Shown: piece by piece, positions 1 through 64,000 of the stretch
How the letters are laid out: each line of letters starts with the position of its first letter
Numbering within the stretch: the stretch's first letter is position 1
Assembly (NCBI GenBank): GCA_050873025.1
Contig: JBNMHZ010000015.1
Location: forward strand, 15-64,014
Length of the DNA: 64,000 bases
From: Faecalibacterium sp.
Lineage (GTDB): Bacteria > Bacillota > Clostridia > Oscillospirales > Ruminococcaceae
Reading direction: 5' to 3'
Program-made: the position numbers and the translations under genes
Notes under the pieces: generated by a model
Databases searched by the model: none
What the model was told of the DNA's origin: nothing
Seen by the model: only the letters and a program-made list of their open reading frames with translations

Positions 1-102
1 CGTGTCATCGGCAAGCAGGGCCGGATCGCAAAAGCCATTCGTGTGGTGATGCGCGCGGCTGCTGTGCGGGTCGATGAAAAGGTCCTTGTTGAGATCGACT
101 GA
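1..102 (+). CDS. KH-domain RNA-binding protein (YlqC-like), C-terminal fragment; 5' end outside window
   Basis: Frame 1 reads RVIGKQGRIAKAIRVVMRAAAVRVDEKVLVEID-stop (TGA 100-102). IGKQGR is a KH GXXG-type loop. It lies upstream of rimM-trmD, as in the conserved rpsP-ylqC-rimM-trmD cluster. Confidence 0.6.
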   Translation, partial: RVIGKQGRIAKAIRVVMRAAAVRVDEKVLVEID

Positions 103-112
103 GCACCCTACA

Positions 113-147
113 GGCCCTTTGCCCTTGCGGCAAGGGGCCTTTTTTGT
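113..147 (+). terminator. Rho-independent terminator after the KH-protein gene
   Basis: GC hairpin CCCTTG-cgg-CAAGGG with flanking pairing, followed by a T6 run. Confidence 0.55.
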
Positions 148-148
148 T

Positions 149-296
149 GGCTTCCCCCTCGGGGGAAGCTGTCACCGCAGGTGACTGATGAGGGGAAGTA
201 GTGGCTTGATTCCGTTTTTTGGAACGACTTCTGAAGATAACTACCCCTCATCCGTCATTGCTTATGCAATGCCACCTTCCCCCAAGGGGGAAGGCT
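149..296. repeat. Composite hairpin module (R4-type): CTTCCCCC-N4-GGGGAAG palindromes
   Basis: Contains cttccccctcgggggaag (151-168), gtcaccgcaggtgac (171-185) and ccttcccccaagggggaagg (276-295). Related modules occur at 15134-15152, 31496-31545 (reverse) and 35443-35458. Confidence 0.5.
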
Positions 297-312
297 ATAC
301 AGGAGCGAATTT

Positions 313-849
313 ATGCAGCAATATCTGGAAGCGGGCAAGGTCGTGACCACCCACGGCGTGCGCGGCGAAATGAAGCTGGAGCTTTGGTGCGACGGCGTGG
401 CTTTTTTGAAAAAGGTGGGCAGGCTGTACCCCTCGGCACAGGGCGGCAGAGCCTACAAGATCGTGTCCATCCGTGCGCAGGGCCAGATGGCTCTGCTGCA
501 GCTGGAAGGCGTGAACGATATGGATGCTGCCCGTGCACTGCGCGGCCAGGTGTTCTATTTTGACCGTAATGACGCCACCCTGCCTGCAGGCAGGTGGTAT
601 GTGGCCGACCTCATCGGCTGCGAGGTGCGGGACGCCGACAACGGCAAGGTGTACGGCGTGGTGACCAGCGTGGATCACCCCGGAGCACAGGACATCTACA
701 CCGTCAAGGCCCCGAACGGCAAAGAGTATATGTTCCCGGGCGTGGACGCCTTTTTGAAGGAGCGCAACCCGCCGGAGGGCTATATCCTCGTCACGCCCAT
801 CCCGGGCCTGCTGGACGACGATTTTGACAGCGAACGGGAGGAAGAGTGA
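313..849 (+). CDS. rimM: 16S rRNA processing protein RimM
   Basis: 178-aa ORF with an N-terminus (LEAGKVVTTHGVRGEMK) typical of RimM and a C-terminal PRC-barrel-like region. AGGAG lies 8 nt upstream of the ATG. Synteny with trmD supports the call. Confidence 0.9.
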   Translation: MQQYLEAGKVVTTHGVRGEMKLELWCDGVAFLKKVGRLYPSAQGGRAYKIVSIRAQGQMALLQLEGVNDMDAARALRGQVFYFDRNDATLPAGRWYVADLIGCEVRDADNGKVYGVVTSVDHPGAQDIYTVKAPNGKEYMFPGVDAFLKERNPPEGYILVTPIPGLLDDDFDSEREEE

Positions 850-852
850 GCC

Positions 853-2100
853 ATGGGAATGCGTGTGGATATCGTCACCCTGTTTCCGGAGATGTGCCAG
901 CAGGTGCTGGATGCCAGCATCCTTGGCCGTGCGGCGAAGAAGGGCTATATTGAGACCCACTGCCACCAGATCCGGGATTATACCCAGAATAAGCAGAAGC
1001 AGACCGACGATTACCCTTATGGCGGTGGCTGCGGCATGGTGCTGTATGCCCAGCCCATCGCGGACTGCCTGCGTGCCGTGCAGCAGGAAGTGGCTGCACA
1101 GGGCCGTCCGGCCCCGCATATCGTGTTCCTGACGGCGGGCGGCCAGCGCTATACCGAGGAGCACGCCAAGCGTCTGGCCCAGTACGACAACCTGACGCTG
1201 GTGTGCGGTCATTACGAGGGCATTGATGAGCGGGTCATCGATGCCTTTGCGGACGAGGAGATCTCCATTGGCGATTACATCCTCACCGGCGGTGAGCTGG
1301 CCAGCCTTGTGGTGGCAGACAGCGTGCTGCGCCTGAAGCCTGGCGTGCTGGCCGAGCAGAAGGGCTACGAGGAAGAAAGCTACTGGGACGGCCTGCTGGA
1401 ATACCCCCAGTACACCCGCCCGGAAGTGTGGGAAGGCCGCGCCGTGCCGCAGGTGCTGCTGGGCGGCGACCACCAGAAGATCGACGCCTGGCGCGGGGAA
1501 CAGAGCCGGGAGCGTACCCGCCTGCGCCGCCCGGAGCTGTACAAGCAGTGGTGCGAGAGCCACCCTGTGACCGAGCTGCCCAAGTGGAAGCGTGGCGAGA
1601 ACATGCGTCTGGTCAAGACCGACGAGCAGTTTGCTGCCGCCGCCCGCATCTTTGTGGAAGGCCGCCGCACCACCTGCGCCGAAAACTGGACGGCAGAATA
1701 CTGCCAGAGCCTGAGCGCGGAGGAATACCTGCTGCAGCTGCGGCAGGAAAAGGCCGCAGGCTGGGTATGCTATCTGCATACCACCAAGGATGTGCCGGAC
1801 GGCATCGTGAGCATCAACCACAAGGTGGGGCATATCGAGCATCTGTTCGTCACCGAGAAAGCACGCGGCAATGGCATCGGCATGAAGATGCTGGACTTTG
1901 CCCGGAAAAAACTCAGCGAACACGAGCATCCGGTGCTGAGTGTGCTGAACACCAACACCCGGGCCATTGCACTTTACACCCGCATGGGCTGGAAACTGAC
2001 CGGCGGCACCGAGCTGGAATTCACCCCGGAACAGTACCCGGCGGTGATCCGGAAATGCGCCCTGGTCTGGATGCGGTACGAGGGCGGCGCACAGGAGTAA
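853..2100 (+). CDS. trmD: tRNA (guanine37-N1)-methyltransferase TrmD fused in frame to a C-terminal GNAT N-acetyltransferase domain
   Basis: 415-aa ORF. Residues 1-245 are TrmD-like (MRVDIVTLFPEM, YPYGGGCGMVL, VCGHYEGIDERV, ISIGDYILTGGEL). Residues ~251-415 carry GNAT motif A (HLFVTEKARGNGIGMKMLDFARKKL). There is no stop codon between the two domains. Confidence 0.85.
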   Translation: MGMRVDIVTLFPEMCQQVLDASILGRAAKKGYIETHCHQIRDYTQNKQKQTDDYPYGGGCGMVLYAQPIADCLRAVQQEVAAQGRPAPHIVFLTAGGQRYTEEHAKRLAQYDNLTLVCGHYEGIDERVIDAFADEEISIGDYILTGGELASLVVADSVLRLKPGVLAEQKGYEEESYWDGLLEYPQYTRPEVWEGRAVPQVLLGGDHQKIDAWRGEQSRERTRLRRPELYKQWCESHPVTELPKWKRGENMRLVKTDEQFAAAARIFVEGRRTTCAENWTAEYCQSLSAEEYLLQLRQEKAAGWVCYLHTTKDVPDGIVSINHKVGHIEHLFVTEKARGNGIGMKMLDFARKKLSEHEHPVLSVLNTNTRAIALYTRMGWKLTGGTELEFTPEQYPAVIRKCALVWMRYEGGAQE

Positions 2101-2439
2101 CTCCGGGTGGAAACCGGGCACATCCCAGCGCAGAAAAGACACGAAAATGGGCCGTCGAAGCCGGGCACTAGGTGCCGAAAACGCACAAAAACGGGCGAGT
2201 TATAGCCCGACGGTCGAAAAAATGTTGAAAACTTTTGTATCTACCCTCTAACCTTCGGGGAATAATTTTATTATCTTTGTATAAATAATGAAAAATGGGC
2301 CCCCCTTCATTGGAGAAACCGCCAAAAATGCGCCGGAGGGCTGTACAACCGTTTCGACTTGCGCTAAAATAATCGTAACGCAACAGGCACACTATACAAA
2401 TTTTGTACCCAAAACGATATTAGATAGGAGCGCTTTACT

Positions 2440-2703
2440 ATGTACGTGAAAGAAGTTACCGTTGAAAATCAGGTTGGTCTGCACGCTCGTCCGGCTACCT
2501 TCTTCATCCAGAAGGCTAACGAGTTCAAGTCTTCCATCTGGGTCGAGAAGGAAGAGCGCCGCGTGAACGCAAAGAGCCTGCTGGGCGTTCTGTCTCTGGG
2601 CATCGTGGGCGGCACCACCATCCGCATCATCGCCGACGGCGCTGATGAGCAGGCTGCAGTGGACGGCCTCATCAAGCTGGTGGAGTCCGGTTTTGCTGAG
2701 TAA
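2440..2703 (+). CDS. ptsH: Phosphocarrier protein HPr
   Basis: 87 aa. Contains the His15 site GLHARPA and the Ser46 regulatory site NAKSLLGVLSLG. An AGGAG RBS is present. Confidence 0.92.
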   Translation: MYVKEVTVENQVGLHARPATFFIQKANEFKSSIWVEKEERRVNAKSLLGVLSLGIVGGTTIRIIADGADEQAAVDGLIKLVESGFAE

Positions 2704-2721
2704 TTTGTGCCTATAAATGGA

Positions 2722-2748
2722 GCGGCGGGGGAACCTGCCGCTTTTTTG
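2722..2748 (+). terminator. Rho-independent terminator after ptsH
   Basis: Hairpin GCGGC-gggggaacct-GCCGC followed by T6. Confidence 0.5.
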
Positions 2749-2765
2749 TTTTTCAAGGAGAATCC

Positions 2766-4613
2766 ATGACCAAAGCTGAACTGTACCACAAAGCCTGTAT
2801 GCTGCCGCTGCTGCCCGGCGTGTATATCATCCGGGACAAGACGGACACCATCATCTATATCGGCAAGGCAAAGCGGCTGCGCATCCGGGTAAGCCAGTAT
2901 TTCCGCGAGGGTGTGCCTCACGATAACAAGGTGAGCCAGATGATCGCCCACGCCTACGCCTTTGATGTGATCGTCTGCCAGAGTGAGTTTGAGGCGCTGG
3001 TGCTGGAAGCCAGCCAGATCAAGGCCCACACACCCAAGTACAACATCCTGCTCAAGGACGACAAGGGCTACAGCTATATCAAGGTGACAAAAGAACCCTG
3101 GCCGCGCCTTTCCTTTGTGCTGCAAAAAGAGGACGACGATGCCGAGTATATCGGCCCCTACACCTCCAGCTTTGCGGCCCGGCAGATGGCGGAAACGGCC
3201 ATGGATGCTTTTCTGCTGCCAAGGTGCAATAAGCGCTTCCCGCAGGAGATCGGCAAAGGACGCCCCTGCCTGAACGCCCACATCGGCAAATGCATGGCTG
3301 TGTGCAGCGGCAAGATCAGCTGCGAAAACTATAATCAGGCCGTGAAGAGCGCGGTGCACCTGATCCGCTACGGCAAGAAAGACATCCTCAAGACTCTGAA
3401 CGAGCGGATGCTGGAAGCATCTGATCGGCTGGAATTTGAGACAGCAGCCCTCATCCGTGACCAGATCGCGGCCATCACCAAGGTGAGCGCCGGGCAGAAG
3501 GTGATCGTGGACCCGGACGTGGAAATGGACGTGGTGGCGCTGGCGGGCACGCCCAGCAGCGTGTGCGCGGCGGTGCTGCGGTTCCGGGATGGCAGGCTCA
3601 CCGACAAGCGGGAGTTTTTGTTCCACGATACGTCGGACATTGCTGCCGTGCGGGAGGAATTTCTGCCCCGGTACTATCTGGACGATGAGCAGATCCCAAA
3701 GATCATTGCAGTGGACGAGCTGCCGCCGGATGCGGATGCCCTGCAGCAGGCGCTGAACGAAAAGCGTGGCAGCGAGGTGCAGCTGTATGTGCCCCAGCGG
3801 GGCGACAAGGCCCATCTGGTGGAGATGGCCCACACCAATGCGGTGGAGCGCCTTGCCCGGGAGAGCGGCCGCTACGCCCGGGAGGAAAAGCTGCTGGACG
3901 AGCTGGCGCAGGTGCTGGGCCTTGCAAAGCCGCCCCGCGCCATTGAGAGCTACGATATCTCCAACTGGGGCGATGGCTCCAGCGTGTGCGGTATGGTCAC
4001 CTTCAAGGACGGCAAGCCCTACAAGGCGGGCTACCGCAGGTTCAGGATGAAAACCGTTGCCGGCACCGACGACTACGCTTCGCTGGCCGAGACGGTGTCC
4101 CGCCGGGCGGCGGAGTATGAAAAGTATGCGGAACTGGCGAAGAACGGCGAACCCAGCAATAACTGGTTCGGCCAGAAGCCCGACCTTTTGCTGATGGACG
4201 GCGGCAGAGGACAGGTGAGTGCCGCCAGGGAAGCGCTAGCGGGCACGGCCCTTGCCGATGTGCCGCTTTACGGCATGGTGAAGGACGACCACCACCGCAC
4301 CCGGGCCATCGTGGACAGCGACGGGCGTGAAATTGCCATCAACATGAACCGGGGCACCTTTACCTTCATCACGGCCATTCAGGACGAGACCCACCGCTTT
4401 GCCAACGCCTACCGCAAGCAGCAGATGAAGCAGAAGAGCTATTCTTCCAACCTGACGGAAATTCCCGGCATCGGGCCGAAAACCGCCAAGGCATTGATGG
4501 CCCAGTTCAAGAGCGTGGGTGCCGTAAAGGAAGCCACCCCCGAACAGCTGGAAAATACCCCCGGTGTGGGTAAACAGACGGCGCAGACCATCTACGAATA
4601 TTTTCACGCATAA
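2766..4613 (+). CDS. uvrC: Excinuclease ABC subunit C (UvrC)
   Basis: 615 aa. N-terminal GIY-YIG domain (PGVYIIRDKTDTIIYIGKAKRLRIRVSQYF), a UVR domain, and a C-terminal (HhH)2 motif (LTEIPGIGPKTAKAL). Confidence 0.95.
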   Translation: MTKAELYHKACMLPLLPGVYIIRDKTDTIIYIGKAKRLRIRVSQYFREGVPHDNKVSQMIAHAYAFDVIVCQSEFEALVLEASQIKAHTPKYNILLKDDKGYSYIKVTKEPWPRLSFVLQKEDDDAEYIGPYTSSFAARQMAETAMDAFLLPRCNKRFPQEIGKGRPCLNAHIGKCMAVCSGKISCENYNQAVKSAVHLIRYGKKDILKTLNERMLEASDRLEFETAALIRDQIAAITKVSAGQKVIVDPDVEMDVVALAGTPSSVCAAVLRFRDGRLTDKREFLFHDTSDIAAVREEFLPRYYLDDEQIPKIIAVDELPPDADALQQALNEKRGSEVQLYVPQRGDKAHLVEMAHTNAVERLARESGRYAREEKLLDELAQVLGLAKPPRAIESYDISNWGDGSSVCGMVTFKDGKPYKAGYRRFRMKTVAGTDDYASLAETVSRRAAEYEKYAELAKNGEPSNNWFGQKPDLLLMDGGRGQVSAAREALAGTALADVPLYGMVKDDHHRTRAIVDSDGREIAINMNRGTFTFITAIQDETHRFANAYRKQQMKQKSYSSNLTEIPGIGPKTAKALMAQFKSVGAVKEATPEQLENTPGVGKQTAQTIYEYFHA

Positions 4614-4636
4614 AAACTGCGAGCTGTAAGGATGAC

Positions 4637-4690
4637 GATTGAAAATGCCCTCCGCTTTGCTCTGGGCAATTTCAGAGGAAAATAGATTTT
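4637..4690 (+). repeat. R1 short interspersed repeat (core CCTCCGCTTTGCTCTGG), copy a
   Basis: gacgattgaaaatgccctccgctttgctctgggcaatttcagagg. Related copies lie at 4856, 14783, 24989, 27895 and 45730. This copy is 24 nt downstream of the uvrC stop, in sense orientation. Confidence 0.75.
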
Positions 4691-4700
4691 GATATTGCAA

Positions 4701-4738
4701 GTCCCGGCAGACTGCGGTCTGCCGGGACTTGCCTTTTC
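4701..4738 (+). terminator. Rho-independent terminator for uvrC
   Basis: Perfect 12-bp hairpin GTCCCGGCAGAC-tgcg-GTCTGCCGGGAC followed by a T-rich tail. Confidence 0.7.
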
Positions 4739-4802
4739 ACGAGAGGAGCGCAGCGGAAAAATGGCAGCTGTATTTTGTTGTACATCTTCCGGTACGAGCC
4801 CT

Positions 4803-4850
4803 TTTTGTGAAAACGACCCCCATAAACGCCCGCAGGTGTTTATGGGGGTC
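4803..4850 (-). terminator. Rho-independent terminator for the amino-acid ABC operon (minus strand)
   Basis: Hairpin GACCCCCATAAAC...GTTTATGGGGGTC, with a T-rich tract on the minus strand. Confidence 0.6.
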
Positions 4851-4855
4851 AAATA

Positions 4856-4908
4856 AAGATAAAATTTCCGCTGTTTATGCCCAGAGCAAAGCGGAGGGCA
4901 TTCAGATG
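4856..4908 (-). repeat. R1 repeat, copy b (inverted relative to copy a)
   Basis: gcccagagcaaagcggagggcatt is the reverse complement of the copy-a core. It lies 3 nt downstream of the minus-strand binding-protein gene, in sense with that gene. Confidence 0.75.
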
Positions 4909-4910
4909 GT

Positions 4911-5759
4911 TCAGTTCTCTGCAGAGATATCCTGACCGAAATACTTCTCGCTCAGTTCCTTCAGGGTGCCGTCTGCACGCAGCTCGTCAATGGCGGCATT
5001 GATGGCTTCCAGCAGGGTGGTGCTGGCATCGCCCTTGCGCAGCGGGATGGCAACATGAGAAGCGTCCTCGGTCTGGGCAACCAGCTTGAAATCTGCGTCC
5101 GGATGGACGTTCAGGTAGTCGTAGAAGGAAACATCCGCGTTCAGGGTGGCGTCAATGCGGCCTGCGGTCAGCAGCTGGATAGTCTCTTCCAGCGTGTCGA
5201 TGCCCTGCACGGTGGCACCGTAGCTTTCGGCCAGCTCCATGTAGGTGGAAGCCAGACTGTTAGCGGTAGTCTTGCCCTTCAGGTCCTCAAAGCTGGTGAT
5301 ATCGTCGTTGTCCTTGCGGACGGCCAGAGCCGTGTGGATGTAGCCGTAAGGGGTGGTGAAATCGTAGGTTTTGGAGCGCTCGTCGGTCACCTCAACACCG
5401 TTGCACACCAGATCGTAGCGGCCTGCGTCCAGACCGGCAAACAGGCTGTCCCAATCGCTTTCCACGTACTCCGGCTCTACGCCCAGCTTTTCGGCAATGG
5501 CGCGGGAAACTTCCACATCGTAGCCCACCAGCGTGTCGCTCTCGTCATGGAAGCTCCAGGGCTGCCATGCGCCTTCCAGTGCAACGATCAGCTTGCCGCT
5601 GGACTGGATGTTGGACAGCTGGTCACCGGCAGAAGGAGCCACGGAGGCATCCGTGCCGGAAGCTGCGGTGGAACTGGAAGAATTGGAGCAGCCGGCCAGA
5701 GTCAGCACACCGGCTGCGGCCATAACGCTCATAAGAGAAATAAAAGTTCTGCGTTTCAT
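4911..5759 (-). CDS. Polar amino-acid ABC transporter substrate-binding lipoprotein
   Basis: 282 aa. Has a signal peptide with lipobox (LTLAGCS). The family-3 periplasmic binding protein pattern is present (KLIVALEGAWQPWSFHD, YDLVCNGVEVTDER). Confidence 0.85.
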   Translation of the reverse strand: MKRRTFISLMSVMAAAGVLTLAGCSNSSSSTAASGTDASVAPSAGDQLSNIQSSGKLIVALEGAWQPWSFHDESDTLVGYDVEVSRAIAEKLGVEPEYVESDWDSLFAGLDAGRYDLVCNGVEVTDERSKTYDFTTPYGYIHTALAVRKDNDDITSFEDLKGKTTANSLASTYMELAESYGATVQGIDTLEETIQLLTAGRIDATLNADVSFYDYLNVHPDADFKLVAQTEDASHVAIPLRKGDASTTLLEAINAAIDELRADGTLKELSEKYFGQDISAEN

Positions 5760-5808
5760 AGTTTGATCCTTTCAATAACGATAAAAATACTTTCCCTGAA
5801 GGGCGGCG

Positions 5809-5907
5809 GGTAGTTTCTCCGAAGACCGTCCGCTGGGGTGGGACCCTGTTGCCGCAGGCAATAGGGCGGGCGATGGAATGGCCCGATTCGTGTCTGAGGA
5901 GAAAGCT
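5809..5907 (-). repeat. R2 interspersed repeat (~100 nt), copy a, intercistronic within the ABC operon
   Basis: Its reverse complement matches 13347-13447 and 18160-18366 nearly base for base (core ggccattccatcgcccgccctattgcc..gcgg.aacagggtcccaccccagcggacggtc). Confidence 0.85.
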
Positions 5908-5923
5908 TCCCGCCGCTCTGCAA

Positions 5924-6736
5924 TTACTCTGTGTGCGAAATTTTTCGTAAAAACTCGCGGGTGCGCTCTTCTTTGGGGCTGGCGAAGAACTCGTGCGAGG
6001 GGGCCTGCTCCACCACCACGCCGTTCTCCATGAAAACGGTTTTGGAGGAGACATTGCGGGCAAAGCCCATCTCGTGGGTGACCACCAGCATGGTCATGCC
6101 TTCTTCGGCCAGCTGCCGCATGACCGAAAGCACCTCGCCGGTGAGCTCCGGGTCCAGAGCACTGGTGGGCTCGTCAAAATAAATGATCTCCGGGTCGGAT
6201 GCCAGGGCGCGGGCAATGGCCACACGCTGCTGCTGCCCGCCGGAAAGCTGGCGCGGGTAGTAATCCGCCCGGTCGGCAAGGCCCACTTTTTCCAGCATCT
6301 TCATTCCAACCGCGTCTGCCTGCTCTTTGGGCATCTTGCGGGCCACAATCAGGCCCTCGGTCACGTTCTGCAGGGCAGTCTTGTTGCGGAAGAGGTTGTA
6401 GTTCTGGAACACAAAGGCCGTTTTTTTGCGCAGCCGGGCAATATCGGCCCGGCCCGCTTTGGCAAGGTCGAAGGTCTCGCCGTCAAAGGTCAGCTGGCCC
6501 GCATCGGCGGTCTCAAGGAAGTTCAGACAGCGCAGCAGGGTGGTCTTGCCGGAGCCGGACGGGCCCAGAATGGCCACCACATCGCCTTTTTCCACGGTCA
6601 GGTCCACGCCCCGCAGCACCTGCAGTTCACTGGTAGCTTTGCGTGCACCCGGCCGATGGAAGATGCCGGCCTGCAGGCCGGGTTTTGCATAGGTGAAAAA
6701 GGACTTGTGGACGTTTTGAATTTCTAGCATAGACAT
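5924..6736 (-). CDS. Amino-acid ABC transporter ATP-binding protein
   Basis: 270 aa. Contains Walker A GPSGSGKTT, the signature LSGGQQQRVAIARAL, and Walker B IIYFDEPTSALD. Confidence 0.92.
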   Translation of the reverse strand: MSMLEIQNVHKSFFTYAKPGLQAGIFHRPGARKATSELQVLRGVDLTVEKGDVVAILGPSGSGKTTLLRCLNFLETADAGQLTFDGETFDLAKAGRADIARLRKKTAFVFQNYNLFRNKTALQNVTEGLIVARKMPKEQADAVGMKMLEKVGLADRADYYPRQLSGGQQQRVAIARALASDPEIIYFDEPTSALDPELTGEVLSVMRQLAEEGMTMLVVTHEMGFARNVSSKTVFMENGVVVEQAPSHEFFASPKEERTREFLRKISHTE

Positions 6737-6753
6737 ATTTCCACACTCCTTTC

Positions 6754-7437
6754 TTACTGGAAGCCGTGGGCATTCAGCCGACGCTCCAGCAAAGCCTGCA
6801 GTTTGGTAATGACCGTGCAGAACAGCAGATACACCACCGCCACCTCACAGTAGATGGGCAGGAAGATGTAGGTGCGGGCAGCTACGCGCTGACCTGCCAT
6901 GAACAGCTCAGCTACCGTGATGTTGGACGCCAGCGAGGTGTCTTTGATCATACCGATGAGCGAGTTGGAAAGGGCAGGCACTGCCGTGCGCAAGGCCTGC
7001 GGCAGCACGATGCGGCGCATGATCTGCCACCAGCTCATGCCCACGCAGTAACCGGCTTCCAGCTGGCCCTGGGGTACGCTTTCCAGTGCGCCGCGCATGG
7101 TCTCGGCGCAGTAGGCACCTTCGTTGAAGGCAAAGGCGATGACTGCCGCCGGGAATGCATCCAGCATGATGCCCACGCTGGGCAGGCCGTAAAAGATGAT
7201 GAACAGCTGCACCAGCAGCGGCGTGCCGCGGATGACCCAGATGTAGAACCGGGCTATCTGCCGCAGCACCGGCACATTGGCGTACTGCACCAAAGCCACG
7301 GCCACGGCAATGATCATGGCAAAAAAGAAGGAGACCAGCGTCAGCGGGATGGTCATGGTAAGGCCTGCCGTTAAAATGCGGGGCAGAGCTTCCACCAGTA
7401 CGCTGACGGTACGGTTTGCAAAAAATGTTTCCAACAT
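6754..7437 (-). CDS. Amino-acid ABC transporter permease (His/Glu/Gln/Arg family)
   Basis: 227 aa, multi-TM. Contains an EAA-like loop (EGAYCAETMRGALESVPQGQLEAG). Confidence 0.88.
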   Translation of the reverse strand: MLETFFANRTVSVLVEALPRILTAGLTMTIPLTLVSFFFAMIIAVAVALVQYANVPVLRQIARFYIWVIRGTPLLVQLFIIFYGLPSVGIMLDAFPAAVIAFAFNEGAYCAETMRGALESVPQGQLEAGYCVGMSWWQIMRRIVLPQALRTAVPALSNSLIGMIKDTSLASNITVAELFMAGQRVAARTYIFLPIYCEVAVVYLLFCTVITKLQALLERRLNAHGFQ

Positions 7438-7516
7438 TCCGTGATCCTCAAAAATGCTTTCAATACTCTCGAATTCAAAACCAATAAACGATGTGGGTTA
7501 TAGAGGATAAGGATAG

Positions 7517-7545
7517 TATATACCTTAAAGTGGACTCCATGTCAA
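7517..7545 (-). promoter_or_regulatory. Putative sigma-A promoter of the amino-acid ABC operon
   Basis: The minus strand reads TTGACA, 17 nt, TATATA, about 75 nt upstream of the permease start. Confidence 0.45.
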
Positions 7546-7687
7546 GAGGTTTGGAGCAAATTCCTACAAAACCTACCAAAATACTATAACATGAATCCAA
7601 AAGGAGTGCAAACGGTTTGCCCAAAACGCGTGATGTGTACAAAAACGGACGACCCACCTGGAAAACTTTGTGCAATGCGGCAACCGG

Positions 7688-7716
7688 TTGACGGCGCACC
7701 CGCTTTCGTGTACAAT
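7688..7716 (+). promoter_or_regulatory. Putative sigma-A promoter of gpsA
   Basis: TTGACG, 17 nt, TACAAT, about 90 nt upstream of the GTG start. Confidence 0.5.
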
Positions 7717-7805
7717 GAATATAACAATGCGCACCGGCTCTGGGCCGGATAGGGCGCAAATCCACCGCTGGCACTGGCCGCGGTGCAGACACGGAGGACA
7801 CGAAC

Positions 7806-8840
7806 GTGACGAAGAAAAAAATTGGCGTTCTGGGTGCAGGCACCTGGGGCATGGCGCTGGCACGGATGCTGTGCGTCAGCGGCAATGAGGTGCAGGTGTG
7901 GTCGGCCATTGAAGCCGAGGTGGACAGCCTTTCCGCTACCCGGGTGCACCCCAACCTGCCGGGAATGAAGATCCCGGCCGAGCTGCAGTTTACCAAGAGC
8001 ATTGAGGAAGTGTGTACCGGCAAGGATGTGCTGCTGTTTGCAGTGCCGTCGGTGTTTGTGCGCTCCACTGCGGCCAAGGCCCGGCCCTACATCCCGGACG
8101 GCCAGATCATCGTGGATGTGGCCAAGGGCATGGAGCCGGATACCTTATATACCATGACCGAGGTCATGGCAGACGAGCTGAACAAAGAGGGCGGCCCGAA
8201 GAACGTGAAGCTGGTGGCCCTGTCCGGCCCCACCCACGCCGAGGAAGTGGCGCTGGATCTGCCCACCACCATTGTTTCGGCCTGCCCGGATGAAGCTGCC
8301 GCAGAGTATGTGCAGGATGTGTTCAGCAACACCTGTATGCGTGTGTACACCAATGCCGACATCAAGGGCGTGGAGCTGAGCGGTGCACTGAAAAACGTCA
8401 TTGCGCTGGGCGTGGGCATCTCCACCGGCCTTGGCTATGGCGACAACGCCCGTGCGGCCCTTATTACCCGCGGCATTGCCGAGATCGCCCGGCTGGGCGT
8501 GGCCATGGGCTGCAACATCCACACCTTTGCAGGCCTGGCCGGCATCGGTGACCTGATCGTGACGGCCACCAGTATGCACAGCCGCAACAACCGCGCCGGC
8601 ATCCTGATCGGTAAGGGCGAAAGCCCGGAGCAGGCCGTGAAGGAAGTGGGCATGGTGGTGGAAGGCATCAACGCCCTGCCCGCCGCTATGGAACTGGCCG
8701 CAAAGTACAATGTGGAAATGCCCATTGTGCGGACGGTGAACGCCATCGTGAAGGAGGGCATGAGCGCCAGCGACGCTTTGCGCACCCTGATGGATCGCAA
8801 CCGCAAAAACGAGATGCCGCAGGGATACGAAAAGGTCTGA
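7806..8840 (+). CDS. gpsA: NAD(P)H-dependent glycerol-3-phosphate dehydrogenase
   Basis: 344 aa. Contains the Rossmann motif IGVLGAGTWGMALA and LSGPTHAEEV, GALKNVIALGVG, NRAGILIGKG. GTG start with a GGAGGA RBS. Confidence 0.93.
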   Translation: MTKKKIGVLGAGTWGMALARMLCVSGNEVQVWSAIEAEVDSLSATRVHPNLPGMKIPAELQFTKSIEEVCTGKDVLLFAVPSVFVRSTAAKARPYIPDGQIIVDVAKGMEPDTLYTMTEVMADELNKEGGPKNVKLVALSGPTHAEEVALDLPTTIVSACPDEAAAEYVQDVFSNTCMRVYTNADIKGVELSGALKNVIALGVGISTGLGYGDNARAALITRGIAEIARLGVAMGCNIHTFAGLAGIGDLIVTATSMHSRNNRAGILIGKGESPEQAVKEVGMVVEGINALPAAMELAAKYNVEMPIVRTVNAIVKEGMSASDALRTLMDRNRKNEMPQGYEKV

Positions 8841-8885
8841 GTGGCGGGTCTGAGACCGCAAGAGCGGTAAAAGCATTTTTCTGTG

Positions 8886-8927
8886 AAAAAGCAGCCGGAT
8901 GGAAAATTTTCATCCGGCTGCTTTTTT
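8886..8927 (+). terminator. Rho-independent terminator after gpsA
   Basis: Hairpin AAAAAGCAGCCGGATG-loop-CATCCGGCTGCTTTTTT. Confidence 0.75.
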
Positions 8928-9031
8928 GACTGCCAAAACGGCTCTTTGTGTATCACTTTTGTATTTCTTGGGGTGCTATACTGACAGCAGTGTACAAATT
9001 GGGTTTCTTTTCCGGGATGGAAAAAATTACC

Positions 9032-9042
9032 GGGGGGGGGGG
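9032..9042 (+). repeat. G11 homopolymer tract
   Basis: Eleven consecutive G. It lies 5 nt upstream of the in-frame ATG at 9048 and 75 nt upstream of the ATG at 9117 of the large surface-protein gene. Confidence 0.95.
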
Positions 9043-9116
9043 ACGCAATGACAAAAATTGGCTTGTTTTGGCGGGAAACCCTGCCAAAACAAGCCGGAGT
9101 GAAAGGCGGTTTTGTT

Positions 9117-12100
9117 ATGCGTTTGAAGCATCCCATTCGACAAGGTGTGGCAGTTTTTGCAGCAGCAGGCATTCTGATGACCAGTATGGCCCCGGCAGCA
9201 CTGGCAAAGGATTATTGGATCGGCGACGGAGATCTGGAGATCGAGTATAAGGAAGACGGATACTACATCAACGGCACGCGGGACGAGGAAGAGGATGGCA
9301 ACATTACCATCCACGGCGGCTCTTCTGCGTCCGGCCAGACAAGTGAGGAAGAGCAGGCGGAACCGGCAGCGGAGGAGAAGCTTCCCGATGCGGCAGACAC
9401 CGTGACGGAAGATGAATCCGAGAAAGATGCGGCTGCTGAGGAGAAAGTGACGGAATCCGACGAAGAAGAGCCTGAACTGCCGCAGGCAGAGGAAGCGGAA
9501 GAAAGCACCGAAGCTGCTCCGGAAGATGCGGAAAAAGACGCAGAAGAAGCGGAGATTCCCGCAGCGGAAGAGGCTGAACCGGAGAAAGCCAAAGAAAAGA
9601 CACCGGAAAAAACAGAAACCGCACCGGCGGCCGCCGGGCAGGCTGTGGAAGAACAGCAGGAACCGGAAGAGGAAATCACCTATCAGGAAGAAGCAGAAGA
9701 ACCTGAAAATACCAGCTTTGTGGGTAATGTGATCACGATCATCAACAATGCTGTGGATAAGATCCTGAATATCACGTTTGATAATGTGAAGATAGACGCC
9801 AGCAAAAAGGGGGAAGCCGCCGTTACCGTAAAAGGCGATGGAGACATCCGCATTGAGCTGGAAGGCGAAAGCGAAGTAAAAAGCGGCAATGAACATGCAG
9901 GCATTGAGAAGAACGATGATGCATCAAAAGGCACACTGACCATTACCGACAAAGACAATGACGGCAGCCTGAAGGCGATCGGCGGCACGAGCTATGGCGC
10001 AGGCGGCGCGGTGCGTACCGGCGGTGCAGGCATCGGTTCCAGTGGTACAACGGATGTGACGGAAGGCAGGAATACTTCCAATATCACGATCGAAGGCGGC
10101 ACCATTGAAGCGGTCGGCGGCGCAGATTCTGCCGGTATCGGCGGCGGTGCCGGCACAGATCATTGGGATAGAAATGCCCAAAAAACAACGATCGCCGGAG
10201 GAAACGCCAGTAACATCACCATCCGCGGCGGTAATGTGACGGCAACGGCAGGCAGTGCGGCAAATCCGGATGCCGACAGGGGCGGCCTGGTCTCGACCGG
10301 CGGCGCCGGCATTGGCGGCGGCAGCCATGGCGATGGCTCAGACATCACAATCTCCGGCGGCACAGTCACAGCCAGCGGTGCGGCCCGCGTGGACGGAAAA
10401 TTTGGCGGTGCCGGCATCGGCGGCGGAAACCATGGCAATGGCAGCAATATCACCATCACCGGCGAAGGCACTACAGTCAATGCACAGGGCGGCAGCGCTG
10501 CTGCCGGCATCGGCGGTGGTGACGGCAGTACAAGGTTCGATGGGGAATACCGGGGCGGCAACGGCAGCGGCATCACGATCGAAAAGGGCAGCCAGGTTAC
10601 CGCAGTGAGCGGCGGCCAGAATGCAGAAGGTGCAGCCGGAATTGGCGGCGGTATGTATGGCAACGGCTCTGACATCAAGATCAACGACAGCAAGACGACC
10701 GTTACGGCAGAAGGAAACTATGGTGCCGGCATTGGCGGCGGCTACGGCGGCAATGGCACCGACATTACCATTACCGGCGGCACCGTGACGGCCACGGGCG
10801 GCAAGGACAGCGCCGGTATCGGCGGCGGTTCCTATAAGGGCGGCAGCAAGGACAACGGCGGCAAGGGCTCCGATATCACCATCCGCGGCGGCAATGTGAC
10901 GGCTGTCGGCGGTAAGAGCGGTGCCGGTATTGGCGGCGGCATGGGCGGCTGGAATAAAGAAGGCACCGGTAACGGTTCACACATCACCATTTCCGGCAGC
11001 GACACGGTTGTGAACGCAACGGGCGGTGCTTCCGGTGCAGGCATCGGCGGAGGCTGCTATGGAGATGGTGTGGATATCACCATCTCCGGCGGCACGGTCC
11101 ATGCAGGCACAGAAGAAAGTGATGCAGGAGCTGCGGGCATTGGCGGCGGCTTCCGATACGGTTCCAGCTGCGGCGGGGCCGGTACGGATATCAAGATCAC
11201 AGGCGGTACTGTAAATGCAGCCGGTACGGGCGGCAGCGCAGGAATCGGCGGTTCCGCCAACAGCAAAAAGGAAAGCACCGTGACCATTGATGCTTCCACG
11301 GGCGATACGGTGGTAAATGCAACGACCATGGGCGGCAGTGCGGCCATTGGCAACGGCGGTGACCAGAAAGACAAGCCCAATATCGTGCGGGAAGCACTGG
11401 GCGAAGTGCACAAGGCGATCGTGAATTTCTTTACGGCAGACGGTCTGTACAAGACGATCCACAACACAGCTTACGTTGGCAATGGCGCGGAACACCACTG
11501 GGACAGCGGTACGGTTTTAAAGGCACCCACCTGCCTGGAAAAGGGTGAGATGCTTTATACCTGCACGGTTGGCGCGTGCGGAGCGACCACGACGGCAGAG
11601 ATCGATGCTGCAGGGCACAGCTGGACGGACTGGATAGTGACCAAAACGCCGACCTGCACGGAAGCAGGAGAACGTCAGCGTGAGTGTACAGCTTGCCATA
11701 AAGTGGAAAGCGAAACGGTGGAACCCACCGGCCATCTGCACACCGAAACGCGCAATGCTGTGAGCGCAGACTGCACGGCATCGGGCTACAGCGGTGACCT
11801 TTACTGCGCAGACTGCGATGCACTGCTGGAAAAAGGCGAAAGCATTTCTGCCCTTGGCCACAGCTGGGGTACGTGGAGCGTGACCGAAGCACCTACGGAC
11901 ACCCAGCAGGGCACCGAGGAACGCACTTGTGAGCGCTGCGGCTCCAGCGAGAGCCGGACGATCGCTCCGCTGGGCCTGCAGAAAACGGCACCGCGCCTGC
12001 ATGTGCTGGATAAAGAAGAGGCAGACCGATTCTTTGACACCGTGCCGAACAGCGATGTGCTGACGGTGGTTTCGGAGTATGAACAGGCCACGACCCTTAC

Positions 12101-12302
12101 CGGCATTGGCAAAATGGTGAATGAGCTGACGGTGCAGGGCGTAAGGACGCTGACCTTTGTGACCCCGCAGGGCACCGCAAGCGTGGATGCGCAGGCTCTT
12201 GCAGCACTTTTAGGCGAGGATGGCGAGTTCCGTCTGATCGTGACCGCAGGCGGTGTGGAACTGTGGGTGAACGGTGTGCTGCACAATGAACTTCTGCACT
12301 GA
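9117..12302 (+). CDS. Large secreted repeat protein (adhesin-like): signal peptide, acidic Glu-rich spacer, ~20 GGAGIGGG beta-helix-type repeats, four Cys-rich modules
   Basis: The ORF is open from 9048. A signal peptide (MRLKHPIRQGVAVFAAAGILMTSMAPAALA) starts at the ATG at 9117. Repeats of the form N-I-T-I-x-G-G-x-V-x-A-x-G-G-x-x-x-A-G-I-G-G-G fill 9930-11370. Four GHxW..W.VT..PTCTE.G...R.C..C modules fill 11490-11975. No LPXTG or SLH anchor was seen. Confidence 0.8.
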   Translation: MRLKHPIRQGVAVFAAAGILMTSMAPAALAKDYWIGDGDLEIEYKEDGYYINGTRDEEEDGNITIHGGSSASGQTSEEEQAEPAAEEKLPDAADTVTEDESEKDAAAEEKVTESDEEEPELPQAEEAEESTEAAPEDAEKDAEEAEIPAAEEAEPEKAKEKTPEKTETAPAAAGQAVEEQQEPEEEITYQEEAEEPENTSFVGNVITIINNAVDKILNITFDNVKIDASKKGEAAVTVKGDGDIRIELEGESEVKSGNEHAGIEKNDDASKGTLTITDKDNDGSLKAIGGTSYGAGGAVRTGGAGIGSSGTTDVTEGRNTSNITIEGGTIEAVGGADSAGIGGGAGTDHWDRNAQKTTIAGGNASNITIRGGNVTATAGSAANPDADRGGLVSTGGAGIGGGSHGDGSDITISGGTVTASGAARVDGKFGGAGIGGGNHGNGSNITITGEGTTVNAQGGSAAAGIGGGDGSTRFDGEYRGGNGSGITIEKGSQVTAVSGGQNAEGAAGIGGGMYGNGSDIKINDSKTTVTAEGNYGAGIGGGYGGNGTDITITGGTVTATGGKDSAGIGGGSYKGGSKDNGGKGSDITIRGGNVTAVGGKSGAGIGGGMGGWNKEGTGNGSHITISGSDTVVNATGGASGAGIGGGCYGDGVDITISGGTVHAGTEESDAGAAGIGGGFRYGSSCGGAGTDIKITGGTVNAAGTGGSAGIGGSANSKKESTVTIDASTGDTVVNATTMGGSAAIGNGGDQKDKPNIVREALGEVHKAIVNFFTADGLYKTIHNTAYVGNGAEHHWDSGTVLKAPTCLEKGEMLYTCTVGACGATTTAEIDAAGHSWTDWIVTKTPTCTEAGERQRECTACHKVESETVEPTGHLHTETRNAVSADCTASGYSGDLYCADCDALLEKGESISALGHSWGTWSVTEAPTDTQQGTEERTCERCGSSESRTIAPLGLQKTAPRLHVLDKEEADRFFDTVPNSDVLTVVSEYEQATTLTGIGKMVNELTVQGVRTLTFVTPQGTASVDAQALAALLGEDGEFRLIVTAGGVELWVNGVLHNELLH

Positions 12303-12337
12303 GCGATGATCGCATTTTGAACGATAAGACCTGAACG

Positions 12338-12384
12338 GCAAAGCCTCCGGGATGCTGGATATGCGTACCGGGGGCTTTGCTTTT
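12338..12384 (+). terminator. Rho-independent terminator after the surface-protein gene
   Basis: Hairpin GCAAAGCCTCCGG...CCGGGGGCTTTGC followed by TTTT. Confidence 0.6.
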
Positions 12385-12523
12385 GCAAGAATGATTCAAA
12401 CTTTTTACTGAAACCAGACACAAAAGGGTAGAAGGTGGGGGAACTTTCTGCTATACTAAAACAGAACGCAAGACCGGCGGGCTGTTTTGTGCACTCTGCC
12501 GGGGCAAAAGGGAGGAATCTGCC

Positions 12524-13321
12524 ATGCCGTCAACCTATGCGCACCGCCGCTTTGGTGCCAATGTGCTGGAACACCTGCCGGACGAGGTGCGGGTGCAGCT
12601 GGAAATGAACCGTGAGCTTTATGATATCGGCCTGCACGGGCCGGATCTGCTGTTCTATTACCATGCGGCAAGCTCCAACCCGGTAAGCGCGCTGGGCAAC
12701 GCCATGCACGAAAAGCCCGGCCGCGTGTTTTTTGACCGTGCCCGCGGCGTGGTAAATGCCGAGAACGACCGCGCCGCCGCGCTGGCCTATGCCATCGGCT
12801 TTATCTGCCATTTTGCGCTGGACAGCACCTGCCACCCCTACGTGGAGCAGTACACCCGCGAAAGCGGCGTGACCCACTGCGAAATTGAGACCGAGTTTGA
12901 CAACGTGCTGCTGCGCCGGGACGGATACGACCCGCTCAAGTTCTTTACGGCAAGCCATATCCACCCTTCGGAGAGGAACGCAAAGGTCATTGCACCGTTC
13001 TACGAGGGTATCTCCGAGCAGGTAGCACTGGATTCCATCAAGGGCATGATCTCGGTGCACAAGCTGCTGCAGGCTTCCAACCCCGTCAAGCGCTGGGTGG
13101 TGCTGACCGGCATGAAAGTGGTGGGCAAATATGATATGCTGCACGGTCTTGTGGCGAACCCAAAGCCGAACCCGAAGTGCGTGGAGAGCGGCAAGCAGTT
13201 GGAAGCACTGTATGCAAAAGCTCTGCCGCTGGCGGAACGGCTGATTCTGGAGTTTGTGGCAAAACTGGATACCGACGAGCCGCTGGATAAGGCCTACGAC
13301 CATACATTCGGGGAGTTTTGA
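12524..13321 (+). CDS. Zinc-dependent phospholipase C-like family protein
   Basis: 265 aa. The His-rich N-terminus (PSTYAHRRFG, GLHGPDLLFYYH, FICHFALDSTCHPYV) resembles the zinc-dependent PLC-like fold family. No signal peptide. Confidence 0.55.
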   Translation: MPSTYAHRRFGANVLEHLPDEVRVQLEMNRELYDIGLHGPDLLFYYHAASSNPVSALGNAMHEKPGRVFFDRARGVVNAENDRAAALAYAIGFICHFALDSTCHPYVEQYTRESGVTHCEIETEFDNVLLRRDGYDPLKFFTASHIHPSERNAKVIAPFYEGISEQVALDSIKGMISVHKLLQASNPVKRWVVLTGMKVVGKYDMLHGLVANPKPNPKCVESGKQLEALYAKALPLAERLILEFVAKLDTDEPLDKAYDHTFGEF

Positions 13322-13346
13322 GCAGGCGATAGGGCTGCGTGCTGGT

Positions 13347-13447
13347 AGCTTTCTCCTCGGACACGAATCGGGCCATTCCATCGCCCGCCCTATTGCCCTG
13401 CGGGCAACAGGGTCCCACCCCAGCGGACGGTCCTCAGAGAAACTACC
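13347..13447 (+). repeat. R2 interspersed repeat, copy b
   Basis: Near-identical to the reverse complement of 5809-5907 and to 18160-18366. It lies 26 nt downstream of the stop at 13321. Confidence 0.85.
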
Positions 13448-13520
13448 ACCCCACAGCCGGAAAAACATCATCTGGCAATAAAAAGAGAGTGCGCCGCCCG
13501 GCGGTGTGAGAGGAAACAAG

Positions 13521-14777
13521 ATGCAAAATGAAAAATTCAAGGTGACGCCGCTGGAACGTGCGTGGATCCTGTACGATGTGGGTAACTCGGCCTTTGTGCT
13601 GATGATCGCAACGCTGGTGCCCATCTTCTTCAACGCGCTGGCGGAGGCCGGGGGCCTGAGCAAGGTGAACTATCTGGCCTACTGGGGCTATGCAAGCTCG
13701 GTGGTCACGGTCATCACCGCCGTGCTGGGGCCCATCCTCGGCACGCTGGCGGATACAAAGGGCTTCAAAAAGCCCATCTTTATGCTGTGCCTGTTTGTGG
13801 GCGTCATCGGCTGCTGCGCCATGGGCATGGCCGCAACCTGGCTGCCGTTCCTCATCATTTTTATCATTGCGAAGATCGGCTTCTCGGGCAGTCTGGTGTT
13901 CTACGATTCCATGCTGGGCGACGTGACCACACCGGAGCGCATGGACGCCGTTTCCTCCCAGGGTTACGCCTGGGGTTACATTGGCAGCTGTGTGCCCTTT
14001 GTGGTGTGTCTGGCGCTGGTGCTGGGCAGCGGTGCCATTGGCCTGAGCCAGATGACCGCCCTTTCCATTGCGCTGCTCATCACGGCCGCATGGTGGCTGG
14101 GCACCACCCTGCCGCTGCTGCGCCGATACAAGCAGATCAACTATGTGGAGGTGGAGCGGCACGCCATCCGCCAGAGCTTTGTGCGCATCGGCCACACCCT
14201 CAAGCACCTGCATGAGGACAAACAGGTGTTCTGGTTTTTGCTGGCGTTCTTCTGCTACATCGACGGCGTGTACACCATCATCGATATGGCAACGGCCTAC
14301 GGCACGGCGCTGGGGCTGGACACCACAGGCCTTTTGCTGGCACTGCTGGTGACCCAGATCGTGGCCTTCCCGTCGGCGCTGATCTTTGGCCGTCTGAGCG
14401 CAAAATACCCGTCCAGCCAGCTCATTCCCGTGTGCATCGCAGCCTACACCGGCATTGCGGTGTTCGCATTCTTCCTGACCAAACAGTGGCAGTTCTGGGT
14501 GCTGGCCGTGGTGGTGGGCATGTTCCAGGGCGGGGTGCAGGCGCTGAGCCGCAGCCACTTTGCCAAGATCATCCCGGCGGAAAAATCCGGCGAATACTTC
14601 GGCCTGTTCGATATCTGCGGCAAGGGGGCGTCCTTCCTTGGCACCATGATTGTAAGCGTGGGCAGCCAGCTGACCGGCAGCGCCAATGTGGGCATTGGAA
14701 TGCTGGCACTGCTGTTTGCCGTGGGCTTTGTGCTGTTCCGGGTCTCCTGTAAAACTGAGGGCGCAAAACAGGTGTAA
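13521..14777 (+). CDS. MFS transporter (UMF1/Atg22-like family)
   Basis: The ORF is open from GTG 13506, but the ATG at 13521 has a GAGAGGAAA RBS. About 12 TM segments. The N-terminus (ERAWILYDVGNSAF) is typical of this family. Confidence 0.75.
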   Translation: MQNEKFKVTPLERAWILYDVGNSAFVLMIATLVPIFFNALAEAGGLSKVNYLAYWGYASSVVTVITAVLGPILGTLADTKGFKKPIFMLCLFVGVIGCCAMGMAATWLPFLIIFIIAKIGFSGSLVFYDSMLGDVTTPERMDAVSSQGYAWGYIGSCVPFVVCLALVLGSGAIGLSQMTALSIALLITAAWWLGTTLPLLRRYKQINYVEVERHAIRQSFVRIGHTLKHLHEDKQVFWFLLAFFCYIDGVYTIIDMATAYGTALGLDTTGLLLALLVTQIVAFPSALIFGRLSAKYPSSQLIPVCIAAYTGIAVFAFFLTKQWQFWVLAVVVGMFQGGVQALSRSHFAKIIPAEKSGEYFGLFDICGKGASFLGTMIVSVGSQLTGSANVGIGMLALLFAVGFVLFRVSCKTEGAKQV

Positions 14778-14782
14778 AAACA

Positions 14783-14835
14783 CGATTTGAGTTGTCTCCG
14801 CTTCGCTCTGACAATATCAGAGGAAATATTATTTT
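14783..14835 (+). repeat. R1 repeat, copy c
   Basis: cgatttgagttgtctccgcttcgctctgacaatatcagagg. It lies 6 nt downstream of the MFS stop, in sense orientation. Confidence 0.75.
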
Positions 14836-14845
14836 ATTAGTTTGT

Positions 14846-14885
14846 AACTCCGAAACGACTGCGGCCGTTTCGGAGTTGCTTTTTC
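14846..14885 (+). terminator. Rho-independent terminator after the MFS gene
   Basis: Hairpin AACTCCGAAACG-loop-CGTTTCGGAGTT followed by gcTTTTT. Confidence 0.7.
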
Positions 14886-15094
14886 ACCGGAGGGGCTATA
14901 ATGACAAACGACATCTTGCCGCTGTCAGCCTTCGGCTGCCGCACGGCAGACAGATAGAGCACAAACTTATCCGTATGCTTCGTCGCGTAAGCAACTCTCA
15001 ATCGGCGGAACACAAAAATCTTCTAGCGAAGCGGCTTGGATTTTTTGTATGGAGCCTTTCTGCTTTGGGGTTATCAGGGGCGTGCAGCCCCTAG

Positions 15095-15261
15095 TTTGCA
15101 ACAGCAACGACCGCCGCCAGCGGCAAAAAGACTTCCCCCGGCCGGGGAAGATGTCGCGCAGCGGCAAAAAGGAAAATACAGGGAGGAGCTGTTGGAGCCG
15201 CGGCCTGCAAGATACAAGTGCCGCCCAAGGCACGAAGCAGACGCAGGGAGCCGCAACTCGT
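15095..15261 (+). repeat. R3 interspersed repeat (~110-170 nt), copy 1
   Basis: The core ggagctgttggagccgcggcctgcaagatacaagtgccgcccaaggcacgaagcagacgcagggagccgcaac recurs at 35400-35570. It recurs in reverse at 18180-18290 and twice in 49575-49845. Confidence 0.8.
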
Positions 15262-15381
15262 AAACGGAGGCCATTCTAAATTGTTTTGCGAGTTATTATT
15301 AACAAACCTGTAATTGTCTTTTTGAGCAGTGAATGATACAATAGTGTCAAATGATTTCAAAACCGCAAAGGAGAACCTGCA

Positions 15382-18135
15382 ATGAAGCAATATCCCGGTT
15401 ATACCACTCTCCGCACCGAACTCTGCCCGGAACAGCACGGTACCCTGACCGTGCTGACCCACGATGTGAGCGGGGCCACGGTGCTGCTGGTGGAAAATGA
15501 AGATACTAATAAGGCATTCGGCATCGGCTTCGGCACCTTCCCGTCCGATGACACCGGTGTGTTCCACATTCTGGAGCACTCGGTGCTGGCGGGCAGCGAG
15601 AAATACCCGGTCACCTCGCCGTTTCTGCAGCTGCTCAAGAGCAGCATGGCGTCTTTCCTGAACGCCATGACCTTCCCGGATAAGACCGTGTACCCGTTTG
15701 CCACCCCCAACGAGACCGACTTCAAAAACCTGATGGATGTCTACCTGAATGCGGTGTTCTGCCCGCTGGCCATGGTGGACAAAAGCGTGTTTGAGCAGGA
15801 GGGCTGGCACCGCGCGGCTGACGGCACTGTGAGCGGTGTGGTGTACAACGAGATGCAGGGCGCACTGGCTGCACCGGATGCCCAGCTGGAAAACGCGTTG
15901 GAGCGGGCGATGTTCCCGGATACGGCCTACGGCTTTGTTTCCGGCGGCGACCCGGAGAGCATCCCGGCGCTGACCTATGAAAAATACAAGCGGGTGTATC
16001 ACCGCCACTACAGCGCCGACAACTGCTGCATCACCCTTTATGGCAAGATGGACATGGCCGAAAAGCTGGCACAGCTGGACAAAGACTACCTATCCAAAAT
16101 GCCCAAGGGCACCAGCCGCCCGCGCCTGACTGTGCAGGCCGAGCAGACGGGTGTGTGCGTGGAACTGCCCTACTACACCGAGAACCCGGAGCCGGATCAG
16201 GTGCAGTGTGCACTGGCCTGGTACACCGGTGCCTTTGCAGACCGGGAACGTCAGCTGGGCGTGGAAATTTTGCTGGATGCCCTGCTTGGCACCAACAACT
16301 CGCCGCTGAAGGCCGCTCTGCTGGCGGAAAACTTAGGTGCCGATATTGATATCGGCTTTGATGACAGTACCCTGCAGCCGGTGCTGGAACTGGTGCTGCG
16401 CGGTGCCACCGAGGAAAGCGCCCGCAAGTTTGCCGCCGCCGTGCGCAAAGCGGTGGACGGCGTGCTGGCCGAGGGCATCCCGCAGGAGCTGCTGCTGGCT
16501 TCGCTGAACGCGGCAGAGTTTGCATCCCTCGAGCGCCCGGGCAGCCTGCCGGACGGCGTGCTGGACGCCATCAACGCTTCCACCGGCTGGCTGCACACCG
16601 GCGACCCGGCCCTGCTGCTGCACACGGACAAGCTGTTTGCTTCCCTGCGCGAGAAAATGGCGGGCGGCTGGTTCGATGAGCTGCTGCGTGAACTGTTTGC
16701 ACCGGCCCCGGTGCAGGTGGTGCAGGTGCCCACTCTGCCCAAGAAGGACGAGGAGAGTGAGCCCATCCGCACCGACGGCAAGCTGGTGCTGGAACACCCG
16801 CTGACTGCTGCCGACCTGGGCGACGGCGCAAAGAGTGCCCCCGGCGAGCGGGAGCTGCTGGCTGGTGCGCAGCTGCTGCATCATCCCTCGGCGGGCAGCC
16901 TGTACCTGAACTTCTACTACGACCTCGGCAATGCGAAGCCCGAGGATATGCAGTACCTTGACCTGCTCACTGACGTTCTGGACGAGCTGGACAGCAGCAC
17001 GCACACCGCCCAGCAACTGAACACCCTGCGCAGCACCTGGCTGGGCGACAGCCGCGTGCAGCTGGACATCTGGACCGGACGGCAGGCGGGCGCACCCTGC
17101 CACGCAAAGCTGAGCCTGTGCCTGAGCCTGCTGGAGCGCAGTCTGGAAAAGGCTGTGGAGCTGGGCGGAGAACTGCTGTATGACACCCAGCTCACCGGCC
17201 CGGCGGCCGAAGCGGCCTTTGCCCGTGTGCTGAGCCAGCAGAAGCTGAACATGGAGCAGCAGTTCATCCAGCAGGGCAACGCCTATGCGGCCACCCGCGC
17301 CAGCGCACATTATTCGGTGGACGGTGCAGTGAGCGAGCGCTGCAGCGGCGTGAGCTATTACAAATTCCTGTGCGGCGTACAGGAACGCGGCAATTGGGCT
17401 GCGCTTGGCGCAAAGCTGGAAGCCCTGCGCACGGATGTGCTGCAGCACGCAGAACTGACCGTGAGCCTGCACGGCAGCGAAGAGGCTCTTGCTAAACTGC
17501 GCACCCTGCTGCCGGGCAGCCGCTTTGCCGCCGAGGGCCGTGCTGCCGCAAAGCCCTATGTGGAGCCGCTGACACCCCCGGTGAACGAAGCTTTCATCAT
17601 TGACGGCGGTGTGAGCTACGATGTGCAGGTGTGGCCCATGGAGCGTCGCAGTGACCGCAAGGTGCTGGCCCGGGTGATGAGCTACGAATACCTGTGGCAC
17701 AACATCCGTGAGGTGGGCGGTGCCTATGGCACCGGCATGCTCTCTTCGGATGGCGTGGAGTATCTGTACACCTACCGTGACCCCCATGTGAAGGAAAGCT
17801 ATGAGACCTTTGCCAAGGGCCCGGCAGAGCTGGCTGCGCGTGAATACACCGAAAAAGACCTGAACGATTTCATCGTGGGCACCGTGGCAAAGCTGGATAC
17901 GCCCCGCAAGCCCCGCGCCGAGGCCCGGGAGTTGGACCGCCGGTACTTCTGCGGCATCACCGACGAGATGATGGCTGCAGACCGCAAGGCCCTGTGTGCG
18001 GTAGACGCTGCCCTGCTGAAAGAACAGGCTGCAGAGCTGGGTGCCGCCATGGCAAACGGCGTGCGCGTGGTGTTTGGCAGCAAGGATGCTGTGGAAGCGG
18101 CAAAAGACCTGTTTGATACGGTAGAGACGCTGTAA
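15382..18135 (+). CDS. Insulinase-family (peptidase M16C, PreP-like) zinc metalloprotease
   Basis: 917 aa. Contains the inverted zinc motif HILEH (FHILEHSVLAGSEKYP) and a downstream NEMQG Glu. The length is typical of M16C. Confidence 0.85.
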   Translation: MKQYPGYTTLRTELCPEQHGTLTVLTHDVSGATVLLVENEDTNKAFGIGFGTFPSDDTGVFHILEHSVLAGSEKYPVTSPFLQLLKSSMASFLNAMTFPDKTVYPFATPNETDFKNLMDVYLNAVFCPLAMVDKSVFEQEGWHRAADGTVSGVVYNEMQGALAAPDAQLENALERAMFPDTAYGFVSGGDPESIPALTYEKYKRVYHRHYSADNCCITLYGKMDMAEKLAQLDKDYLSKMPKGTSRPRLTVQAEQTGVCVELPYYTENPEPDQVQCALAWYTGAFADRERQLGVEILLDALLGTNNSPLKAALLAENLGADIDIGFDDSTLQPVLELVLRGATEESARKFAAAVRKAVDGVLAEGIPQELLLASLNAAEFASLERPGSLPDGVLDAINASTGWLHTGDPALLLHTDKLFASLREKMAGGWFDELLRELFAPAPVQVVQVPTLPKKDEESEPIRTDGKLVLEHPLTAADLGDGAKSAPGERELLAGAQLLHHPSAGSLYLNFYYDLGNAKPEDMQYLDLLTDVLDELDSSTHTAQQLNTLRSTWLGDSRVQLDIWTGRQAGAPCHAKLSLCLSLLERSLEKAVELGGELLYDTQLTGPAAEAAFARVLSQQKLNMEQQFIQQGNAYAATRASAHYSVDGAVSERCSGVSYYKFLCGVQERGNWAALGAKLEALRTDVLQHAELTVSLHGSEEALAKLRTLLPGSRFAAEGRAAAKPYVEPLTPPVNEAFIIDGGVSYDVQVWPMERRSDRKVLARVMSYEYLWHNIREVGGAYGTGMLSSDGVEYLYTYRDPHVKESYETFAKGPAELAAREYTEKDLNDFIVGTVAKLDTPRKPRAEARELDRRYFCGITDEMMAADRKALCAVDAALLKEQAAELGAAMANGVRVVFGSKDAVEAAKDLFDTVETL

Positions 18136-18159
18136 AGGGGCGGGGGCCTGCGTGCCGGC

Positions 18160-18366
18160 AGCTTTCTCTTCGGACACGAGTTCGGGTTGCGGCACCCAGC
18201 AGCTGCTTCGCATTCGCTTGCATCTTGCTGGCCGCTGCCCCAACAATAGCTCCTTGCTCCGGCCACTGGCCGCAGTCGCTATTGTTGCAGGCCATTCCAT
18301 CGCCCGCCCTATTGCCCTGCGGGCAACAGGGTCCCACCCCAGCGGACGGTCCTCAGAGAAACTACC
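18160..18366 (+). repeat. R2 repeat copy c, split by a nested reverse-oriented R3 copy (18180-18290)
   Basis: agctttctcttcggacacga (18160-18179) and gccattccatcgcccgccc...gagaaactacc (18291-18366) are contiguous in the other R2 copies. The ~111-nt insert matches the reverse complement of R3. Confidence 0.8.
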
Positions 18367-18424
18367 AGCCCACCGGCCCGAGAAAACCATATTGGCAGGA
18401 GTTTTTTGACCGCAATAAAATATA

Positions 18425-18468
18425 AAAAGTGCCTGATGATACGAAAAATATCATCGGGCACTTTTGCT
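18425..18468 (+). terminator. Rho-independent terminator after the M16 protease gene
   Basis: Hairpin GTGCCTGATGATA-loop-TATCATCGGGCAC followed by TTTT. Confidence 0.7.
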
Positions 18469-18503
18469 TTTTGTAAAGAAGTGGAAAAATTTTAAAAGCG
18501 GGG

Positions 18504-18532
18504 TTGACGCGGCCCCAAAGCGGTGGTAAAGT
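18504..18532 (+). promoter_or_regulatory. Putative sigma-A promoter of mgtE (gives a ~385-nt leader)
   Basis: TTGACG, 17 nt, TAAAGT. Confidence 0.4.
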
Positions 18533-18922
18533 AATGGGCGGAAAACACTGAAATGCTTTTCACAATACAGAAATGAGGTGGTTTTGTCATGGAACCTGCT
18601 GGCAGTAGCAGCAGTCTTTCTCCCCGATTATTGAATACGATGGCAGCCGCCGTTTCTGCTTTGAACGGGCCCTGCTGTGCGTGACCACGCACGGTTTGTG
18701 TTTGCGTTCCCATAAAAGAAGAAACGAGAGCTGCCAACCTTGGAAGCTGCTTTCATAACCATTTCACATCGCCTGAGCGGCCTTTTTGCCTGCATACTAC
18801 GTTGCTTTCCCTTGCAATCCGTCAGGATTGCTGCGGAAAATCGCCTTTTCTGCTGGCAAAAATTCTCGCCCATTCGACGCACCCTGGCTATGAAAACAGC
18901 TTCAAAAAGGAGGCAGTTTTTT

Positions 18923-20284
18923 ATGTCTGAAATTTCGATCAATACCCTCAAGACCATGCTGGCGAACCTCGACGATGCCAAAAAATATCAGAGCCTGCGG
19001 GACGTGATGGAGACTTTGCCTGCGCCCGATCTGGCCGCTGTGTTCGAGGATCTGCCCGCCGAAAAACTCCCGGTGCTGTTCCGCCTGTGCCCCAAAGACC
19101 TTGCGGCGGACGTGTTCACCGAGCTGACGCCGGAGACCCAGCAGAAACTCATCGACGGCCTGACCGATACCGAGCTGAAGGCTGTTGTGGATGAGCTGTT
19201 CGTGGACGACGCCACCGACCTTGTGGAGGAAATGCCCGCCAATGTGGTCAAGCGTATCCTGAATCAGGCAGATCCCGCCACTCGCCGCATGATCAACGAA
19301 CTGCTCAAGTACCCGGAGGACTCTGCCGGCGGCGTGATGACCACCGAGTTCATGGAACTGCGGCCCGATATGACCGTAGAGCAGGCCATGGAAGCCATCC
19401 GGAAGAACGGTTTTGATAAGGAGACCATCAACAACTGCTATGTCACCGATGGCAGCCGTAAACTGGTGGGCGTGATGTCCCTGCGGGCACTGGTGCTGGC
19501 AAAGGATACCGCAGAGCCCATTAAAAACCTGATGGACGGCAATGTGGTGAGCGTGAGCACTACCACTGACCAGGAAGATGTTTCCAACCTGTTTGAGAAA
19601 TACGGCTTTCTGGCCATTCCCGTTGTGGACGCCGAGAACCGTCTGGTGGGCATTGTGACCATCGATGATGCAATCAGCATCCTGCAGGACGAGGCCAGCG
19701 AGGATATCGCCAAGATGAACGCTATCGGCCCCTCCGACAAGCCCTACTTCAAGCAGAGCATGTGGGACCTGTACAAGAGCCGTGCGCCCTGGCTGCTGTT
19801 TCTGATGATCAGCGCCACCTTCTCCAGTCTGGTCATCCGGGGCTATGAAGATGCCCTGGCTGCCGTGACCGTGCTGACCGCCTACATCCCCATGCTGACC
19901 GATGCCGGCGGCAACGCAGGCAGCCAGAGCACTTCCACCATCATCCGCGGCATGGCGGTGGGCGACATCCAGCCCCACGACCTACCCCGCATCCTCTGGC
20001 GCGAGAGCCGCGTGGCTCTGCTGTGCGGCGGCACGCTGGCTGTGTGCAACTTTGCAAAGATGCTGCTGTTCGACCGCATTGCGGCTCCGGTGGCGCTGGT
20101 GGTGTGCCTGACCCTGATCTGCACCATTCTGCTGAGCCAGCTCATCGGCGGCATCCTGCCCGTGGCAGCCGAAAAGCTGCACGTAGACCCGGCGGTCATG
20201 GCTTCGCCCCTTATCACCACGATCGTGGATACCACCACCCTGCTGGTGTACTTCAACATTGCAAAGATGCTGCTGCATCTGTAA
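18923..20284 (+). CDS. mgtE: Magnesium transporter MgtE
   Basis: The ORF is open from 18740, but the ATG at 18923 follows AAAGGAGG. An N-domain and tandem CBS domains are present, and the C-terminal TM domain carries PMLTDAGGNAGSQS. Confidence 0.92.
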   Translation: MSEISINTLKTMLANLDDAKKYQSLRDVMETLPAPDLAAVFEDLPAEKLPVLFRLCPKDLAADVFTELTPETQQKLIDGLTDTELKAVVDELFVDDATDLVEEMPANVVKRILNQADPATRRMINELLKYPEDSAGGVMTTEFMELRPDMTVEQAMEAIRKNGFDKETINNCYVTDGSRKLVGVMSLRALVLAKDTAEPIKNLMDGNVVSVSTTTDQEDVSNLFEKYGFLAIPVVDAENRLVGIVTIDDAISILQDEASEDIAKMNAIGPSDKPYFKQSMWDLYKSRAPWLLFLMISATFSSLVIRGYEDALAAVTVLTAYIPMLTDAGGNAGSQSTSTIIRGMAVGDIQPHDLPRILWRESRVALLCGGTLAVCNFAKMLLFDRIAAPVALVVCLTLICTILLSQLIGGILPVAAEKLHVDPAVMASPLITTIVDTTTLLVYFNIAKMLLHL

Positions 20285-20297
20285 GATGTATTTTATC

Positions 20298-20343
20298 AGA
20301 ACGTCCGGAAGCGCTGTAAAGCTTCCGGGCGTTCTTTTTTTGC
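20298..20343 (+). terminator. Rho-independent terminator after mgtE
   Basis: Hairpin AGAACGTCCGGAAGC-loop-GCTTCCGGGCGTTCT followed by T8. Confidence 0.8.
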
Positions 20344-20670
20344 TTAAAAGCAGGTGGCGGTACCGGACCGGGAATAAGTGCTGCCTTGCAGAAATTTGCG
20401 GGAAAAGAACGGAAAAGCGCAGAAAGACGGGAAAGAACTATTCCTGAAAATATTTTTCAAAATATACAAGAAACAGAACGCGACACAAAATGAGCCGATG
20501 CAACATTTTGTAATCTTTTTGAAAGAAAAATGACACATGCTTTTTGCATTTATCCAACGGTTGCAAAAGCATGAAAAATTGTGATGCTTCGCGAAAAGAA
20601 ATCATCGACAAGAAAAACCATTTGTTGAAATAGCACAAAACAAATCCGTCAATCTTGTGAACTTGTTCTC

Positions 20671-20700
20671 TTGAACAGTGGGGTGGTGCAAGGGTATAAT
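20671..20700 (+). promoter_or_regulatory. Putative sigma-A promoter of the mgl-type operon
   Basis: TTGAAC, 18 nt, TATAAT, about 75 nt upstream of the start. Confidence 0.45.
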
Positions 20701-20775
20701 ACGAACAGGATTACAGGTGCATGCAAGATTGTTCCTGTGTAAATGCTGAGATACGAAATGAAGGAGAACACTATT

Positions 20776-21828
20776 ATGAAAATGATTTCTCGTCGTGACT
20801 TCCTGAAGGCATCCGCTGTTGTTGGCGCAACTGCTGCCATGACCGCCTGCGGCGGCTCCTCCAGCACTTCTACTGCTGCTTCCTCTGTGGCTGCATCTTC
20901 TGCCGCTGCTTCCAGTGCTGCTGCAACCAACGGCTCCGCAAACATCGGCGTGTGCATCTATCAGTTTGCTGATAACTTCATGACCCTGTACCGCACCGAT
21001 CTGGAAGAGTACCTGAAGGATATGGGTTACTCCGTCACCATCATGGACGGCAAGAACGACCAGAACACTCAGACCGAGCAGATCAACACCTTCCTGCAGC
21101 AGGGCGTGGACGTGCTGGTCATCAACCCCGTGCAGACCACTTCCGCACAGACCATCGTTGACACCATCTCTCCGTCCGGCACCCCCATCGTCTTTATCAA
21201 CCGTGAGCCCGACAAGAGCGTGCTGGACTCCTATGCAGACAAGTGCTGCTACGTTGGCGCTGACGCACGTCAGTCCGGTACTTACCAGGGTGAGCTGATC
21301 CTGGAGACCGAGACCCAGGGCGATATCAACGGCGACGGCAAGATCACCTACATTATGTGCAAGGGCGACCCCGAGAACATCGATGCTCAGTACCGCACCG
21401 AGTATTCCATCAAGGCTCTGACCGATGCAGGCAAGGAAGTTGAGTGCCTGTACGAGTACCTGGATAACTGGGATCAGACCACCGCTCAGCAGGACGTTGC
21501 AAACGCTCTGTCTCAGTACGGCGACAAGATCGAAGTTGTGTTCTGCAACAACGATGCAATGGCACTGGGCGCTCTGCAGTCCATCCAGCAGGCTGGCCGC
21601 ACCGTTGGCAAGGACATCTATCTGGTCGGCGTCGATGCACTGGCCGAGGCTGTGCAGGACGTTCTGGATGGCAACATGACCGGTACCGTGCTGAACGACG
21701 ACGTGGGCCAGGCTACTGCAGCTGCTGAGGCTACCAAGCTGTACGTCGAAGGCTCCAAGGTCGAGCAGTACTACTGGGTCGACTATGTGAAGGTGACCAA
21801 GGACAACGCTTCTGAGTACGTGAAGTAA
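20776..21828 (+). CDS. mglB: Galactose/glucose-type ABC transporter substrate-binding lipoprotein (MglB-like)
   Basis: The ATG at 20776 follows GAAGGAG. The signal is MKMISRRDFLKASAVVGATAAMTACGG (twin-Arg-like, with lipobox). The sequence is PBP type 1 sugar-binding (VINPVQTTSAQTIV, VFCNNDAMALGA). Confidence 0.85.
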   Translation: MKMISRRDFLKASAVVGATAAMTACGGSSSTSTAASSVAASSAAASSAAATNGSANIGVCIYQFADNFMTLYRTDLEEYLKDMGYSVTIMDGKNDQNTQTEQINTFLQQGVDVLVINPVQTTSAQTIVDTISPSGTPIVFINREPDKSVLDSYADKCCYVGADARQSGTYQGELILETETQGDINGDGKITYIMCKGDPENIDAQYRTEYSIKALTDAGKEVECLYEYLDNWDQTTAQQDVANALSQYGDKIEVVFCNNDAMALGALQSIQQAGRTVGKDIYLVGVDALAEAVQDVLDGNMTGTVLNDDVGQATAAAEATKLYVEGSKVEQYYWVDYVKVTKDNASEYVK

Positions 21829-21894
21829 GACCAAAGTTCCCTGAAACAATGCAAGGTGCGCAGTGAACCTTGACGGCTTGAACAAAGCTATAAA

Positions 21895-21939
21895 GCGCGT
21901 GCGTGCGAGAAAGATTCTCCGCGCACGCGCCTTGTTTTG
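21895..21939 (+). terminator. Intercistronic hairpin/partial terminator between mglB and mglA
   Basis: Hairpin GCGCGTGCG-loop-CGCACGCGC followed by cTTGTTTTG. This arrangement is typical for over-expression of the binding protein. Confidence 0.5.
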
Positions 21940-21991
21940 AAAAAAAGGTTTTTCTGCGGCCTTATTATAAAAGACAAGGAGGCTCTGCGGA

Positions 21992-23530
21992 ATGTCAGAA
22001 TACCGTCTGGTAATGAAAGGCGTGGTCAAGACCTTCCCCGGCGTCAAAGCGCTGGATCACGCCCAGTTGGAGCTTCGCCCCGGTAAGGTCATGGCGCTGA
22101 TGGGCGAAAACGGCGCCGGTAAGTCCACTTTGATGAAATGCATGTTCGGCATTTACAAGATGGACGAGGGCGAAATCGAATACGAGGGCGAAAAAGTTAC
22201 CATCCCCACCCCTTTGGATGCACTGAACCGCGGCATTGCCATGGTGCATCAGGAACTGCAGCCGATCCCGGCCCGTACCGTGGCCGAAAACATCTGGCTG
22301 GGCCGCTACCCCACCAAAAAGTACGGCCCCGTTACGATCGTGGATCACCCCAAAATGTATAAGGACACCGAGGAACTGCTCAAGAAGCTGAAGCTGGAGA
22401 TCAACCCCCACGCAAAGCTGGGCAGCTTGAGCATTGCACAGATGCAGATGGTGGAAATTGCAAAGGCCGTTTCCGCAAACTGCAAGGTGCTGATTCTGGA
22501 CGAGCCCACTTCCTCGCTGACCGCAAACGAAGTGGAAAGCCTGTTCCGCATCATGCGGGAGCTGAAGGCTCTGGGTGTGGCTCTGGTCTACATCAGCCAC
22601 AAGATGGACGAGATCAAGGTGATCGCGGACGAAGTGACCATCATGCGCGATGGCAAGTACATCGGCAAATGGGACGTGGCCGAGATGACCAAGGAGCAGA
22701 TCATCGCAAAGATGGTGGGCCGTGAGCTCTCCAACCTGTATCCCCCGCTGGAGAACCACCCCTCCGACGAAGTGATGATGAAGGTGGAGGATTTTACCTC
22801 CATCCATCCGCGTTCCTTCCGCCACTGCAGCTTCGAGATCCACAAGGGCGAGATCCTGGGCGTGGCCGGCCTGGTGGGCGCACAGCGTACCGAGCTGATG
22901 GAAGGCATCTTCGGCCTGCGTGCCCACACCTCCGGCAAGGTGTGGATCAAGGGCGAAGAGGTGAACATCAAGCAGCCTCGCGATGCCATCCAGAAGAGCG
23001 TGGCTCTGCTGACCGAGGACCGCCGTGCTACCGGCATTATGGGCGTGCTGAGCGTTGCCGACAACATCTCCATTGCATCGCTGGATGCCCTGCGCAAGGG
23101 CCCCATCATGCTGGACAACAAGAAGATCCTGGATCTGGTGGCCACCAACAAAGAGAAGATGGCCATCAAGGTGCCCAGCCCCAAGACCCAGATCAAGAGC
23201 CTTTCCGGCGGCAACCAGCAGAAGGTGCTGATCGCCCGTTGGCTGGCCAACAACCCCGATGTGCTGATCCTGGACGAGCCCACCCGCGGCATCGACGTTG
23301 GTGCAAAGTATGAAATTTACTGCATCATTGCCGATCTGGCAAAGCAGGGCAAGAGCATCATCATGATCTCTTCGGAAATGAGCGAGATCATTGGTATGTC
23401 CAACCGCGTCATGGTCATGTGCGATGGCCGCATCACCGGCTTCATCGATGGCAAGGACGCTACCCAGGAAAACATCATGGCGCTGGCTACCCAGTTTGAG
23501 ACCGCACCCACCGCTGCGGCAAATCAGTAA
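21992..23530 (+). CDS. mglA: Galactose/methyl-galactoside ABC transporter ATP-binding protein (duplicated ABC domains)
   Basis: 512 aa. Contains FPGVKALDHAQLELRPGKVMALMGENGAGKSTLMKCMFG, the second-domain signature LSGGNQQKVLIARWL, and LILDEPTRGIDVGAK. Confidence 0.92.
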   Translation: MSEYRLVMKGVVKTFPGVKALDHAQLELRPGKVMALMGENGAGKSTLMKCMFGIYKMDEGEIEYEGEKVTIPTPLDALNRGIAMVHQELQPIPARTVAENIWLGRYPTKKYGPVTIVDHPKMYKDTEELLKKLKLEINPHAKLGSLSIAQMQMVEIAKAVSANCKVLILDEPTSSLTANEVESLFRIMRELKALGVALVYISHKMDEIKVIADEVTIMRDGKYIGKWDVAEMTKEQIIAKMVGRELSNLYPPLENHPSDEVMMKVEDFTSIHPRSFRHCSFEIHKGEILGVAGLVGAQRTELMEGIFGLRAHTSGKVWIKGEEVNIKQPRDAIQKSVALLTEDRRATGIMGVLSVADNISIASLDALRKGPIMLDNKKILDLVATNKEKMAIKVPSPKTQIKSLSGGNQQKVLIARWLANNPDVLILDEPTRGIDVGAKYEIYCIIADLAKQGKSIIMISSEMSEIIGMSNRVMVMCDGRITGFIDGKDATQENIMALATQFETAPTAAANQ

Positions 23531-23548
23531 ATAAGGAGGCTGTCTATC

Positions 23549-24547
23549 GTGGAAGCTACCAAAAAATTGAATGGCAAGGCTGTGGGCAAGTGGCTCAGCA
23601 ACAACGCCATTATCGTGATGATGCTGGCCGTTTCGCTGGTGGTTGGCATTATGCACCCCAACTTCTTCTCCGGCACGAACCTCATCAACCTGTTCAAGAA
23701 CGTGTCCATCCGCTATATCATTGCACTGGGAATTTCCGGCTGTCTGATCACCACCGGCAACGACCTGTCCGCAGGTCGTCTGGCTGGCTTTGCAGCCTGC
23801 CTGGCCTGCATCTTTGCGCAGACGGAAGGCGCATCCGGCAAGTTCTATGCCAATATGCCCACCCTGCCTACCCCCGTGGTGTTCCTGCTGGTCATTGCCA
23901 TCTGCGCCATCGTGGGCCTGTGCAACGGTCTGGTGGTCAGCTACCTGAAGGTGCAGCCCTTTATTGCTACGCTGGGTATGCAGCAGGTGGTTTACGGTAT
24001 CTGCCTGGTGTACACCGGTGGTACCCCCATCGGCTCCCTGAACAAGAACTTCACCTCTCTGGCATCCAACACCATTCTGGCCATCCCCGTGCTGATCTGG
24101 ATCGCACTGGTGGTTGCAGTGTGCTTCTGGTTCCTGTACAACAAGACCCGCCACGGCAAGTATATGTACGCCATCGGCGGCAACGAAGCTGCTGCTGAGG
24201 TGGCCGGCGTCAACGTGGCTGCTACCAAGATCCGCATCTACATCCTGGCTTCCTGCATGTTCGGTCTGGCAGGCTGCCTGCTGGCTGCAAAGTCCGGCGG
24301 CGCATCTGTCAACACTGCACAGGGCTATGAGCTGGACGCCATCGCAGCCTGCACCATCGGCGGTGTTTCCACCACTGGCGGCGTCGGCACCGTGCCCGGC
24401 GTTCTGGTTGGTGTTCTGGTCTTTGAGCTGATGAAGGTGGCGCTGCAGTTCATGAACGTGAACTCTTCTTACACCTACATCGTCCAGGGCCTGGTCATCA
24501 TCGTGGCTGTGGCTATCGATATCCGCAAGTATCTGGCAAAGAAGTAA
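23549..24547 (+). CDS. mglC: Sugar ABC transporter permease (MglC-like)
   Basis: 332 aa, about 9 TM segments. GTG start 9 nt after AAGGAGG. A branched-chain/monosaccharide permease family pattern is present (IGGNEAAAEVAGVNV). Confidence 0.88.
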   Translation: MEATKKLNGKAVGKWLSNNAIIVMMLAVSLVVGIMHPNFFSGTNLINLFKNVSIRYIIALGISGCLITTGNDLSAGRLAGFAACLACIFAQTEGASGKFYANMPTLPTPVVFLLVIAICAIVGLCNGLVVSYLKVQPFIATLGMQQVVYGICLVYTGGTPIGSLNKNFTSLASNTILAIPVLIWIALVVAVCFWFLYNKTRHGKYMYAIGGNEAAAEVAGVNVAATKIRIYILASCMFGLAGCLLAAKSGGASVNTAQGYELDAIAACTIGGVSTTGGVGTVPGVLVGVLVFELMKVALQFMNVNSSYTYIVQGLVIIVAVAIDIRKYLAKK

Positions 24548-24559
24548 GACCTCTTTCCG

Positions 24560-24598
24560 GTGGGCTGCCTGCTGTATGGTGGGCGGCCCACTTTTTTT
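24560..24598 (+). terminator. Rho-independent terminator after mglC
   Basis: Hairpin GTGGGCTGCC-loop-GGCGGCCCAC followed by T7. Confidence 0.7.
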
Positions 24599-24650
24599 GT
24601 TTATATTTGTGTGGTATCATAAAAGAAAACACCATCAGGAGGGGGATACC

Positions 24651-24971
24651 ATGGCACAGGAAAAACAGACGCAGGAAGAACGCGAGGCAGAGCTGGCCCG
24701 GCGTGAAGCGGTTCTTGCCGCCCGGGAAGCCCAGCTTGCGCAGGAGCAGGCAGAGCTGGCCGGACAGAAGGCCGACTTTGAAGAGGGTAAGAAGAGCCTG
24801 CTTGACAACGGCGACAAGAATTTTGTGAACCCGAAGGAGAAAATTTACGATAAATTTCCGCTGACGGTGCACCAGATGGATATCATCATCGGGGTGCTGT
24901 TTGCACTGATCGCGCTGTTCCTTGTGCTGGGTGTGACCCATACCAGCTTCTTCGGGCTGTTTGGAGGGTGA
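24651..24971 (+). CDS. Hypothetical coiled-coil protein with a C-terminal TM helix
   Basis: The ATG at 24651 follows AGGAGGGGG. 106 aa. The Glu/Ala/Gln-rich N-terminal half (EEREAELARREAVLAAREAQLAQEQAELAG) is followed by the hydrophobic IIIGVLFALIALFLVLGV. Confidence 0.55.
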   Translation: MAQEKQTQEEREAELARREAVLAAREAQLAQEQAELAGQKADFEEGKKSLLDNGDKNFVNPKEKIYDKFPLTVHQMDIIIGVLFALIALFLVLGVTHTSFFGLFGG

Positions 24972-24988
24972 ACTGCCCGCTTCACCTG

Positions 24989-25035
24989 ACGATTGAAAAT
25001 GTCCTCCGCTGACGCTCTGGACATATTATAGGAAC
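24989..25035 (+). repeat. R1 repeat, copy d
   Basis: gacgattgaaaatgtcctccgctgacgctctgg. It lies 18 nt downstream of the stop at 24971, in sense orientation. Confidence 0.7.
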
Positions 25036-25044
25036 TTTATTTTA

Positions 25045-25090
25045 ACAGTGCACCAGAAAAATCTGTGGATTTTTCTGGTGCACTGTTTCA
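25045..25090 (+). terminator. Rho-independent terminator
   Basis: 19-bp hairpin ACAGTGCACCAGAAAAATC-tgtg-GATTTTTCTGGTGCACTGT followed by TT. Confidence 0.7.
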
Positions 25091-25209
25091 CTGAAAGGGT
25101 CGGAAAGGTCAACATCGGGATGCAGTGAGGCGGTTTATTTCGGGATATATATTTGTTCGTGGAGCGGGCTGTATCTGCTTTTTCTTTACCGCCGATTTGC
25201 GGGAAGTGA

Positions 25210-25238
25210 TTGCATTTCATCTGCAATGTGTTTATAAT
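25210..25238 (+). promoter_or_regulatory. Putative sigma-A promoter of the TAXI-gltS operon
   Basis: TTGCAT, 17 nt, TATAAT, about 45 nt upstream of the start. Confidence 0.5.
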
Positions 25239-25280
25239 TTACCATGAAAACTCTGCCGCACTGCGGCGGCAGGAAGAGGA

Positions 25281-26267
25281 GTGGTAATTTTGAAAAAGAA
25301 ATGGATCGCAGCGGCGCTGGCCGGGGCTTTGCTGGCAGCGGTGCTGCTGAGCGGGTGCGCATCGGCCAAGGTTGTCAAGCGGCTGCGCTTTGGTGTGGCT
25401 GGTGAAGGCGGTGTTTACCGGGAGTTTGGCGAACTGTTTGCTGCGCTGCAGAACGAGACAGACAATGGAACCGTTGAGCTGAAAGCCACCGCCGGTTCGG
25501 CGGCGAACCTGCGCCTGCTGACCGGCGAATACCTGCAGCTGGCCATTGCGCAGGCTGACCTTGTCCAGGACGCCTATAACCAGACCGGCATCTTCAAGGA
25601 TGAAGAGGAGACCCGTGGCTTTGGTGCCGTGGCGGCGCTGTACACCGAGACCTGTCAGGTGGTGGTGCGGGTGGACTCCGGCATTGAAACGGTGGAGGAC
25701 CTGCAGGGCAAAACCGTGAGCATCGGCGCGGAGGAATCCGGCTCGGAGCAGAATGCAAAGGAGATCTTGGCAGCTTATGGTCTGAATGAAAAGATGGTGG
25801 ACATGGTGAACCTGAACTATGAGGATGCCGCCGCCCAGCTGAAAGCGGGGAAGGTGGACGCCATCTTTATGACGGTGGGCGCGCCCAGCCCGGTGCTGAC
25901 CGAGCTGGCGGGCGAGTGCGGCATCCGTCTGCTGAATGTGGACGGTGCGGCAGCACAGCGCTTACAGAGCGCTTACAGCGCCTACAGCGCGGTCACACTG
26001 CCAGCAGGCACCTATCCCGGCCAGACCGAAAACGTGCAGACTGTGGGCGTAAAAGCCGTTCTGCTGGCAAGTGACGAGCTGCCTGCAAAGCAGGTGCAGA
26101 GTTTGACGGAACTGCTGTTCACAAACCGGGAAGAGATGGCACAGCAGCTGGGCATTCCGCTGGATACGGAAAAAGACGCAGTAGAGGGCGTTGGCATCCC
26201 GTTCCATGCGGGTGCAGCCGCATACTACAAGGCGGCAGGAATTACGGTCGAGTCGGCCGGGAACTGA
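25281..26267 (+). CDS. TAXI-family (TRAP-associated) extracytoplasmic solute-binding lipoprotein
   Basis: 328 aa, starting at GTG 25281 or TTG 25290. Has the lipobox LLSGCAS and the TAXI signature RLRFGVAGEGGVYREFG. The remainder is family-like (VSIGAEESGSEQNA, FMTVGAPSPVL, IPFHAGAAAYY). Confidence 0.8.
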   Translation: MVILKKKWIAAALAGALLAAVLLSGCASAKVVKRLRFGVAGEGGVYREFGELFAALQNETDNGTVELKATAGSAANLRLLTGEYLQLAIAQADLVQDAYNQTGIFKDEEETRGFGAVAALYTETCQVVVRVDSGIETVEDLQGKTVSIGAEESGSEQNAKEILAAYGLNEKMVDMVNLNYEDAAAQLKAGKVDAIFMTVGAPSPVLTELAGECGIRLLNVDGAAAQRLQSAYSAYSAVTLPAGTYPGQTENVQTVGVKAVLLASDELPAKQVQSLTELLFTNREEMAQQLGIPLDTEKDAVEGVGIPFHAGAAAYYKAAGITVESAGN

Positions 26268-26280
26268 GGGAAAGTGAGCA

Positions 26281-27468
26281 ATGAAGATCGAATTGGATAT
26301 GTATCAGACACTGGCCATTGCGGTGCTGGTGCTGATGCTGGGCAAGTTTCTGCGGGCAAGGGTGCAGGTGCTGGAGCGCTTCTGCATCCCGGCACCCGTC
26401 ATTGGCGGCGTGCTGTTCGCCATTTTTACCTGTGTGTGCTACGTGACCGGCGTGGCCGAGTTTGCGTTTGACGATACCCTGAAAGAGGTCTGCATGGTGA
26501 TGTTCTTCACCTCGGTGGGCTTTCAGGCGAACCTCAAGGTGCTGAAAAGCGGCGGCAAGTCCATGATCGTATTTCTGGGCGTGGTGATCGTGCTGATCGT
26601 GAGCCAGAACTTTCTGGCTGTGGGGCTGGCAAAGCTGCTGGGCGTGGATGCTTTGGTGGGCCTTTGCACCGGCTCCATCCCCATGGTGGGCGGCCACGGC
26701 ACGGCCGGTGCTTTTGGCCCGGTGCTGGAGGATTTTGGCATTCAGGGTGCAACCACCCTGTGCACGGCAGCGGCCACCTACGGTCTGATTGCGGGCAGCA
26801 TGATGGGCGGCCCCCTTGGCAAAATGCTCATTGAGCGGCACAATCTGCTGGCCACCGTGGTGCCGGAGGATGACAGCCTGCTGGTGGAAGAAGAAATGAA
26901 GCACGAGCGCCACACCACCATGTACCCGGCAGCAAGTTTCCAGCTCATCATCGCAATGGGCATCGGCACGGTGCTCTCGAAGCTGCTGAGCCTGACGGGC
27001 ATGACCTTCCCCATCTACATCGGTGCCATGATCGCGGCGGCCATCATCCGCAATGTGGGTGAATACGGCGGCGGCTACACCGTGTATATGGGCGAGATCA
27101 ACGATATCGGCGGTATCTGCCTTTCGCTGTTCCTGGGCATGGCCATGATCACCCTGAAGCTGTGGCAGCTGGCCGAGCTGGCCCTGCCGCTGATCGTGCT
27201 GCTGGCAGGCCAGACGGTGTTTATGATGCTGTATGTGGTGCTGGTGGTGTTCAACATCATGGGCCGCGATTACGATGCAGCGGTCATCGTATCCGGCACC
27301 TGCGGCTTCGGCATGGGTGCAACCCCCAACGCTATGGCGAATATGCAGGCCATCTGCGATAAGTATTCGCCTTCGGTCAAGGCGTATCTGCTGATCCCGC
27401 TGGTGGGCAGCCTGTTTGCGGATTTCCTGAACAGTTTGGTCATTACCGTGTTCATCAATTTTATCTGA
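26281..27468 (+). CDS. gltS: Sodium/glutamate symporter GltS
   Basis: 395 aa, about 10-12 TM segments. The N-terminus (LDMYQTLAIAVLVLMLGKFLRARVQVLERFCIPAPVIGG) and the FGMGATPNAMANMQA motif are typical of GltS. Confidence 0.88.
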   Translation: MKIELDMYQTLAIAVLVLMLGKFLRARVQVLERFCIPAPVIGGVLFAIFTCVCYVTGVAEFAFDDTLKEVCMVMFFTSVGFQANLKVLKSGGKSMIVFLGVVIVLIVSQNFLAVGLAKLLGVDALVGLCTGSIPMVGGHGTAGAFGPVLEDFGIQGATTLCTAAATYGLIAGSMMGGPLGKMLIERHNLLATVVPEDDSLLVEEEMKHERHTTMYPAASFQLIIAMGIGTVLSKLLSLTGMTFPIYIGAMIAAAIIRNVGEYGGGYTVYMGEINDIGGICLSLFLGMAMITLKLWQLAELALPLIVLLAGQTVFMMLYVVLVVFNIMGRDYDAAVIVSGTCGFGMGATPNAMANMQAICDKYSPSVKAYLLIPLVGSLFADFLNSLVITVFINFI

Positions 27469-27523
27469 ATCTGATTGTTTGCAGTTCGGGCGGGGCTTCC
27501 GCACCGGGAAAGGAGACGTGCAA

Positions 27524-27739
27524 ATGTCGCTTCATCACCATCTGAAAATGTGGCTGCAGCAGAAGCTGTGGAAAAAGCAGGAGCATGACCATGCAGAAGA
27601 AACGGTGGCTGTGCCGGAGGTACATACCGGCAAGGTGGCACACCATACGGATGCAAACGGCACACCGGCAGCGGATAAGCCCATCCATTACGACAATGTG
27701 GCCATCCCGGAAGTGCACATCCACCCGAGACACAAATAA
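27524..27739 (+). CDS. Small His-rich hypothetical protein
   Basis: The ATG at 27524 follows AAAGGAG. 71 aa with 11 His and an internal duplicated motif (VAVPEVHTGK / VAIPEVHIHP). Confidence 0.4.
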   Translation: MSLHHHLKMWLQQKLWKKQEHDHAEETVAVPEVHTGKVAHHTDANGTPAADKPIHYDNVAIPEVHIHPRHK

Positions 27740-27755
27740 CTCCTATTGTGAAAAG

Positions 27756-27881
27756 GCGTTTGGAGCGGCCCTGCGGTTGCACAGCAATAAAAGCCCCAGT
27801 GGGGCTTTTAAGCAGGCGAGTGGTCTGCGTTAGCAGATGGAAGGGCTTTGCCCTGACAAACGTCGGGGCCGCTCCAAACGC
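27756..27881. repeat. 16-bp inverted repeat pair enclosing a small terminator hairpin
   Basis: GCGTTTGGAGCGGCCC (27756-27771) pairs with GGGCCGCTCCAAACGC (27866-27881). An inner hairpin AAAAGCCCC-agt-GGGGCTTTT lies at 27788-27809. Confidence 0.7.
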
Positions 27882-27894
27882 GAATAAAAAAGAA

Positions 27895-27945
27895 AGCTTC
27901 TACTGAAGATAGCCAGAGCGAATGCGGAGGCTATTTAAAATCGTA
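27895..27945 (-). repeat. R1 repeat, copy e
   Basis: The minus strand reads tacgattttaaatagcctccgcattcgctctgg. It is co-oriented with the NCS2 permease gene but lies beyond that gene's terminator. Confidence 0.7.
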
Positions 27946-27951
27946 GGCAGC

Positions 27952-27986
27952 AAAAAACTCCCGTCCGATAGGACGGGAGTTTTTTG
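27952..27986. terminator. Bidirectional Rho-independent terminator
   Basis: AAAAAACTCCCGTCC-gata-GGACGGGAGTTTTTT. Confidence 0.8.
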
Positions 27987-28010
27987 TTTTATGCGAAGGA
28001 ATAATAAATC

Positions 28011-29381
28011 TTAGAGGAACACGTACTTGAGGATGAACAGCACGGTCAGCACGTACATCAGGGGGCTGATCTTCTTCTCCTTGGCCTTGCCGGTGACCAC
28101 GTTGATGATGGTCCAGGAGATGACGCCGATGGCGATGCCCTCAGAGATGCTGTAAGCAGTGGGCATGGCCAGAATGGTGAGGAAAGCGGGGATGCCCTCG
28201 CTGGGGTCATTGAAGTCGATCTTAACGGCAGAACCCATCATGTAGAAGCCCACGATGATCAGGGCAGGAGCCGTTGCAAAAGAAGGAATGGTGAGGAACA
28301 GCGGGCTGAAGATGGTAGCCAGCAGGAACAGGATGCCGGTGGTCATGGCAGTCAGACCGGTGCGGCCGCCCTCGGTGACGCCGGAAGCGCTCTCCACGAA
28401 GGTGGTGGTGGTGGAAGTGCCCAGCACAGCGCCTGCGCAGGTGGCAATGGAGTCGGCCATCAGAGCGCCCTTGATGTGGGGCAGCTTGCCGTCCTCGTCC
28501 AGCATGTCGGCCTTGGAAGCAACACCGATCAGGGTGCCCAGGGTGTCGAACAGGTCAACGAACAGGAAGGAGAACATGACGGCGAAGAAGTTCAGGATGC
28601 CCACGCCGGAGAAATCGGTCTTGAACACCTGACCAAAGGTCTTGCCCAGTGCAGAGAAATCGAAGCTGACGAATGCGGTGGGGATGACCGAGTACATACC
28701 GGCATCGGGGTTCGGCACATAGATGCCGGTCAGCTCGCAGAGAATGCCCAGCACCCAGGTGATGAGGATGCCGTACAGGATGCCGCCCTTGACATGCTTG
28801 ACCAGCAGGATGGCAGTGATGACGATGCCCAGCAGAGCCAGGATGGCACCCACGCCCACGCTGGAGAAGGTCTCGCCCTTGAAGTGCTGGTAGGTGACCA
28901 GGGTGGAATCACTGTTGACGATCAGCTTTGCATTCTGCAGGCCGACGAAAGCAACGAACAGGCCGATGCCCACGCTGACGGCGCTCTTGAGGGTCATGGG
29001 GATGGCGTTGAAGATGCCCTCGCGGACATTAGTGAGGGACAGTACGATGAAGATGATGCCCTCCACAAAGACGGCCATCAGGGCCAGCTGCCAGCTATAG
29101 CCCATGGTGAGCACGACGGTGTAGGAGAAGTAGGCGTTCAGGCCCATGCCGGGAGCCAGTGCAAACGGATAGTTGGCAAGCAGTGCCATGAGGGCGGTGC
29201 CAACAAAGGATGCCAGTGCGGTGGCGATCAGAACAGCCTCAGAATCCATGCCGGAAGCGGACAGGATGTTGGGGTTGACCGCAAGGATGTAGGCCATGGT
29301 CATGAAGGTGGTGATACCAGCCATGATCTCGGTCTTAGCATCGGTGTGGTTTTCTTTCAGATGAAAGATGTTTTCTAACAT
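28011..29381 (-). CDS. NCS2-family purine (adenine/guanine/hypoxanthine) permease (AzgA/PbuG-like)
   Basis: 456 aa. The N-terminus FHLKENHTDAKTEIMAGITTFMTMAYILAVNP is typical. About 13 TM segments. An AGGAGG RBS is present. Confidence 0.88.
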   Translation of the reverse strand: MLENIFHLKENHTDAKTEIMAGITTFMTMAYILAVNPNILSASGMDSEAVLIATALASFVGTALMALLANYPFALAPGMGLNAYFSYTVVLTMGYSWQLALMAVFVEGIIFIVLSLTNVREGIFNAIPMTLKSAVSVGIGLFVAFVGLQNAKLIVNSDSTLVTYQHFKGETFSSVGVGAILALLGIVITAILLVKHVKGGILYGILITWVLGILCELTGIYVPNPDAGMYSVIPTAFVSFDFSALGKTFGQVFKTDFSGVGILNFFAVMFSFLFVDLFDTLGTLIGVASKADMLDEDGKLPHIKGALMADSIATCAGAVLGTSTTTTFVESASGVTEGGRTGLTAMTTGILFLLATIFSPLFLTIPSFATAPALIIVGFYMMGSAVKIDFNDPSEGIPAFLTILAMPTAYSISEGIAIGVISWTIINVVTGKAKEKKISPLMYVLTVLFILKYVFL

Positions 29382-29763
29382 GAAGAACCTCCTGATTTCA
29401 AATAAAATAACCCGCCAGTGGGAAACAGCGGGAAAGAACAGAACCTATTGTAGCATTTTTGGCTTGGGTTTGTCCACGGAATAAACACACTTTTTTCATT
29501 TTTTGTCCAAAATTGACGAATGAGTATGACTTTGAAGCTTTTCGGCGGGTTTGCCACAACTTTCCGGTGAGAAAAATGCAGGAATTTTGAGATGCGCGAT
29601 AATGCGCATTATTTTTTACAGTAAAAATATACAAAATGGAATTAATGCTGCGGAATGTACAGCTTGGCCCTGAAAAAGTACGCACTGTTGATGCGGCGTG
29701 GCAGGTGGTATCCTTTTGCCATAGCCCAGCACATCCGGGCGGAAAGGAGCTGGTACCCACATC

Positions 29764-30045
29764 ATGAGCCAGACAAAACAGGCCAATGGGCTGGCAAGCC
29801 TGAGCCGTGCCACCGATACATTGAGCACCCTGCTGGCACAGCAGGTCCGGGAATTGAACGCCCGCCAGAAAGCGGCAAAAAAGGAAGGCTCATCCAATGC
29901 AGGCACCATGAAGGACCTGAAAGAGGCAACAGCGGTGCTCAAGGATCTGGCCGGAGTGGCCAAGACCCTGAACGACCAGGGCGCACAGGCGGAGGAAGCC
30001 GCGTGCGGCGTGGTGCTGCTGCCGGCTGTGGAGGAAGAACCATGA
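29764..30045 (+). CDS. Putative short terminase small subunit-like protein
   Basis: 93 aa, helical/coiled-coil, ending in GVVLLPAVEEEP. Its stop overlaps the terL start (ATGA at 30042-30045). No HTH was seen. An in-frame TAG lies at 29722. Confidence 0.35.
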   Translation: MSQTKQANGLASLSRATDTLSTLLAQQVRELNARQKAAKKEGSSNAGTMKDLKEATAVLKDLAGVAKTLNDQGAQAEEAACGVVLLPAVEEEP

Positions 30046-31490
30046 GCATTGCACAGAGCAGAGTGCCGGTGGTCTGGCGGCCCCAGCCGCGGCAGGCTGA
30101 ATTTATGAGCCGCCCGGAGCCGGAAGCGCTGTACGGCGGCGCGGCAGGCGGAGGCAAAAGCGACGCACTGGTGATCGAAGCGCTGCGGCAGGTGCACATC
30201 CCGCATTACCGGGCGCTGATCCTGCGCAAAACCTACCCGCAGTTGTCCGATCTGGTGGACAAAAGCCAGGTGTACTACCGCAGGGCTTTTCCGCAGGCGC
30301 AGTACAACGCCACGGCCCATGTGTGGACCTTCCCCAGCGGGGCAAAAATTTACTTTGGCTCCATGCAGTACACGAAAGACCGCACCAATTATCAGGGAAA
30401 GGCGTTTGATTTTATCGGTTTTGACGAGCTGACCCACTTTGAATGGGAAGAGTACAGCTACATGATGAGCCGCAACCGTCCCACCGGCCCGGGCACCCGG
30501 GTGTACATGCGGGCCACAACCAATCCCGGCGGCATCGGCCACGGATGGGTGAAGGCCCGGTTCATCACACCGGCCCCGCCCGGCACTCCTATCGTGGAGG
30601 AATACACCGTCAAGCGGCCGGATGGCACTGAGCAGAAGCTGCAAAGGGCGCGGGTGTTCATCCCGTCCAGCATCTTTGATAACCCGGCCCTGCTGGCCAA
30701 TGACCCCGGCTACCTTGCAAGCCTTGCGGGAATGCCGGAAGCCGAAAAGCAGGCCCTGCTCTACGGCAGCTGGGACAGCTTTTCCGGCCAGGTGTTCACC
30801 GAGTGGCGCAACGACCCGGCGCATTATCAGGACCAGCGCTGGACCCATGTGATCGCGCCGTTCACCATCCCGAAGCACTGGACCATCTACCGCGGGTTCG
30901 ACTTCGGTTTTGCAAAGCCCTTCTCGGTGGGGTGGTACGCCGCCGACGAGGACGGCAGGCTTTACCGCATCAAGGAGCTGTACGGCTGCACGGGCCGCCC
31001 CAACGAGGGCCTGCGCATCGACCCGGTGGAGCAGGCCCGGCGCATCCGGGAAGCGGAACAAAATGACCCGATGCTGCGGGGCCGGGTGATCCACGGCATT
31101 GCAGACCCGGCCATTTTTGACGAGAGCCGCGGCGAGAGCATCGCCGCCATGATGGAGCGGGCACCCAATTTCCTGCACTGGTCGCCGGGTGACCACACCC
31201 GCCTTGCAGGCAAGATGCAGTTCCACTACCGGCTGAACTTTGACGCCGACGGCAGGCCGATGCTGCAGGTGTTCAATACCTGCAAGCACTTCATCCGTAC
31301 CATTCCGAACCTTGTGTACGACGAGAGCAATGTGGAGGACATCGACACCCGGCAGGAGGATCATATTTACGATGAATGCCGCTATGTGCTGATGGAGAAT
31401 CCCATCAGCCCGCCGGTGCACTGTGCCGCGCCGCCCATGCCCGACGACCCGCTGGAACTGCACAAGCGGGCAAGATTTTACAGGATCTGA
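30042..31490 (+). CDS. Phage terminase large subunit
   Basis: 482 aa, starting at the ATG at 30042 within the longer ORF 29655-31490. Contains Walker A GGAAGGGKSD, Walker B FDFIGFDELTHF and coupling motif RATTNPGG. The C-terminal nuclease region has acidic residues (IADPAIFDES, EDHIYDECRY). Confidence 0.92.
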   Translation: MSIAQSRVPVVWRPQPRQAEFMSRPEPEALYGGAAGGGKSDALVIEALRQVHIPHYRALILRKTYPQLSDLVDKSQVYYRRAFPQAQYNATAHVWTFPSGAKIYFGSMQYTKDRTNYQGKAFDFIGFDELTHFEWEEYSYMMSRNRPTGPGTRVYMRATTNPGGIGHGWVKARFITPAPPGTPIVEEYTVKRPDGTEQKLQRARVFIPSSIFDNPALLANDPGYLASLAGMPEAEKQALLYGSWDSFSGQVFTEWRNDPAHYQDQRWTHVIAPFTIPKHWTIYRGFDFGFAKPFSVGWYAADEDGRLYRIKELYGCTGRPNEGLRIDPVEQARRIREAEQNDPMLRGRVIHGIADPAIFDESRGESIAAMMERAPNFLHWSPGDHTRLAGKMQFHYRLNFDADGRPMLQVFNTCKHFIRTIPNLVYDESNVEDIDTRQEDHIYDECRYVLMENPISPPVHCAAPPMPDDPLELHKRARFYRI

Positions 31491-31495
31491 CCCTC

Positions 31496-31545
31496 TCAGG
31501 CAGCGCTTGCAGGCGCTGACAGCTTTCCCAAAGGGGCGAGTTTAA
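31496..31545 (-). repeat. R4-type hairpin module inside the phage island (terL-portal spacer)
   Basis: The reverse complement cgcccctttgggaaagctgtcagcgcctgcaagcgctg resembles 151-185 (ccccctcgggggaagctgtcaccgcaggtgac). Confidence 0.45.
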
Positions 31546-31567
31546 AAAGATGAAAAGGAGAAACGCG

Positions 31568-33379
31568 ATGGACGATTACGAGAACGACGCTTTGCCGGTG
31601 GGCGAAGCACAGGTGGCCGAGGCCATGCAGACCTTGCAGCGCTACAAGGCGGGCAAGGCCGCACTGGACAAGCGTCTGGTAGACAACGAGCTGTGGTTCC
31701 GCATGGGCCACTGGAAGAACTACAAGAACCCTATGATGCCCGGCAAGGCCCAGCCTTCCAGCGGGTGGCTGTTCAACAGCATTGCCAACAAGCACGCCGA
31801 CGCCATGGACAACTATCCGGAACCCAACGTGCTGCCCCGGGCGGCAGACGACGAGGACACGGCCCGTGCACTTTCCAGCGTTTTGCCGGTGGTGCTGGAA
31901 CAGGCGGACTACGAGCAGGTGTACAGCGACTGCTGGTGGCGCAAGCTCAAACAGGGCACCGGTGTGACCGGCATCTTCTGGGATGCACAGATGCGCGGCG
32001 GCATTGGCGACATTGCGGTGCGCAGCGTGAACCTGCTAATGCTCTACTGGGAGCCGGGCGTGGCGGATATTCAGGATTCGCCGGACTTTTTCAGCCTGAG
32101 CCTGGAGGATACGGCCCGGCTGTGCGCCCAGTACCCGCAGCTGCGGGGCCGCACGGCAGGCATTGTGGACGTGCCCCGCTACATCCACGACGAAGGGCAG
32201 GACACTGGCTCCAAGAGCGTGGTGGTGGACTGGTACTACAAGCGTCCGGACGAAAATGGCCGCATGGTGCTGCACTACTGCAAGTTCTGCAACGGTGTGG
32301 TGCTGTATGCAAGCCAGAATGACCCGGCACTGGCCGAGCGGGGCCTGTACGACCATGGGCAGTACCCCTTTGTGTTCGACCCGCTGTTTGTGGAAGAGGA
32401 CAGCCCGGCGGGCTTTGGCTACATCGACGTAATGAAGGACTGCCAGACCGCCATCGACAAGATGAACCACGCCATGGACGAGAACGTGCTGCTCTCGGCC
32501 AAGCAGCGGTATGTGCTCAGCGACACGGCAGGCGTGAATGAAGAAGAACTGGCCGATTTCAGCCGGGACATCGTGCATGTGGCGGGCCGCCTGAATGATG
32601 ACAGTTTTCGTCCGCTGCAGACGGCGGGCCTGCAGGGCAACAGCCTGAGCTACCGCCAGAGCCGCATTGAGGAGCTGAAGGAGATCAGCGGCAACCGCGA
32701 TATGACCCAGGGCGGCACCACCGGCGGTGTGACAGCCGCAAGTGCCATTGCGGCATTGCAGGAAGCGGGCAGCAAACTTTCCCGCGATATGCTCAAGAGC
32801 GCTTACCGGGCTTTTGCAAAGCAGTGCTACCTCATCATTGAGCTGATGCGCCAGTTCTACGACGAACAGAGAGTGTTCCGCATCGTGGGAGCGGGCGGCG
32901 AGAATCAGTTTGTGCCTTTCTCAGCTGCGGCACTGCGGGCTGTGCCCGGCGGCAGTGTGGGCGGTGTGGAGCTGGGCAGCCGGGAACCCATCTTTGATAT
33001 CGTGGTGAGCGCCGCCAAGAAGAGCACCTTCAGCCGCCTTTCCCAGAACGAGACGGCCAAGGAGTGCTACCAGCTGGGGTTCTTCCGGCCGGAAAATGCC
33101 GACGCGGCCCTTGCCGCGCTGGACATGATGGACTTTGAAGGTATTGAAAAAGTGCGTCAGCGGGTACAGCAGAACGGCACCCTTGCCCAGCAGCTGGCTC
33201 AGATGCAGCAGCAGATGGCACAGATGACGGCGGTGGTCCAGATGCAGGGCAGTGCTGCAGAACCGGCCCGCAGTGCAGGCGATGCGCCTGCGCAGGACAG
33301 CGGGCAGGCGGTGAAGCTGGCAGGCCTTGGCAATGCACTGCCGGTGGCCGCTGCTGCAAGAGCCATGGATTTCCATTAA
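31568..33379 (+). CDS. Phage portal protein
   Basis: 603 aa from the ATG at 31568 (AAAGGAG RBS). It sits immediately after terL. The size and the acidic/Gln-rich C-terminal extension are consistent with a portal. The family was not identified by eye. Confidence 0.7.
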   Translation: MDDYENDALPVGEAQVAEAMQTLQRYKAGKAALDKRLVDNELWFRMGHWKNYKNPMMPGKAQPSSGWLFNSIANKHADAMDNYPEPNVLPRAADDEDTARALSSVLPVVLEQADYEQVYSDCWWRKLKQGTGVTGIFWDAQMRGGIGDIAVRSVNLLMLYWEPGVADIQDSPDFFSLSLEDTARLCAQYPQLRGRTAGIVDVPRYIHDEGQDTGSKSVVVDWYYKRPDENGRMVLHYCKFCNGVVLYASQNDPALAERGLYDHGQYPFVFDPLFVEEDSPAGFGYIDVMKDCQTAIDKMNHAMDENVLLSAKQRYVLSDTAGVNEEELADFSRDIVHVAGRLNDDSFRPLQTAGLQGNSLSYRQSRIEELKEISGNRDMTQGGTTGGVTAASAIAALQEAGSKLSRDMLKSAYRAFAKQCYLIIELMRQFYDEQRVFRIVGAGGENQFVPFSAAALRAVPGGSVGGVELGSREPIFDIVVSAAKKSTFSRLSQNETAKECYQLGFFRPENADAALAALDMMDFEGIEKVRQRVQQNGTLAQQLAQMQQQMAQMTAVVQMQGSAAEPARSAGDAPAQDSGQAVKLAGLGNALPVAAAARAMDFH

Positions 33380-33395
33380 AAAGGAGGTGAGAACG

Positions 33396-34361
33396 ATGAT
33401 GAAGGTCATTTACAGCGAAATGGATACTCCCGCAGGGATGAGCTGCCGTCTGGAAGCCGCCGGGCACGCAGGCTATGCGCCCGCCGGGCAGGACATCGTG
33501 TGCGCCGGTGCCAGCACCGTGATGCAGGGCCTTGTGTACCTGCTGGCCGGTGAGGAAAATGCCCACAGCGATGCCTTTGACGAGCCGGACGGCCCGCGTG
33601 TGGCCGTGCAGGCGGATGCACCCTGCGAGGACTGGGTACGCGGTGCTTTTGAGCTGGCCAAAGCGGCTTTTGCCCTGCTGGCCGAGCGCTACCCGGAGAA
33701 CGTCCGCTTTGCGGATGTGAGCCAGAGAGGAAAGGAGAGCATGATGGACCTGCAGATGTTTGCCAGTGAAGGCGGTGATGCCGCACCTGCGGCCCCGGCT
33801 CTGAGCGAGGCCCAGGCCCGGCAGGCGGTGGCTTCCGGCACCATGAAGCCCGGCGAAGCCGGAGCATCTGCGGTTCCTGCCGCACCGGCGGCAGAACCGG
33901 CAGAAGTGCAGCCGGAAAAGCCGCAGCCGCAGCTTCCCCCGCAGTGCCCGAAGCAGAACCTGCCGCCGCTGCCCAGCTTTGCCCGGACGGCACAGTCTGC
34001 CGTGCACAGCCTGCACGCCCGCTGGGCCGCAGAGGAAGCGGCTATGCGCCGCAGCCAGCCGGGCTTTAACCTGCAGCAGGAGCTGCGCTGCCCGGAAATG
34101 CGCCGTCTGATGCAGCTGCCCGGCATGAAGGTGCAGGATGCTTACCGTCTGGCCCACTACGACGAAAACCTGCGCAGCGCTGCCCAGGCGGTGGAGCAGG
34201 GCGTGGTGGAGCGCATCCAGCAGCGGGCTGCACGCCCCACCGAAAACGGCATCCGGCCCGGCGGCGCGGCTACCGTGCGTCCGGATGTGGCCAGCATGAC
34301 CCGCGCCCAGCGCGAAGCACTGGAACGCCGTGTGCTCCACGGGGCACAGATCGAATTGTAA
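33396..34361 (+). CDS. Prp-like cysteine protease fused in frame to a scaffolding protein
   Basis: The N-terminal ~110 aa carries the Prp catalytic pattern (EAAGHAGYAPAGQDIVCAGAST). An internal GAAAGGAGAG RBS precedes ATGATG at 33741, beginning MMDLQMFASEGG (Prp cleavage-type motif). This is followed by an Ala/Pro/Gln-rich helical scaffold-like region. Confidence 0.7.
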   Translation: MMKVIYSEMDTPAGMSCRLEAAGHAGYAPAGQDIVCAGASTVMQGLVYLLAGEENAHSDAFDEPDGPRVAVQADAPCEDWVRGAFELAKAAFALLAERYPENVRFADVSQRGKESMMDLQMFASEGGDAAPAAPALSEAQARQAVASGTMKPGEAGASAVPAAPAAEPAEVQPEKPQPQLPPQCPKQNLPPLPSFARTAQSAVHSLHARWAAEEAAMRRSQPGFNLQQELRCPEMRRLMQLPGMKVQDAYRLAHYDENLRSAAQAVEQGVVERIQQRAARPTENGIRPGGAATVRPDVASMTRAQREALERRVLHGAQIEL

Positions 34362-34386
34362 CGACATAAGAGAAAGGAAACCGACT

Positions 34387-35397
34387 ATGAACCACGATTT
34401 CAACGATTTTAACATTCAGCTGTTCGCCGAGAACCTGCAGAATACCACTGCCACCATGTCGCCGGAGATGAAGACTTTCTACGAGAAGCGTCTCATCGAC
34501 CAGGCAGAGCCGCGCCTGGTGCACGACCAGTTTGCGGATTACTATCCCGTTCCCCAGAACGGCGGCAAGACCATCGAGTTCCGCAAGTACGACAGCCTGC
34601 CCAAGGCGGTCACTCCGCTGACCGAGGGCGTGACCCCGGACGGCCAGGCCCTGAACGTGACCACCATCACCAGCGACCTGCACCAGTACGGCGGCTGGAC
34701 CCCGCTGACTGATGTGCTGCAGATGACCGCCATCGACAACAATGTGGTGCAGGCCACCCGCGTGCTGGCAAGCCAGGCGGGCCGCACCATGGACAGCATC
34801 ACCCGCGATGTGCTGGCTGGCGGCACCAATGTGATCTATGCACCCAAGATCGGCACCGACGGCACCGAGACTGCAGTTGCCAGCCGCAAGGCGCTGGACA
34901 AGACCTGCACCCTGACCCCGAAGCTGTTCTTCCAGGCGGCGGCGCAGCTGGGTGCCATGAACGCAGACCCCATCGGTGACAGCTACATTGCCATCATCCA
35001 CCCCTATGCCGCCTACGACCTGAAGACCAGCAAGGAATTCATTGAGGTGCACAAGTACGCCGACCCGGAGACCATGTTCCGCGGCGAGATCGGCAAGCTG
35101 GGCAACATCCGCTTCATTGAGACCAGCGAAGCCAAGATCTGGAAGGATTCTACCTGTCCGGACGGTCTGGCGGTGTTCGGTACGCTGGTGCTGGGTGCCC
35201 ATGCCTACGGCGTCACCGAGCTGGAAGGCGGCGGCCTGGAACACATCGTCAAGCAGCTGGGCTACGGCGATGACCCGCTGAACCAGCGTGCTTCCGTGGG
35301 CTGGAAGGGGATGCGTGCGGCCGAGCGTCTGGTAGAGCAGTATATGGTGCGCATTGAGAGTGCGTCCAGCTATTCTGCCACCGCGGCCGCAAATTAA
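34387..35397 (+). CDS. Major capsid protein (HK97-fold type; resembles the N4-gp56-like family)
   Basis: 336 aa. The N-terminal propeptide has NIQLFAEN (LQxF|A motif). The position after the scaffold, the size, and conserved blocks (GGKTIEFRKYDSL, LTEGVTPDG, AIIHPYAAYDL, GNIRFIETSEAK) support the call. Confidence 0.75.
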   Translation: MNHDFNDFNIQLFAENLQNTTATMSPEMKTFYEKRLIDQAEPRLVHDQFADYYPVPQNGGKTIEFRKYDSLPKAVTPLTEGVTPDGQALNVTTITSDLHQYGGWTPLTDVLQMTAIDNNVVQATRVLASQAGRTMDSITRDVLAGGTNVIYAPKIGTDGTETAVASRKALDKTCTLTPKLFFQAAAQLGAMNADPIGDSYIAIIHPYAAYDLKTSKEFIEVHKYADPETMFRGEIGKLGNIRFIETSEAKIWKDSTCPDGLAVFGTLVLGAHAYGVTELEGGGLEHIVKQLGYGDDPLNQRASVGWKGMRAAERLVEQYMVRIESASSYSATAAAN

Positions 35398-35399
35398 CC

Positions 35400-35570
35400 C
35401 TCTCGATCTCACCGTCCGCCGATTGGCGGCGCGGTTCGACAGCTCCCCCAAAGGGCAACGGCGACGACTGCCGCCTGCGGCGGAAACAGGAAGGAGCTGT
35501 TGGGGCAGCGGCCAGCAGGACACGAGTGCCGCACAAGGCACGAAGTGGACGCTGGGAGCCGCAACCGGGG
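35400..35570 (+). repeat. R3 interspersed repeat, copy 2, inside the phage island
   Basis: ggagctgttggggcagcggccagcaggacacgagtgccgcacaaggcacgaagtggacgctgggagccgcaac matches 15186-15257. Confidence 0.8.
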
Positions 35571-35596
35571 AGCTTTTGTAAAAGAAAGGAGATAAA

Positions 35597-35812
35597 ATGG
35601 CTGAAAAGAAAAATGTGCGCATCCGGCTGTTCAAGGACAACAGCCGCTATAAGGGTGACCTGTTCGTGAGTGTGAACGGCGTAAATTATAAGATCCGCCG
35701 CGGCGTTGAAGTGGAGGTTCCGCCCGAGGTGGCCGAAGTGCTGGAACACAGCCAGATGCAGGACGAGCTGACCGCCGCCCGCATTGCGGCTGCGGAAAAT
35801 GCTGCACAGTAA
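35597..35812 (+). CDS. Small phage structural-module protein (hypothetical)
   Basis: 71 aa with a GGAG RBS, co-directional and downstream of the MCP. Confidence 0.5.
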   Translation: MAEKKNVRIRLFKDNSRYKGDLFVSVNGVNYKIRRGVEVEVPPEVAEVLEHSQMQDELTAARIAAAENAAQ

Positions 35813-35879
35813 ACAGCAGCTGCCCGGCGGGGAGACTTGGCCCGGCCGGGCTTTTCTATAAAAAAGGAGATGAGCATTT

Positions 35880-36263
35880 ATGACCGTAGGACAGGCGCTG
35901 GAACGCGCCGAAGAGCTGCGCCCGGGCAGCCGCATTGCACTGGCCACCCGGCAGGCATGGCTGCGCGAAGCAGACGCCATGCTGCGCCAGCGATTTTTTA
36001 AAAACAGCATCACGGATGCCTACGACGCCGTTGGCGCAGACCTTGCGTGGGACGACGGCCTGCAGGACGAGGATGTGCTGCTGGCACCGGAACCTTTTGA
36101 TGCGATGTACCCGCATTATCTGTGCGCCATGACCGATGCATCACTGGGCGAGACCGACCGCTATGCCGGGGAGCAGGCCCAGTACAACAGCCTGCTGGCA
36201 GAGCTGGCGGCATGGCTGCGGCGCAGTTACCCGCCCAGAGCGGGCGTGCAGTGGCACTGCTAA
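35880..36263 (+). CDS. Hypothetical phage protein (possible head completion/adaptor)
   Basis: 127 aa with an AAAGGAG RBS. The possible function is inferred from position only. Confidence 0.45.
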   Translation: MTVGQALERAEELRPGSRIALATRQAWLREADAMLRQRFFKNSITDAYDAVGADLAWDDGLQDEDVLLAPEPFDAMYPHYLCAMTDASLGETDRYAGEQAQYNSLLAELAAWLRRSYPPRAGVQWHC

Positions 36264-36276
36264 GGAGGGGAGAAGC

Positions 36277-38160
36277 ATGGTTCTGGCAAACAGAGCAAAA
36301 GTTCAGAACAGCCGCAGCCTTGTGCGGGTGTTCGGCGGGCTGAACGAGACCTACGCCTGTTCAGAAGCCGAGTACAGCGCAGGCGTGAACTTTTCTTCCC
36401 GGGATTTCCCGGCGCTGAGCACCCGCAAGCCCCGCCGGAAGCTGCGGGAACTGACCGGCCTGAACGGCATGTATCACCTGAACGGACTGCTGACCGTCTG
36501 CGGCAGAGACCTGACCTACACGCCGGATGCCGCTGGGGCTGACACCGTGGTCTGTACGGACGCTGTGACGGATGGCAGAAAAGCGCTGGTGGGCATCGGC
36601 ACAAAGATCCTGATCTTCCCGGACAAGCTTGCCTTTGATACGGCAGATGGCAGTGTTTCGGCGCTGGGTGCAGCGTGGCAGGCCGAGGGCAGGAGCGTGC
36701 AGTTTGCGCCCTGCGATGCCGCCGGCAAGACCTACAAGGTGAGCAGTTACGGCAAAGATGAGCCGGAAAAGCCCACGGACGGTCAGCTCTTTTTAAAGGT
36801 GGAGGACGAGGAGCACCCCTGGGCCAGCACCAGCACACTGGAAGAATACAGTGCATCCTCCGGAAACTGGACGACGGTGCATCTGGATTACTGCCGCATT
36901 ACGGCGGCAGGCGTACAGAAGCTGTTTGCCCAGTGGGACACCGTGACCGTGGCGGGCACGGCAGCGCAGCAGGCCGATATGTGGACCAAGCTGGACGGTG
37001 ACCTTGTGGTGTACGATGTGCTGGAAAACGGCCTTAGGGTAAAGGTGAACCCGGAAGGAGACTGTTTCTACGGCACACTGGTGCAGGGCGCAGACCGCGC
37101 CCAGTGGACCAGCATGGATGGCAAAAAGACCCGCACCATTGCGGTGAGCACATCGGTGCAGATGGAGCGCCGTGTGCCGGATCTTGATTATATCACCGAG
37201 TGCGACAACCGTGTGTGGGGCTGCTGCAGCAAAGAAAACGTGATCTATGCCTGTAAGCTGGGAGACCCCACCAACTGGTTCAGCTACCGGGGCATTGCGG
37301 CAGACAGCTATGCGGTGACGGTGGGCAGCGATGGAGCATTTACCGGTGCAGCCACCTGCATGGGCTATGCGCTGTTCTTTAAAGAGAACACGCTGCATAA
37401 GCTCTATGGCTCAAAGCCTTCGGATTTTCAGCTCACCTCGCTGCGCTGCCGGGGTGTGGCAAAAAATGCTGCCCGCAGCCTGTGCGTGCTGAACGAGACG
37501 CTGTATTATCTCTCGCCGGACGGTGTGATGGCATGGGACGGCAGCATCCCTACCAAGGTGTCCGGTGCACTGAATGTCAGCCGCCTTTCCAATGTACAGA
37601 ATGCAGTGGGCGGTGCGCTGGATGGCCGCTACTACCTGCATGTGTCCCGTGCGGCGGAAGCCGGAAATGAAGCAAGGCTGCTTGTATACGATACCGAGCG
37701 CGCCCTCTGGAGCGAGGAGGACGTGTGCTCTTACGAGATGACCAGTACCGGTGGGCAGCTTTATCTGTGGGACGGACAGGCACTGTGGGCTGCAGACCCC
37801 AGCCGGGAAGCCGACTGGCAGACCACCGACGGCGTGGAGAAAAAGCTCAATTTTGAGCTGACCACCGGCGATATCGGTGTGGATGGTGCCGAGGACCGGT
37901 ATCTTTCCCGGCTGACCCTGCGGCTGGATGCCGAGTGCAGCAGCACTGTGGAAGTGGCCGTAAGCTACGACGGCGGCCCCTGGGAGGTGGTGGCAGGCGT
38001 GGCGGCGCAGGAAAGACGCCGCTGTTATGACCTGCCGTTTATCCCACGGCGTCACGGTACGCTGCGGCTGCGCCTGCGCGGCAAAGGGCAGATCACCCTG
38101 CGCAGCATTGCAAAAACAATGGCCGCTGCAAGGGGCGGCATTGCAGGCGGGGAGGTGTGA
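36277..38160 (+). CDS. Large phage structural protein with beta-propeller-like repeats (possible podovirus-type tail hub/nozzle)
   Basis: 627 aa from the ATG at 36277 (TAAGGAGGGGAG RBS). Blade-like motifs recur: LYYLSPDGVMAWDG, GRYYLHV, RLLVYDTERALW, GGQLYLWDGQALW. Confidence 0.5.
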   Translation: MVLANRAKVQNSRSLVRVFGGLNETYACSEAEYSAGVNFSSRDFPALSTRKPRRKLRELTGLNGMYHLNGLLTVCGRDLTYTPDAAGADTVVCTDAVTDGRKALVGIGTKILIFPDKLAFDTADGSVSALGAAWQAEGRSVQFAPCDAAGKTYKVSSYGKDEPEKPTDGQLFLKVEDEEHPWASTSTLEEYSASSGNWTTVHLDYCRITAAGVQKLFAQWDTVTVAGTAAQQADMWTKLDGDLVVYDVLENGLRVKVNPEGDCFYGTLVQGADRAQWTSMDGKKTRTIAVSTSVQMERRVPDLDYITECDNRVWGCCSKENVIYACKLGDPTNWFSYRGIAADSYAVTVGSDGAFTGAATCMGYALFFKENTLHKLYGSKPSDFQLTSLRCRGVAKNAARSLCVLNETLYYLSPDGVMAWDGSIPTKVSGALNVSRLSNVQNAVGGALDGRYYLHVSRAAEAGNEARLLVYDTERALWSEEDVCSYEMTSTGGQLYLWDGQALWAADPSREADWQTTDGVEKKLNFELTTGDIGVDGAEDRYLSRLTLRLDAECSSTVEVAVSYDGGPWEVVAGVAAQERRRCYDLPFIPRRHGTLRLRLRGKGQITLRSIAKTMAAARGGIAGGEV

Positions 38161-38163
38161 TGA

Positions 38164-38349
38164 ATGGCAAGCGTAATGGGCATCAATAAGATCGGCCTGC
38201 CCAAGCTCAGCGAGAACATGGACCCGGAGGACGCCCGCGCCCTGCGCAGCTACCTGTACCAGATGCAGGAGCAGCTGCAGTACGTGCTGTGCAACCTTGA
38301 CACCGAGAATCTGTCCGATGAGCTGCGTGCAAAGCTGCAGAATTTATAA
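38164..38349 (+). CDS. Small hypothetical phage protein
   Basis: 61 aa with a GGGGAGG RBS. There is a 3-nt gap after the upstream stop. Confidence 0.45.
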   Translation: MASVMGINKIGLPKLSENMDPEDARALRSYLYQMQEQLQYVLCNLDTENLSDELRAKLQNL

Positions 38350-38363
38350 GGAAAGGATTTTTT

Positions 38364-39722
38364 ATGGCAAACAAAAAGAAACAGGACGATGTGCTTGCCG
38401 CTGTACAGGCACAGACCGAAGGCGGCCAGCCCGCCGTACAGAGCAGTTATTCTGCTGCAGGGCTGGGCAGCCGGTCGGATGTGGAAAACGCACTGGCAAA
38501 TGCCAGTTACAAGCCCAGCCAGACCGTGACCGATGCGGCCGATGCCCTGAAGGAATGGCAGGCGAACCGCCCGGGTGACTACCAGAGCAGCTATCAGGAG
38601 CGGATCGACCAGCTTTTGAACCAGCTGCTGCAGCGCAATACGTTCCAGTACAGCTACACCAGAGACCCTCTCTACCGCCAGTACGAGCAGAACTATCTGC
38701 AGAATGCCTACAATGCCAGCGCGGACGCTGCAGCGCAGGCAGCAGCCCTTACCGGCGGCTACGGCTCCAGCTATGCTGCCAGTGTTGCCCAGCAGGCTTA
38801 CCAGCAGCAGATCGGTGCACTGAGCAATGCGATCCCCACGCTGTACAGCCTGGCGCTGGATACTTACACCAGCGGCGGCAACGAGCTGGTAAGCCAGCTG
38901 GACCAGCTGAACAGCAGTGAGCAGGACGCCCAGCAGCTGTATAACAATAAGCTCTCGGATTACTACACCCAGCTGCAGCAGAGGGGCGAAGCCTACAACA
39001 GCGCCTATGAACAGGATTACGGCCAGTATCAGGACTACCTGAGCCAGCTGGGAGCCCTGCACGATTACTACACTGCGCAGGAACAGCAGCAGGCGGCACA
39101 GCGCCAGCAGCGGTTCAACAACATCATGACGGCACTGGGCGTTCTGGGCGATGTGGTGCAGATCGCCCTCAGCGGCACTACCGGCATCGGTTCCATGATC
39201 AGCGGCCTGCTGAACACCGGCTATAATATCTACTCCGGCAACCGCCAGTATGAGGCAAGCCGTGCGGATGCCCAGTGGAACCAGCAGCTGCAGGAGCGGC
39301 AGTATCAGGACAGCCTCAACCAGCAGCGCTACGAAAATGAGGCCAGCGAACGCGAATATCAGGATAAACTCAACCAGCAGAAATTCAATAATGACGTCAC
39401 CAGCCAGAAGCTGAATATTGCGCTGGGCGAGTGGAACCTGAAAAAGTCCAGTGCCGCCCAGAAGGCAAGCCGGGCAGGCAGTGCAGCATCCAGCGGCAGC
39501 GACACGGGCAGTGCAGACGGCGCATCTGCCGGCACGGCCAGCCGCGCGGTGGGCAGCGCGACCCGCCTTGGAAGCGATACTTCCCGGAACGTTACGGTGC
39601 CCTATATGGCAATGCTGATGCGCAGCCAGGGCAGAAGCGATACCAGCATCAGCAGTGCACTGCGCAGAGAAGGCTATTCTGCAGCGGAGATCGCACAGAT
39701 CCTGCAGCAGATGAAGCGCTGA
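38364..39722 (+). CDS. Gln/Tyr/Asn/Ser-rich phage protein with a central hydrophobic segment (possible internal/ejection or tape-measure-like protein)
   Basis: 452 aa of low-complexity QQ/YY-rich helical sequence. It contains the hydrophobic IMTALGVLGDVVQIALSGTTGIGSMISGLL. Confidence 0.45.
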   Translation: MANKKKQDDVLAAVQAQTEGGQPAVQSSYSAAGLGSRSDVENALANASYKPSQTVTDAADALKEWQANRPGDYQSSYQERIDQLLNQLLQRNTFQYSYTRDPLYRQYEQNYLQNAYNASADAAAQAAALTGGYGSSYAASVAQQAYQQQIGALSNAIPTLYSLALDTYTSGGNELVSQLDQLNSSEQDAQQLYNNKLSDYYTQLQQRGEAYNSAYEQDYGQYQDYLSQLGALHDYYTAQEQQQAAQRQQRFNNIMTALGVLGDVVQIALSGTTGIGSMISGLLNTGYNIYSGNRQYEASRADAQWNQQLQERQYQDSLNQQRYENEASEREYQDKLNQQKFNNDVTSQKLNIALGEWNLKKSSAAQKASRAGSAASSGSDTGSADGASAGTASRAVGSATRLGSDTSRNVTVPYMAMLMRSQGRSDTSISSALRREGYSAAEIAQILQQMKR

Positions 39723-39755
39723 GTGCGGTCGTCTGCATGAAATAAGGCAAAATAA

Positions 39756-39816
39756 AAAGCATGTGCACACCCGGCGGAACAGCCGTTCCGGAAAGATGTG
39801 TACATGCTTTTGTTTT
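39756..39816 (+). terminator. Terminator closing the phage island
   Basis: Long hairpin AAAGCATGTGCACA...TGTGTACATGCTTT with an inner CGGAAC/GTTCCG stem, followed by TGTTTTA. Confidence 0.6.
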
Positions 39817-39870
39817 ATGGTAAAAATGGTGAGGGATCGGGTACTGCTCGACACCCACCGAATGAAAAGT

Positions 39871-39942
39871 TTCCCGGTAGATATTTCTACGGGTTAGCCC
39901 GCTGTGCGCCGCCGTCTTGCTCGAGTTCCACTGGGCACCCAA
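39871..39942 (+). repeat. Unit A: arm sequence plus a degenerate copy of the tRNA-His 3' end (att-like)
   Basis: 39919-39942 (GCTCGAGTTCCACTGGGCACCCAA) matches tRNA-His GTTCGAGTCCCACTGGGCACCCCA at 21 of 24 positions. The upstream arm (ggtagatatttctacgggtt...cgctgtgcgccgccg) is shared with unit B. Confidence 0.7.
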
Positions 39943-39954
39943 ATAAAAAAATCC

Positions 39955-39979
39955 GCCGTTGCGAAAACATCAGAACGGC
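39955..39979 (-). terminator. Hairpin with a T-tract on the minus strand
   Basis: GCCGTT-loop-AACGGC. The minus strand continues GGATTTTTTTATTT. Confidence 0.45.
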
Positions 39980-39981
39980 AT

Positions 39982-40097
39982 TTCCCTTGGTAGACATTCC
40001 TAAGGGTTGGAATCCGCGGGCTAACCAAAGCCATACTATGGCTTTGGTTGCGTCGCTGTGCGCCGCCGCCCTGTTCGAGCCCCACTGGGCACCACCA
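39982..40097 (+). repeat. Unit B: arm sequence plus a second copy of the tRNA-His 3' end (att-like)
   Basis: 40073-40097 (GTTCGAGCCCCACTGGGCACCACCA) differs from the tRNA-His 3' end at only 2 positions. Together with the real gene it forms an ~40-bp inverted repeat around the terminator at 40101-40136. Confidence 0.75.
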
Positions 40098-40100
40098 ACA

Positions 40101-40136
40101 AAAAAAGTCCGCTGCGTTAAACAGCGGACTTTTTGG
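40101..40136. terminator. Bidirectional terminator downstream of tRNA-His
   Basis: AAAAAAAGTCCGCTG-cgttaaa-CAGCGGACTTTTT. Confidence 0.8.
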
Positions 40137-40214
40137 TGGGGTGCCCAGTGGGACTCGAACCCACGGTCTCCAGATCCACAATCTGGCGCGTTAACCGACT
40201 ACGCTATGGGCACC
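40137..40214 (-). tRNA. tRNA-His (anticodon GTG), with G-1 and encoded CCA
   Basis: The reverse complement is GGTGCCCATAGCGTAGTCGGTTAACGCGCCAGATTGTGGATCTGGAGACCGTGGGTTCGAGTCCCACTGGGCACCCCA. The cloverleaf folds, and the anticodon loop is TTGTGGA. Confidence 0.93.
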
Positions 40215-40221
40215 ACATAGA

Positions 40222-40295
<74 letters not shown>

Positions 40296-40359
40296 ACGTT
40301 GTTATCCCATTGGGTTCCATTATGGCGGCAGCTGTGTGTCAGCACACGCTGCGAGAAGT

Positions 40360-40388
40360 ATAATACCATACCGTACCCATTCTGTCAA
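40360..40388 (-). promoter_or_regulatory. Putative sigma-A promoter of the tRNA-Arg/tRNA-His operon
   Basis: The minus strand reads TTGACA, 17 nt, TATTAT, about 65 nt upstream of the tRNA-Arg 5' end. Confidence 0.5.
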
Positions 40389-40418
40389 GGAAAAATTGCA
40401 AAATTCTTTTTTCTTTTT

Positions 40419-40961
40419 TCAAAGCAGCCACATCCCGGCAAAACCAAGGGCAAAGCCCAAAGCGGCACCGCCTACAACATCCCGGATATGGTGCACGCCG
40501 GTCAGCACGCGGCCTGTGCAGATCAGCACCGTGATGCCCACCATCACCCAGCCGGCCTTCGGGTAAAAATACATCCACGCCATGGCCAGCACGGCAGCAC
40601 TCAGTGCATGGCGGGAGGGAAAGGAATGCCCTTTGGTCTCCTTATGCCGCAGCGGCTCAAAGCCGGGCTGCTCGTAGGGGCGGGGCCGGTTCAGCTTATC
40701 GCGCAGCAGGGTACCGCCCCAGAAGGTGAGCCCGGGCACAAACACCGTCCGCGCGATCTGCCCCATAAGCTCCAGCGCAGCCTGCTGCTGGGTGCCCAAA
40801 AGGCGGAACAGCTGCACATTCAGCAGGCACAAAAGCACCGGGTAGCACACAAACGGGATCAGCGGCAGCCAGCGGTCCAGCGCCACCACGCAGCACTTGA
40901 CAGCCGGGTGGGCATCCATCCAGCTGTGCAGGATACGATAATGTTCTGCGGTCAAAAACAT
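40419..40961 (-). CDS. PAP2-family membrane phosphatase
   Basis: 180 aa. Contains PAP2 motifs KLNRPRP, PSRH and GRVLTGVHHIRD, and several TM helices. Confidence 0.85.
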   Translation of the reverse strand: MFLTAEHYRILHSWMDAHPAVKCCVVALDRWLPLIPFVCYPVLLCLLNVQLFRLLGTQQQAALELMGQIARTVFVPGLTFWGGTLLRDKLNRPRPYEQPGFEPLRHKETKGHSFPSRHALSAAVLAMAWMYFYPKAGWVMVGITVLICTGRVLTGVHHIRDVVGGAALGFALGFAGMWLL

Positions 40962-40991
40962 CCCTCCGCATCGGGCCAGATTTTTACAGCA

Positions 40992-41555
40992 TCAGAAACA
41001 GGTGCTCAGATAATTTTCCACATCAAAAGGTTCCGGAGTGGAATCCTTGCGCAGGTACAGCGGGTGGTGCGGGTGGCCCTTTTTGCTGCGTTTGCCAAAA
41101 GTCACCCAGGGGATATCCTTTTCCCGGGTCAGGGCCACCATTTCCCGCATAAGGCCGGGCAGGTAGTCCCGCTTTTCGATCAGGGTGCCCCAGGCTGCCC
41201 ACATGGTGGGTTCGGTTTCGGCCAGGACTGCCTTGAGCCAGCGCAGATTTTCATCGCACAGGGCACGGTCCGGCACACGGTCCATATCGTTGGGGTCGGT
41301 GGCACGCTGCGGGTATACGTTGAACATGATCCAGCTGTCAAAGCCATTGGCTGCGGCAAGGCGCTCCACGCTTTTTAAAGTGGGGTCCAGCGCACCGGGC
41401 TGTGCGGTGCTGGGGTTGATGCCGATGCATACCAGCGGATGGGTGCCAACGCGGCCCAGTACGTAGCGGTAGGGCTGGTATGTATGCGGCTCGTAATACC
41501 ATATGCCGCCGGGGTATTCGCCGGCGGTGAGCTGCGGGATCTGTTCGGTCTGCAT
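40992..41555 (-). CDS. DUF1643 domain-containing protein
   Basis: 187 aa. The pattern (PLVCIGINPSTA...DPTLKSVERLA...FDSWIMFNVYPQRATDP) is typical of DUF1643. Confidence 0.6.
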   Translation of the reverse strand: MQTEQIPQLTAGEYPGGIWYYEPHTYQPYRYVLGRVGTHPLVCIGINPSTAQPGALDPTLKSVERLAAANGFDSWIMFNVYPQRATDPNDMDRVPDRALCDENLRWLKAVLAETEPTMWAAWGTLIEKRDYLPGLMREMVALTREKDIPWVTFGKRSKKGHPHHPLYLRKDSTPEPFDVENYLSTCF

Positions 41556-41728
41556 GGAAAGAATACTCCTATCATTAGTTGCTTTCTATTATCGTACCTG
41601 AAACTGCAGGATAAATCAACTCTTTTGTACGGAAAATCTTCCCATAGACCTGAATTTCATGGTATACTGAAAAAGGAGCAGCGCGGCAGTGTGCCGCGCC
41701 ATTGCAGCTGACAAAAAAAGGAGTAGCT

Positions 41729-43654
41729 ATGCTGGAAGATTACAAGAGCGCGCTGAAGAACGGTCAGCGCGCCTACCGTGCCTGCGTGGCACGCGGCCAG
41801 TCGCCGTATCTGGCGGTGCTGGACGATATTCTGGTAAACGTAAATATCGTGGCGCAGGAGCCGCTGGGCCTTGTGGAGATCCCGGCAGAGAGCATCGTGG
41901 GCACCAAGACCAGCGGCCGGCATACGGCCTTTGCGCCGAACTTTATGCCCCTGCTGGAGCCGGACACCGAGTTTGCCGCCAAGTGGTCGAACCTGTGCGA
42001 TGCACATCTGGACGAGGGTATCCACACCCCCATCATTGCCTATGAATTCCTGAACAAATTTTATGTGCTGGAAGGCAACAAGCGGGTGTCGGTGCTCAAG
42101 TATTTTGATGCCGTTAAAATTGCAGGCACGGTCACACGGCTTATTCCGGAAAAGAACGACAGCCTGGAAAACCGCATCTACTACGAATTTCTGGATTTTT
42201 ACAAGCTCTCCAAGATAAACGATGTGCACTTCTCCCGTCTGGGCGGCTATGCCAAGCTGCAGACGCTGGTGTGCAAGGCCAGCGGCGAGAGCTGGACGGA
42301 CGATGACCGGCTGAACTTTGCAGCGTTCTACACTATGTTCCGCCAGCAGTTCCTGGCACTGGGCGGCGGCGGGCTGAACCTGACCGCCGGCGATGCCATG
42401 CTGGTGTATCTCTCTGTCTACCGCTACTCGGATGCCTGCGAGAGCACGCCCAGCCAGATGAAGCAGAACCTGGAAAAGCTGTGGGATGAGGTAAAGGTGC
42501 TCACCGAGCCGCAGGCTGTGGAACTCTCGCTGGAGCCGAAGCAGGGCCCCGGCGAGCCGCTGCTGGCCAAGCTGAACATCTTTACAAAGCCCAGTGAACT
42601 GAAGGTGGTGTTCCTGCACGAGCACAATGCCGAGAACAGTGCCTGGGTGCGCGCCCATGACCGCGGCATCGAAGCACTGCGGCAGGCGTTCCCGGACCGG
42701 GTATTCATCACCCGCAGGGACAACATTGAGCCCGAGGTGGACGCCGAACAGGTGCTGGAAGATGTGGCCCACGACAATGCCGATGTGGTGTTTACCACCA
42801 GCGCCCGGATGCACACCGCCTGCCTAAAGGTGGCGGCCCAGCACCCCAAGACCCGCATTCTGAACTGCTCACTGAACGCACCGCACCCGCTGGTGCGCAC
42901 CTATTACCCCCGCACCTACGAGGTGACCTACCTGCTGGGCATGCTGGCCGGTGTACTGGCCAAGACCGACCGTGTGGGCTATGTGGCGGCAAACCCGGTG
43001 TACGGCATCCCTGCGGCGGTGAATGCCTATGCCCAGGGCTTGAAAACCGTGCGCCCGGACGCAAAAGTGATGCTGCGCTGGGCCTGCCTGCCGGATCCGG
43101 CACATCCGCTGGATTTCTCTGACCGGCCGGATGTAGAGATCTTTTATGCCCGCGATAACCGTGAGCCGGAAGGCACCCACCGGGATTACGGTCTGGTGCG
43201 CCGCCAGCCGGACGGTACGCTGCAGCCGCTGGGTCTGCCGGTGTGGCGGTGGGATACTTTTTATACCGAGATCGTCCGCTCTATTTTTGACGGCGCATGG
43301 GACAACGATGCATCGGGTGCCCGGGCTGTGAATTACTGGTGGGGCATGCGCAGCGGTGCAGAGGAGATCAACTACAGCACCGGCCTGCCTGCAGGTACTC
43401 TGCAGCTGCTGGATCTGATGGAAAAAATGCTGAGCGAGGATGACCTGCGCATCTTCCCGGAGGACCTGTACGCAAAGGGTCATGTGCTGCACTCGCCGGA
43501 AACAGCCGTTTATACCCCCAAGGAACTGATGGAGATGGACTGGCTGGATGAGTGCGTGGAAGGTGCCTTGCCCCACTACGATGAACTGGACGTAAAAACA
43601 CATACGCTGATGTCCATCAACGGCATCAACACCTTAAAAGGATTCGCAAAATAA
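41729..43654 (+). CDS. Cytoplasmic two-domain protein: ParB/Srx-like N-terminal domain plus BMP (PnrA-like) binding-protein-fold C-terminal domain
   Basis: The ATG at 41729 follows AAAGGAG; 641 aa. The N-terminal part has EFLNKFYVLEGNKRVSVLKY (ParB-like GxxR box). The C-terminal part (VVFLHEHNAENSAW, ADVVFTTSARM, VGYVAANPVYGIPAAVNAYAQG) is BMP-family-like. No signal peptide. Confidence 0.55.
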   Translation: MLEDYKSALKNGQRAYRACVARGQSPYLAVLDDILVNVNIVAQEPLGLVEIPAESIVGTKTSGRHTAFAPNFMPLLEPDTEFAAKWSNLCDAHLDEGIHTPIIAYEFLNKFYVLEGNKRVSVLKYFDAVKIAGTVTRLIPEKNDSLENRIYYEFLDFYKLSKINDVHFSRLGGYAKLQTLVCKASGESWTDDDRLNFAAFYTMFRQQFLALGGGGLNLTAGDAMLVYLSVYRYSDACESTPSQMKQNLEKLWDEVKVLTEPQAVELSLEPKQGPGEPLLAKLNIFTKPSELKVVFLHEHNAENSAWVRAHDRGIEALRQAFPDRVFITRRDNIEPEVDAEQVLEDVAHDNADVVFTTSARMHTACLKVAAQHPKTRILNCSLNAPHPLVRTYYPRTYEVTYLLGMLAGVLAKTDRVGYVAANPVYGIPAAVNAYAQGLKTVRPDAKVMLRWACLPDPAHPLDFSDRPDVEIFYARDNREPEGTHRDYGLVRRQPDGTLQPLGLPVWRWDTFYTEIVRSIFDGAWDNDASGARAVNYWWGMRSGAEEINYSTGLPAGTLQLLDLMEKMLSEDDLRIFPEDLYAKGHVLHSPETAVYTPKELMEMDWLDECVEGALPHYDELDVKTHTLMSINGINTLKGFAK

Positions 43655-43691
43655 GCGGCCCAAGGCCGAAAGAGAACGGAGCAAACCTGAG

Positions 43692-44345
43692 GTGAAAATT
43701 CTTGCAATTTCGGATGTGCCCTCCAAAGCATTGTGGGACTATGGCACCCGTGAACACCTGGAAGGCATCGATCTGATCCTTTCCTGCGGGGACCTGCCGC
43801 AGAAGTATCTGGAATATCTCACAAACTTTACAGCGGCACCGATCCTGTATGTCCACGGCAACCACGACGGCAGCTACCGCCAAAATGAACCCGGCGGCTG
43901 CATCTGTGTGGACGACAGCGTGTATGTGTGGAAGGGGCTGCGCATCATGGGCCTGGGCGGCAGCATCCGCTACAATAACCGGGACGACAGTTTCCAGTAT
44001 ACCGAGAAGGAAATGCGCCGCCGTGTGCACAAACTCTGGCGCAAGGCGCATCAGGTGGGCGGCATCGACCTGCTGCTCACCCATTCGCCGGCAGCGGGCC
44101 TGAACGACAACACCGACCATGCCCACAAAGGCTTTGAATGCTTCAACGAACTGATGGACGAATACGAGCCCCAGTGGTTCGTGCACGGGCATGTGCACCT
44201 GAACTACGACGCAAAGCTGCCGCGTGTATGTACCCGCGGAAAGACCACCGTCATCAATGCCACGGAGCGCTATGTGTTTGAGATCCCGGATCCGGACCCC
44301 GTGATCCAGCATCATCCGTTCTGGAAAAAGTGGTTTGACGTATAA
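43692..44345 (+). CDS. Metallophosphoesterase
   Basis: 217 aa. Contains the motifs ISD, GD (SCGDLP), GNHD (VHGNHD), and H...GH (FVHGHVH). GTG start. Confidence 0.85.
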   Translation: MKILAISDVPSKALWDYGTREHLEGIDLILSCGDLPQKYLEYLTNFTAAPILYVHGNHDGSYRQNEPGGCICVDDSVYVWKGLRIMGLGGSIRYNNRDDSFQYTEKEMRRRVHKLWRKAHQVGGIDLLLTHSPAAGLNDNTDHAHKGFECFNELMDEYEPQWFVHGHVHLNYDAKLPRVCTRGKTTVINATERYVFEIPDPDPVIQHHPFWKKWFDV

Positions 44346-44391
44346 TAAAAAACTGCCCTGCATCTTGATCTTCGGATGCAGGGCAGTTTTT
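44346..44391. terminator. Bidirectional Rho-independent terminator
   Basis: AAAAAACTGCCCTGCATC-loop-GATGCAGGGCAGTTTTT. Confidence 0.8.
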
Positions 44392-44484
44392 ACAGTTTTG
44401 AATGGAGCCTTGTGTGGGAACGGACGGTGCACGTCAAAGCAGGTGCGGGCTGCCTTGACGCAGCACAAATAAAAAGTGCGGAAA

Positions 44485-44799
44485 TTACAGTTCCAGTTTG
44501 CCGGAGACCTTGTTGATCACGTAGTAGGCAGCGCCTTCCTCAGGCTTGACGTAGACCTTGCAGGACTGCACGCCCACCTTGTGAGTAGTGCGGTAATCTG
44601 CCTTTGCGCGGTCGATGATATCGGTGACGTTATACTGCTTGCCGCTGAACTCCACGTACAGCTCCGGTGCAAGCGGGGGACGGCCGCGGCGTGCAGGGGC
44701 CTTGGAAGATTTGCGGGTCTTGGGCTCCTTGGCTTCTGCAGCAGGAGCTTCCACAGCGGGAGCAGCCGCTGCAGTCTTTTTCTTTTCGGGCATAAACAA
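44485..44799 (-). CDS. Small hypothetical protein with a Lys/Ala/Pro-rich N-terminus
   Basis: 104 aa with a GGAGGGG RBS. A basic, disordered N-terminal half is followed by a compact C-terminal domain (YVEFSGKQYNVTDII...KVYVKPEEGAAYYVIN). Confidence 0.55.
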   Translation of the reverse strand: MFMPEKKKTAAAAPAVEAPAAEAKEPKTRKSSKAPARRGRPPLAPELYVEFSGKQYNVTDIIDRAKADYRTTHKVGVQSCKVYVKPEEGAAYYVINKVSGKLEL

Positions 44800-45086
44800 C
44801 CCCTCCTTGATTTCTATTCAATGCCGTGCGGGTCTGGCACGGTGCTGGCTCCATGAAATATTACTTATATAATAAAATTTTAAGAATGGTTTGTAAAGTC
44901 TTTTTTCGAAAAATCTTTCGGAAAAAGGCAGGAAATCGGGTATGAAACTCACAGGAATCCATTTTGAAGCATCCTTAGTGCAGAAGTGTTACAAAAACAC
45001 GCAAAAAGGCAGACTTTTCGGCTTTGCACCGGGAACGCTCCCGATACAAACCCGGCAGGTAAAAATCGCAGGTTTCCGGCCCGGAT

Positions 45087-45566
45087 TTACTCTGCACAAA
45101 GCTCTTCGGCATGCTGCACAACGGGGGCTAGCAGCTCTTCGTCCCAGTCCTCGGCCAGGGTGAAAAGCACCTGATAGATGGCAGTCTGCGCTTCGCCCTG
45201 TGGATGCTTTTGGGCAAGGGCAAAGGCGGCGCTGAGCATCCGCAGCTTGAGGGTGCGCACGGCTTCCGGCGCAGCCCACAGGCGGGCGAGGTCGTAGTCG
45301 TTTGTGTTGCCGCATGGCATGGCGCAGCTGGCGCAGTTCGGGGCCACGCGGTGCTTTTCCGTCTGGACGATCTCCAGCATCCGCTGCAGCTTTTCTTCCG
45401 GCGCATCCGGCTGTGCGGCAAGGCGCAGGCCGGCATTCAGCACGGCGTCGGTGTCTTCGGTTTTAGGTTCGCTGGTGGTGGCCCGTGCAAGGCCCACAAG
45501 GGCACCCAAAAGGGTATCTCTTGCCTGCTGGGCGCTGGTTACAGGGGCGTTTAAAAGTTCAGGCAT
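45087..45566 (-). CDS. Hypothetical protein with a CxxCxxxC motif
   Basis: 159 aa with a GAGAGGAG RBS. Helical; contains the motif NCASCAMPCGN. Confidence 0.5.
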   Translation of the reverse strand: MPELLNAPVTSAQQARDTLLGALVGLARATTSEPKTEDTDAVLNAGLRLAAQPDAPEEKLQRMLEIVQTEKHRVAPNCASCAMPCGNTNDYDLARLWAAPEAVRTLKLRMLSAAFALAQKHPQGEAQTAIYQVLFTLAEDWDEELLAPVVQHAEELCAE

Positions 45567-45729
45567 GGCGGGCTCCTCTCAATGAATGTTTCTGCGGAAA
45601 GTATAGCCGATTTTGATGCAGTTTACAAGATGAATTGAATGGGACAAGATGCTGTTTACAGCTGCGGCCCCATTCCGTGAAAAAAGGGTTTGGAAAAGTC
45701 CGCAGACTTTTCCAAACCCCAGAATATAA

Positions 45730-45786
45730 AAATAGTATTTCCGCAAAAAATGCTCAGAGCGAAGCGGAGAGTATTTAAAATCGTTC
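45730..45786 (-). repeat. R1 repeat, copy f
   Basis: The minus strand reads aacgattttaaatactctccgcttcgctctgag. It lies 6 nt downstream of the SGNH hydrolase stop, in sense orientation. Confidence 0.75.
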
Positions 45787-45791
45787 TCTGC

Positions 45792-46430
45792 TCAAATCAG
45801 AGCAGGAACCTCTTTTGCCAGCAGTTCCGCCAGCTGCGCATGACCCTTGCGGGTCAGATGCATAAAGTCCACCTGATTGAACTCGCAGTCCTTTGCATCC
45901 ACAAAGTGCACGCCCTGCCGCTCGCAGATGATGCGGAACTGCTCGGCCACACCGGCAGATTTCTCCACACAGCCGTCACCCATTACAGGGTCGTGGAAGC
46001 CTGCCCCGATGGGAGGGGGAGCCACCACCAGAATGTTGGGCTGTTTGGTGCCCCAGCAGTCCACACTCTTGGCTTTGAGGATCAGCCGCTCCATGCCCAC
46101 AGCGATGCAGGCCGCGTTGGCCCCAAAACGCTCTTTCACATCGTTGGTGCCCAGCATGATGATGAGCAGGTCGATCACCTCGTGGCTCTTGAGCAGGGCG
46201 TAGATGGCGCTCAGGGCGTCCATGGATTCGTGGATGGGGTCCACAAACACGGTGGTGCGGCCGGAAAGGCCCTCTTCGGTGACGAGATATTCGTCGCCGA
46301 GCGCCTTCTGCAGGCGGCAGGTCCAGCGCTCGTCCTCGTTGAAGCGGATGCCGTGGTCGGCGCAGTCGTTGGGGTCGGCGCAATAGCCGTGAGTGTTGGA
46401 ATCGCCCAGGCAGAGGATATGTGTTTTCAT
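45792..46430 (-). CDS. SGNH/GDSL hydrolase (candidate sialate O-acetylesterase, judged from operon context)
   Basis: 212 aa. Contains block I ILCLGDSNTHGY, GxND (MLGTNDV), and a C-terminal D..H (DFMHLT). It is the last gene of the nan operon. Confidence 0.75.
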   Translation of the reverse strand: MKTHILCLGDSNTHGYCADPNDCADHGIRFNEDERWTCRLQKALGDEYLVTEEGLSGRTTVFVDPIHESMDALSAIYALLKSHEVIDLLIIMLGTNDVKERFGANAACIAVGMERLILKAKSVDCWGTKQPNILVVAPPPIGAGFHDPVMGDGCVEKSAGVAEQFRIICERQGVHFVDAKDCEFNQVDFMHLTRKGHAQLAELLAKEVPALI

Positions 46431-46436
46431 AGGGAA

Positions 46437-47366
46437 TCACTCCTTTTCCATCGTCTGTTTGAAGTAGTACACAGCGCCCACCATGCCGGCGTCGTTGTGC
46501 AGCTGGGCGGCACGCACTTCCAGCCCCTGGGCAAAGGCGGGCATCACGGAGGCTTTCACCTTGGCAGCGATGGGGTCGATGAGCAGTTTCTGCTGTGCAC
46601 TCACGCCGCCGCCAATGAGGATCAGCTGCGGGTTGAAGATGTGCACCATGCCGGCAAGGCCCTGCGCAATTTCATCCGTCCAGGCGTCCAGCAGGGCCAG
46701 AACCGTTTCATTGCCCGCTTCGGCGGCGGCAAAAATGGCACGGCCGTCCTGCCACTCCGGGTTCTTCTCTTTGGCGGCACGCACAAGGGCAGTGGTGGCG
46801 GCGTAGCGCTCCCAGCAGCCGGCGGCACCGCAGGTGCAGGGCACGCCGTCCAGCGCGTGGGTGCGGTAGTGGCCCAGCTCACCGCCGAGGCCCCGGGCAC
46901 CTTCCAGCAGACGGCCCCCGGTGAGGATGCCGCCGCCCACGCCGGTGCCCAAGGTGACGCCGATGACATCCGTATAGCCCTGTGCGCCGCCGACCCACAC
47001 TTCACCCAGCGTCATGCAGTTGGCGTCGTTGGCCACGGTGACGGGCAGGCCGAAGTCCTCTTCCAGTGCAGCTTTGATGGGGCTGCCGATGTAGTTCGGG
47101 AAGTTGCCGCAGGTGCCGACCACGATGCCTTTGCGGCTATCGATCTGGCCGGTGGCGGAAACGCCGATGCCGGAAAGGTTTTCCACCGGGATGTTCTGGG
47201 CGGTCAAAAACTCCTTTGCGGCCTTGCGCACGGTGGTGAGCACCGGCGTCTGGTAGCCGTCAAAGCTCACGCTCGCTTCGCCCTTTACCAGCACGCTGCC
47301 GGTCTCGTCCACGATGCCCAGCTTGACGGAGGTGCCGCCGATATCAATGCCAAAATACTGTTTCAT
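46437..47366 (-). CDS. nanK: ROK-family N-acetylmannosamine kinase
   Basis: 309 aa. Contains FGIDIGGTSVKLG and the ROK Zn motif CTCGAAGCWE. The nan context supports the call. Confidence 0.8.
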   Translation of the reverse strand: MKQYFGIDIGGTSVKLGIVDETGSVLVKGEASVSFDGYQTPVLTTVRKAAKEFLTAQNIPVENLSGIGVSATGQIDSRKGIVVGTCGNFPNYIGSPIKAALEEDFGLPVTVANDANCMTLGEVWVGGAQGYTDVIGVTLGTGVGGGILTGGRLLEGARGLGGELGHYRTHALDGVPCTCGAAGCWERYAATTALVRAAKEKNPEWQDGRAIFAAAEAGNETVLALLDAWTDEIAQGLAGMVHIFNPQLILIGGGVSAQQKLLIDPIAAKVKASVMPAFAQGLEVRAAQLHNDAGMVGAVYYFKQTMEKE

Positions 47367-47379
47367 GCAGTGTTCTCCG

Positions 47380-48084
47380 TTACTTCTTCATGGCGTTGAT
47401 GGCACCGGTAAAGCGGGCCGTGATCTCCGCCGGGCGGGTGATGGCACCGCCCACCACCAGTGCGAATGCACCGGCTTCCAGCGCCTTGACGGCCTGTTCC
47501 GGGTAGTGGATGTGGCCCTCGGCAATGATCTTGGCCGGACACTCGGTGGCAAGTTTATGCACGAAATCAAAATCGATATCGTCGATGCCTTTTGTCTCCG
47601 GGGTGTAGCCGCGCATGGTGGTGCCCACAAAGTCGGCACCGGCTTCTGCGCAGGCCATGGCGTTTTCAAAGTTATCGCAGTCGGCCATGACCAGCTGCTC
47701 CGGGTACTTCGCCTTGATGGCACGGATGAACTGGGCAGAAGTGCTGCCGTCCGGGCGCAGGGCACCGGTGCCCTGCACAGCCAGGATGTCCACACCGCAT
47801 TCTACCAGCTCGTCCACTTCCTTCATGGTGACGGTGATGTACATTGGGGTGCCGGGGTAATCCTTCTTGATGATACCGATGACCGGCAGGTCTACCACCT
47901 GCTTGATCTGGGTGATATCCCGCACGGTATTGGCACGGATGCCCACGGCCCCGCTCATGGCGGCAGCTTTGGCCATCAGCGGCATCACGCCGCCTTCTTT
48001 GGTGTACAGCGGCTCGTGTTCCAGCGCCTGGCAGGAGACGATCAGGCCGCCTTTGATCTGTGCAAACAGTTTTTCCTTATCCAT
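47380..48084 (-). CDS. nanE: N-acetylmannosamine-6-phosphate 2-epimerase
   Basis: 234 aa. Contains GGLIVSCQALEHEPL, GAVGIRAN, and IAEGHIHYPEQA. Confidence 0.9.
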   Translation of the reverse strand: MDKEKLFAQIKGGLIVSCQALEHEPLYTKEGGVMPLMAKAAAMSGAVGIRANTVRDITQIKQVVDLPVIGIIKKDYPGTPMYITVTMKEVDELVECGVDILAVQGTGALRPDGSTSAQFIRAIKAKYPEQLVMADCDNFENAMACAEAGADFVGTTMRGYTPETKGIDDIDFDFVHKLATECPAKIIAEGHIHYPEQAVKALEAGAFALVVGGAITRPAEITARFTGAINAMKK

Positions 48085-48087
48085 GTT

Positions 48088-48552
48088 TCAGCCCTCCATT
48101 TTGATCTTTACAACCGCCTTGCGCACGCTGACGCAGCCGTGCTGGACAAGGCCGGGTTTGTGCAGCTCGGTGGGGAAGAACAGCACAAAGCGCCCTTCGC
48201 CCAGTGCACCGGTCACAACGCTGGCACTTGCCTGAAAACCGCAGTCACCGGTAAAATCACCGATCTCCCTGCCGGGGTTTGTGGTAAAGCCCCAGCCCTC
48301 GCTGCCGGTGATATCCACCTGCAGGTCGGCATATTGCTTGTGGTACTCCGGGTGGTAGCCATCGTCCGAATGGAGCGTGGCGTCCATCACGTTGATGAAC
48401 ACTTCGTCGCCGTCCACTTCGGTGCGGCCATTGGGCAGTGCTGCAAGGTCATGGGTCTGCAGATAATCGATGGCGGTGTCCAGATTTTTGCAAAGGCTCT
48501 TGTAGCGCTGCAGATGCTGCAGGGTATCACAGATCATAAATCGTTCCTCCAA
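48088..48552 (-). CDS. YhcH/YjgK/YiaL-family (DUF386) protein, sialic-acid associated
   Basis: 154 aa. The family is commonly encoded in nan clusters, and a typical GRTEVDGDEVFINV block is present. Confidence 0.7.
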   Translation of the reverse strand: MEERFMICDTLQHLQRYKSLCKNLDTAIDYLQTHDLAALPNGRTEVDGDEVFINVMDATLHSDDGYHPEYHKQYADLQVDITGSEGWGFTTNPGREIGDFTGDCGFQASASVVTGALGEGRFVLFFPTELHKPGLVQHGCVSVRKAVVKIKMEG

Positions 48553-48608
48553 AAAATAAGCGCCCGCTCTCCCCTCTGGAAAGAGACGGAGAGGGGGCGC
48601 TGTTCGGT

Positions 48609-49538
48609 TTACAGTTTTGCGATGGCTGCTTCGATCATAGCCTGTGCTTCGGCCACGATGGGCTCATCGCTGGGGATCAGGCCGGGCATGGGCTCACGCA
48701 CGCCGCCCAGCTCCAGACCGTACATCCGGCGCAGGATCTCTTTCTGTACGGCATACAGGTTGCCGTGGGCTTCGCACATCTTGTAGATGATGCGGTCGGC
48801 GTCATACTGGATGGCGCGGGCAGCTTCAATCTCGCCCTTGTTGATGTGGTCGTTCATGGCCAGATACAGCTCCGGCATCACGGCATAGGTGCCGCCGATG
48901 CCGCCGTCTGCGCCGATCACGCGGCCGGAAACGAACTGCTCGTCCGGGCCGTTGAACACCACAAAATTGCCCTCGCCGCGGGCGGCAATGCCGGCGTCCT
49001 TGAACATCTGGATGTCCTGGGTGGGCATGGAGCTGTTCTTCACGGCCACCACGTTGGGGTTCTTGAGCATCTCCTTCAGCAGGCTCATGGTCAGGCCGGT
49101 GCCGGCCAGCTGCGGGATGTTGTAAATGACGAATTCGGTGTTGGGGGCAGCGGCGGACATGTCGTTCCAGTACTTGGCAATGGCATACTCCGGCAGGTGG
49201 AAGTAGATGGGCGGGATGGATGCAATGGCATCCACGCCCACGCTCTCGGCATGGCGGGCCAGCTCCACACTGTCAGCAGTGTTGTTGCAGCCAACGTGGG
49301 CAATGACGGTCAGCTTGCCTTTGGCTTCGCTCATCACGGCTTCCAGCACGGCCTTACGCTCATCCACATGCTGGTAGATGCACTCGCCGGAAGAGCCGCC
49401 CACATACACGCCCTTGACGCCCTTGGCGATCAGGTGGCGGGTAAGGGCTTTGACACCCTCGGTGGAGATATTGCCCTCTGCGTCGTAGCAGGCGTAGAAA
49501 GCAGGAATGACGCCCTGGTATTTCGTAATGTCTTTCAT
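48609..49538 (-). CDS. nanA: N-acetylneuraminate lyase
   Basis: 309 aa, DHDPS/NAL family. Contains GVYVGGSSGE, IAHVG, and VAVKNSS (Schiff-base Lys). Confidence 0.9.
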   Translation of the reverse strand: MKDITKYQGVIPAFYACYDAEGNISTEGVKALTRHLIAKGVKGVYVGGSSGECIYQHVDERKAVLEAVMSEAKGKLTVIAHVGCNNTADSVELARHAESVGVDAIASIPPIYFHLPEYAIAKYWNDMSAAAPNTEFVIYNIPQLAGTGLTMSLLKEMLKNPNVVAVKNSSMPTQDIQMFKDAGIAARGEGNFVVFNGPDEQFVSGRVIGADGGIGGTYAVMPELYLAMNDHINKGEIEAARAIQYDADRIIYKMCEAHGNLYAVQKEILRRMYGLELGGVREPMPGLIPSDEPIVAEAQAMIEAAIAKL

Positions 49539-49574
49539 GATTCACCCTTCTTTGCAATAGTTCATTAAGCTTCG

Positions 49575-49845
49575 TACGCGTTTCTGTTCGGGTAACGGCT
49601 GCAGCGCCTCTCTTGCGGTGCCCTGCGTCTGCAAGGCCCTTGGTGCGGGCCTTGCATCCTGCAGACCGCGGCGCCAAAAGTTGCTCCCTGAACATCAAGC
49701 CCTAACGCTTTTCGTTCGGAGAACGGCAGCAGCGCCCTCTTGTGGCTCCCTGCATCCGCTTCGTGCCTTGGTGCGGCACTCGCGTCTTGCAGGCCACGGC
49801 GCCAAAAATTTCTCCCTGTTTCGGCCACTGGCCGCGGTCGAAATT
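49575..49845 (-). repeat. Two tandem R3 repeat copies (49575-49690 and 49700-49845) inside the nan operon
   Basis: The reverse complements match the R3 core at 15186-15257. They fill the 307-nt nanA-permease spacer. Confidence 0.8.
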
Positions 49846-50823
49846 TTAGCCTTTCACAGCACCCATTGCGATGCCCTTGGTGAAGTACTTCTGGAAAATG
49901 AGGAAGATGATGATGATGGGTACAGCGGCCAGTGCGGCACCGGCCATGATCAGGCCGAAGTCGGTGCTGTTCTCGGCCTGCAGCTTTGCAATGCCCAGAG
50001 AAATGGTCAGGTTGCTGGTGCTGGAAAGCATGATCAACTGCATGAAGTAGTCGTTCCAGCTGTTGATGAAGGTGAAGATGGCCAGTGCGCCGATGCCCGG
50101 CTTGACCATGGGCAGCACGATCTTGACGAAGGTGCGGGCCTCGCTGGCACCGTCGATGCGGGCAGCTTCCAGCATTTCGGTGGGGATGCCCTCACTGAAC
50201 TGCTTCATCAGGAACACGCCGAAGGGCCAGCCCACGATGGGGAAGATGACGGCCCAGATGGTGTTGTACAGGTTCAGGCTGCTCATTTCGCGCAGCAGGG
50301 GGATCAGGATGACCTGCTTGGGCAGAGCCATTGCGCACACGATGAGGGTGAACAGCAGCTTGCGGCCCACAAAGCGCTTCTTTGCCAGCGCATAGCCTGC
50401 CATGGCGGCGGTGATGCAGGTGAGGATCATGGACATGACGGCCATGAACACGGTGTTCACCATCCAGCGGATGGCGGCGGGCACAGTGGGGCCTACCGAG
50501 AAATAGATGGGCTCACCGTCGGCGCTGAAGTGGCTGCCGAAGGGCACGGCCAGCTGCCACAGCGGTGCGCTCTTGCCGGCAAACAGTTTCTGGTAGTTGG
50601 TCAGCACCCACTTATCCGGCCACCACACCGGGGTGGTGGAGTTGATGGCCGCACCGGTCTTGAAGGAACCGGTGATGATCCAGTACAGCGGGAAAGCGAA
50701 CAGAACCGCCATGATGCTGATGAGGATGATGGCCAGAATGGCGTAGGCACTCATTTTCTTGAGCTTGCCGGGGTGACGCTTCAACGGTTTCTGCTTTTTT
50801 GCAGCGGCTGCATTTGCACTCAT
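49846..50823 (-). CDS. Carbohydrate ABC transporter permease (sialic-acid SAT2-type locus)
   Basis: 325 aa. MalG-like, with the EAA loop EAARIDGASEARTFVKIVLP. Confidence 0.88.
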   Translation of the reverse strand: MSANAAAAKKQKPLKRHPGKLKKMSAYAILAIILISIMAVLFAFPLYWIITGSFKTGAAINSTTPVWWPDKWVLTNYQKLFAGKSAPLWQLAVPFGSHFSADGEPIYFSVGPTVPAAIRWMVNTVFMAVMSMILTCITAAMAGYALAKKRFVGRKLLFTLIVCAMALPKQVILIPLLREMSSLNLYNTIWAVIFPIVGWPFGVFLMKQFSEGIPTEMLEAARIDGASEARTFVKIVLPMVKPGIGALAIFTFINSWNDYFMQLIMLSSTSNLTISLGIAKLQAENSTDFGLIMAGAALAAVPIIIIFLIFQKYFTKGIAMGAVKG

Positions 50824-50838
50824 TGCACGGCACCTCCT

Positions 50839-51762
50839 TTAATTATCCTGGTTGCCCAGCTTGAACTGGACAGCCGACAGAATGGCGATGATGACCGCCA
50901 GCACAACGCCCATGGCGTTGCCGTAGCCGTAGCGGTACAGCTTGAAGGCGGTGTAGTAGATGTAGTACATAATGGTATCGGTGCTGTGGTTGGGGCCGCC
51001 GGAAGTCAGCAGCTGGATCAGTGCAAAGCACTGGAAAGAGTTGATGGTGGTGATGACCAGAATGTACAGGGTGGTGGGCATGATGGCGGGCCACTTGATC
51101 TTCCAGAAGCACTGGAAATCGTTGGCACCGTCCACTTCGGCGGCTTCCACGATGGACTGATCCACATTGCCCAGGGCCGAGACGTACAGCACGATGGGCT
51201 GGCCCACCGAGGTGGTGAGCAGGATCAGGGTGATGCAGCCCAGTGCAAAGCGCTCGTCACCCAGCCAGTTGATGTTTTTATCAATGAAGCCCAGGGTCTT
51301 GCCCAGGTAGTTGAAGATGCCGTAGTAGTTGTTGTACATCCACTTCCACACCACGGTAACGGCCACAGAGCCGGTGACCACGGGCAGGTAGAACACACAG
51401 CGGAACAGGCTCGTAGCCCATTCGGGCAGGTCTACGATGGCGGAGGACACCCACAGCGAGAACGCGCAGGTGACAGGCACGGAAACCACCACGATGATGA
51501 TGGTGTTTTTCAGTGCACCCAGGAAGATGGGGTCTGTGAACAGCTCTTTGTAGTTTGCAAGGCCCACAAAGATGTCGGCGCGGTTCATGGTGGAATCAAA
51601 GAAGCTGGTCACCACGCACAGGATCATGGGGTAAATGACAAAGCCCAAAAAGAAGATCAGACTGGGCAGCAGGAAGCAATAGGAAGCGAAGGTCTCGCGC
51701 CGTACCAGCGCACTGCTGCGCTTAGGCTCTTTGATCGCCGTTTTTGCAGCCAAGAGGATCAC
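50839..51762 (-). CDS. Carbohydrate ABC transporter permease
   Basis: 307 aa. MalF-like, with the EAA loop EAAEVDGANDFQCFWKIKWP. Confidence 0.88.
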   Translation of the reverse strand: MILLAAKTAIKEPKRSSALVRRETFASYCFLLPSLIFFLGFVIYPMILCVVTSFFDSTMNRADIFVGLANYKELFTDPIFLGALKNTIIIVVVSVPVTCAFSLWVSSAIVDLPEWATSLFRCVFYLPVVTGSVAVTVVWKWMYNNYYGIFNYLGKTLGFIDKNINWLGDERFALGCITLILLTTSVGQPIVLYVSALGNVDQSIVEAAEVDGANDFQCFWKIKWPAIMPTTLYILVITTINSFQCFALIQLLTSGGPNHSTDTIMYYIYYTAFKLYRYGYGNAMGVVLAVIIAILSAVQFKLGNQDN

Positions 51763-51871
51763 CGTTCCTTTCCGGTAAGTTTTTTACAAATAAAGCCCCT
51801 CCCTCGTCGGGAACTTCGAGGAAGGGGCATGGGTTCATGTCAGATTTTCTGCCCCCGGCAGAATGGATGGA

Positions 51872-53227
51872 TTATGCCTGTGCGGCAGCGTTTGCGTTGT
51901 CCACAAAGGTCTTGACGGCGGTCTCCACGTCCTCGCCGGTGCCCACACGCTGCAGCATGTTCCACCACTCGGTACGAGCCGTTGCCCAGCCCGGAGTGAT
52001 CTGGTAGTAGTCGCCCAGATAGTTCATGAATTTGCTGTACTCGCTCATGATCTCGTTGCCGGCGTAGATGTCGCCCACGCTGGAACGAACCGGGAAGTAG
52101 GTGGAAGCCAGCACGCTGTCAGCAACCTGATCGGGGTCGGCAGCGATGAAGTCGATGAATGTCTTGGCTGCTTCGATCTTGGCCTCGTCGCCGTTGTCAA
52201 AGATACCGAAGCCCCAGATGCCGCCGCACAGCTTCGGGTCGCCGCTCTCGGTGGGGAATGCCATAGGCATGATCTCGTCGCCGTCATTGGTCAGGCCGGC
52301 GTCGTTGTTGTCGGTGTTCAGCTGCTGAGCGATGTTCCAGCAGAAAGCCATCTGCAGGGTGCCGTTGCGGAACAGGGTGATCTCCTCGCCGCCGTTGATG
52401 GAAGCGTCAAAGTTGATGCCGTCGGTGTCGTACAGGGTCTGGATGGCCTTGACGTTCTCGGGGGAATCAGCGGTGTACTTAGTGTGGGCTGCATCGGTAA
52501 AGGTGCCGCCGTACATGTTGTTGATGATGGCGCGGGTGCCCTGGTCGCCGCCCTGGCCGCTGCAGTAGATGGCTGCAACGTTCTCGTAGCCGCCCTTGTA
52601 CAGTGCGTCAACGGTGTTCAGGAAGTCCTCGGTGCTCCAGGTGTGCTTGTCGGTATCGATGTACTTGTCAGCGCCCACTTCCTTGACCTTGGTCATGTTC
52701 ACGGCCATGCAGTGTGCGGTCATGCACAGGGGATACTCGTAGTAGTTGCCGGCGTCGTCCTTGCAGGCGGACTCCACAGACTCGTAGATGTCCTTCTTGG
52801 CGTCGTCGGTCCACAGATCGTTCAGCGGAGCCATAACGCCCTTTGCGCCCCAGTTTGCAACCAGACGCTCGGGACCTTCCATGACCAGATCGGGTGCGCT
52901 GCCGCCTTCAATGGCGGTGTTCACCTGGTCGTCGCCGTTGGTGTAGTCCAGATATTCCACGGTGACCTTGATGTCGGGATACTTTGCATTGAAGTTTGCA
53001 ATGATCTCCTGCACGGTCTCATCCTTGCCCCAGCCGCCGATGGGGTATGTCCACAGCTTGATGCTGGTGGAACCGCCTGCTGCAGTGGAAGCAGCGGCAG
53101 AGCTTGCGGTGGAGGAAGCTGCAGTGCTGGTGCCTGCAGAAGAGCCGCCGCATGCGGCCAGAGCGCCGGCTGCACCCAGAACGCCAGCGGCCTTCAGGAA
53201 CGAACGGCGAGAAATGCAGTTTTTCAT
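51872..53227 (-). CDS. Carbohydrate ABC transporter substrate-binding lipoprotein
   Basis: 451 aa. The signal is twin-Arg-like with a lipobox (RRSFLKAAGVLGAAGALAACGG). It belongs to binding-protein family 1. Confidence 0.85.
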   Translation of the reverse strand: MKNCISRRSFLKAAGVLGAAGALAACGGSSAGTSTAASSTASSAAASTAAGGSTSIKLWTYPIGGWGKDETVQEIIANFNAKYPDIKVTVEYLDYTNGDDQVNTAIEGGSAPDLVMEGPERLVANWGAKGVMAPLNDLWTDDAKKDIYESVESACKDDAGNYYEYPLCMTAHCMAVNMTKVKEVGADKYIDTDKHTWSTEDFLNTVDALYKGGYENVAAIYCSGQGGDQGTRAIINNMYGGTFTDAAHTKYTADSPENVKAIQTLYDTDGINFDASINGGEEITLFRNGTLQMAFCWNIAQQLNTDNNDAGLTNDGDEIMPMAFPTESGDPKLCGGIWGFGIFDNGDEAKIEAAKTFIDFIAADPDQVADSVLASTYFPVRSSVGDIYAGNEIMSEYSKFMNYLGDYYQITPGWATARTEWWNMLQRVGTGEDVETAVKTFVDNANAAAQA

Positions 53228-53694
53228 AATAGTTTCTCCTTCGCATTCAAAAATGCTTCACGTTGTTGGCGGTCTGCCGTGTCCGCAGCCGCTCTTGATG
53301 GCTCTATTATAGAAAAATATTTTCATTTTGTCCATTTGCGGGTTTCATAAATTTTCAGTGAATGCATATGCATAGTGCACAAAAGTCTGGGATATATGTT
53401 GAAATGCAAATAAAATTCTGCTTTGCGCACTTGAAATTATTACAAAATGGTACAAACCTACCATTGCAATAGTGAAAAAGATTTTCTGAATGCAAAAATG
53501 AAAATGAAAGACTTTTTCATAAAAAAGACGCTTTTTCCGCCAAAACTGTATGCTCTGCACAGAACAAAAGCGCAAAATGTGGGCAATGCGTCTCTTGCGC
53601 AGCGGAAACGATTCTTTTATACTTTTATATAGAAGGTGAATGAGACGGCGCGGCCGGTTTCGGAGCTGCCGCGCCGGAAAAGGGGAAAAGGAAA

Positions 53695-54540
53695 ATGTCT
53701 ACGAATTTTTGGGACCTGCTGCAGCAGCATCAGGGTGACCTGACAAAATCAGGCCGTACCGTGGCAGATTACCTTGTGCAGCACGCGGCGGAAGCACAGT
53801 ATCTGTCCATCTCGTCTCTGGCAAAGGAATGCCGCGTGGCAGAGGCCACGGTGTTCCGTTTCTGCCGGTCACTGGGGTTTGAAGGCTACCACGAAATGCG
53901 CATTGCGCTGGCACAGGCCAACGCCACCGGCGCACTGGTGAACCAGCGTGTGCCGGAGCCGGACGCCGACACCGCCACGTTGTGTGAGCATGCCAGTGCT
54001 TTGCTGATGACTACCATCAACGGCACACAGAACAACCTTTCGCCGCAGGCAGTGGACAAGGCTTCGGAGCTGCTGCACAAGGCCCGGCAGGTGTACTGCC
54101 TTGGTCAGGGCGGCAGCATGTACATTGCCAACGATATCTGCGCCCGGTTTGCCTGCATCTCCACCAAGTTCCGCACGGCGGGCGACAGCCATATGCAGCT
54201 CATCACCGCCAGCCTGATGACGCCGGAAGATGTGGTGCTGTTCGTTTCCTATTCCGGTGCCACCCGCGATATGCTGGAAACTCTGCGCGCAGCCAAAGCG
54301 GCGGGTGCAAAGATCATCCTGCTCACCCACTACGAGGATTCGCCCGGCGCAAAGCTGGCGGATATCGTACTGCTGTGCGGCGCGCAGGAGAGCCCGCTGG
54401 ACTCCGGCAACATCCCGGTCAAGGTGGCACTGCTGTATGTGGCCGAGGTGCTGGTGCTGCGCTATACCATGGACGACCCCGAAAACGCCAATGCGGCACA
54501 GGACCGCACCAGCGAAGCACTGGCGGTAAAAATGCTGTAA
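53695..54540 (+). CDS. MurR/RpiR-family transcriptional regulator (likely nan regulator)
   Basis: 281 aa with an N-terminal HTH (ISSLAKECRVAEATVFRFCRSLGF) and a SIS domain. It is divergent from the nan transporter operon. Confidence 0.85.
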   Translation: MSTNFWDLLQQHQGDLTKSGRTVADYLVQHAAEAQYLSISSLAKECRVAEATVFRFCRSLGFEGYHEMRIALAQANATGALVNQRVPEPDADTATLCEHASALLMTTINGTQNNLSPQAVDKASELLHKARQVYCLGQGGSMYIANDICARFACISTKFRTAGDSHMQLITASLMTPEDVVLFVSYSGATRDMLETLRAAKAAGAKIILLTHYEDSPGAKLADIVLLCGAQESPLDSGNIPVKVALLYVAEVLVLRYTMDDPENANAAQDRTSEALAVKML

Positions 54541-54736
54541 AGAAACAAACTCTGTACAAAAAGCCCTGCCGGATGCAGGGCTTTTTTGGTACGACGGATG
54601 CACAAAATTTTATTTTGATATGAATAAAACTTGCTATTGCCCCGGCGGGGTGGTATCATGGTTCATAATAGGACGTTCTATGTCAGGACGCCCGTAAACC
54701 GGACGTTTCCCGGCGGTCGTATGGGGATGAGAAGGA

Positions 54737-56668
54737 ATGACGAACAAAGAAATGCGGGCCCGGATGGAGCTTTTGAGCCAGATCTATACGGAGGTGCGGT
54801 TACTGGACGCACAGGATGTGCTGGGTCTGCAGGAGAGTGCGCCTGCCGGTGCGGAAGGGCAGCGGGCCTGTTTTGCGGGCGGGTACCGCAGCCGGATGCC
54901 GCGTTTGTGCGCGGCAAAACTGGCACTGGAGACCGGGCAAAAGCAGTGCAGGCTGGAAAAGGTGGGCACGGATGTGGCTCACATCACCGCCTGCCCCTGT
55001 GAAGTGGACGGCAGGCAGTGTGTGCTGGAACTGGTGCAGCGCACGCCGGTGCAGGACATCATTGACCCCCAGGAGGGCGAAAAGCTTATCGGCGAGGCAA
55101 CAGATTACCGCATCAAGCTGTATCGGGATGCCCTGACCGGCGTTTATAACCGCCGTTATTACGAAGAAGTGGCCCGCCGGGGCAGTGGCCCCGCCTGCGT
55201 TGCATTGATGGACCTGGACGATTTCAAGGTCTGCAACGACACTTACGGCCATCATTCCGGCGACATTGCACTGGAAACAGCGGCAAAGGTCATCCGCACC
55301 TGTATGCGTGACACCGATCTTCTGATCCGCTATGGCGGCGACGAATTTCTTTTGGTCATGCCGGGCTTCCCGGAGGTCTATCTGCCGGTGATGCTGGATA
55401 CCATCTCCGCCAGGGTGCGCGAAGCAACGGTGCCGGGCTACTCGCACCTGCACCTTTCCCTGAGCATCGGTGCGGTGATGCAGGCGGAGGGCGAGCCGAT
55501 GGAATCGGCTGTCCGTCAGGCCGACCGCATGATGTATCAGGCAAAGCTCAGCAAGGGTGCAATTGCCATCTCCAAACCCGGGGCACAGGCGGAACAGCCC
55601 AGACGGCTGCAGGAGCAGACAAAGCCGCAGATATTGATCGTGGACGATGCCGCGCTGAACCGCGCCATCCTTGCGGCGATCCTCAGCGACGATTACCGCA
55701 TTCTGGAAGCCGCTGACGGCCAGCAGGCGCTGGATCTGATGCACGAGCACAAGGGCGATGTGGCGCTGGTGCTGCTGGATATCAATATGCCGGTGCTGGA
55801 TGGCTTTGAGGTGCTCACTGCCATGAACCGCAGCCACTCCATTGAGGATGTGCCGGTCATCATGATCTCCAGCGACGACTCGGAGGATGCCGTCCGCCGC
55901 TCTTACGAGCTGGGTGCCAGCGATTATATCAGCCGTCCTTTTAATACCAAGGTGGTCTACCGCCGGGTGATGAACAATATCAAGCTGTACGCCAAGCAGC
56001 GGCGGCTGGTGCAGATGGTGTCCGACCAGATCCGCGCCTGTGAAAAGAACACCACCATGCTGGTGGGCGTTCTGAGCCAGATCGTGGAGTTCCGCAATGG
56101 CGAAAGCGGCAGTCATGTGCGGCATATCCGCATCATCACCGAGCTGCTGCTCAGCTGCGTGCTGGAACGCAGCACCGAATACCGCATCACGCCGGAAGAA
56201 CAGGATGATATCCCGCTGGCATCGGCTTTGCACGATATCGGCAAGATCGCTATTGACGAAAAGATCCTCAACAAGCCCGGCCGCCTGATTCCGGAGGAGT
56301 TTGCCATCATCAAGACCCACAGTATGCAGGGGGCCAACATGCTGCACCGGCTGGAAAACTTTGAAACGGAGCCGCTGCTGCAGACAGCCTACGAGATCGC
56401 CCGCTGGCATCACGAGCGGTGGGATGGCCGCGGCTACCCGGACGGCCTGCAGGGCAACGAGATCCCCATCAGTGCACAGATCGTTTCGCTGGCCGATGTG
56501 TATGACGCACTCACCAGTGAGCGGTGTTATAAAAAAGCGTACAGCCACGAGAAGGCCCTGCAGATGATCCTGGATGGAGAGTGCGGCAGCTTTAACCCCC
56601 TGCTGCTGCAGTGCCTGAAAGAGATCCAGGGCGAGCTGCGCTGTGAGCTGGATGCAGATTATCAATAA
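54737..56668 (+). CDS. Multidomain c-di-GMP protein: Cys-rich N-terminal domain, GGDEF, receiver (REC), HD-GYP
   Basis: 643 aa. Contains the I-site plus A-site RDTDLLIRYGGDEF. The REC domain has ILIVDD...VLLDINMPVLDG. The HD-GYP domain has HDIGKIAI and HHERWDGRGYPDGL. Confidence 0.88.
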   Translation: MTNKEMRARMELLSQIYTEVRLLDAQDVLGLQESAPAGAEGQRACFAGGYRSRMPRLCAAKLALETGQKQCRLEKVGTDVAHITACPCEVDGRQCVLELVQRTPVQDIIDPQEGEKLIGEATDYRIKLYRDALTGVYNRRYYEEVARRGSGPACVALMDLDDFKVCNDTYGHHSGDIALETAAKVIRTCMRDTDLLIRYGGDEFLLVMPGFPEVYLPVMLDTISARVREATVPGYSHLHLSLSIGAVMQAEGEPMESAVRQADRMMYQAKLSKGAIAISKPGAQAEQPRRLQEQTKPQILIVDDAALNRAILAAILSDDYRILEAADGQQALDLMHEHKGDVALVLLDINMPVLDGFEVLTAMNRSHSIEDVPVIMISSDDSEDAVRRSYELGASDYISRPFNTKVVYRRVMNNIKLYAKQRRLVQMVSDQIRACEKNTTMLVGVLSQIVEFRNGESGSHVRHIRIITELLLSCVLERSTEYRITPEEQDDIPLASALHDIGKIAIDEKILNKPGRLIPEEFAIIKTHSMQGANMLHRLENFETEPLLQTAYEIARWHHERWDGRGYPDGLQGNEIPISAQIVSLADVYDALTSERCYKKAYSHEKALQMILDGECGSFNPLLLQCLKEIQGELRCELDADYQ

Positions 56669-56787
56669 AAGGGTGACATACCGCTCTGTTTGCCCCAACG
56701 CCGACAAAACGTCATGGCCCCATAGACATTCCTACGAATTGATTCCCGCCTGCGGGCGGTCGTGCACCTTCGCCCCCTCACCACGGC

Positions 56788-56830
56788 AAAATAAAAATAA
56801 GCTCCAGCCTAAGCTGGAGCTTATTTTTAT
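56788..56830. terminator. Bidirectional Rho-independent terminator
   Basis: AAAATAAAAATAAGCTCCAGC-ctaa-GCTGGAGCTTATTTTTA. Confidence 0.8.
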
Positions 56831-56850
56831 GCCGGTGGTGGGGGTCGAAC
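56830..56850 (-). other. tRNA 3' end fragment (T-loop to discriminator): putative att core at the left end of an integrative element
   Basis: The minus strand reads TTCGACC-CCCAC-CACCGGC-A, which fits tRNA geometry (T-loop, T-stem 3' strand, acceptor 3' strand, discriminator). It is followed directly by the terminator. No matching 5' half is present. Confidence 0.5.
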
Positions 56851-56981
56851 AAACACAGACCGTTCTAGCATCCAGAATCTACCATTTTGCCGGTAAAAAT
56901 CCATTGTGTGTGCGTCATATTTGTACAGGATACAGAACGGCACAAATGAATGCTAGAGTGAAAAGCGTGTTAAAAAGTGTG

Positions 56982-58070
56982 TTATTTTTCGGGGTGCAGC
57001 AGCTTCAAAAACATATCGTTGACGGCCTGGGCGGTCTCCATGTCCTCACCGGTCAGGGCGTGGCCGTACACATCATATGTGTCCATATTCTGGCTATGGC
57101 CTACAAGGTCTTTTATTTCGCCCTCTGGCAGCTTTTTTGCCACGCTGACAAAGGTGTGCCGCAGCTCATAAGCAGAGACGTGGGGAATGTCATTGACCCG
57201 GCAGAAGATGCACCAGCGGTCATAATAGTGTTGCTCTGCCTGAATCTGGAACACGCTTTCCCCTTTGCCTGTCAGCTGCCGCTGTTGCTCCAGCACGGCG
57301 CGGGCAAGGTCTGACATGACAAAGGCACGCACGCTGCTGTCGTTCTTGCCCCGTGTCTGGGTGCCCTCTATGTTGATCGAGCGGGAAATCTGCAATGTGT
57401 TCCCGTGGACATCTGCCCAGCGCAAGCCCATCAGCTCCCCCGGACGCAGGCCAGTGAGCACTTGAAAGCGGTATGCATAAATATAAGGGTCTTTTATGCG
57501 TTTGCGGTAATAGGTGGTCGTATCGACTTGAAAGAGCTTCAAGAGGGCATCCGGCTGTAACACCTTTTTGCCTTTGTTCCGTGCCCCGGCAGGAATTTCA
57601 ACATCTTCAGGGCGAAAGGTGGTAAGCTTGCTTTTCCGGCAGTATTTCAGAAAGGCGGTCAGATCGCCGCGCAGGGATTGCAGCGTTTTTTTGCTCAAGC
57701 CGCCCGCGTGGGCACGATCTATCACGTCCTGCAAGTCCTGTTCGGTCAGGGCGGTGATTCTTTTCCTGCCGATCACGGGCAGCACCCAGATACGCCAGCG
57801 GCTTTCTACTGGCCTATAGTTCGTGTGTGAGGTGGTCAGCTCCACGGACGCAAGCCAGAGTTTGCCCGCGTCCTCCACTCTGCTGGCCTTTACGGCTATA
57901 TTATCATCTAACCAGCGGTCAGCCTTTGCATTGGCTTCCCGCTGCCCTGTGCGCCCCGGCGTGGAGCTGTAAAACTGTTTCCGCACGCCGTCTTTCTGTA
58001 CGGAGATACGCCACCGGCTGTGTTTTGCTTCCCATTGCGCGGTGTTCGTCCGCTTGCCCATGTGCTGCAC
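56982..58070 (-). CDS. Tyrosine-type site-specific integrase
   Basis: 362 aa with an N-terminal SAM-like/arm-binding region. The catalytic region has LTGLRPGE, ELRHTFVS, GHSQ and a terminal Y in DVYGH. Confidence 0.88.
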   Translation of the reverse strand: MQHMGKRTNTAQWEAKHSRWRISVQKDGVRKQFYSSTPGRTGQREANAKADRWLDDNIAVKASRVEDAGKLWLASVELTTSHTNYRPVESRWRIWVLPVIGRKRITALTEQDLQDVIDRAHAGGLSKKTLQSLRGDLTAFLKYCRKSKLTTFRPEDVEIPAGARNKGKKVLQPDALLKLFQVDTTTYYRKRIKDPYIYAYRFQVLTGLRPGELMGLRWADVHGNTLQISRSINIEGTQTRGKNDSSVRAFVMSDLARAVLEQQRQLTGKGESVFQIQAEQHYYDRWCIFCRVNDIPHVSAYELRHTFVSVAKKLPEGEIKDLVGHSQNMDTYDVYGHALTGEDMETAQAVNDMFLKLLHPEK

Positions 58071-58185
58071 CCCCTTCCTGTGTCAATGATTATAGGTCAG
58101 TGAGTTTTTCTCAAAAATCGGAAAAACCTTGACAGCTGAATTTTCAGCCACCACCCGCCGCCTGCTGTGCTCTGCGCAGTAGGCT

Positions 58186-58617
58186 TTATTTTTTATCGGG
58201 GTCTGGTTCTGCCAACTTTTGATACGCTGGAATCTGTGCAAGCTCTTTTACACGCTCTACGGCGATTCGTTGTCCATCTTCATTCATCTGATTTAATGAG
58301 TACTCTATTTTGCGTAGGTTGTCGTTTAAGGGAGTATATGCTGGAATCTCGGAATATTCTTTCCCTCCCAATGCTTGCGCCAGTGTATAAATTATTGCTT
58401 TATCTTTTTGTTCAGCTGGATAAAAGGAAAACGGTCCCTCACCTACGCCAAGTACTTCTGCAATTTTTTCCAGTATACTTGTGTTTGGCTCTCTTGCACC
58501 GCTTTCATATTGACGAATAGTAATAGTTGCAACGCCGACGGCCTTTGCAAGTTCTTCCTGTGTCATTTTCTTCTGATTTCGGAAGTGCTTTATCCATGCG
58601 CCCAGTTCTTTACTCAT
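58186..58617 (-). CDS. XRE-family HTH transcriptional regulator (repressor-like)
   Basis: 143 aa. The HTH is MTQEELAKAVGVATITIRQYESGAREP. Confidence 0.85.
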   Translation of the reverse strand: MSKELGAWIKHFRNQKKMTQEELAKAVGVATITIRQYESGAREPNTSILEKIAEVLGVGEGPFSFYPAEQKDKAIIYTLAQALGGKEYSEIPAYTPLNDNLRKIEYSLNQMNEDGQRIAVERVKELAQIPAYQKLAEPDPDKK

Positions 58618-58767
58618 GAAAACGCCCCCTTAAAAAGCAGTATACCATGAATATGTTCCCGATTCAAATGGATTCAGAAAAAACATATAAAAAATCGTTA
58701 CAAAACTATTGATAGATTCAAATAGATTCACTACAATGGATTCAAACCGATTCAGGAGGTGAACAAA

Positions 58768-58992
58768 ATGAGATTCGATACACAGAAAGCAAAGTGTGCG
58801 CTCATCTGTACAGGCAAGACACAGATTCAGCTTGCACAGGAAATGACGCTTTCCCATCCGTGTCTGAGTAAGGCAATGAACGGCGGAAGTGTCAACACTA
58901 ACACGGCAAAGCGCATTGCCGCCGCGCTGGGTGTATCTGCGGTCGGTGCTACCTTTAATAAGGAGGACTCCAACGATGAAGATGATGAGTAA
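58768..58992 (+). CDS. Small HTH (Cro/XRE-like) protein
   Basis: The ATG at 58768 follows AGGAGG. 74 aa with the HTH TQIQLAQEMTLSHPCLSKAMNG. It is divergent from the XRE gene. Confidence 0.6.
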   Translation: MRFDTQKAKCALICTGKTQIQLAQEMTLSHPCLSKAMNGGSVNTNTAKRIAAALGVSAVGATFNKEDSNDEDDE

Positions 58993-59704
58993 GGTCTGCA
59001 CTCTGCTGCTGTCCGCTGTTCTGTGCGTCGGCATGGCCGCACCTGCTTTCGCCTACGGCGGCGATACCGAAGAAGTGAAGCCGCCCGTCCTGACGGTCAG
59101 CACGGACGAAGAAGATGCTGTCACGGTCACGGACGAGGACTCCGGTGCGCTGACGCCGGAGGGCAATCTGACGCTGGTAGATGACTACCACACATCCTAC
59201 TCGGATGGCAGCGGTCAGCAGTTCATTACGCTGGTCAGCAAGTCGGGCAATACGTTCTATCTGGTCATCGACCGGAACAGCAAGGGTGAGAATACCGTCC
59301 ACTTTATGAATCTGGTGGACGAGTCTGATCTGCTCTCTCTGATGGATGATGAGGATGCCGAAGCCTACACTGCCGAACAGGAAGCTGCGGCGCAGGCCGA
59401 GCTGGAACGCAAGCAGGCGGAAGAGGAAGCAAAAAAGGCCGAAGAAGCCGCGGCATCTGGTGCCGAGCAGCCGAAGGAGAATAAAGTCACAAAGTATGCG
59501 GCCACCTTCTTAGGTGTGCTGGCTCTGGTCGGACTAGCTGCTGGCGGCGGCATCTATGCTTTCATGAAGCAGAAACAGAAAAAGCAGGCAGAAAAAGAAG
59601 CCCTTGACCCCGATGCAGATTACACCGAGGACAAGGGCGATTTTGAGATTCCTGTAGAAGATGATTCGGACGAGGATGCCGCAGAGGACATCACGGACGA
59701 ATGA
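58976..59704 (+). CDS. Secreted/membrane-anchored DUF4366-like protein (typical of Firmicutes conjugative elements)
   Basis: The ATG at 58976 follows AAGGAGG. 242 aa with the signal peptide MKMMSKVCTLLLSAVLCVGMAAPAFA. A conserved block (GNTFYLVIDR...VHFMNLVDESDLLSLM) is present, followed by a C-terminal TM helix and an acidic tail. Confidence 0.55.
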   Translation: MKMMSKVCTLLLSAVLCVGMAAPAFAYGGDTEEVKPPVLTVSTDEEDAVTVTDEDSGALTPEGNLTLVDDYHTSYSDGSGQQFITLVSKSGNTFYLVIDRNSKGENTVHFMNLVDESDLLSLMDDEDAEAYTAEQEAAAQAELERKQAEEEAKKAEEAAASGAEQPKENKVTKYAATFLGVLALVGLAAGGGIYAFMKQKQKKQAEKEALDPDADYTEDKGDFEIPVEDDSDEDAAEDITDE

Positions 59705-59734
59705 TTTTGTGGGCGGTGGTTTCCGCCTTACAAA

Positions 59735-60535
59735 TTAGGCGGGCTTTTTAGTGTCCAAAGCTTTGACCTCCTCAACGGTCAGCTTTGAATACTTTGCCAC
59801 CTTTTCATACGGCATTCCATCTGCCAGCATCTCCAAGGCGCACTCAATTCGTTCATCTTTCCGCATTTCTTCCATTGCTCTGCACATAGTTGCCACTCCC
59901 TTCGCGTCTTGCTTAAAGTATTGTACCCGATTTGCAAGCACCGGATAGAACATATCCTTTGCATCGGTACAGAAAAAGTCGTGCATCAGCTTTCCAAGCG
60001 CAGTCTCATCTTTGATCTGAGAGTTCACATAGATAATATGTGACTGGTCATTGAAAACTGCGCCGGTTTCTTCCACCATGCGGCGAATGTGGTAAATCGG
60101 CAGTCCAGCCTTTAACACATCGTTTTCGGTGATGAAGATAACATACGTCTCATTCAGTGCATCGTAGTTACTGCCCGAGCTGGTGAGGTTTGCATCCAGC
60201 AGACTGCTGTTATAGCGGGCGCGCTTTTCGCTTGCGCCTCGGTCACTGCGCTGCACCTCGATGTTATATGCACGGTTCTGCTCGTCAACGGCCAGAATAT
60301 CCAGCCGAACGGAACGTCCCTGCAAATTTTTGATGCCATATTGGCCGTGAACCTCACGAACCTTCAGATCTTCCCGCTTGAGAATGATTTGGAGCAAAAA
60401 TTCTGCACAGGCAGTATCTTCAAAAACCGCTGCCATAAAATCATCGTCGATAAGGCGCAGTCCTCTCAGACGCTGCAAGTCCTGTTCATGTTTCCGTTCA
60501 AAATCCAGCTCCTGCTGGGTTTTATCTTCAGACAT
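59735..60535 (-). CDS. PD-(D/E)XK nuclease family transposase-like (Rpn-type) protein
   Basis: 266 aa. Contains LIDDDFMAAVF and RLDILAVDEQNRAYNIEVQ (D...E.Q nuclease core). Confidence 0.6.
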   Translation of the reverse strand: MSEDKTQQELDFERKHEQDLQRLRGLRLIDDDFMAAVFEDTACAEFLLQIILKREDLKVREVHGQYGIKNLQGRSVRLDILAVDEQNRAYNIEVQRSDRGASEKRARYNSSLLDANLTSSGSNYDALNETYVIFITENDVLKAGLPIYHIRRMVEETGAVFNDQSHIIYVNSQIKDETALGKLMHDFFCTDAKDMFYPVLANRVQYFKQDAKGVATMCRAMEEMRKDERIECALEMLADGMPYEKVAKYSKLTVEEVKALDTKKPA

Positions 60536-60626
60536 GGGTTCACCCTCTTCCTATTTTCAAGAACATAGTACCATAATTCACTGTTTTTTACAAGGTGACG
60601 TTACATTAAAAAGGAGTTGATGTTTA

Positions 60627-60950
60627 TTGTCCTACCGTTTAGTAATTACCGAAAAGCCCTCCGTCGCGCAGGCTTACGCCAAAGTCCTCGGTGCAACAAA
60701 CCGTCAGGACGGCTATCTGGAGGGCGGCGGGTATCTCGTCAGTTGGTGTGTCGGCCATCTGGTAGAGCTGGCCCCGCCCAACGTGTACGATGAAAAGTAC
60801 GTCAAATGGAGCGTGGCCGACCTGCCTATCCTGCCGGAAAAGTGGCAGTACCTCGTGTCCGCTTCCACCAAGAAGCAGTTTGGCATCCTCAAAAAACTTA
60901 TGAACCGCGAGGATGTAGAAAGCATCGTCTGCGCGACCGATGCAGGATAG
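60627..60950 (+). pseudogene. DNA topoisomerase III, N-terminal Toprim fragment only (truncated)
   Basis: 107 aa (TTG start) reading YRLVITEKPSVAQAYAKVLG...LVSWCVGHLVEL...IVCATDAG. It then stops where full-length enzymes continue with REGE. The downstream sequence is unrelated. Confidence 0.75.
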
Positions 60951-61032
60951 TGCGGTTGGGTGACTTAAGAGAAAAAAAAGGACCTCATCTCGTCAAAAAA
61001 CCACCAATCAGATTATCAAAGGAGTCATTCAA

Positions 61033-61314
61033 ATGAGCCAAAATCAAAATTTCGACCGTAATAGTTCTCAAAAAGTGCTTTCCTGCCGCTACAACATAGA
61101 CACCAACCGGGTGGAAGCCCGATTTGAAGATGGCACCACCCTTTTCATTGATTGTATCGCCATTGAGGACGAGTACGGTGATACCTCAGCGCAACGAGCT
61201 GAACTGGACTGGCTACTCTACAACAAGCCCTTGGAGTATGCCCAACTTGTATTGGGTGGTGAAATTGAGCATTACCTCTCGCTCGGCTGTGACCACAGCA
61301 GGCTGGAAGATTGA
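61033..61314 (+). CDS. Hypothetical protein
   Basis: 93 aa with an AAAGGAG RBS. No family was recognised. Confidence 0.45.
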   Translation: MSQNQNFDRNSSQKVLSCRYNIDTNRVEARFEDGTTLFIDCIAIEDEYGDTSAQRAELDWLLYNKPLEYAQLVLGGEIEHYLSLGCDHSRLED

Positions 61315-61540
61315 TATACGCTGACCTTATAAAAAAGCAGCCATTCGATGTATCAAGCGATACGCCGAATGGCTGCTTTTTGTATCAATTCCAAATGAAG
61401 AATCTCCGTGTTACGGTCCAGCAGATTTCCGCTGTCAGGATGCCGCCCACTACGTCCACAAGAACGTGCTGACGAGTGGTCAAGGTTGAAGCACAGACTG
61501 CATCATAGGGATAACCGGAATTTCCCAGCATCTCTTTTAT

Positions 61541-61981
61541 TCAGGATTTTTCTACTGAAATCCGGATTCCAAATCCTCCCTCTGAGTATGCAATGCTTAT
61601 CCATGTTTCATCTTTTCTTAGCAAAACGCCTGTCGAAACGCTTTCTGAAGCCGATGCCTCTTCAGCGTATCCTAAGGTTTTCAATTGGTCAATATATTTT
61701 TGTATTTCTTCTTCAGAGATATTATTATAAAAGATTGCATAATACCCAGTATTAGAACCATCCAATATATATTCTATCGTTCCACTTTCCGGCTCACAAA
61801 TAAGCCTAGTGTATTCATTATCCGGCCAAACTGAAGTATAAATACATTTTACATCAGACGGATTGGTTCCTCCATGTGTAGCAAATTTTCCCTGACCTGA
61901 AAAACGAATGCAAAGAAAGACCAATATCAAAACTATAAAGGCAACCGCCATACTGCTAAAAAATTCCAATTTCTTATTCAT
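61541..61981 (-). CDS. Hypothetical membrane-anchored protein
   Basis: 146 aa with an N-terminal TM helix (FFSSMAVAFIVLILVFLCI). It lies in the AT-rich region. Confidence 0.5.
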   Translation of the reverse strand: MNKKLEFFSSMAVAFIVLILVFLCIRFSGQGKFATHGGTNPSDVKCIYTSVWPDNEYTRLICEPESGTIEYILDGSNTGYYAIFYNNISEEEIQKYIDQLKTLGYAEEASASESVSTGVLLRKDETWISIAYSEGGFGIRISVEKS

Positions 61982-62378
61982 TTAGCTTGCTCCATAATTC
62001 AAACGTACAAAGCCGCGATTCTTTTCTTTCGGCTCTAAAGAATCGTGGCTTTTATACGCTAAATTTCATAAATGTACCTCAACTCATGCTCAACTTGTTT
62101 TCAAGGAAATTATCTGCATTGGAATCACCTCCATCACGGTTTTCATTTTAGATGTTGATAATAGCAAAGTACAAATAGAAAAAAAATCCACGATATTGTA
62201 GCAAGACGGAGAAAAAATGCCACCAAAACGGTGTAAGCGCAAAGCAGGGATTGGTTCTTGATCTCTGTTGTGAGAGTTCACAAACGTCCGGGGTGCTGTT
62301 GCCGGAAGGATGCTTTCTTCAATTTTCTTCCAGAATTCTCTGCAAATAGCGGGCTGTTTATGCTTCTTGAGAATCCAT

Positions 62379-62789
62379 CTAGTGAATACCGACACCCTCC
62401 ATGATCTTTTCTATCCAATTTGTGGAAGAATCATTTTTCTCACTAAATGACCCCAAATAATGTGACGAACTCTCAACCTCTATTATTACACCATCCGGCA
62501 TTCTGTATTTTTCTAAACTGAGATTCAAACCTTTAAGTGGGATTGTTCTAGCCAGTTGAGGGATAGAAACTGTATGGAGAATATCAATTTTTGATAAACC
62601 TCTATACGTTTCTGTCTTTTCGGCTTCACTTAGCAACCGTTCTGCATACTGATTTGAAATAACCTGTATGCGAAATTGTTCTTTTTCATCCTCGGTCATC
62701 TCAAGTGGAACGCCGTGCAATGTGTCCACAATATAGGACGAAATTTTAGCGAAGTGCTCGTCAAAATCAGTGGTATCTTCGTTGGTCAT
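62379..62789 (-). CDS. Hypothetical protein
   Basis: 136 aa, acidic, with no recognisable domain. It lies in the AT-rich region. Confidence 0.45.
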   Translation of the reverse strand: MTNEDTTDFDEHFAKISSYIVDTLHGVPLEMTEDEKEQFRIQVISNQYAERLLSEAEKTETYRGLSKIDILHTVSIPQLARTIPLKGLNLSLEKYRMPDGVIIEVESSSHYLGSFSEKNDSSTNWIEKIMEGVGIH

Positions 62790-62949
62790 ATCTCTGTTCT
62801 ACCCTCATTATAAGCTTTCCGGTCTGCTTAAAGTTACAGCTTTCAGTGTAAAGCTTCCGTAGTTTTTTATGCTAAACGATGCTTTCACCGAAACGGTTGG
62901 TTTTTTAGGTTCACTTCCAACAGGATACGAATAGTTCATGCTATACACT

Positions 62950-63396
62950 CTAACCACGTTTTTTCTTTTCAGCAAGTATTCCGATAATAAATGAAAGTAG
63001 GAAAACGAGCAGCCAAATCAGGACTCCGTAGTGTGTCTTGAGCTGCCACGCTTTTCCTATATACATATCCGGCGTGATTTTTGTGGCGTTTATTTTGATA
63101 ATGAAATCGCCCGACACTTGTCCGATCAGAATTCCTGCCCAGTTTCCAGCCGTTGTGATAAGAGCTGCTTTATACATTTCCAGAAAACAGAAAGTAACAG
63201 ATGCAACCCATAAACACAAATAATAATGGGCTGCTGTCCATTCAAACAAGTAGATTTCATGAAACACTGTTTGAGAGAGGAGATAGCACACCACATATGC
63301 TAAAAATACGATCAGCAAAAACCTGAGACAAGTTTTCTTTTTTGATGCTGTGTTCTTCATACGGCTTTTGAAACCCATTCCAATGTGTACCGCCAT
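62950..63396 (-). CDS. Hypothetical multi-pass membrane protein
   Basis: 148 aa with about 4 TM helices. The start is ambiguous (alternative Met codons within the first 15 codons). Confidence 0.5.
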   Translation of the reverse strand: MAVHIGMGFKSRMKNTASKKKTCLRFLLIVFLAYVVCYLLSQTVFHEIYLFEWTAAHYYLCLWVASVTFCFLEMYKAALITTAGNWAGILIGQVSGDFIIKINATKITPDMYIGKAWQLKTHYGVLIWLLVFLLSFIIGILAEKKKRG

Positions 63397-63428
63397 CTTT
63401 GCGTTTCATTATAAAACAGCTTGGCTGC

Positions 63429-63938
63429 TTACTTCGATACTATTTCAACGGTTGGCATCTTGCCTTCAGATCCGAGTTCGTCATCTTCTGCAACTGTATA
63501 ACTGGTAACATTTATTGAATACATATAATCTGAAATATCTGGATTTTCTTCATCGTCTGGAAGTTCAACTTCAAAAGTCTCAAACTCAAACACATAAGAT
63601 GTTCCTTCAATCAGTTCACCAGTTAAGTCTTTCTGGAAATGAAGCAAAAATGGTCTGTCCTGAAAGAAATGAACAACCGCAACCGTTTTTCCCGGCAGCG
63701 CATAGTAATCGGGCAAGAGCTGCTCAACAGTGGCCGTAAAAGAACCCGAAAATTGTGCAAAACGCTTTTTGCTTTCGGTCATTTGCTGTTTCCCGTCATT
63801 ATACCCTGCTTCGTAGCCAGCGGCATAGCCTTCTTCGTATTCCGCATTGTGCGCATCTGAACTTTGAGCATTATTTCCGCAGCCAACCAATGTAAGTACC
63901 AGCACAAGGCAAAGAACTATTGTAGCCCTCTTTTTCAT
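63429..63938 (-). CDS. Hypothetical lipoprotein
   Basis: The ATG at 63938 gives MKKRATIVLCLVLVLTLVGCG (lipobox). 169 aa. Contains an (EGYAAGYEAGY) motif. Confidence 0.6.
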   Translation of the reverse strand: MKKRATIVLCLVLVLTLVGCGNNAQSSDAHNAEYEEGYAAGYEAGYNDGKQQMTESKKRFAQFSGSFTATVEQLLPDYYALPGKTVAVVHFFQDRPFLLHFQKDLTGELIEGTSYVFEFETFEVELPDDEENPDISDYMYSINVTSYTVAEDDELGSEGKMPTVEIVSK

Positions 63939-64000
63939 ATTGTTTCCTCTCCATATATTTTTGTGTATAATCACCAGAGAGAACGAATTATCGTTTTTTC

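Follow-up and report, generated by a model that had tools for sequence, protein, structure and literature searches.

The ten phage-type genes at this locus raise the question of whether a compact set of head genes in a Faecalibacterium genome is a deletion relic, the capsid module of a satellite, or a chromosomally domesticated, gene transfer agent (GTA)-like particle module. We conclude that the block is very probably this genome's copy of FpGTA operon I, that is, the head, DNA-packaging and proximal-tail operon of a GTA-like element (Borodovich et al., Nat Commun 2026, PMC12946183; bioRxiv 10.1101/2024.11.15.623857). This assignment rests on orthology to a named strain together with matching architecture and annotations. 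The GTA system itself is already known, having been described in 2024-2026, and the observation made here is real.

ORF calling within the window, i.e. the whole 64 kb stretch of DNA that was analysed, revealed ten tightly packed, co-directional ORFs (g1 to g10) on the plus strand at 29764-39722 (9,959 bp), and independent gene calls gave an identical architecture. The ATGA overlap at 30042-30045 and the 3-nt gap at 38161-38163, on which the initial annotation had based its description of the packing, are both present, and its statement that the ORFs are intact with good ribosome-binding sites holds for all ten genes, each of which has an ATG start and a GGAG/AGGA-type site. The proposal that the base composition equals that of the flanks holds in part: it is similar, with a GC3 inside the host range, but not identical (61.6% GC in the block versus 57.5% in the flanks). 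Upstream of g1, at 29675-29714 (+), lies the promoter-like motif AAAGTACGCACTG-N-TGGTATCCT, which resembles an extended -10 region and occurs once in the window against zero copies expected by chance. In 33 class-A loci it occurs once per locus, 50-90 nt 5' of g1 and irrespective of the left flank; no viral or class-B locus has it, class B being uncultivated 33-40 kb Faecalibacterium podophages in IMG/VR that are related to the block. The motif is predicted to function as a promoter. The operon is closed by a terminator-like long hairpin at 39750-39816 (+), 3' of g10, in which inverted repeat I17 is followed by a T-run; a terminator had been noted after the last gene. Host-type repeats had also been reported inside the block, and one host intergenic repeat (35455-35566) is indeed inserted in the g5-g6 spacer, outside the machinery, with further copies in the window at 15178-15257 and 49744-49795. 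It takes unrelated positions in other loci, and the same spacer measures only ~15 nt in locus L005.

The first three genes specify packaging and portal functions. The TerS-like g1 (29764-30045, 93 aa) lies directly 5' of TerL, which it overlaps through the ATGA, and gave no Pfam, PHROG or NCBIfam match and no recognisable DNA-binding domain. A weak alignment places its conserved C-terminal GVVLLPxVE at the very end of a Terminase_2 TerS encoded by the related locus L079, and the equivalent CDS in FpGTA is described as a TerS without a DNA-binding domain (PMC12946183); dN/dS is 0.24. The 482 aa TerL (g2, 30042-31490; dN/dS 0.06) matches phrog_979/phrog_2 (E 6e-62) and Pfam Terminase_6N and, as had been noticed, carries the Walker A motif GGAAGGGKS (residues 32-40, nt 30135-30161). 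The portal, g3 (31568-33379, alternative start 31550; dN/dS 0.11), is of the P22/SU10 type, with matches to PF16510 P22_portal (E 8e-33), PF23899 SU10_portal and phrog_156 (E 1e-78).

Profile matches likewise back the portal, the Prp-scaffold fusion and the MCP as they were originally named. In the 321 aa g4 (33396-34361), a Prp cysteine-protease domain (PF04327 Peptidase_Prp, residues ~13-105) is fused to a scaffolding protein, the C-terminal half matching phrog_13908; class C has Prp as a gene of its own. A Prp-type motif, DLQMF|A, stands at the junction (residues 118-123, nt 33747-33764) and is kept in nearly all loci. The MCP, g5 (34387-35397; dN/dS 0.07), belongs to the N4-gp56 family with an HK97 fold (TIGR04387, 316 bits against a cut-off of 60; phrog_1357, E 1e-85), and possesses a second Prp-type site, NIQLF|A, at residues 9-14 (nt 34411-34428), part of an N-terminal motif that is conserved across loci. 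Given the precedent of Prp cleavage in 80alpha (PMC5744158), both g4 and g5 are predicted to be cut at these conserved motifs.

The remaining five genes include the short tail. The 71 aa g6 (35597-35812), a conserved virion-module protein, matches phrog_15239 (E 9e-23), is 96-100% identical in close species and has a dN/dS of about 0; we would guess at a role in head completion or decoration. Protein g7 (35880-36263, 127 aa) matches phrog_12105 (E 1.5e-17), and gave no PDB sequence match; in classes A, B and C alike its gene invariably separates those of the MCP and the nozzle, a position that makes it a probable head-to-tail adaptor. The 627 aa g8 (36277-38160) is a podovirus-type tail nozzle or hub. 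Its C-terminal half matches phrog_511, and although its AF2 model is poor (pLDDT 51), the best six chains in a Foldseek search of the PDB with this low-confidence model were all from podovirus tail complexes (E1004, VP1, Sf6, P22 and T7; E 6e-5 to 5e-4), with SU10 at rank 12. The g8 orthologue was annotated as "tail nozzle (PDB 8eap)" and detected in particles (PMC12946183). No HMM match was obtained for the 61 aa g9 (38164-38349; dN/dS 0.07), which resembles the N-terminus of C30, a 250 aa protein that follows the nozzle in class-C loci; in L064-L068 its tblastn matches coincide with the beginning of C30. The Q/Y-rich, all-helical g10 (38364-39722, 452 aa) gave no family or PDB match; its AF2 model shows long helices at low confidence and a better defined small C-terminal helical domain. 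Homologues of g10 in class-B phages sit just 5' of a giant protein of 1400-1660 aa, and in purified particles its orthologue RCH50844.1 ranks third in protein abundance (PMC12946183). It is possibly an internal, ejection or plug protein.

No regulator or lysis gene was found to be hidden among the ten proteins by the profile-HMM searches, and annotation of the 64 kb window together with these searches located no integrase, regulator, replication, lysis or fibre genes near the block; fibre and lysis genes of the operon II type are absent from the entire window. To this extent the functions first listed as missing are missing. Tail genes, on the other hand, are not, g8 being a short-tail nozzle, and since it is of this podovirus type, a tape measure, tube or sheath would not be expected; HMM and Foldseek searches revealed no tube or tape-measure gene in the block. 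The lack of long-tail genes reflects short-tailed ancestry and not loss.

The neighbours of the block are host metabolic genes only. A Xan_ur_permease gene occupies 28011-29381 (-), its start codon 382 nt from that of g1 (about 380 nt had been estimated), and in the present clade permease and transporter genes separate g1 from its usual neighbour, an M16 peptidase. To the right, the junction of tRNA-His, tRNA-Arg, PAP2, DUF1643 and Bmp is kept in most human-clade species. The tRNA-His gene proper lies at 40137-40213 (-). Copies of its 3' end had been noted after the block, and two partial segments (39920-39939 and 40074-40093) do exist, but they are inverted relative to the gene and are therefore not classical att duplicates of the direct-repeat type. 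An unrelated low-GC element lies 17 kb downstream, and the sole integrase of the window (56982-58061, -) is part of it. The closest loci come from Faecalibacterium species; at the level of the flanking host proteins, identity to F. langellae and related MAGs is 90-99%.

Comparison across genomes was based upon an MCP scan, which returned 142 matches, of which 80 loci were retained. The g1-g10 block is present in about 55 of these 80, in Faecalibacterium species from humans and chickens. Forty-nine loci span it, and in 41 of them no gene of the ten falls below 80% of full length. In human-associated species the block usually adjoins the identical tRNA-His/tRNA-Arg junction. Related genomes carry the ten-gene block and not a full prophage, and the suggestion of purifying selection is borne out for 10 of 10 genes (dN/dS 0.00-0.24 at dS 0.37-0.92), values matching those of flanking host genes. 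There is also a single-locus variant of ~14 kb that includes lysis genes of its own.

The link to FpGTA is provided by F. prausnitzii APC923/61-1 (PRLE01000004; our locus L060), which is among the strains with FpGTA operon I (PMC12946183). It contains the ten genes in identical order with 61-95% amino acid identity, and shares the tRNA-His/Arg-PAP2-DUF1643-Bmp right flank with the window. The published operon I comprises ten ORFs in about 10 kb (10.5 kb) and occurs in 12 of 12 Faecalibacterium genomes tested (PMC12946183). Genus, size, gene count, order and annotations agree, including an N4-gp56 MCP, a Prp protein between portal and MCP and, after the nozzle, a helical protein annotated as "TolA" in the published operon, and neither has replication or integration genes. 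The left flank and the host repeat between g5 and g6 differ; nothing essential does, and the window would hold another species' copy. F. prausnitzii ATCC 27766 produces ~40 nm particles with 8.4-8.9 kb of random host DNA, seen as a ~9 kb band, and nanopore reads of virus-like particles show random host DNA for Faecalibacterium MAGs (PMC12946183). Portal, "N4-gp56 family" MCP and a "TolA"-annotated protein dominate the particle proteome, accompanied by the "Prp" protein, terminase and nozzle, all from consecutive loci (PMC12946183). A second operon (fibre, RBP, holin, M15 endolysin) is found in 5 of 12 strains, in APC918/95b at ~125 kb from operon I (PMC12946183). Faecal virome contigs labelled "Bacteriophage sp." (MT836324, MT837972 and others) contain the block with host flanks, which is compatible with random packaging of host DNA without proving it.

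The same gene order, TerS-TerL-portal-scaffold-MCP-small proteins-large tail protein, is common to class B and to the Pagevirus podophages of Bacillus megaterium (Page, Pony, Palmer), the MCP being 68-72% and 34% identical (to Page), respectively, and class B also has the Prp-scaffold fusion and homologues of g6-g9 and g10. Their genomes, however, are those of complete phages and encode regulators, a replication initiator, fibres, lysis functions and a giant virion protein of 1400-1660 aa; the scaffold measures 450-505 aa, as opposed to 321 aa, and a g1-type TerS is lacking. Colinearity with the left ~10 kb of Page-like podophages and with the class-B phages, the rest of such a phage being missing, is what would be expected of an inert remnant of a podovirus prophage that happens to be intact. 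We consider this origin without function hardly credible, since a relic should not be conserved across the genus: the ten genes are intact in about 55 species with host-like dN/dS at dS up to 0.9 and no relaxation of selection, the promoter-like motif is conserved, and the orthologous proteins are the main components of purified particles (PMC12946183). The same relatedness could mean that the block is a resident capsid module acting mainly through class-B podophages, supplying or poisoning head components or borrowing tails and fibres as capsid-forming satellites do, and not a self-sufficient GTA. Class-B prophages do coexist with it in the same genomes, with structural proteins 50-79% identical, and L062/L081 looks like a recombinant between the two; moreover, no tails were seen on the particles and operon II was found in only those 5 of 12 strains (PMC12946183). 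This too is improbable, if somewhat less so, for the block is chromosomally fixed, with no integrase, replication module or pac-specific TerS, and in ATCC 27766 the particles carried operon II fibre proteins and no other prophage proteins were detected (PMC12946183). A satellite in its own right would be expected to be mobile and to possess both an integrase and a replication module; none of these was found, and the reading is therefore unsupported. Like the block, the cf-PICIs have their capsid and packaging genes in a compact module that lacks lysis and tail-fibre genes. In addition, they encode an integrase and modules for regulation and replication, and they spread between hosts with their own genome as the packaged DNA. 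No such mobility, regulatory or replication features were seen here, and a cf-PICI-like element was rejected, there being no integrase with att sites, no regulatory or replication modules, no variable insertion sites, and tRNA-His fragments that are inverted.

A GTA-like module that fills its heads need not deliver their contents, and the particles might instead benefit the host through release of DNA or nutrients, or through a PBSX-like effect on competitors. DNA delivery to recipients has been demonstrated for no FpGTA, as its describers themselves discuss, cultures lyse in late stationary phase, and the PBSX analogy was raised by the same authors (PMC12946183). We regard this as unlikely, though the most plausible of the alternatives, because the portal, the nozzle and the probable ejection-type protein are under strong purifying selection, and a short non-contractile tail makes an unlikely killing device. 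The domesticated GTA-like module is the reading supported by the match to PMC12946183, by conservation and by purifying selection. The RcGTA-type elements of Alphaproteobacteria are likewise vertically inherited, host-flanked head-packaging clusters having a TerS without DNA specificity. Their head is too small for the encoding genes and their accessory and lysis genes lie at other loci, as would be the case for the block. RcGTA is siphovirus-like, with a tube and tape measure, whereas the block, of podovirus-like build, combines a P22-type portal with a nozzle and shows no architectural homology to it; proof of gene transfer exists for RcGTA but not for FpGTA.

As a GTA-like module, the operon would be transcribed from the conserved promoter about 60 nt 5' of g1. 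Scaffold g4 and capsid protein g5 would, by homology, assemble on the P22-type portal g3 into a procapsid, whereupon the Prp domain may free the scaffold at DLQMF|A and shorten the capsid protein by 13 residues through cleavage at NIQLF|A. TerL and the TerS-like g1 would then package host DNA of any sequence into the small head, as demonstrated in related strains (8.4-8.9 kb) and presumed here. The g7 adaptor, the g8 nozzle, g9 and the abundant g10 would close off the head and make up a short tail stub, with fibres, receptor-binding protein, holin and endolysin supplied from the separate operon II, as shown in some strains. The operon, with its 9,959 bp, exceeds the 8.4-8.9 kb packaged by related strains, from which the capacity value is taken, so the element could not move itself in one particle; it is inherited vertically. 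The Prp sites, the promoter-like motif, the podophage family and the ~14 kb variant appear to be additional to PMC12946183 as read here. For Faecalibacterium, the locus represents a phage-derived cluster of structural genes, fixed in the chromosome, passed on vertically and kept under purifying selection.

Ten genes make up the block, all on the plus strand, and according to the gene calls made in the window each starts with ATG and has a Shine-Dalgarno site. They specify a TerS-like protein (g1, 29764–30045), TerL (g2, 30042–31490), a portal protein (g3, 31568–33379), a Prp-scaffold fusion (g4, 33396–34361) and the major capsid protein, MCP (g5, 34387–35397). These are followed by a small gene downstream of that for the MCP (g6, 35597–35812), g7 (35880–36263), the nozzle gene (g8, 36277–38160), g9 on its 3' side (38164–38349) and the last gene of the block, g10 (38364–39722). 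Packaging, portal, protease and capsid genes are present, and genes for mobility, replication, fibres and lysis are absent from the block. Several details of the initial annotation hold: the overlap of g1 and g2 at 30042–30045, the 3-nt gap between g8 and g9 (38161–38163), the Walker A motif of TerL, a first gene some 380 nt from a purine permease (382 nt separate g1 from the divergent Xan_ur_permease gene) and a terminator after the last gene, the closing hairpin of which lies at 39750–39816. Base composition is similar to that of the flanks, though not the same as noted initially: GC3 falls within the host range, and GC content is 61.6% in the block versus approximately 57.5% in the flanks.

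Genes were called across the whole window and scanned against Pfam. Outside the block, the interval 1–56.9 kb contains ordinary host functions only. Among these are RimM, TrmD, HPr, UvrC, GpsA, several transporters, an M16 peptidase, MgtE, a sugar ABC system, GltS and the permease noted above; downstream of tRNA-His and tRNA-Arg come PAP2, DUF1643, a Bmp lipoprotein and a sialic-acid catabolism cluster. Amid the housekeeping genes lies one for a 1084 amino acid protein with Beta_helix_3 repeats (9048–12302), probably a surface protein. The region 56900–64000 is a low-GC (0.40–0.50) mobile element unrelated to the block, coding for a CD1107-like mobile-element protein, a PDDEXK transposase and a tyrosine integrase (56982–58061, minus strand). 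The latter is the single integrase of the window, in keeping with the earlier observation that the block has none.

Between g10 and the tRNA genes are two repeats of about 52 nt (39900–39951 and 40054–40105, plus strand), 154 nt apart, each holding a partial T-arm/acceptor 3' half of tRNA-His and followed on its 3' side by a hairpin. Two tRNA-His 3' fragments thus exist past g10 as initially annotated, but their orientation is opposite to that of the real tRNA-His gene (40137–40213, minus strand). They were considered as att sites of an ancestral prophage and rejected, since they are inverted and at most 250 nt from that gene. An Rfam search of these repeats gave no match; similar tRNA-like repeats occur in the g10–tRNA spacer of other species. 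The host-type intergenic repeat noticed inside the block is also real: a Faecalibacterium repeat of about 120 nt occupies 35455–35566 in the g5–g6 spacer, with other copies in the window at 15178–15257 and 49744–49795.

The block matches a system that has already been described. Borodovich et al. (Nat Commun 2026, PMC12946183; preprint November 2024) found that faecal virus-like particles contain Faecalibacterium chromosomal fragments of 8.4–8.9 kb, packaged at random in the manner of a gene transfer agent (GTA). Their 'FpGTA I' operon (10.5 kb, ten ORFs) codes for a TerS without a DNA-binding domain, TerL, portal, scaffold, MCP and conserved hypothetical proteins. The particles obtained from F. 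prausnitzii ATCC 27766 were capsid-like, measured about 40 nm, showed no tails and contained approximately 9 kb of DNA. A second operon (5.5 kb; baseplate, fibre, RBP, holin and endolysin genes) was detected in five strains only and lies about 125 kb away in APC918/95b. The authors consider FpGTA to be the first GTA-like element of the human gut microbiome, and also the first whose morphology resembles that of podoviruses; they state that DNA delivery was not demonstrated (PMC12946183).

The proteomics table for ATCC 27766 (PMC12946183) lists consecutive loci, among them RCH50844 ('TolA', the third most abundant; equivalent to g10), RCH50846 ('tail nozzle, PDB 8eap'; g8), RCH50850 ('ribosomal-processing cysteine protease Prp'; g4), RCH50851 (portal; g3) and RCH50852 (terminase; g2). 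Its order and names agree with g10, g8, g5, g4, g3 and g2 of the block, orthologues of which were thereby shown to be present in particles. Furthermore, locus L060, from strain APC923/61-1 of the same study, is orthologous gene for gene to the block. Exact look-ups of the MCP and TerL of the window returned no record, and that of the nozzle returned a single 4.6 kb read-assembly contig. Based upon the orthology to L060 and the matching gene order and annotations, the block is filed here as, most probably, the FpGTA operon I of this species. Others have shown that the orthologues in other strains form particles containing about 9 kb of random host DNA, and we infer the same activity in this strain. 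Since the block, at 9,959 bp, exceeds the reported length of packaged DNA, it could not transfer itself in one particle.

Five GenBank contigs that derive from human faeces sampled in Mexico and bear the title 'UNVERIFIED: Bacteriophage sp.' (MT836324, MT836159, MT837972, MT836701 and MT836456; loci L001–L003) carry the block with host flanks, two of them matching the query in host-flank DNA only. These could represent either chromosomal DNA packaged by the GTA and recovered in virome preparations, or contamination.

A comparative scan with the MCP as query against one genome per prokaryotic species gave 142 matches, from which 80 loci were retained. Nearly all are from Faecalibacterium; a few are from metagenome-assembled genomes (MAGs) named otherwise, yet with Faecalibacterium flanks. 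The ten block proteins and flanking proteins were mapped onto these loci, and the genes called and clustered, yielding three classes. Class A, found in about 55 species from human and chicken sources, consists of exactly g1–g10 with host genes on either side, an architecture reproduced by independent gene calls on other contigs. All ten genes reach at least 80% of their window lengths in 41 of the 49 class A loci that span the whole block; most of the exceptions come down to the calling of start codons or to frameshifts in MAGs. Most human-clade species have the same right junction (tRNA-His, tRNA-Arg, PAP2, DUF1643, Bmp, metallophosphoesterase). The left neighbour is variable, being in many species a phospholipase-C-like/MFS/M16-peptidase trio; this lies at 12.5–18.1 kb in the window, with about 11.6 kb of transporter genes between it and g1.

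Nei-Gojobori analysis of the window against eleven close species gave dN/dS values of 0.00–0.24 for all ten block genes (dS 0.37–0.92), as compared to 0.05–0.21 (dS 0.34–0.78) for the flanking host genes. The block is therefore under purifying selection, and its neutral decay is excluded by these ratios, a check that the initial annotation had asked for together with the comparison across related genomes. The GTA-like reading initially proposed is supported by the FpGTA match, conservation across the genus and this selection. The feature noted initially is thus genuine, and it belongs to a system already known from the literature.

The ancestry of the module appears to lie among short-tailed phages. 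The closest isolated relatives of the MCP are in the Pagevirus podophages of Bacillus megaterium (34% identity); none of the isolated Faecalibacterium phages in GenBank matches the module. The first third of the phage Page genome is colinear with the block (TerS, TerL, a small gene, a 'podovirus-type' portal, a scaffold-sized gene, MCP and three small genes, then a 730 amino acid tail protein), but Page continues with spikes, a 1679 amino acid protein, and lysis and replication genes. The AlphaFold2 model of g8 is poor (pLDDT 51, from a shallow alignment of sequences 76–90% identical) and only the ranking of its fold matches was used: the top six PDB matches are podovirus tail-complex chains (E1004, VP1, Sf6, P22 and T7), with SU10 at rank 12. 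Together with the published annotation, these led us to drop the PHROG label 'internal virion protein' in favour of nozzle. The absence of tape-measure, tube and sheath genes noted initially is thus attributable to short-tailed ancestry rather than to loss. Searches of the PDB with g7, g8 and g10 sequences and profiles gave no matches. In the g10 model (pLDDT 47; shallow alignment, 64–88% identity), nothing is seen beyond long helices and a small domain at the C-terminus; g10 is a putative internal or plug protein and g7 a putative adaptor.

In staphylococcal phage 80alpha, Prp trims 13–14 N-terminal residues off both the capsid protein and the scaffold (PMC5744158). Almost every locus of classes A and B conserves a motif, (D/N)(L/I)Q(L/M/F)F/A, where the slash before the final A marks the predicted cut, at MCP residues 9–14 (NIQLF/A) and at the Prp-scaffold junction of g4 (DLQMF/A, residues 118–123); class C encodes Prp in a separate gene. 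The element's own Prp domain would thus free the scaffold and trim the MCP. The 120-nt repeat also occurs in frame within g4, just past this motif, in four or five other strains (L001 4961–5086, L008 9256–9381, L013 5655–5780 and L014 7784–7909). There it lengthens the protein by about 47 amino acids and recreates the cleavage site as a second LQLFA, at which the insert is predicted to be removed along with the leader.

The motif AAAG-N2-CRCRCTS-N14-22-TGNTANNHT occurs once in the window (29675–29714), where none is expected by chance, and once per locus in 33 class A loci, 50–90 nt upstream of g1 irrespective of the left flank; none was found in the phage loci. It may be a dedicated promoter of the operon. 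The conserved C-terminal GVVLLPxVE of g1 aligns, weakly, with the extreme C-terminus of a Terminase_2 TerS from a related Cuneatibacter locus, which fits a TerS whose DNA-binding domain has been lost and whose tail for contacting TerL remains.

Class C is a single locus of about 14 kb in eight Faecalibacterium MAGs (L059 and L063–L069, e.g. L068 665–14328), one labelled roe deer rectum, and all eight lack a class A copy. It opens with a divergent XRE-type HTH gene and continues with g1, TerL, portal, Prp, scaffold, MCP, g6, g7 and nozzle, a 250 amino acid protein with a g9-like N-terminus, a 'tail protein' (phrog_372/DUF859), a g10-like protein, a GH25 endolysin with a peptidoglycan-binding domain, a 99 amino acid protein and a holin. 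The flanking genes are those of the host: AspS on the upstream side and, on the downstream side, a trigger-factor-like PPIase, a ferredoxin and an SBP5 protein. The locus looks like a self-contained GTA-like variant.

Class B comprises uncultivated podophages and prophages of Faecalibacterium (L071–L084 and L086–L165) that have the head and proximal-tail module of the block. They share g2–g10 with it at 34–79% identity. Upstream they possess further genes, a replication initiator and a small activator among them; their scaffold is longer (450–505 amino acids), their g10 is split, and they encode a giant protein of 1400–1660 amino acids. The family is abundant in IMG/VR as 33–40 kb contigs, no isolated GenBank phage belongs to it, and several genomes hold classes A and B together. 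One MAG, UMGS1404 (L062 1–21020 and L081), has a class A left flank and A-like g1–g4 fused to class B-like g5–g10 and the giant phage protein, with A-like g5–g10 on a separate small contig. This reflects either recombination of a class B phage into the GTA operon or a chimeric assembly of the MAG.

What may extend the published description is confined to the Prp sites, the promoter motif and classes B and C. We tentatively propose, rating it slightly below an even chance, that the Faecalibacterium GTA is one state of a still-connected three-state family. One state may be the free 33–40 kb podophages, often resident alongside in the same genomes, for which at least one MAG suggests recombination into the GTA operon. 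Another may be the self-contained locus of about 14 kb, which occupies a fixed place in the host chromosome of other Faecalibacterium lineages and does not co-occur with the ten-gene form. The remaining one may be the split form of the window, with a dedicated conserved promoter and capsid maturation by the element-encoded Prp protease.

The copy in the window adds no new kind of system and shows that FpGTA is recognizable from sequence alone. The host genus of FpGTA is among the most abundant in the human gut; the ten-gene element is conserved far beyond the twelve genomes first studied, chicken-associated species included, and its genes evolve in the manner of host genes. The Prp sites, putative promoter, phage relatives and single-locus variant offer experimental handles on maturation, regulation and origin. 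If the three-state proposal is true, one could trace within a single genus how a podovirus was domesticated step by step to become a GTA.

Follow-up and report, generated by a model that had tools for sequence, protein, structure and literature searches.

The window analysed here, the whole stretch of 64,000 nucleotides from a Faecalibacterium genome, contains an operon of ~10 kb whose genes encode, among others, a TerS-like protein, TerL, a portal, a scaffold, an N4-type capsid protein and a nozzle. This island carries no integrase or replication genes and is bordered by host genes and by tRNA-His/Arg. The locus recurs with identical gene order and at the identical chromosomal site in the complete genomes of four other Faecalibacterium species, and both order and site are those of FpGTA I (PMC12946183). 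The island is FpGTA I, a published and vertically inherited gene transfer agent (GTA) operon of Faecalibacterium, rather than the ordinary phage assumed in the preliminary description. The gene of interest lies between those of the portal and the capsid protein, and its features are as follows.

33381-33389, plus strand: Shine-Dalgarno (SD) sequence AAGGAGGTG of the fusion gene, read in the sequence; anti-SD duplex energy -13.1 kcal/mol
33396-34361, plus strand: Prp-scaffold fusion gene, 321 aa and stop, from the ORF and its translation; the orthologue is FpGTA I RCH50850.1
33396-33719, plus strand: Prp-family (MEROPS C108) cysteine protease domain, residues 1-108, from Pfam, profile alignment, AF2 and Foldseek
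33465-33467, plus strand: codon of the catalytic His24
33501-33503, plus strand: codon of the catalytic Cys36
33720-33740, plus strand: linker SQRGKES, the DNA of which holds the SD-like GAAAGGAGAG (33730-33739)
33741-33764, plus strand: predicted Prp cleavage site MMDLQMF/A (slash, cut), residues 116-123; the ATG at 33741 is the proposed internal start
33759-33764, plus strand: predicted scissile bond between Phe122 (33759-33761) and Ala123 (33762-33764)
33765-33980, plus strand: low-complexity scaffold linker rich in Ala/Pro/Glu/Gln, residues 124-195
33981-34358, plus strand: conserved helical C-terminal domain, residues 196-321, presumed capsid-binding scaffold domain
34387-35397, plus strand: major capsid protein of the N4-gp56 family (TIGR04387, 316 bits; phrog_1357)
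34387-34425, plus strand: predicted 13-residue capsid propeptide MNHDFNDFNIQLF, with the predicted cut before Ala14

The reading frame that begins at 33396 is free of stop codons until 34359, and the uninterrupted run from a Prp-like domain into a scaffold-like region is borne out by the ORF. Protease and scaffold-like part share one such stop-free ORF in >100 loci. At the joint, the SD-like GAAAGGAGAG precedes ATGATG (33741-33746), which translates as MMDLQMFASEGG; both elements are present as had been claimed. The capsid gene follows directly and opens with MNHDFNDFNIQLF/A. LQxF/A-type motifs can be read at the fusion joint as well as at the capsid N-terminus, and both are conserved in relatives.

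Residues 1-108 are assigned, from their sequence, to the Prp family (C108) of cysteine proteases and keep every residue known to be essential. The domain at the start of the ORF, with its proposed His/Cys dyad (GHAGYAPAGQDIVCAGAS; His24 and Cys36), matches Pfam PF04327 (Peptidase_Prp) with a full-protein score of 42.7 bits and a domain score of 46.0 bits, above the cut-off of 27. The fusion protein is also matched by phrog_4478, 'peptidase' (E 3e-10). In profile alignments with 4PEO, 7KLD and 7JVS, Cys36 falls on the catalytic Cys34 of S. aureus Prp (SaPrp), which is a Ser in the 7JVS mutant. Residues G23, H24, G31, D33, C36 and S40 align to GHADHGEYGHDIVCAGAS of 4PEO/7KLD, that is, to G21, H22, G29, D31, C34 and S38 of SaPrp, all of which are catalytic or essential (PMC9405229). 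They are invariant in an alignment of 16 diverse fusions, and the dyad is spaced by 12 residues, as it is in S. aureus Prp. Both the homology and the catalytic residues on which the preliminary description depended hold on alignment.

The AF2 model has a pLDDT of 75-91 for residues 1-110, except for the loop 27-31. Its best Foldseek matches are SMU.848, SaPrp (7KLD, 7JVS and 4PEO) and TM1457, with a probability of 1.0 and target TM values of 0.72-0.82. A dN/dS of 0.16 indicates purifying selection on the Prp domain, and throughout the genus the arrangement is kept under such selection. No match to ClpP/S49 or to HK97/assemblin serine proteases was obtained, which leaves the C108 Prps as the sole protease family matched. 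The NCBIfam equivalogs of ribosomal-processing Prp (PRK14553), after which NCBI names this protein, reach 13-30 bits (best 29.6) against cut-offs of 133-225. Because these scores are so far under the cut-offs, the substrate specificity could differ from that of cellular Prp.

Residues 116-321 have no Pfam match beyond noise, even at E<=1 and with DUF4355 and other scaffold families included, and the DUF4355-type homology suggested earlier had to be abandoned. The scaffold C-terminal part matches only phrog_13908 (E 1e-19), phrog_35275 and phrog_14606, all annotated as of unknown function. Foldseek likewise returned Prp-type matches only, all of them to the N-terminal domain and nothing for the scaffold part. 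The linker varies in length in the alignment, has a dN/dS of 0.27 and is of low confidence in the AF2 model (segments 112-134 and 156-192, pLDDT <50). The C-terminal domain, on the other hand, contains helices 193-220 and 255-279, modelled with a pLDDT of 80-88, and an invariant block VEQGV..RI.QR..RP.ENG. We presume this domain to be the scaffold, based on the position of the gene, the predicted helicity and the 'head scaffolding' product that the text of PMC12946183 lists for FpGTA I.

The predicted cleavage site at the joint lies ~15 residues beyond the protease fold. Its sequence, MMDLQMF/A, matches the L27 motif MLxx(D/N)LQ(F/L)F'A (PMC9405229). Among 62 distinct junctions of the Faecalibacterium clade, P7 Met, P4 Leu, P3 Gln and P1 Phe occur in every one (62/62), and P1' Ala in 60. 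The capsid protein, which has a dN/dS of 0.08, carries the predicted site at residues 8-14. Here, P3 Gln, P1 Phe and P1' Ala are each present in 59/59 distinct orthologues, and all 59 distinct N-termini fit x[ND][LI]Q x F/A. Only the fusion and the capsid protein, two of nine island proteins, contain [LIVMA]Q.F[AGS]. When the whole 3.27-Mb genome was scanned in six frames, [DN]LQxF[AS] matched eight times: four matches in the two phage-type head modules, two internal in other long frames and two in non-coding frames. On sequence grounds the cleavage motifs exceed chance, and we infer that both the joint and the capsid protein are cleaved. As further cellular substrates, the two extra matches in real genes from the genome-wide scan were rejected; both are internal and probably due to chance. 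Apparent N-terminal matches on C8 and C30 were set aside as well, their frames being non-coding.

In the AF2 monomer model the junction (residues 112-134) is not docked in the active site, because it is disordered there. The model is uninformative on this point: the groove for the substrate is at the dimer interface, where the site may form.

The genome, which is 99.99% complete, has no chromosomal prp; its only two Prp matches are the fusion described here and a second Prp-scaffold fusion. The host genes rplU and rpmA lie side by side, and the L27 begins with MAHKKG. This short start is found in all 20 Faecalibacterium L27s examined (this genome and 19 others). In sister genera with prp, the gene adjoins a long L27 (MLRISMQFF/AHKKG); roughly one in three of the sister genera sampled also lacks prp. 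A ribosomal-processing Prp is not what the findings describe: the equivalog score is low, the gene sits between portal and capsid, and the host L27 is short. The claim that the island supplies its own Prp, the domain of which is intact, is stronger than first thought, because the host genus has neither Prp nor a long L27.

The fusion in the window is 71% identical to L074 of ATCC 27768, whose product is identical to RCH50850.1. ATCC 27766/27768 is the strain that was shown to produce particles. Among the proteins of its CsCl-purified particles, Table S2 of PMC12946183 lists RCH50850.1, covered to 52.6% by 14 peptides. According to our coverage arithmetic, this figure would be hard to attain from the scaffold part alone. 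Table S2 gives figures at the protein level only and lists the function of RCH50850.1 as 'Unknown', and the main text of PMC12946183 contains no mention of a protease, Prp or cleavage motifs.

We consider it likely that FpGTA I matures its heads with a protease that this gene encodes in one polypeptide with the scaffolding protein. The Prp domain, probably dimeric, would cut after Phe122 and so free itself from the scaffold, whose mature N-terminus would read ASEGG.... It would also cut the capsid protein after Phe13, leaving the mature N-terminus AENLQ.... The fusion would ensure that the cell's only Prp is produced with its substrates, with which it probably co-assembles. By analogy, the fusion could plausibly carry the protease into procapsids and set the stoichiometry, as first suggested. 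Cutting may be non-essential here, because cleavage of scaffold and capsid is dispensable for the viability of phage 80alpha. In ATCC 27766 we would expect the scaffold neo-N-terminus AEGEAAPALSPEQTR, the Prp neo-C-terminus SGQQSMMDLQLF (...MMDLQLF) and the capsid neo-N-terminus ADAQTNTTGTMSVEMK (ADAQTNTTG...). An uncut capsid would instead keep MMNFNIQLF, and an uncut joint would give the spanning peptide SGQQSMMDLQLFAEGEAAPALSPEQTR. These predicted N-termini are testable against proteomics data that already exist.

A possible addition to this explanation is a nested gene, likened to lambda C/Nu3 and herpesvirus UL26/UL26.5. In this model, initiation at ATG 33741 or 33744 yields an excess of free scaffold, with a minority of the scaffold carrying the protease. 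AGGAG lies 3 nt and 6 nt ahead of the two ATGs, and its duplex energy of -9.0 kcal/mol indicates stronger pairing than the -5.9 for the SD of the capsid gene and the mean of about -4 for control internal ATGs. The SD in the window, in which AGA and GGA codons are used, also beats synonymous resampling (P=0.045). P7 Met is retained in all 62 junctions of the Faecalibacterium clade, though its neighbours vary and P7 of the capsid site tolerates many residues. Moreover, herpesviruses conserve the expression of a nested scaffold (PMC11565193). However, across 58 distinct junction DNAs the mean energy is -6.68 against a synonymous expectation of -6.56 (median P 0.57). The SD is missing (-3.2) in the commonest human clade, including ATCC 27766/27768, the source of the purified particles, and also in the second fusion of the same genome (GACAACACCGACGAC-ATG). 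The joint is without Met in more distant fusions, and no promoter-like consensus was found inside the gene. The strong SD of this sub-lineage stands, but it is not conserved and shows no family-wide selection, and we regard a free scaffold from the internal start as rather doubtful.

Less probable still is a scenario in which the Prp domain binds the LQxF leader without needing to cut it, as a chaperone or reader of an assembly tag, so that the fusion remains largely intact in procapsids. We think this improbable, even though 80alpha tolerates uncleavable scaffold and capsid mutants and does not tolerate a pre-cleaved scaffold (PMC5744158), Prp has been discussed as a chaperone of ribosomal L27 (PMC9405229), and the coverage arithmetic suggests that Prp-domain peptides were present in the purified particle preparations. 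Mere binding would not readily account for the invariance of the catalytic His, Cys and oxyanion/loop residues in a domain under purifying selection, nor for the small P1' Ala, which is near-invariant at both sites and relevant to catalysis. In addition, some fusion variants carry two tandem sites separated by a spacer of ~47 residues, an arrangement that is sensible only if the sites are cut.

An error of sequencing or assembly can be dismissed with near certainty as the source of the fusion, and so can a recent, pseudogene-like read-through confined to this genome, since >100 independent loci and thousands of proteins share the architecture, the domain is under purifying selection and the orthologue RCH50850.1 was detected by mass spectrometry. 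The independently assembled loci with the same fused layout (>100) come from isolates, MAGs and viromes. Databases hold >3800 fused homologues, and the fusion profile retrieves >7000 proteins from them at E<=1e-5. Prp and scaffold are fused in 41/41 full-length IMG/VR loci and in 66 of 80 genome loci. In the loci L053-L056 and L124-L136 they are encoded separately, and the scaffold carries the motif at its N-terminus. In the tree, the fused Prp domains form a single clade, nested among the split phage forms and apart from host Prps. Judging from this topology, the fusion arose once, and in its ancestor prp and scaffold were genes of their own, a form that is still present in related prophages. 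Recent capture of a host prp was considered and rejected, as the host Prps of the family group apart from the phage-borne ones.

Fusions of protease and scaffold are known from phages lambda (C/Nu3), P2 (gpO) and Mu (gpI/gpZ). In herpesviruses, UL26/UL26.5 is a protease-scaffold fusion with a nested scaffold (PMC11565193). All of these share with the gene described here an N-terminal protease, a C-terminal scaffold or capsid-binding domain, a cleavage site in between (predicted in the present case) and a position between portal and capsid. Their proteases, however, are serine enzymes of ClpP/S49-like or HK97/herpes assemblin fold, whereas the domain found here is a C108 cysteine protease of ~108 residues. 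The in-frame internal start, which defines the nested systems (lambda, herpes), appears not to be conserved as a whole here: its ATG is kept within the Faecalibacterium clade, its SD is not.

Staphylococcus phage 80alpha, whose gp46 scaffold and gp47 capsid protein are cleaved by host Prp at an LQxF-type motif (PMC5744158), shares the protease family and ..[ND]LQxF/A on both substrates (PMC5744158; PMC9405229). The N-terminal propeptide of the capsid protein is also of similar length, with 13 residues here and 13-14 in 80alpha. In contrast to the element-borne Prp of FpGTA I, whose host has neither Prp nor a long L27, 80alpha encodes none and depends on the essential cellular Prp. Unlike in 80alpha, the scaffold leader is the protease itself. 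The capsids differ as well: the N4-gp56 type of a podovirus-like GTA here, that of a siphovirus in 80alpha.

Streptococcus phage Cp-1 provides a phage-borne Prp-family protease of a podovirus. As summarised in PMC12445089, citing Martin et al. 1998, maturation requires its orf13 product (MEROPS C108), which, like the activity proposed here, trims the major head protein at the N-terminus. The enzyme is, however, free-standing and unfused to a scaffold (104 aa; Z47794 8805-9119), and it reaches only 18.5 bits on Pfam Prp. The segment removed comprises 48 residues; the cut would fall after ..ARINH and before Ala49, and the sequence contains no LQxF motif.

Other free-standing phage Prps (phrog_4478; UniProt 'YsxB-like protein' or 'Cysteine protease' of gut phages; Oenococcus phage Krappator149) belong to the same Prp lineage. 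They occupy the same post-portal position, but enzyme and scaffold are separate genes. At these loci the motif stands on the scaffold (..LLNLQRF/AESG) and on the capsid protein (MKQFINLQRF/ADIS). A tblastn search of cultured phages returned only unannotated faecal contigs and two Oenococcus phages. In the literature, of which Wall et al. 2015/2017 and Martin et al. 1998 are known to us through reviews only, we found neither a Prp-scaffold fusion nor a free-standing phage Prp of similar type. Protease-scaffold fusions, Prp-processed capsids and the C108 protease of Cp-1 were known already; the Prp-scaffold fusion is a variation on these.

We further propose, though with somewhat less than even confidence, that C108 Prps form a separate, independently recruited class of maturation proteases of HK97-fold capsids. 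Here, a Prp on every scaffold would enter the procapsid, trim the capsid from the inside and then sever its own tail, either in cis or between the partners of the dimer. This self-cleavage would depend on the invariant P7 Met and on the R-G-E linker, and the host would have discarded both Prp and the long L27. If true, this would constitute a self-sufficient maturation system, the convergent counterpart of the herpesvirus and lambda design. The joining of protease and scaffold known from lambda, P2, Mu and herpesviruses has been arrived at anew in this fusion, with a cysteine protease unrelated to theirs.

Nearly all Faecalibacterium carry FpGTA, and the genus is among the most abundant in the human gut. 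It was first described in 2026, and the maturation chemistry was not covered there; a protease-scaffold assignment would fill in a missing function. The Prp literature, which credits all Firmicutes with prp and a long L27, needs correction, as Faecalibacterium has neither. The absence of Prp from this genus and from some sister genera also bears on Prp as a narrow-spectrum antibiotic target. Finally, thousands of Faecalibacterium entries that are named 'ribosomal-processing cysteine protease Prp' are head proteins of GTAs or prophages.

The features on which the argument turns are listed below in window coordinates.

33396-34361, + strand: ORF of the Prp-scaffold fusion, encoding 321 residues
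33381-33389: strong Shine-Dalgarno (SD) sequence of the fusion gene, AAGGAGGTG, upstream of the ORF
33730-33739: internal SD-like stretch, GAAAGGAGAG, at the junction of the two domains
33741-33746: ATGATG at the junction; the local peptide is MMDLQMFASEGG
about 29700-39800 (29.7-39.8 kb): island, the FpGTA I operon
38364-39722: 452-aa low-complexity protein, last gene of the island

Re-reading confirmed the ORF, SD sequence, ATGATG and open frame as given in the preliminary description, whose sequence statements were all correct. Past the Prp domain the frame stays open into an Ala/Pro/Glu/Gln-rich stretch, followed by a conserved C-terminal domain whose sole match is phrog_13908, a family of no known function.

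A Prp-like N-terminal domain with a His/Cys dyad had been proposed, and this assignment holds. Residues 13-103 score 42.7 bits against Pfam PF04327 (Peptidase_Prp) when the entire protein is searched and 46 bits when only the domain is (cut-off 27 bits), and phrog_4478 ("peptidase") is matched as well. In a profile of 16 diverse fusions, GHAGYAPAGQDIVCAGAS aligns over GHADHGEYGHDIVCAGAS of S. aureus Prp (SaPrp; 4PEO/7KLD), and Cys36 takes the position of the catalytic Cys34, which is Ser in 7JVS. None of the residues G23, H24, G31, D33, C36 and S40 varies among the aligned diverse fusions. They correspond to SaPrp G21, H22, G29, D31, C34 and S38, which comprise the dyad, loop hinges and residues of inactivating mutations (PMC9405229). 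AlphaFold2 models residues 1-110 at pLDDT 75-91, with the exception of a flexible loop at 27-31, and the top Foldseek matches are exclusively Prp structures (SMU.848, SaPrp and TM1457; probability 1.0, target TM 0.72-0.82). Across five syntenic species the domain has a dN/dS of 0.16. The fusion scores far under the cut-offs of the NCBIfam "ribosomal-processing Prp" equivalogs. The N-terminus thus belongs to the Prp family but is not the ribosomal enzyme of its NCBI name; it is a genuine Prp and apparently active.

The LQxF↓A motif (the arrow marks the predicted cut) reported on scaffold and capsid is conserved, with P3 Gln and P1 Phe invariant at both sites.

Residues around the putative cleavage site in 62 distinct junctions and 59 distinct capsid N-termini.
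P7: junction Met 62/62; capsid variable
P6: junction M/V/I/L; capsid F/L/M/I
P5: junction D/N (E once); capsid N/D
P4: junction Leu 62/62; capsid L/I
P3: junction Gln 62/62; capsid Gln 59/59
P2: junction L/M; capsid L/M/F/R/Y
P1: junction Phe 62/62; capsid Phe 59/59
P1': junction Ala 60/62; capsid Ala 59/59

This is the L27 motif MLxx(D/N)LQ(F/L)F'A, and it fits the roles that structures assign to Phe at P1, Gln at P3, hydrophobic residues at P4 and P6 and a small residue at P1' (PMC9405229). Only two of the nine island proteins carry it, the fusion and the capsid protein, and genome-wide the real-gene matches to [DN]LQxF[AS] concentrate in two phage-type head modules. Some related fusions have two tandem sites ~47 residues apart, where a double cut would free a conserved ~47-residue peptide; such sites are hard to account for without cutting. 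These fusions (loci L004-L008, L020, L044, L045, L065, L067 and L071) are 357-364 aa long and share the layout MMDLQLF↓AAEATAA...SRNPWGxFMLQLF↓AEGE.

We propose that the Prp domain would cut after Phe122, freeing a scaffold with the mature N-terminus ASEGG..., and would cut the capsid protein after Phe13 to leave AENLQ.... The fusion would thereby couple synthesis of the enzyme to that of its substrates, and probably its location as well. This scheme is grounded in the architecture, the conservation of catalytic residues and motif, the expression and particle presence of an orthologue, and the absence of a host Prp. In phage 80alpha, procapsid proteins are already cut and cleavage is dispensable (PMC5744158).

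The preliminary description further proposed that free scaffold can be made from an internal start at ATG 33741. The internal SD of the window is real: at a duplex energy of -9.0 kcal/mol it pairs more strongly than the SD of the capsid gene (-5.9) and than control internal ATGs, and synonymous resampling predicts a weaker one (P=0.045). However, this strength is not conserved. Over 58 distinct junction sequences the mean energy equals the synonymous expectation (-6.68 observed vs -6.56 expected, median P 0.57), and the SD is missing both from the commonest human clade (-3.2), which includes the strain of the purified particles, and from the second fusion of the same genome. The distant fusions P0179, P0180, P0185 and P0202 lack a Met at the joint, and no promoter-like site was found inside the fusion gene. 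The strong ribosome-binding site therefore stands as a feature of the window, but not as one of the family; internal initiation in the window's lineage is possible but doubtful, and we do not count it among the conserved elements of the design. Neither a conserved SD nor known Prp subsite preferences account for the invariance of P7 Met (33741-33743). Arg, Gly and Glu at P12, P11 and P10 of the junction are also largely conserved, whereas these positions vary freely in the capsid site. The conservation of these residues may stem from weak initiation, or cleavage in cis may demand it.

The island is FpGTA I, the published gene transfer agent operon of Faecalibacterium (PMC12946183, Nat Commun 2026), a 10.5-kb, ten-gene operon found in 12/12 genomes examined there, whose particles are ~40 nm across and package ~8.5-9 kb of DNA. 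It encodes TerS-like, TerL and P22-type portal proteins, the fusion, the capsid protein, two small genes and finally two larger ones, for a 627-aa nozzle-like and the 452-aa low-complexity protein; no integrase was found in it. It lies between host genes and tRNA-His/tRNA-Arg, and gene order, chromosomal site and adjoining tRNAs are identical in four other complete Faecalibacterium genomes. Between species the capsid protein is 92-95% identical and the fusion protein only 59-71%.

ATCC 27768 (L074) encodes a fusion protein with exactly the sequence of RCH50850.1, for which 14 peptides, 52.6% coverage and 103 spectra were recorded from CsCl-purified particles, against 1226 spectra for the capsid protein and 1321 for the portal (PMC12946183 Table S2). 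The function of RCH50850.1 is entered there as "Unknown"; "head scaffolding" is among the predicted FpGTA I products, and "protease" and "Prp" are absent from the main text. By arithmetic on the sequence, 162 residues were covered and the scaffold part could yield only ~132, unless a 54-residue peptide was observed, so these summary numbers suggest that Prp-domain peptides are probably present in the particle preparations. Judging by operon position, the ATCC 27766 counterpart of the 452-aa protein is probably RCH50844.1 ('TolA'), the third most abundant protein in purified particles (914 spectra), listed without a function (PMC12946183).

That the island supplies its own Prp, as had been suggested, agrees with the host genome (99.99% complete), in which Prp matches are confined to the two fusions. 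Here rplU is followed directly by rpmA, with no prp between (L003 1163-1749, contig C28), and L27 begins MAHKKGVGSTKNGRDS. All 20 Faecalibacterium L27 genes examined start alike (MAHKKG) with no N-terminal extension. A canonical prp (about 103-112 residues) is present in about two thirds of the sister genera in the family; in the loci inspected it immediately precedes the gene for a long L27 (e.g. MLRISMQFF↓AHKKG). Roughly one third of the genera sampled gave no Prp match. Because the host has no Prp beyond the fusions, FpGTA I cannot borrow a cellular enzyme and has only its own Prp to draw on.

A first protein search returned >3800 matches, with lengths of 311-491 residues, mostly 315-319, among the matches listed; a search with the fusion profile returned >7000. 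Each of the 41 full-length IMG/VR loci (55-83% identical) is an uninterrupted fusion, and so are 66 of 80 loci on contigs from one genome per species, nearly all 66 from Faecalibacterium, which speaks against the sequencing error considered in the preliminary description. A Prp match occurs in 37/41 Faecalibacterium genomes, almost always within an uninterrupted frame 310 or more residues long. Relatives with a stop codon at the junction do exist: L053-L056 and L124-L136 have prp as an ORF of its own (92-138 residues) and, after it, a distinct scaffold gene with the motif at its N-terminus (e.g. ...CDLQLF↓GEGG and MFENRKWHLQIF↓AED). The genes are likewise split in the cultured Oenococcus phage Krappator149 (scaffold MLKNVSFYRSLLNLQRF↓AESG, capsid MKQFINLQRF↓ADIS). 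A maximum-likelihood tree of Prp domains sets the family's host enzymes apart from phage-borne ones (support 94/99) and groups the fused domains in one clade that is nested within the split phage forms; one change suffices for the fusion character in 98% of bootstrap trees. Given these split relatives and the nested clade, the fusion most likely arose once, by joining of adjacent prp and scaffold genes, and on this comparative evidence it is real, old and widespread. Near-identical FpGTA-type fusions on contigs binned as Barnesiella, Oxalobacter and Bacteroides (L059, L060, L096, L104) most likely represent misbinned Faecalibacterium contigs.

Other viruses have other protease families fused to scaffolds, and free-standing phage Prp genes are catalogued (phrog_4478, UniProt "YsxB-like" entries). 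Host Prp acts on the scaffold and capsid of phage 80alpha, which borrows the cellular enzyme (PMC5744158), whereas FpGTA I carries its own. The C108 protease of phage Cp-1 processes the Cp-1 head protein (PMC12445089); this enzyme, orf13, stands alone as a protein of 104 residues that scores 18.5 bits on Pfam Prp, whereas the FpGTA I Prp is joined to the scaffold. All these, like FpGTA I itself, are already known. The literature searched yielded no description of a Prp-type protease that is fused to a scaffold and has its own site between the two parts, no protease-scaffold assignment for the FpGTA gene and no mention that Faecalibacterium lacks Prp and a long L27; these three points are apparently new, and the finding is readily testable. 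According to a 2025 preprint by the laboratory in which Prp was discovered, all Firmicutes have prp; Faecalibacterium contradicts this and is at odds with statements that all of them have prp and a long L27.

The same genome contains a second, apparently complete podovirus-like prophage (contig C2, about 112000-148100), with these features:

C2:146914-148086: tyrosine integrase (Pfam PF00589)
C2:116561-127297: 3578-aa giant protein
C2:133373-136648: stretch covered by locus L001

It has a nozzle-like relative of the 627-aa protein of the island, a longer Prp-scaffold fusion of 474 aa with two sites, DDMNLQLF↓A and GALDLQRF↓A, and a capsid N-terminus MSKKKLDLQMF↓A. The prophage seems to be a free-living relative of the phage ancestral to FpGTA I. 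Between the conserved upstream flank and the island lies a segment (window 24500-29600) to which GltS, a purine permease and a TAXI-type binding protein had been assigned; the syntenic loci of two further species (L159, L162) lack this segment, and an insertion or deletion therefore directly adjoins the GTA operon.
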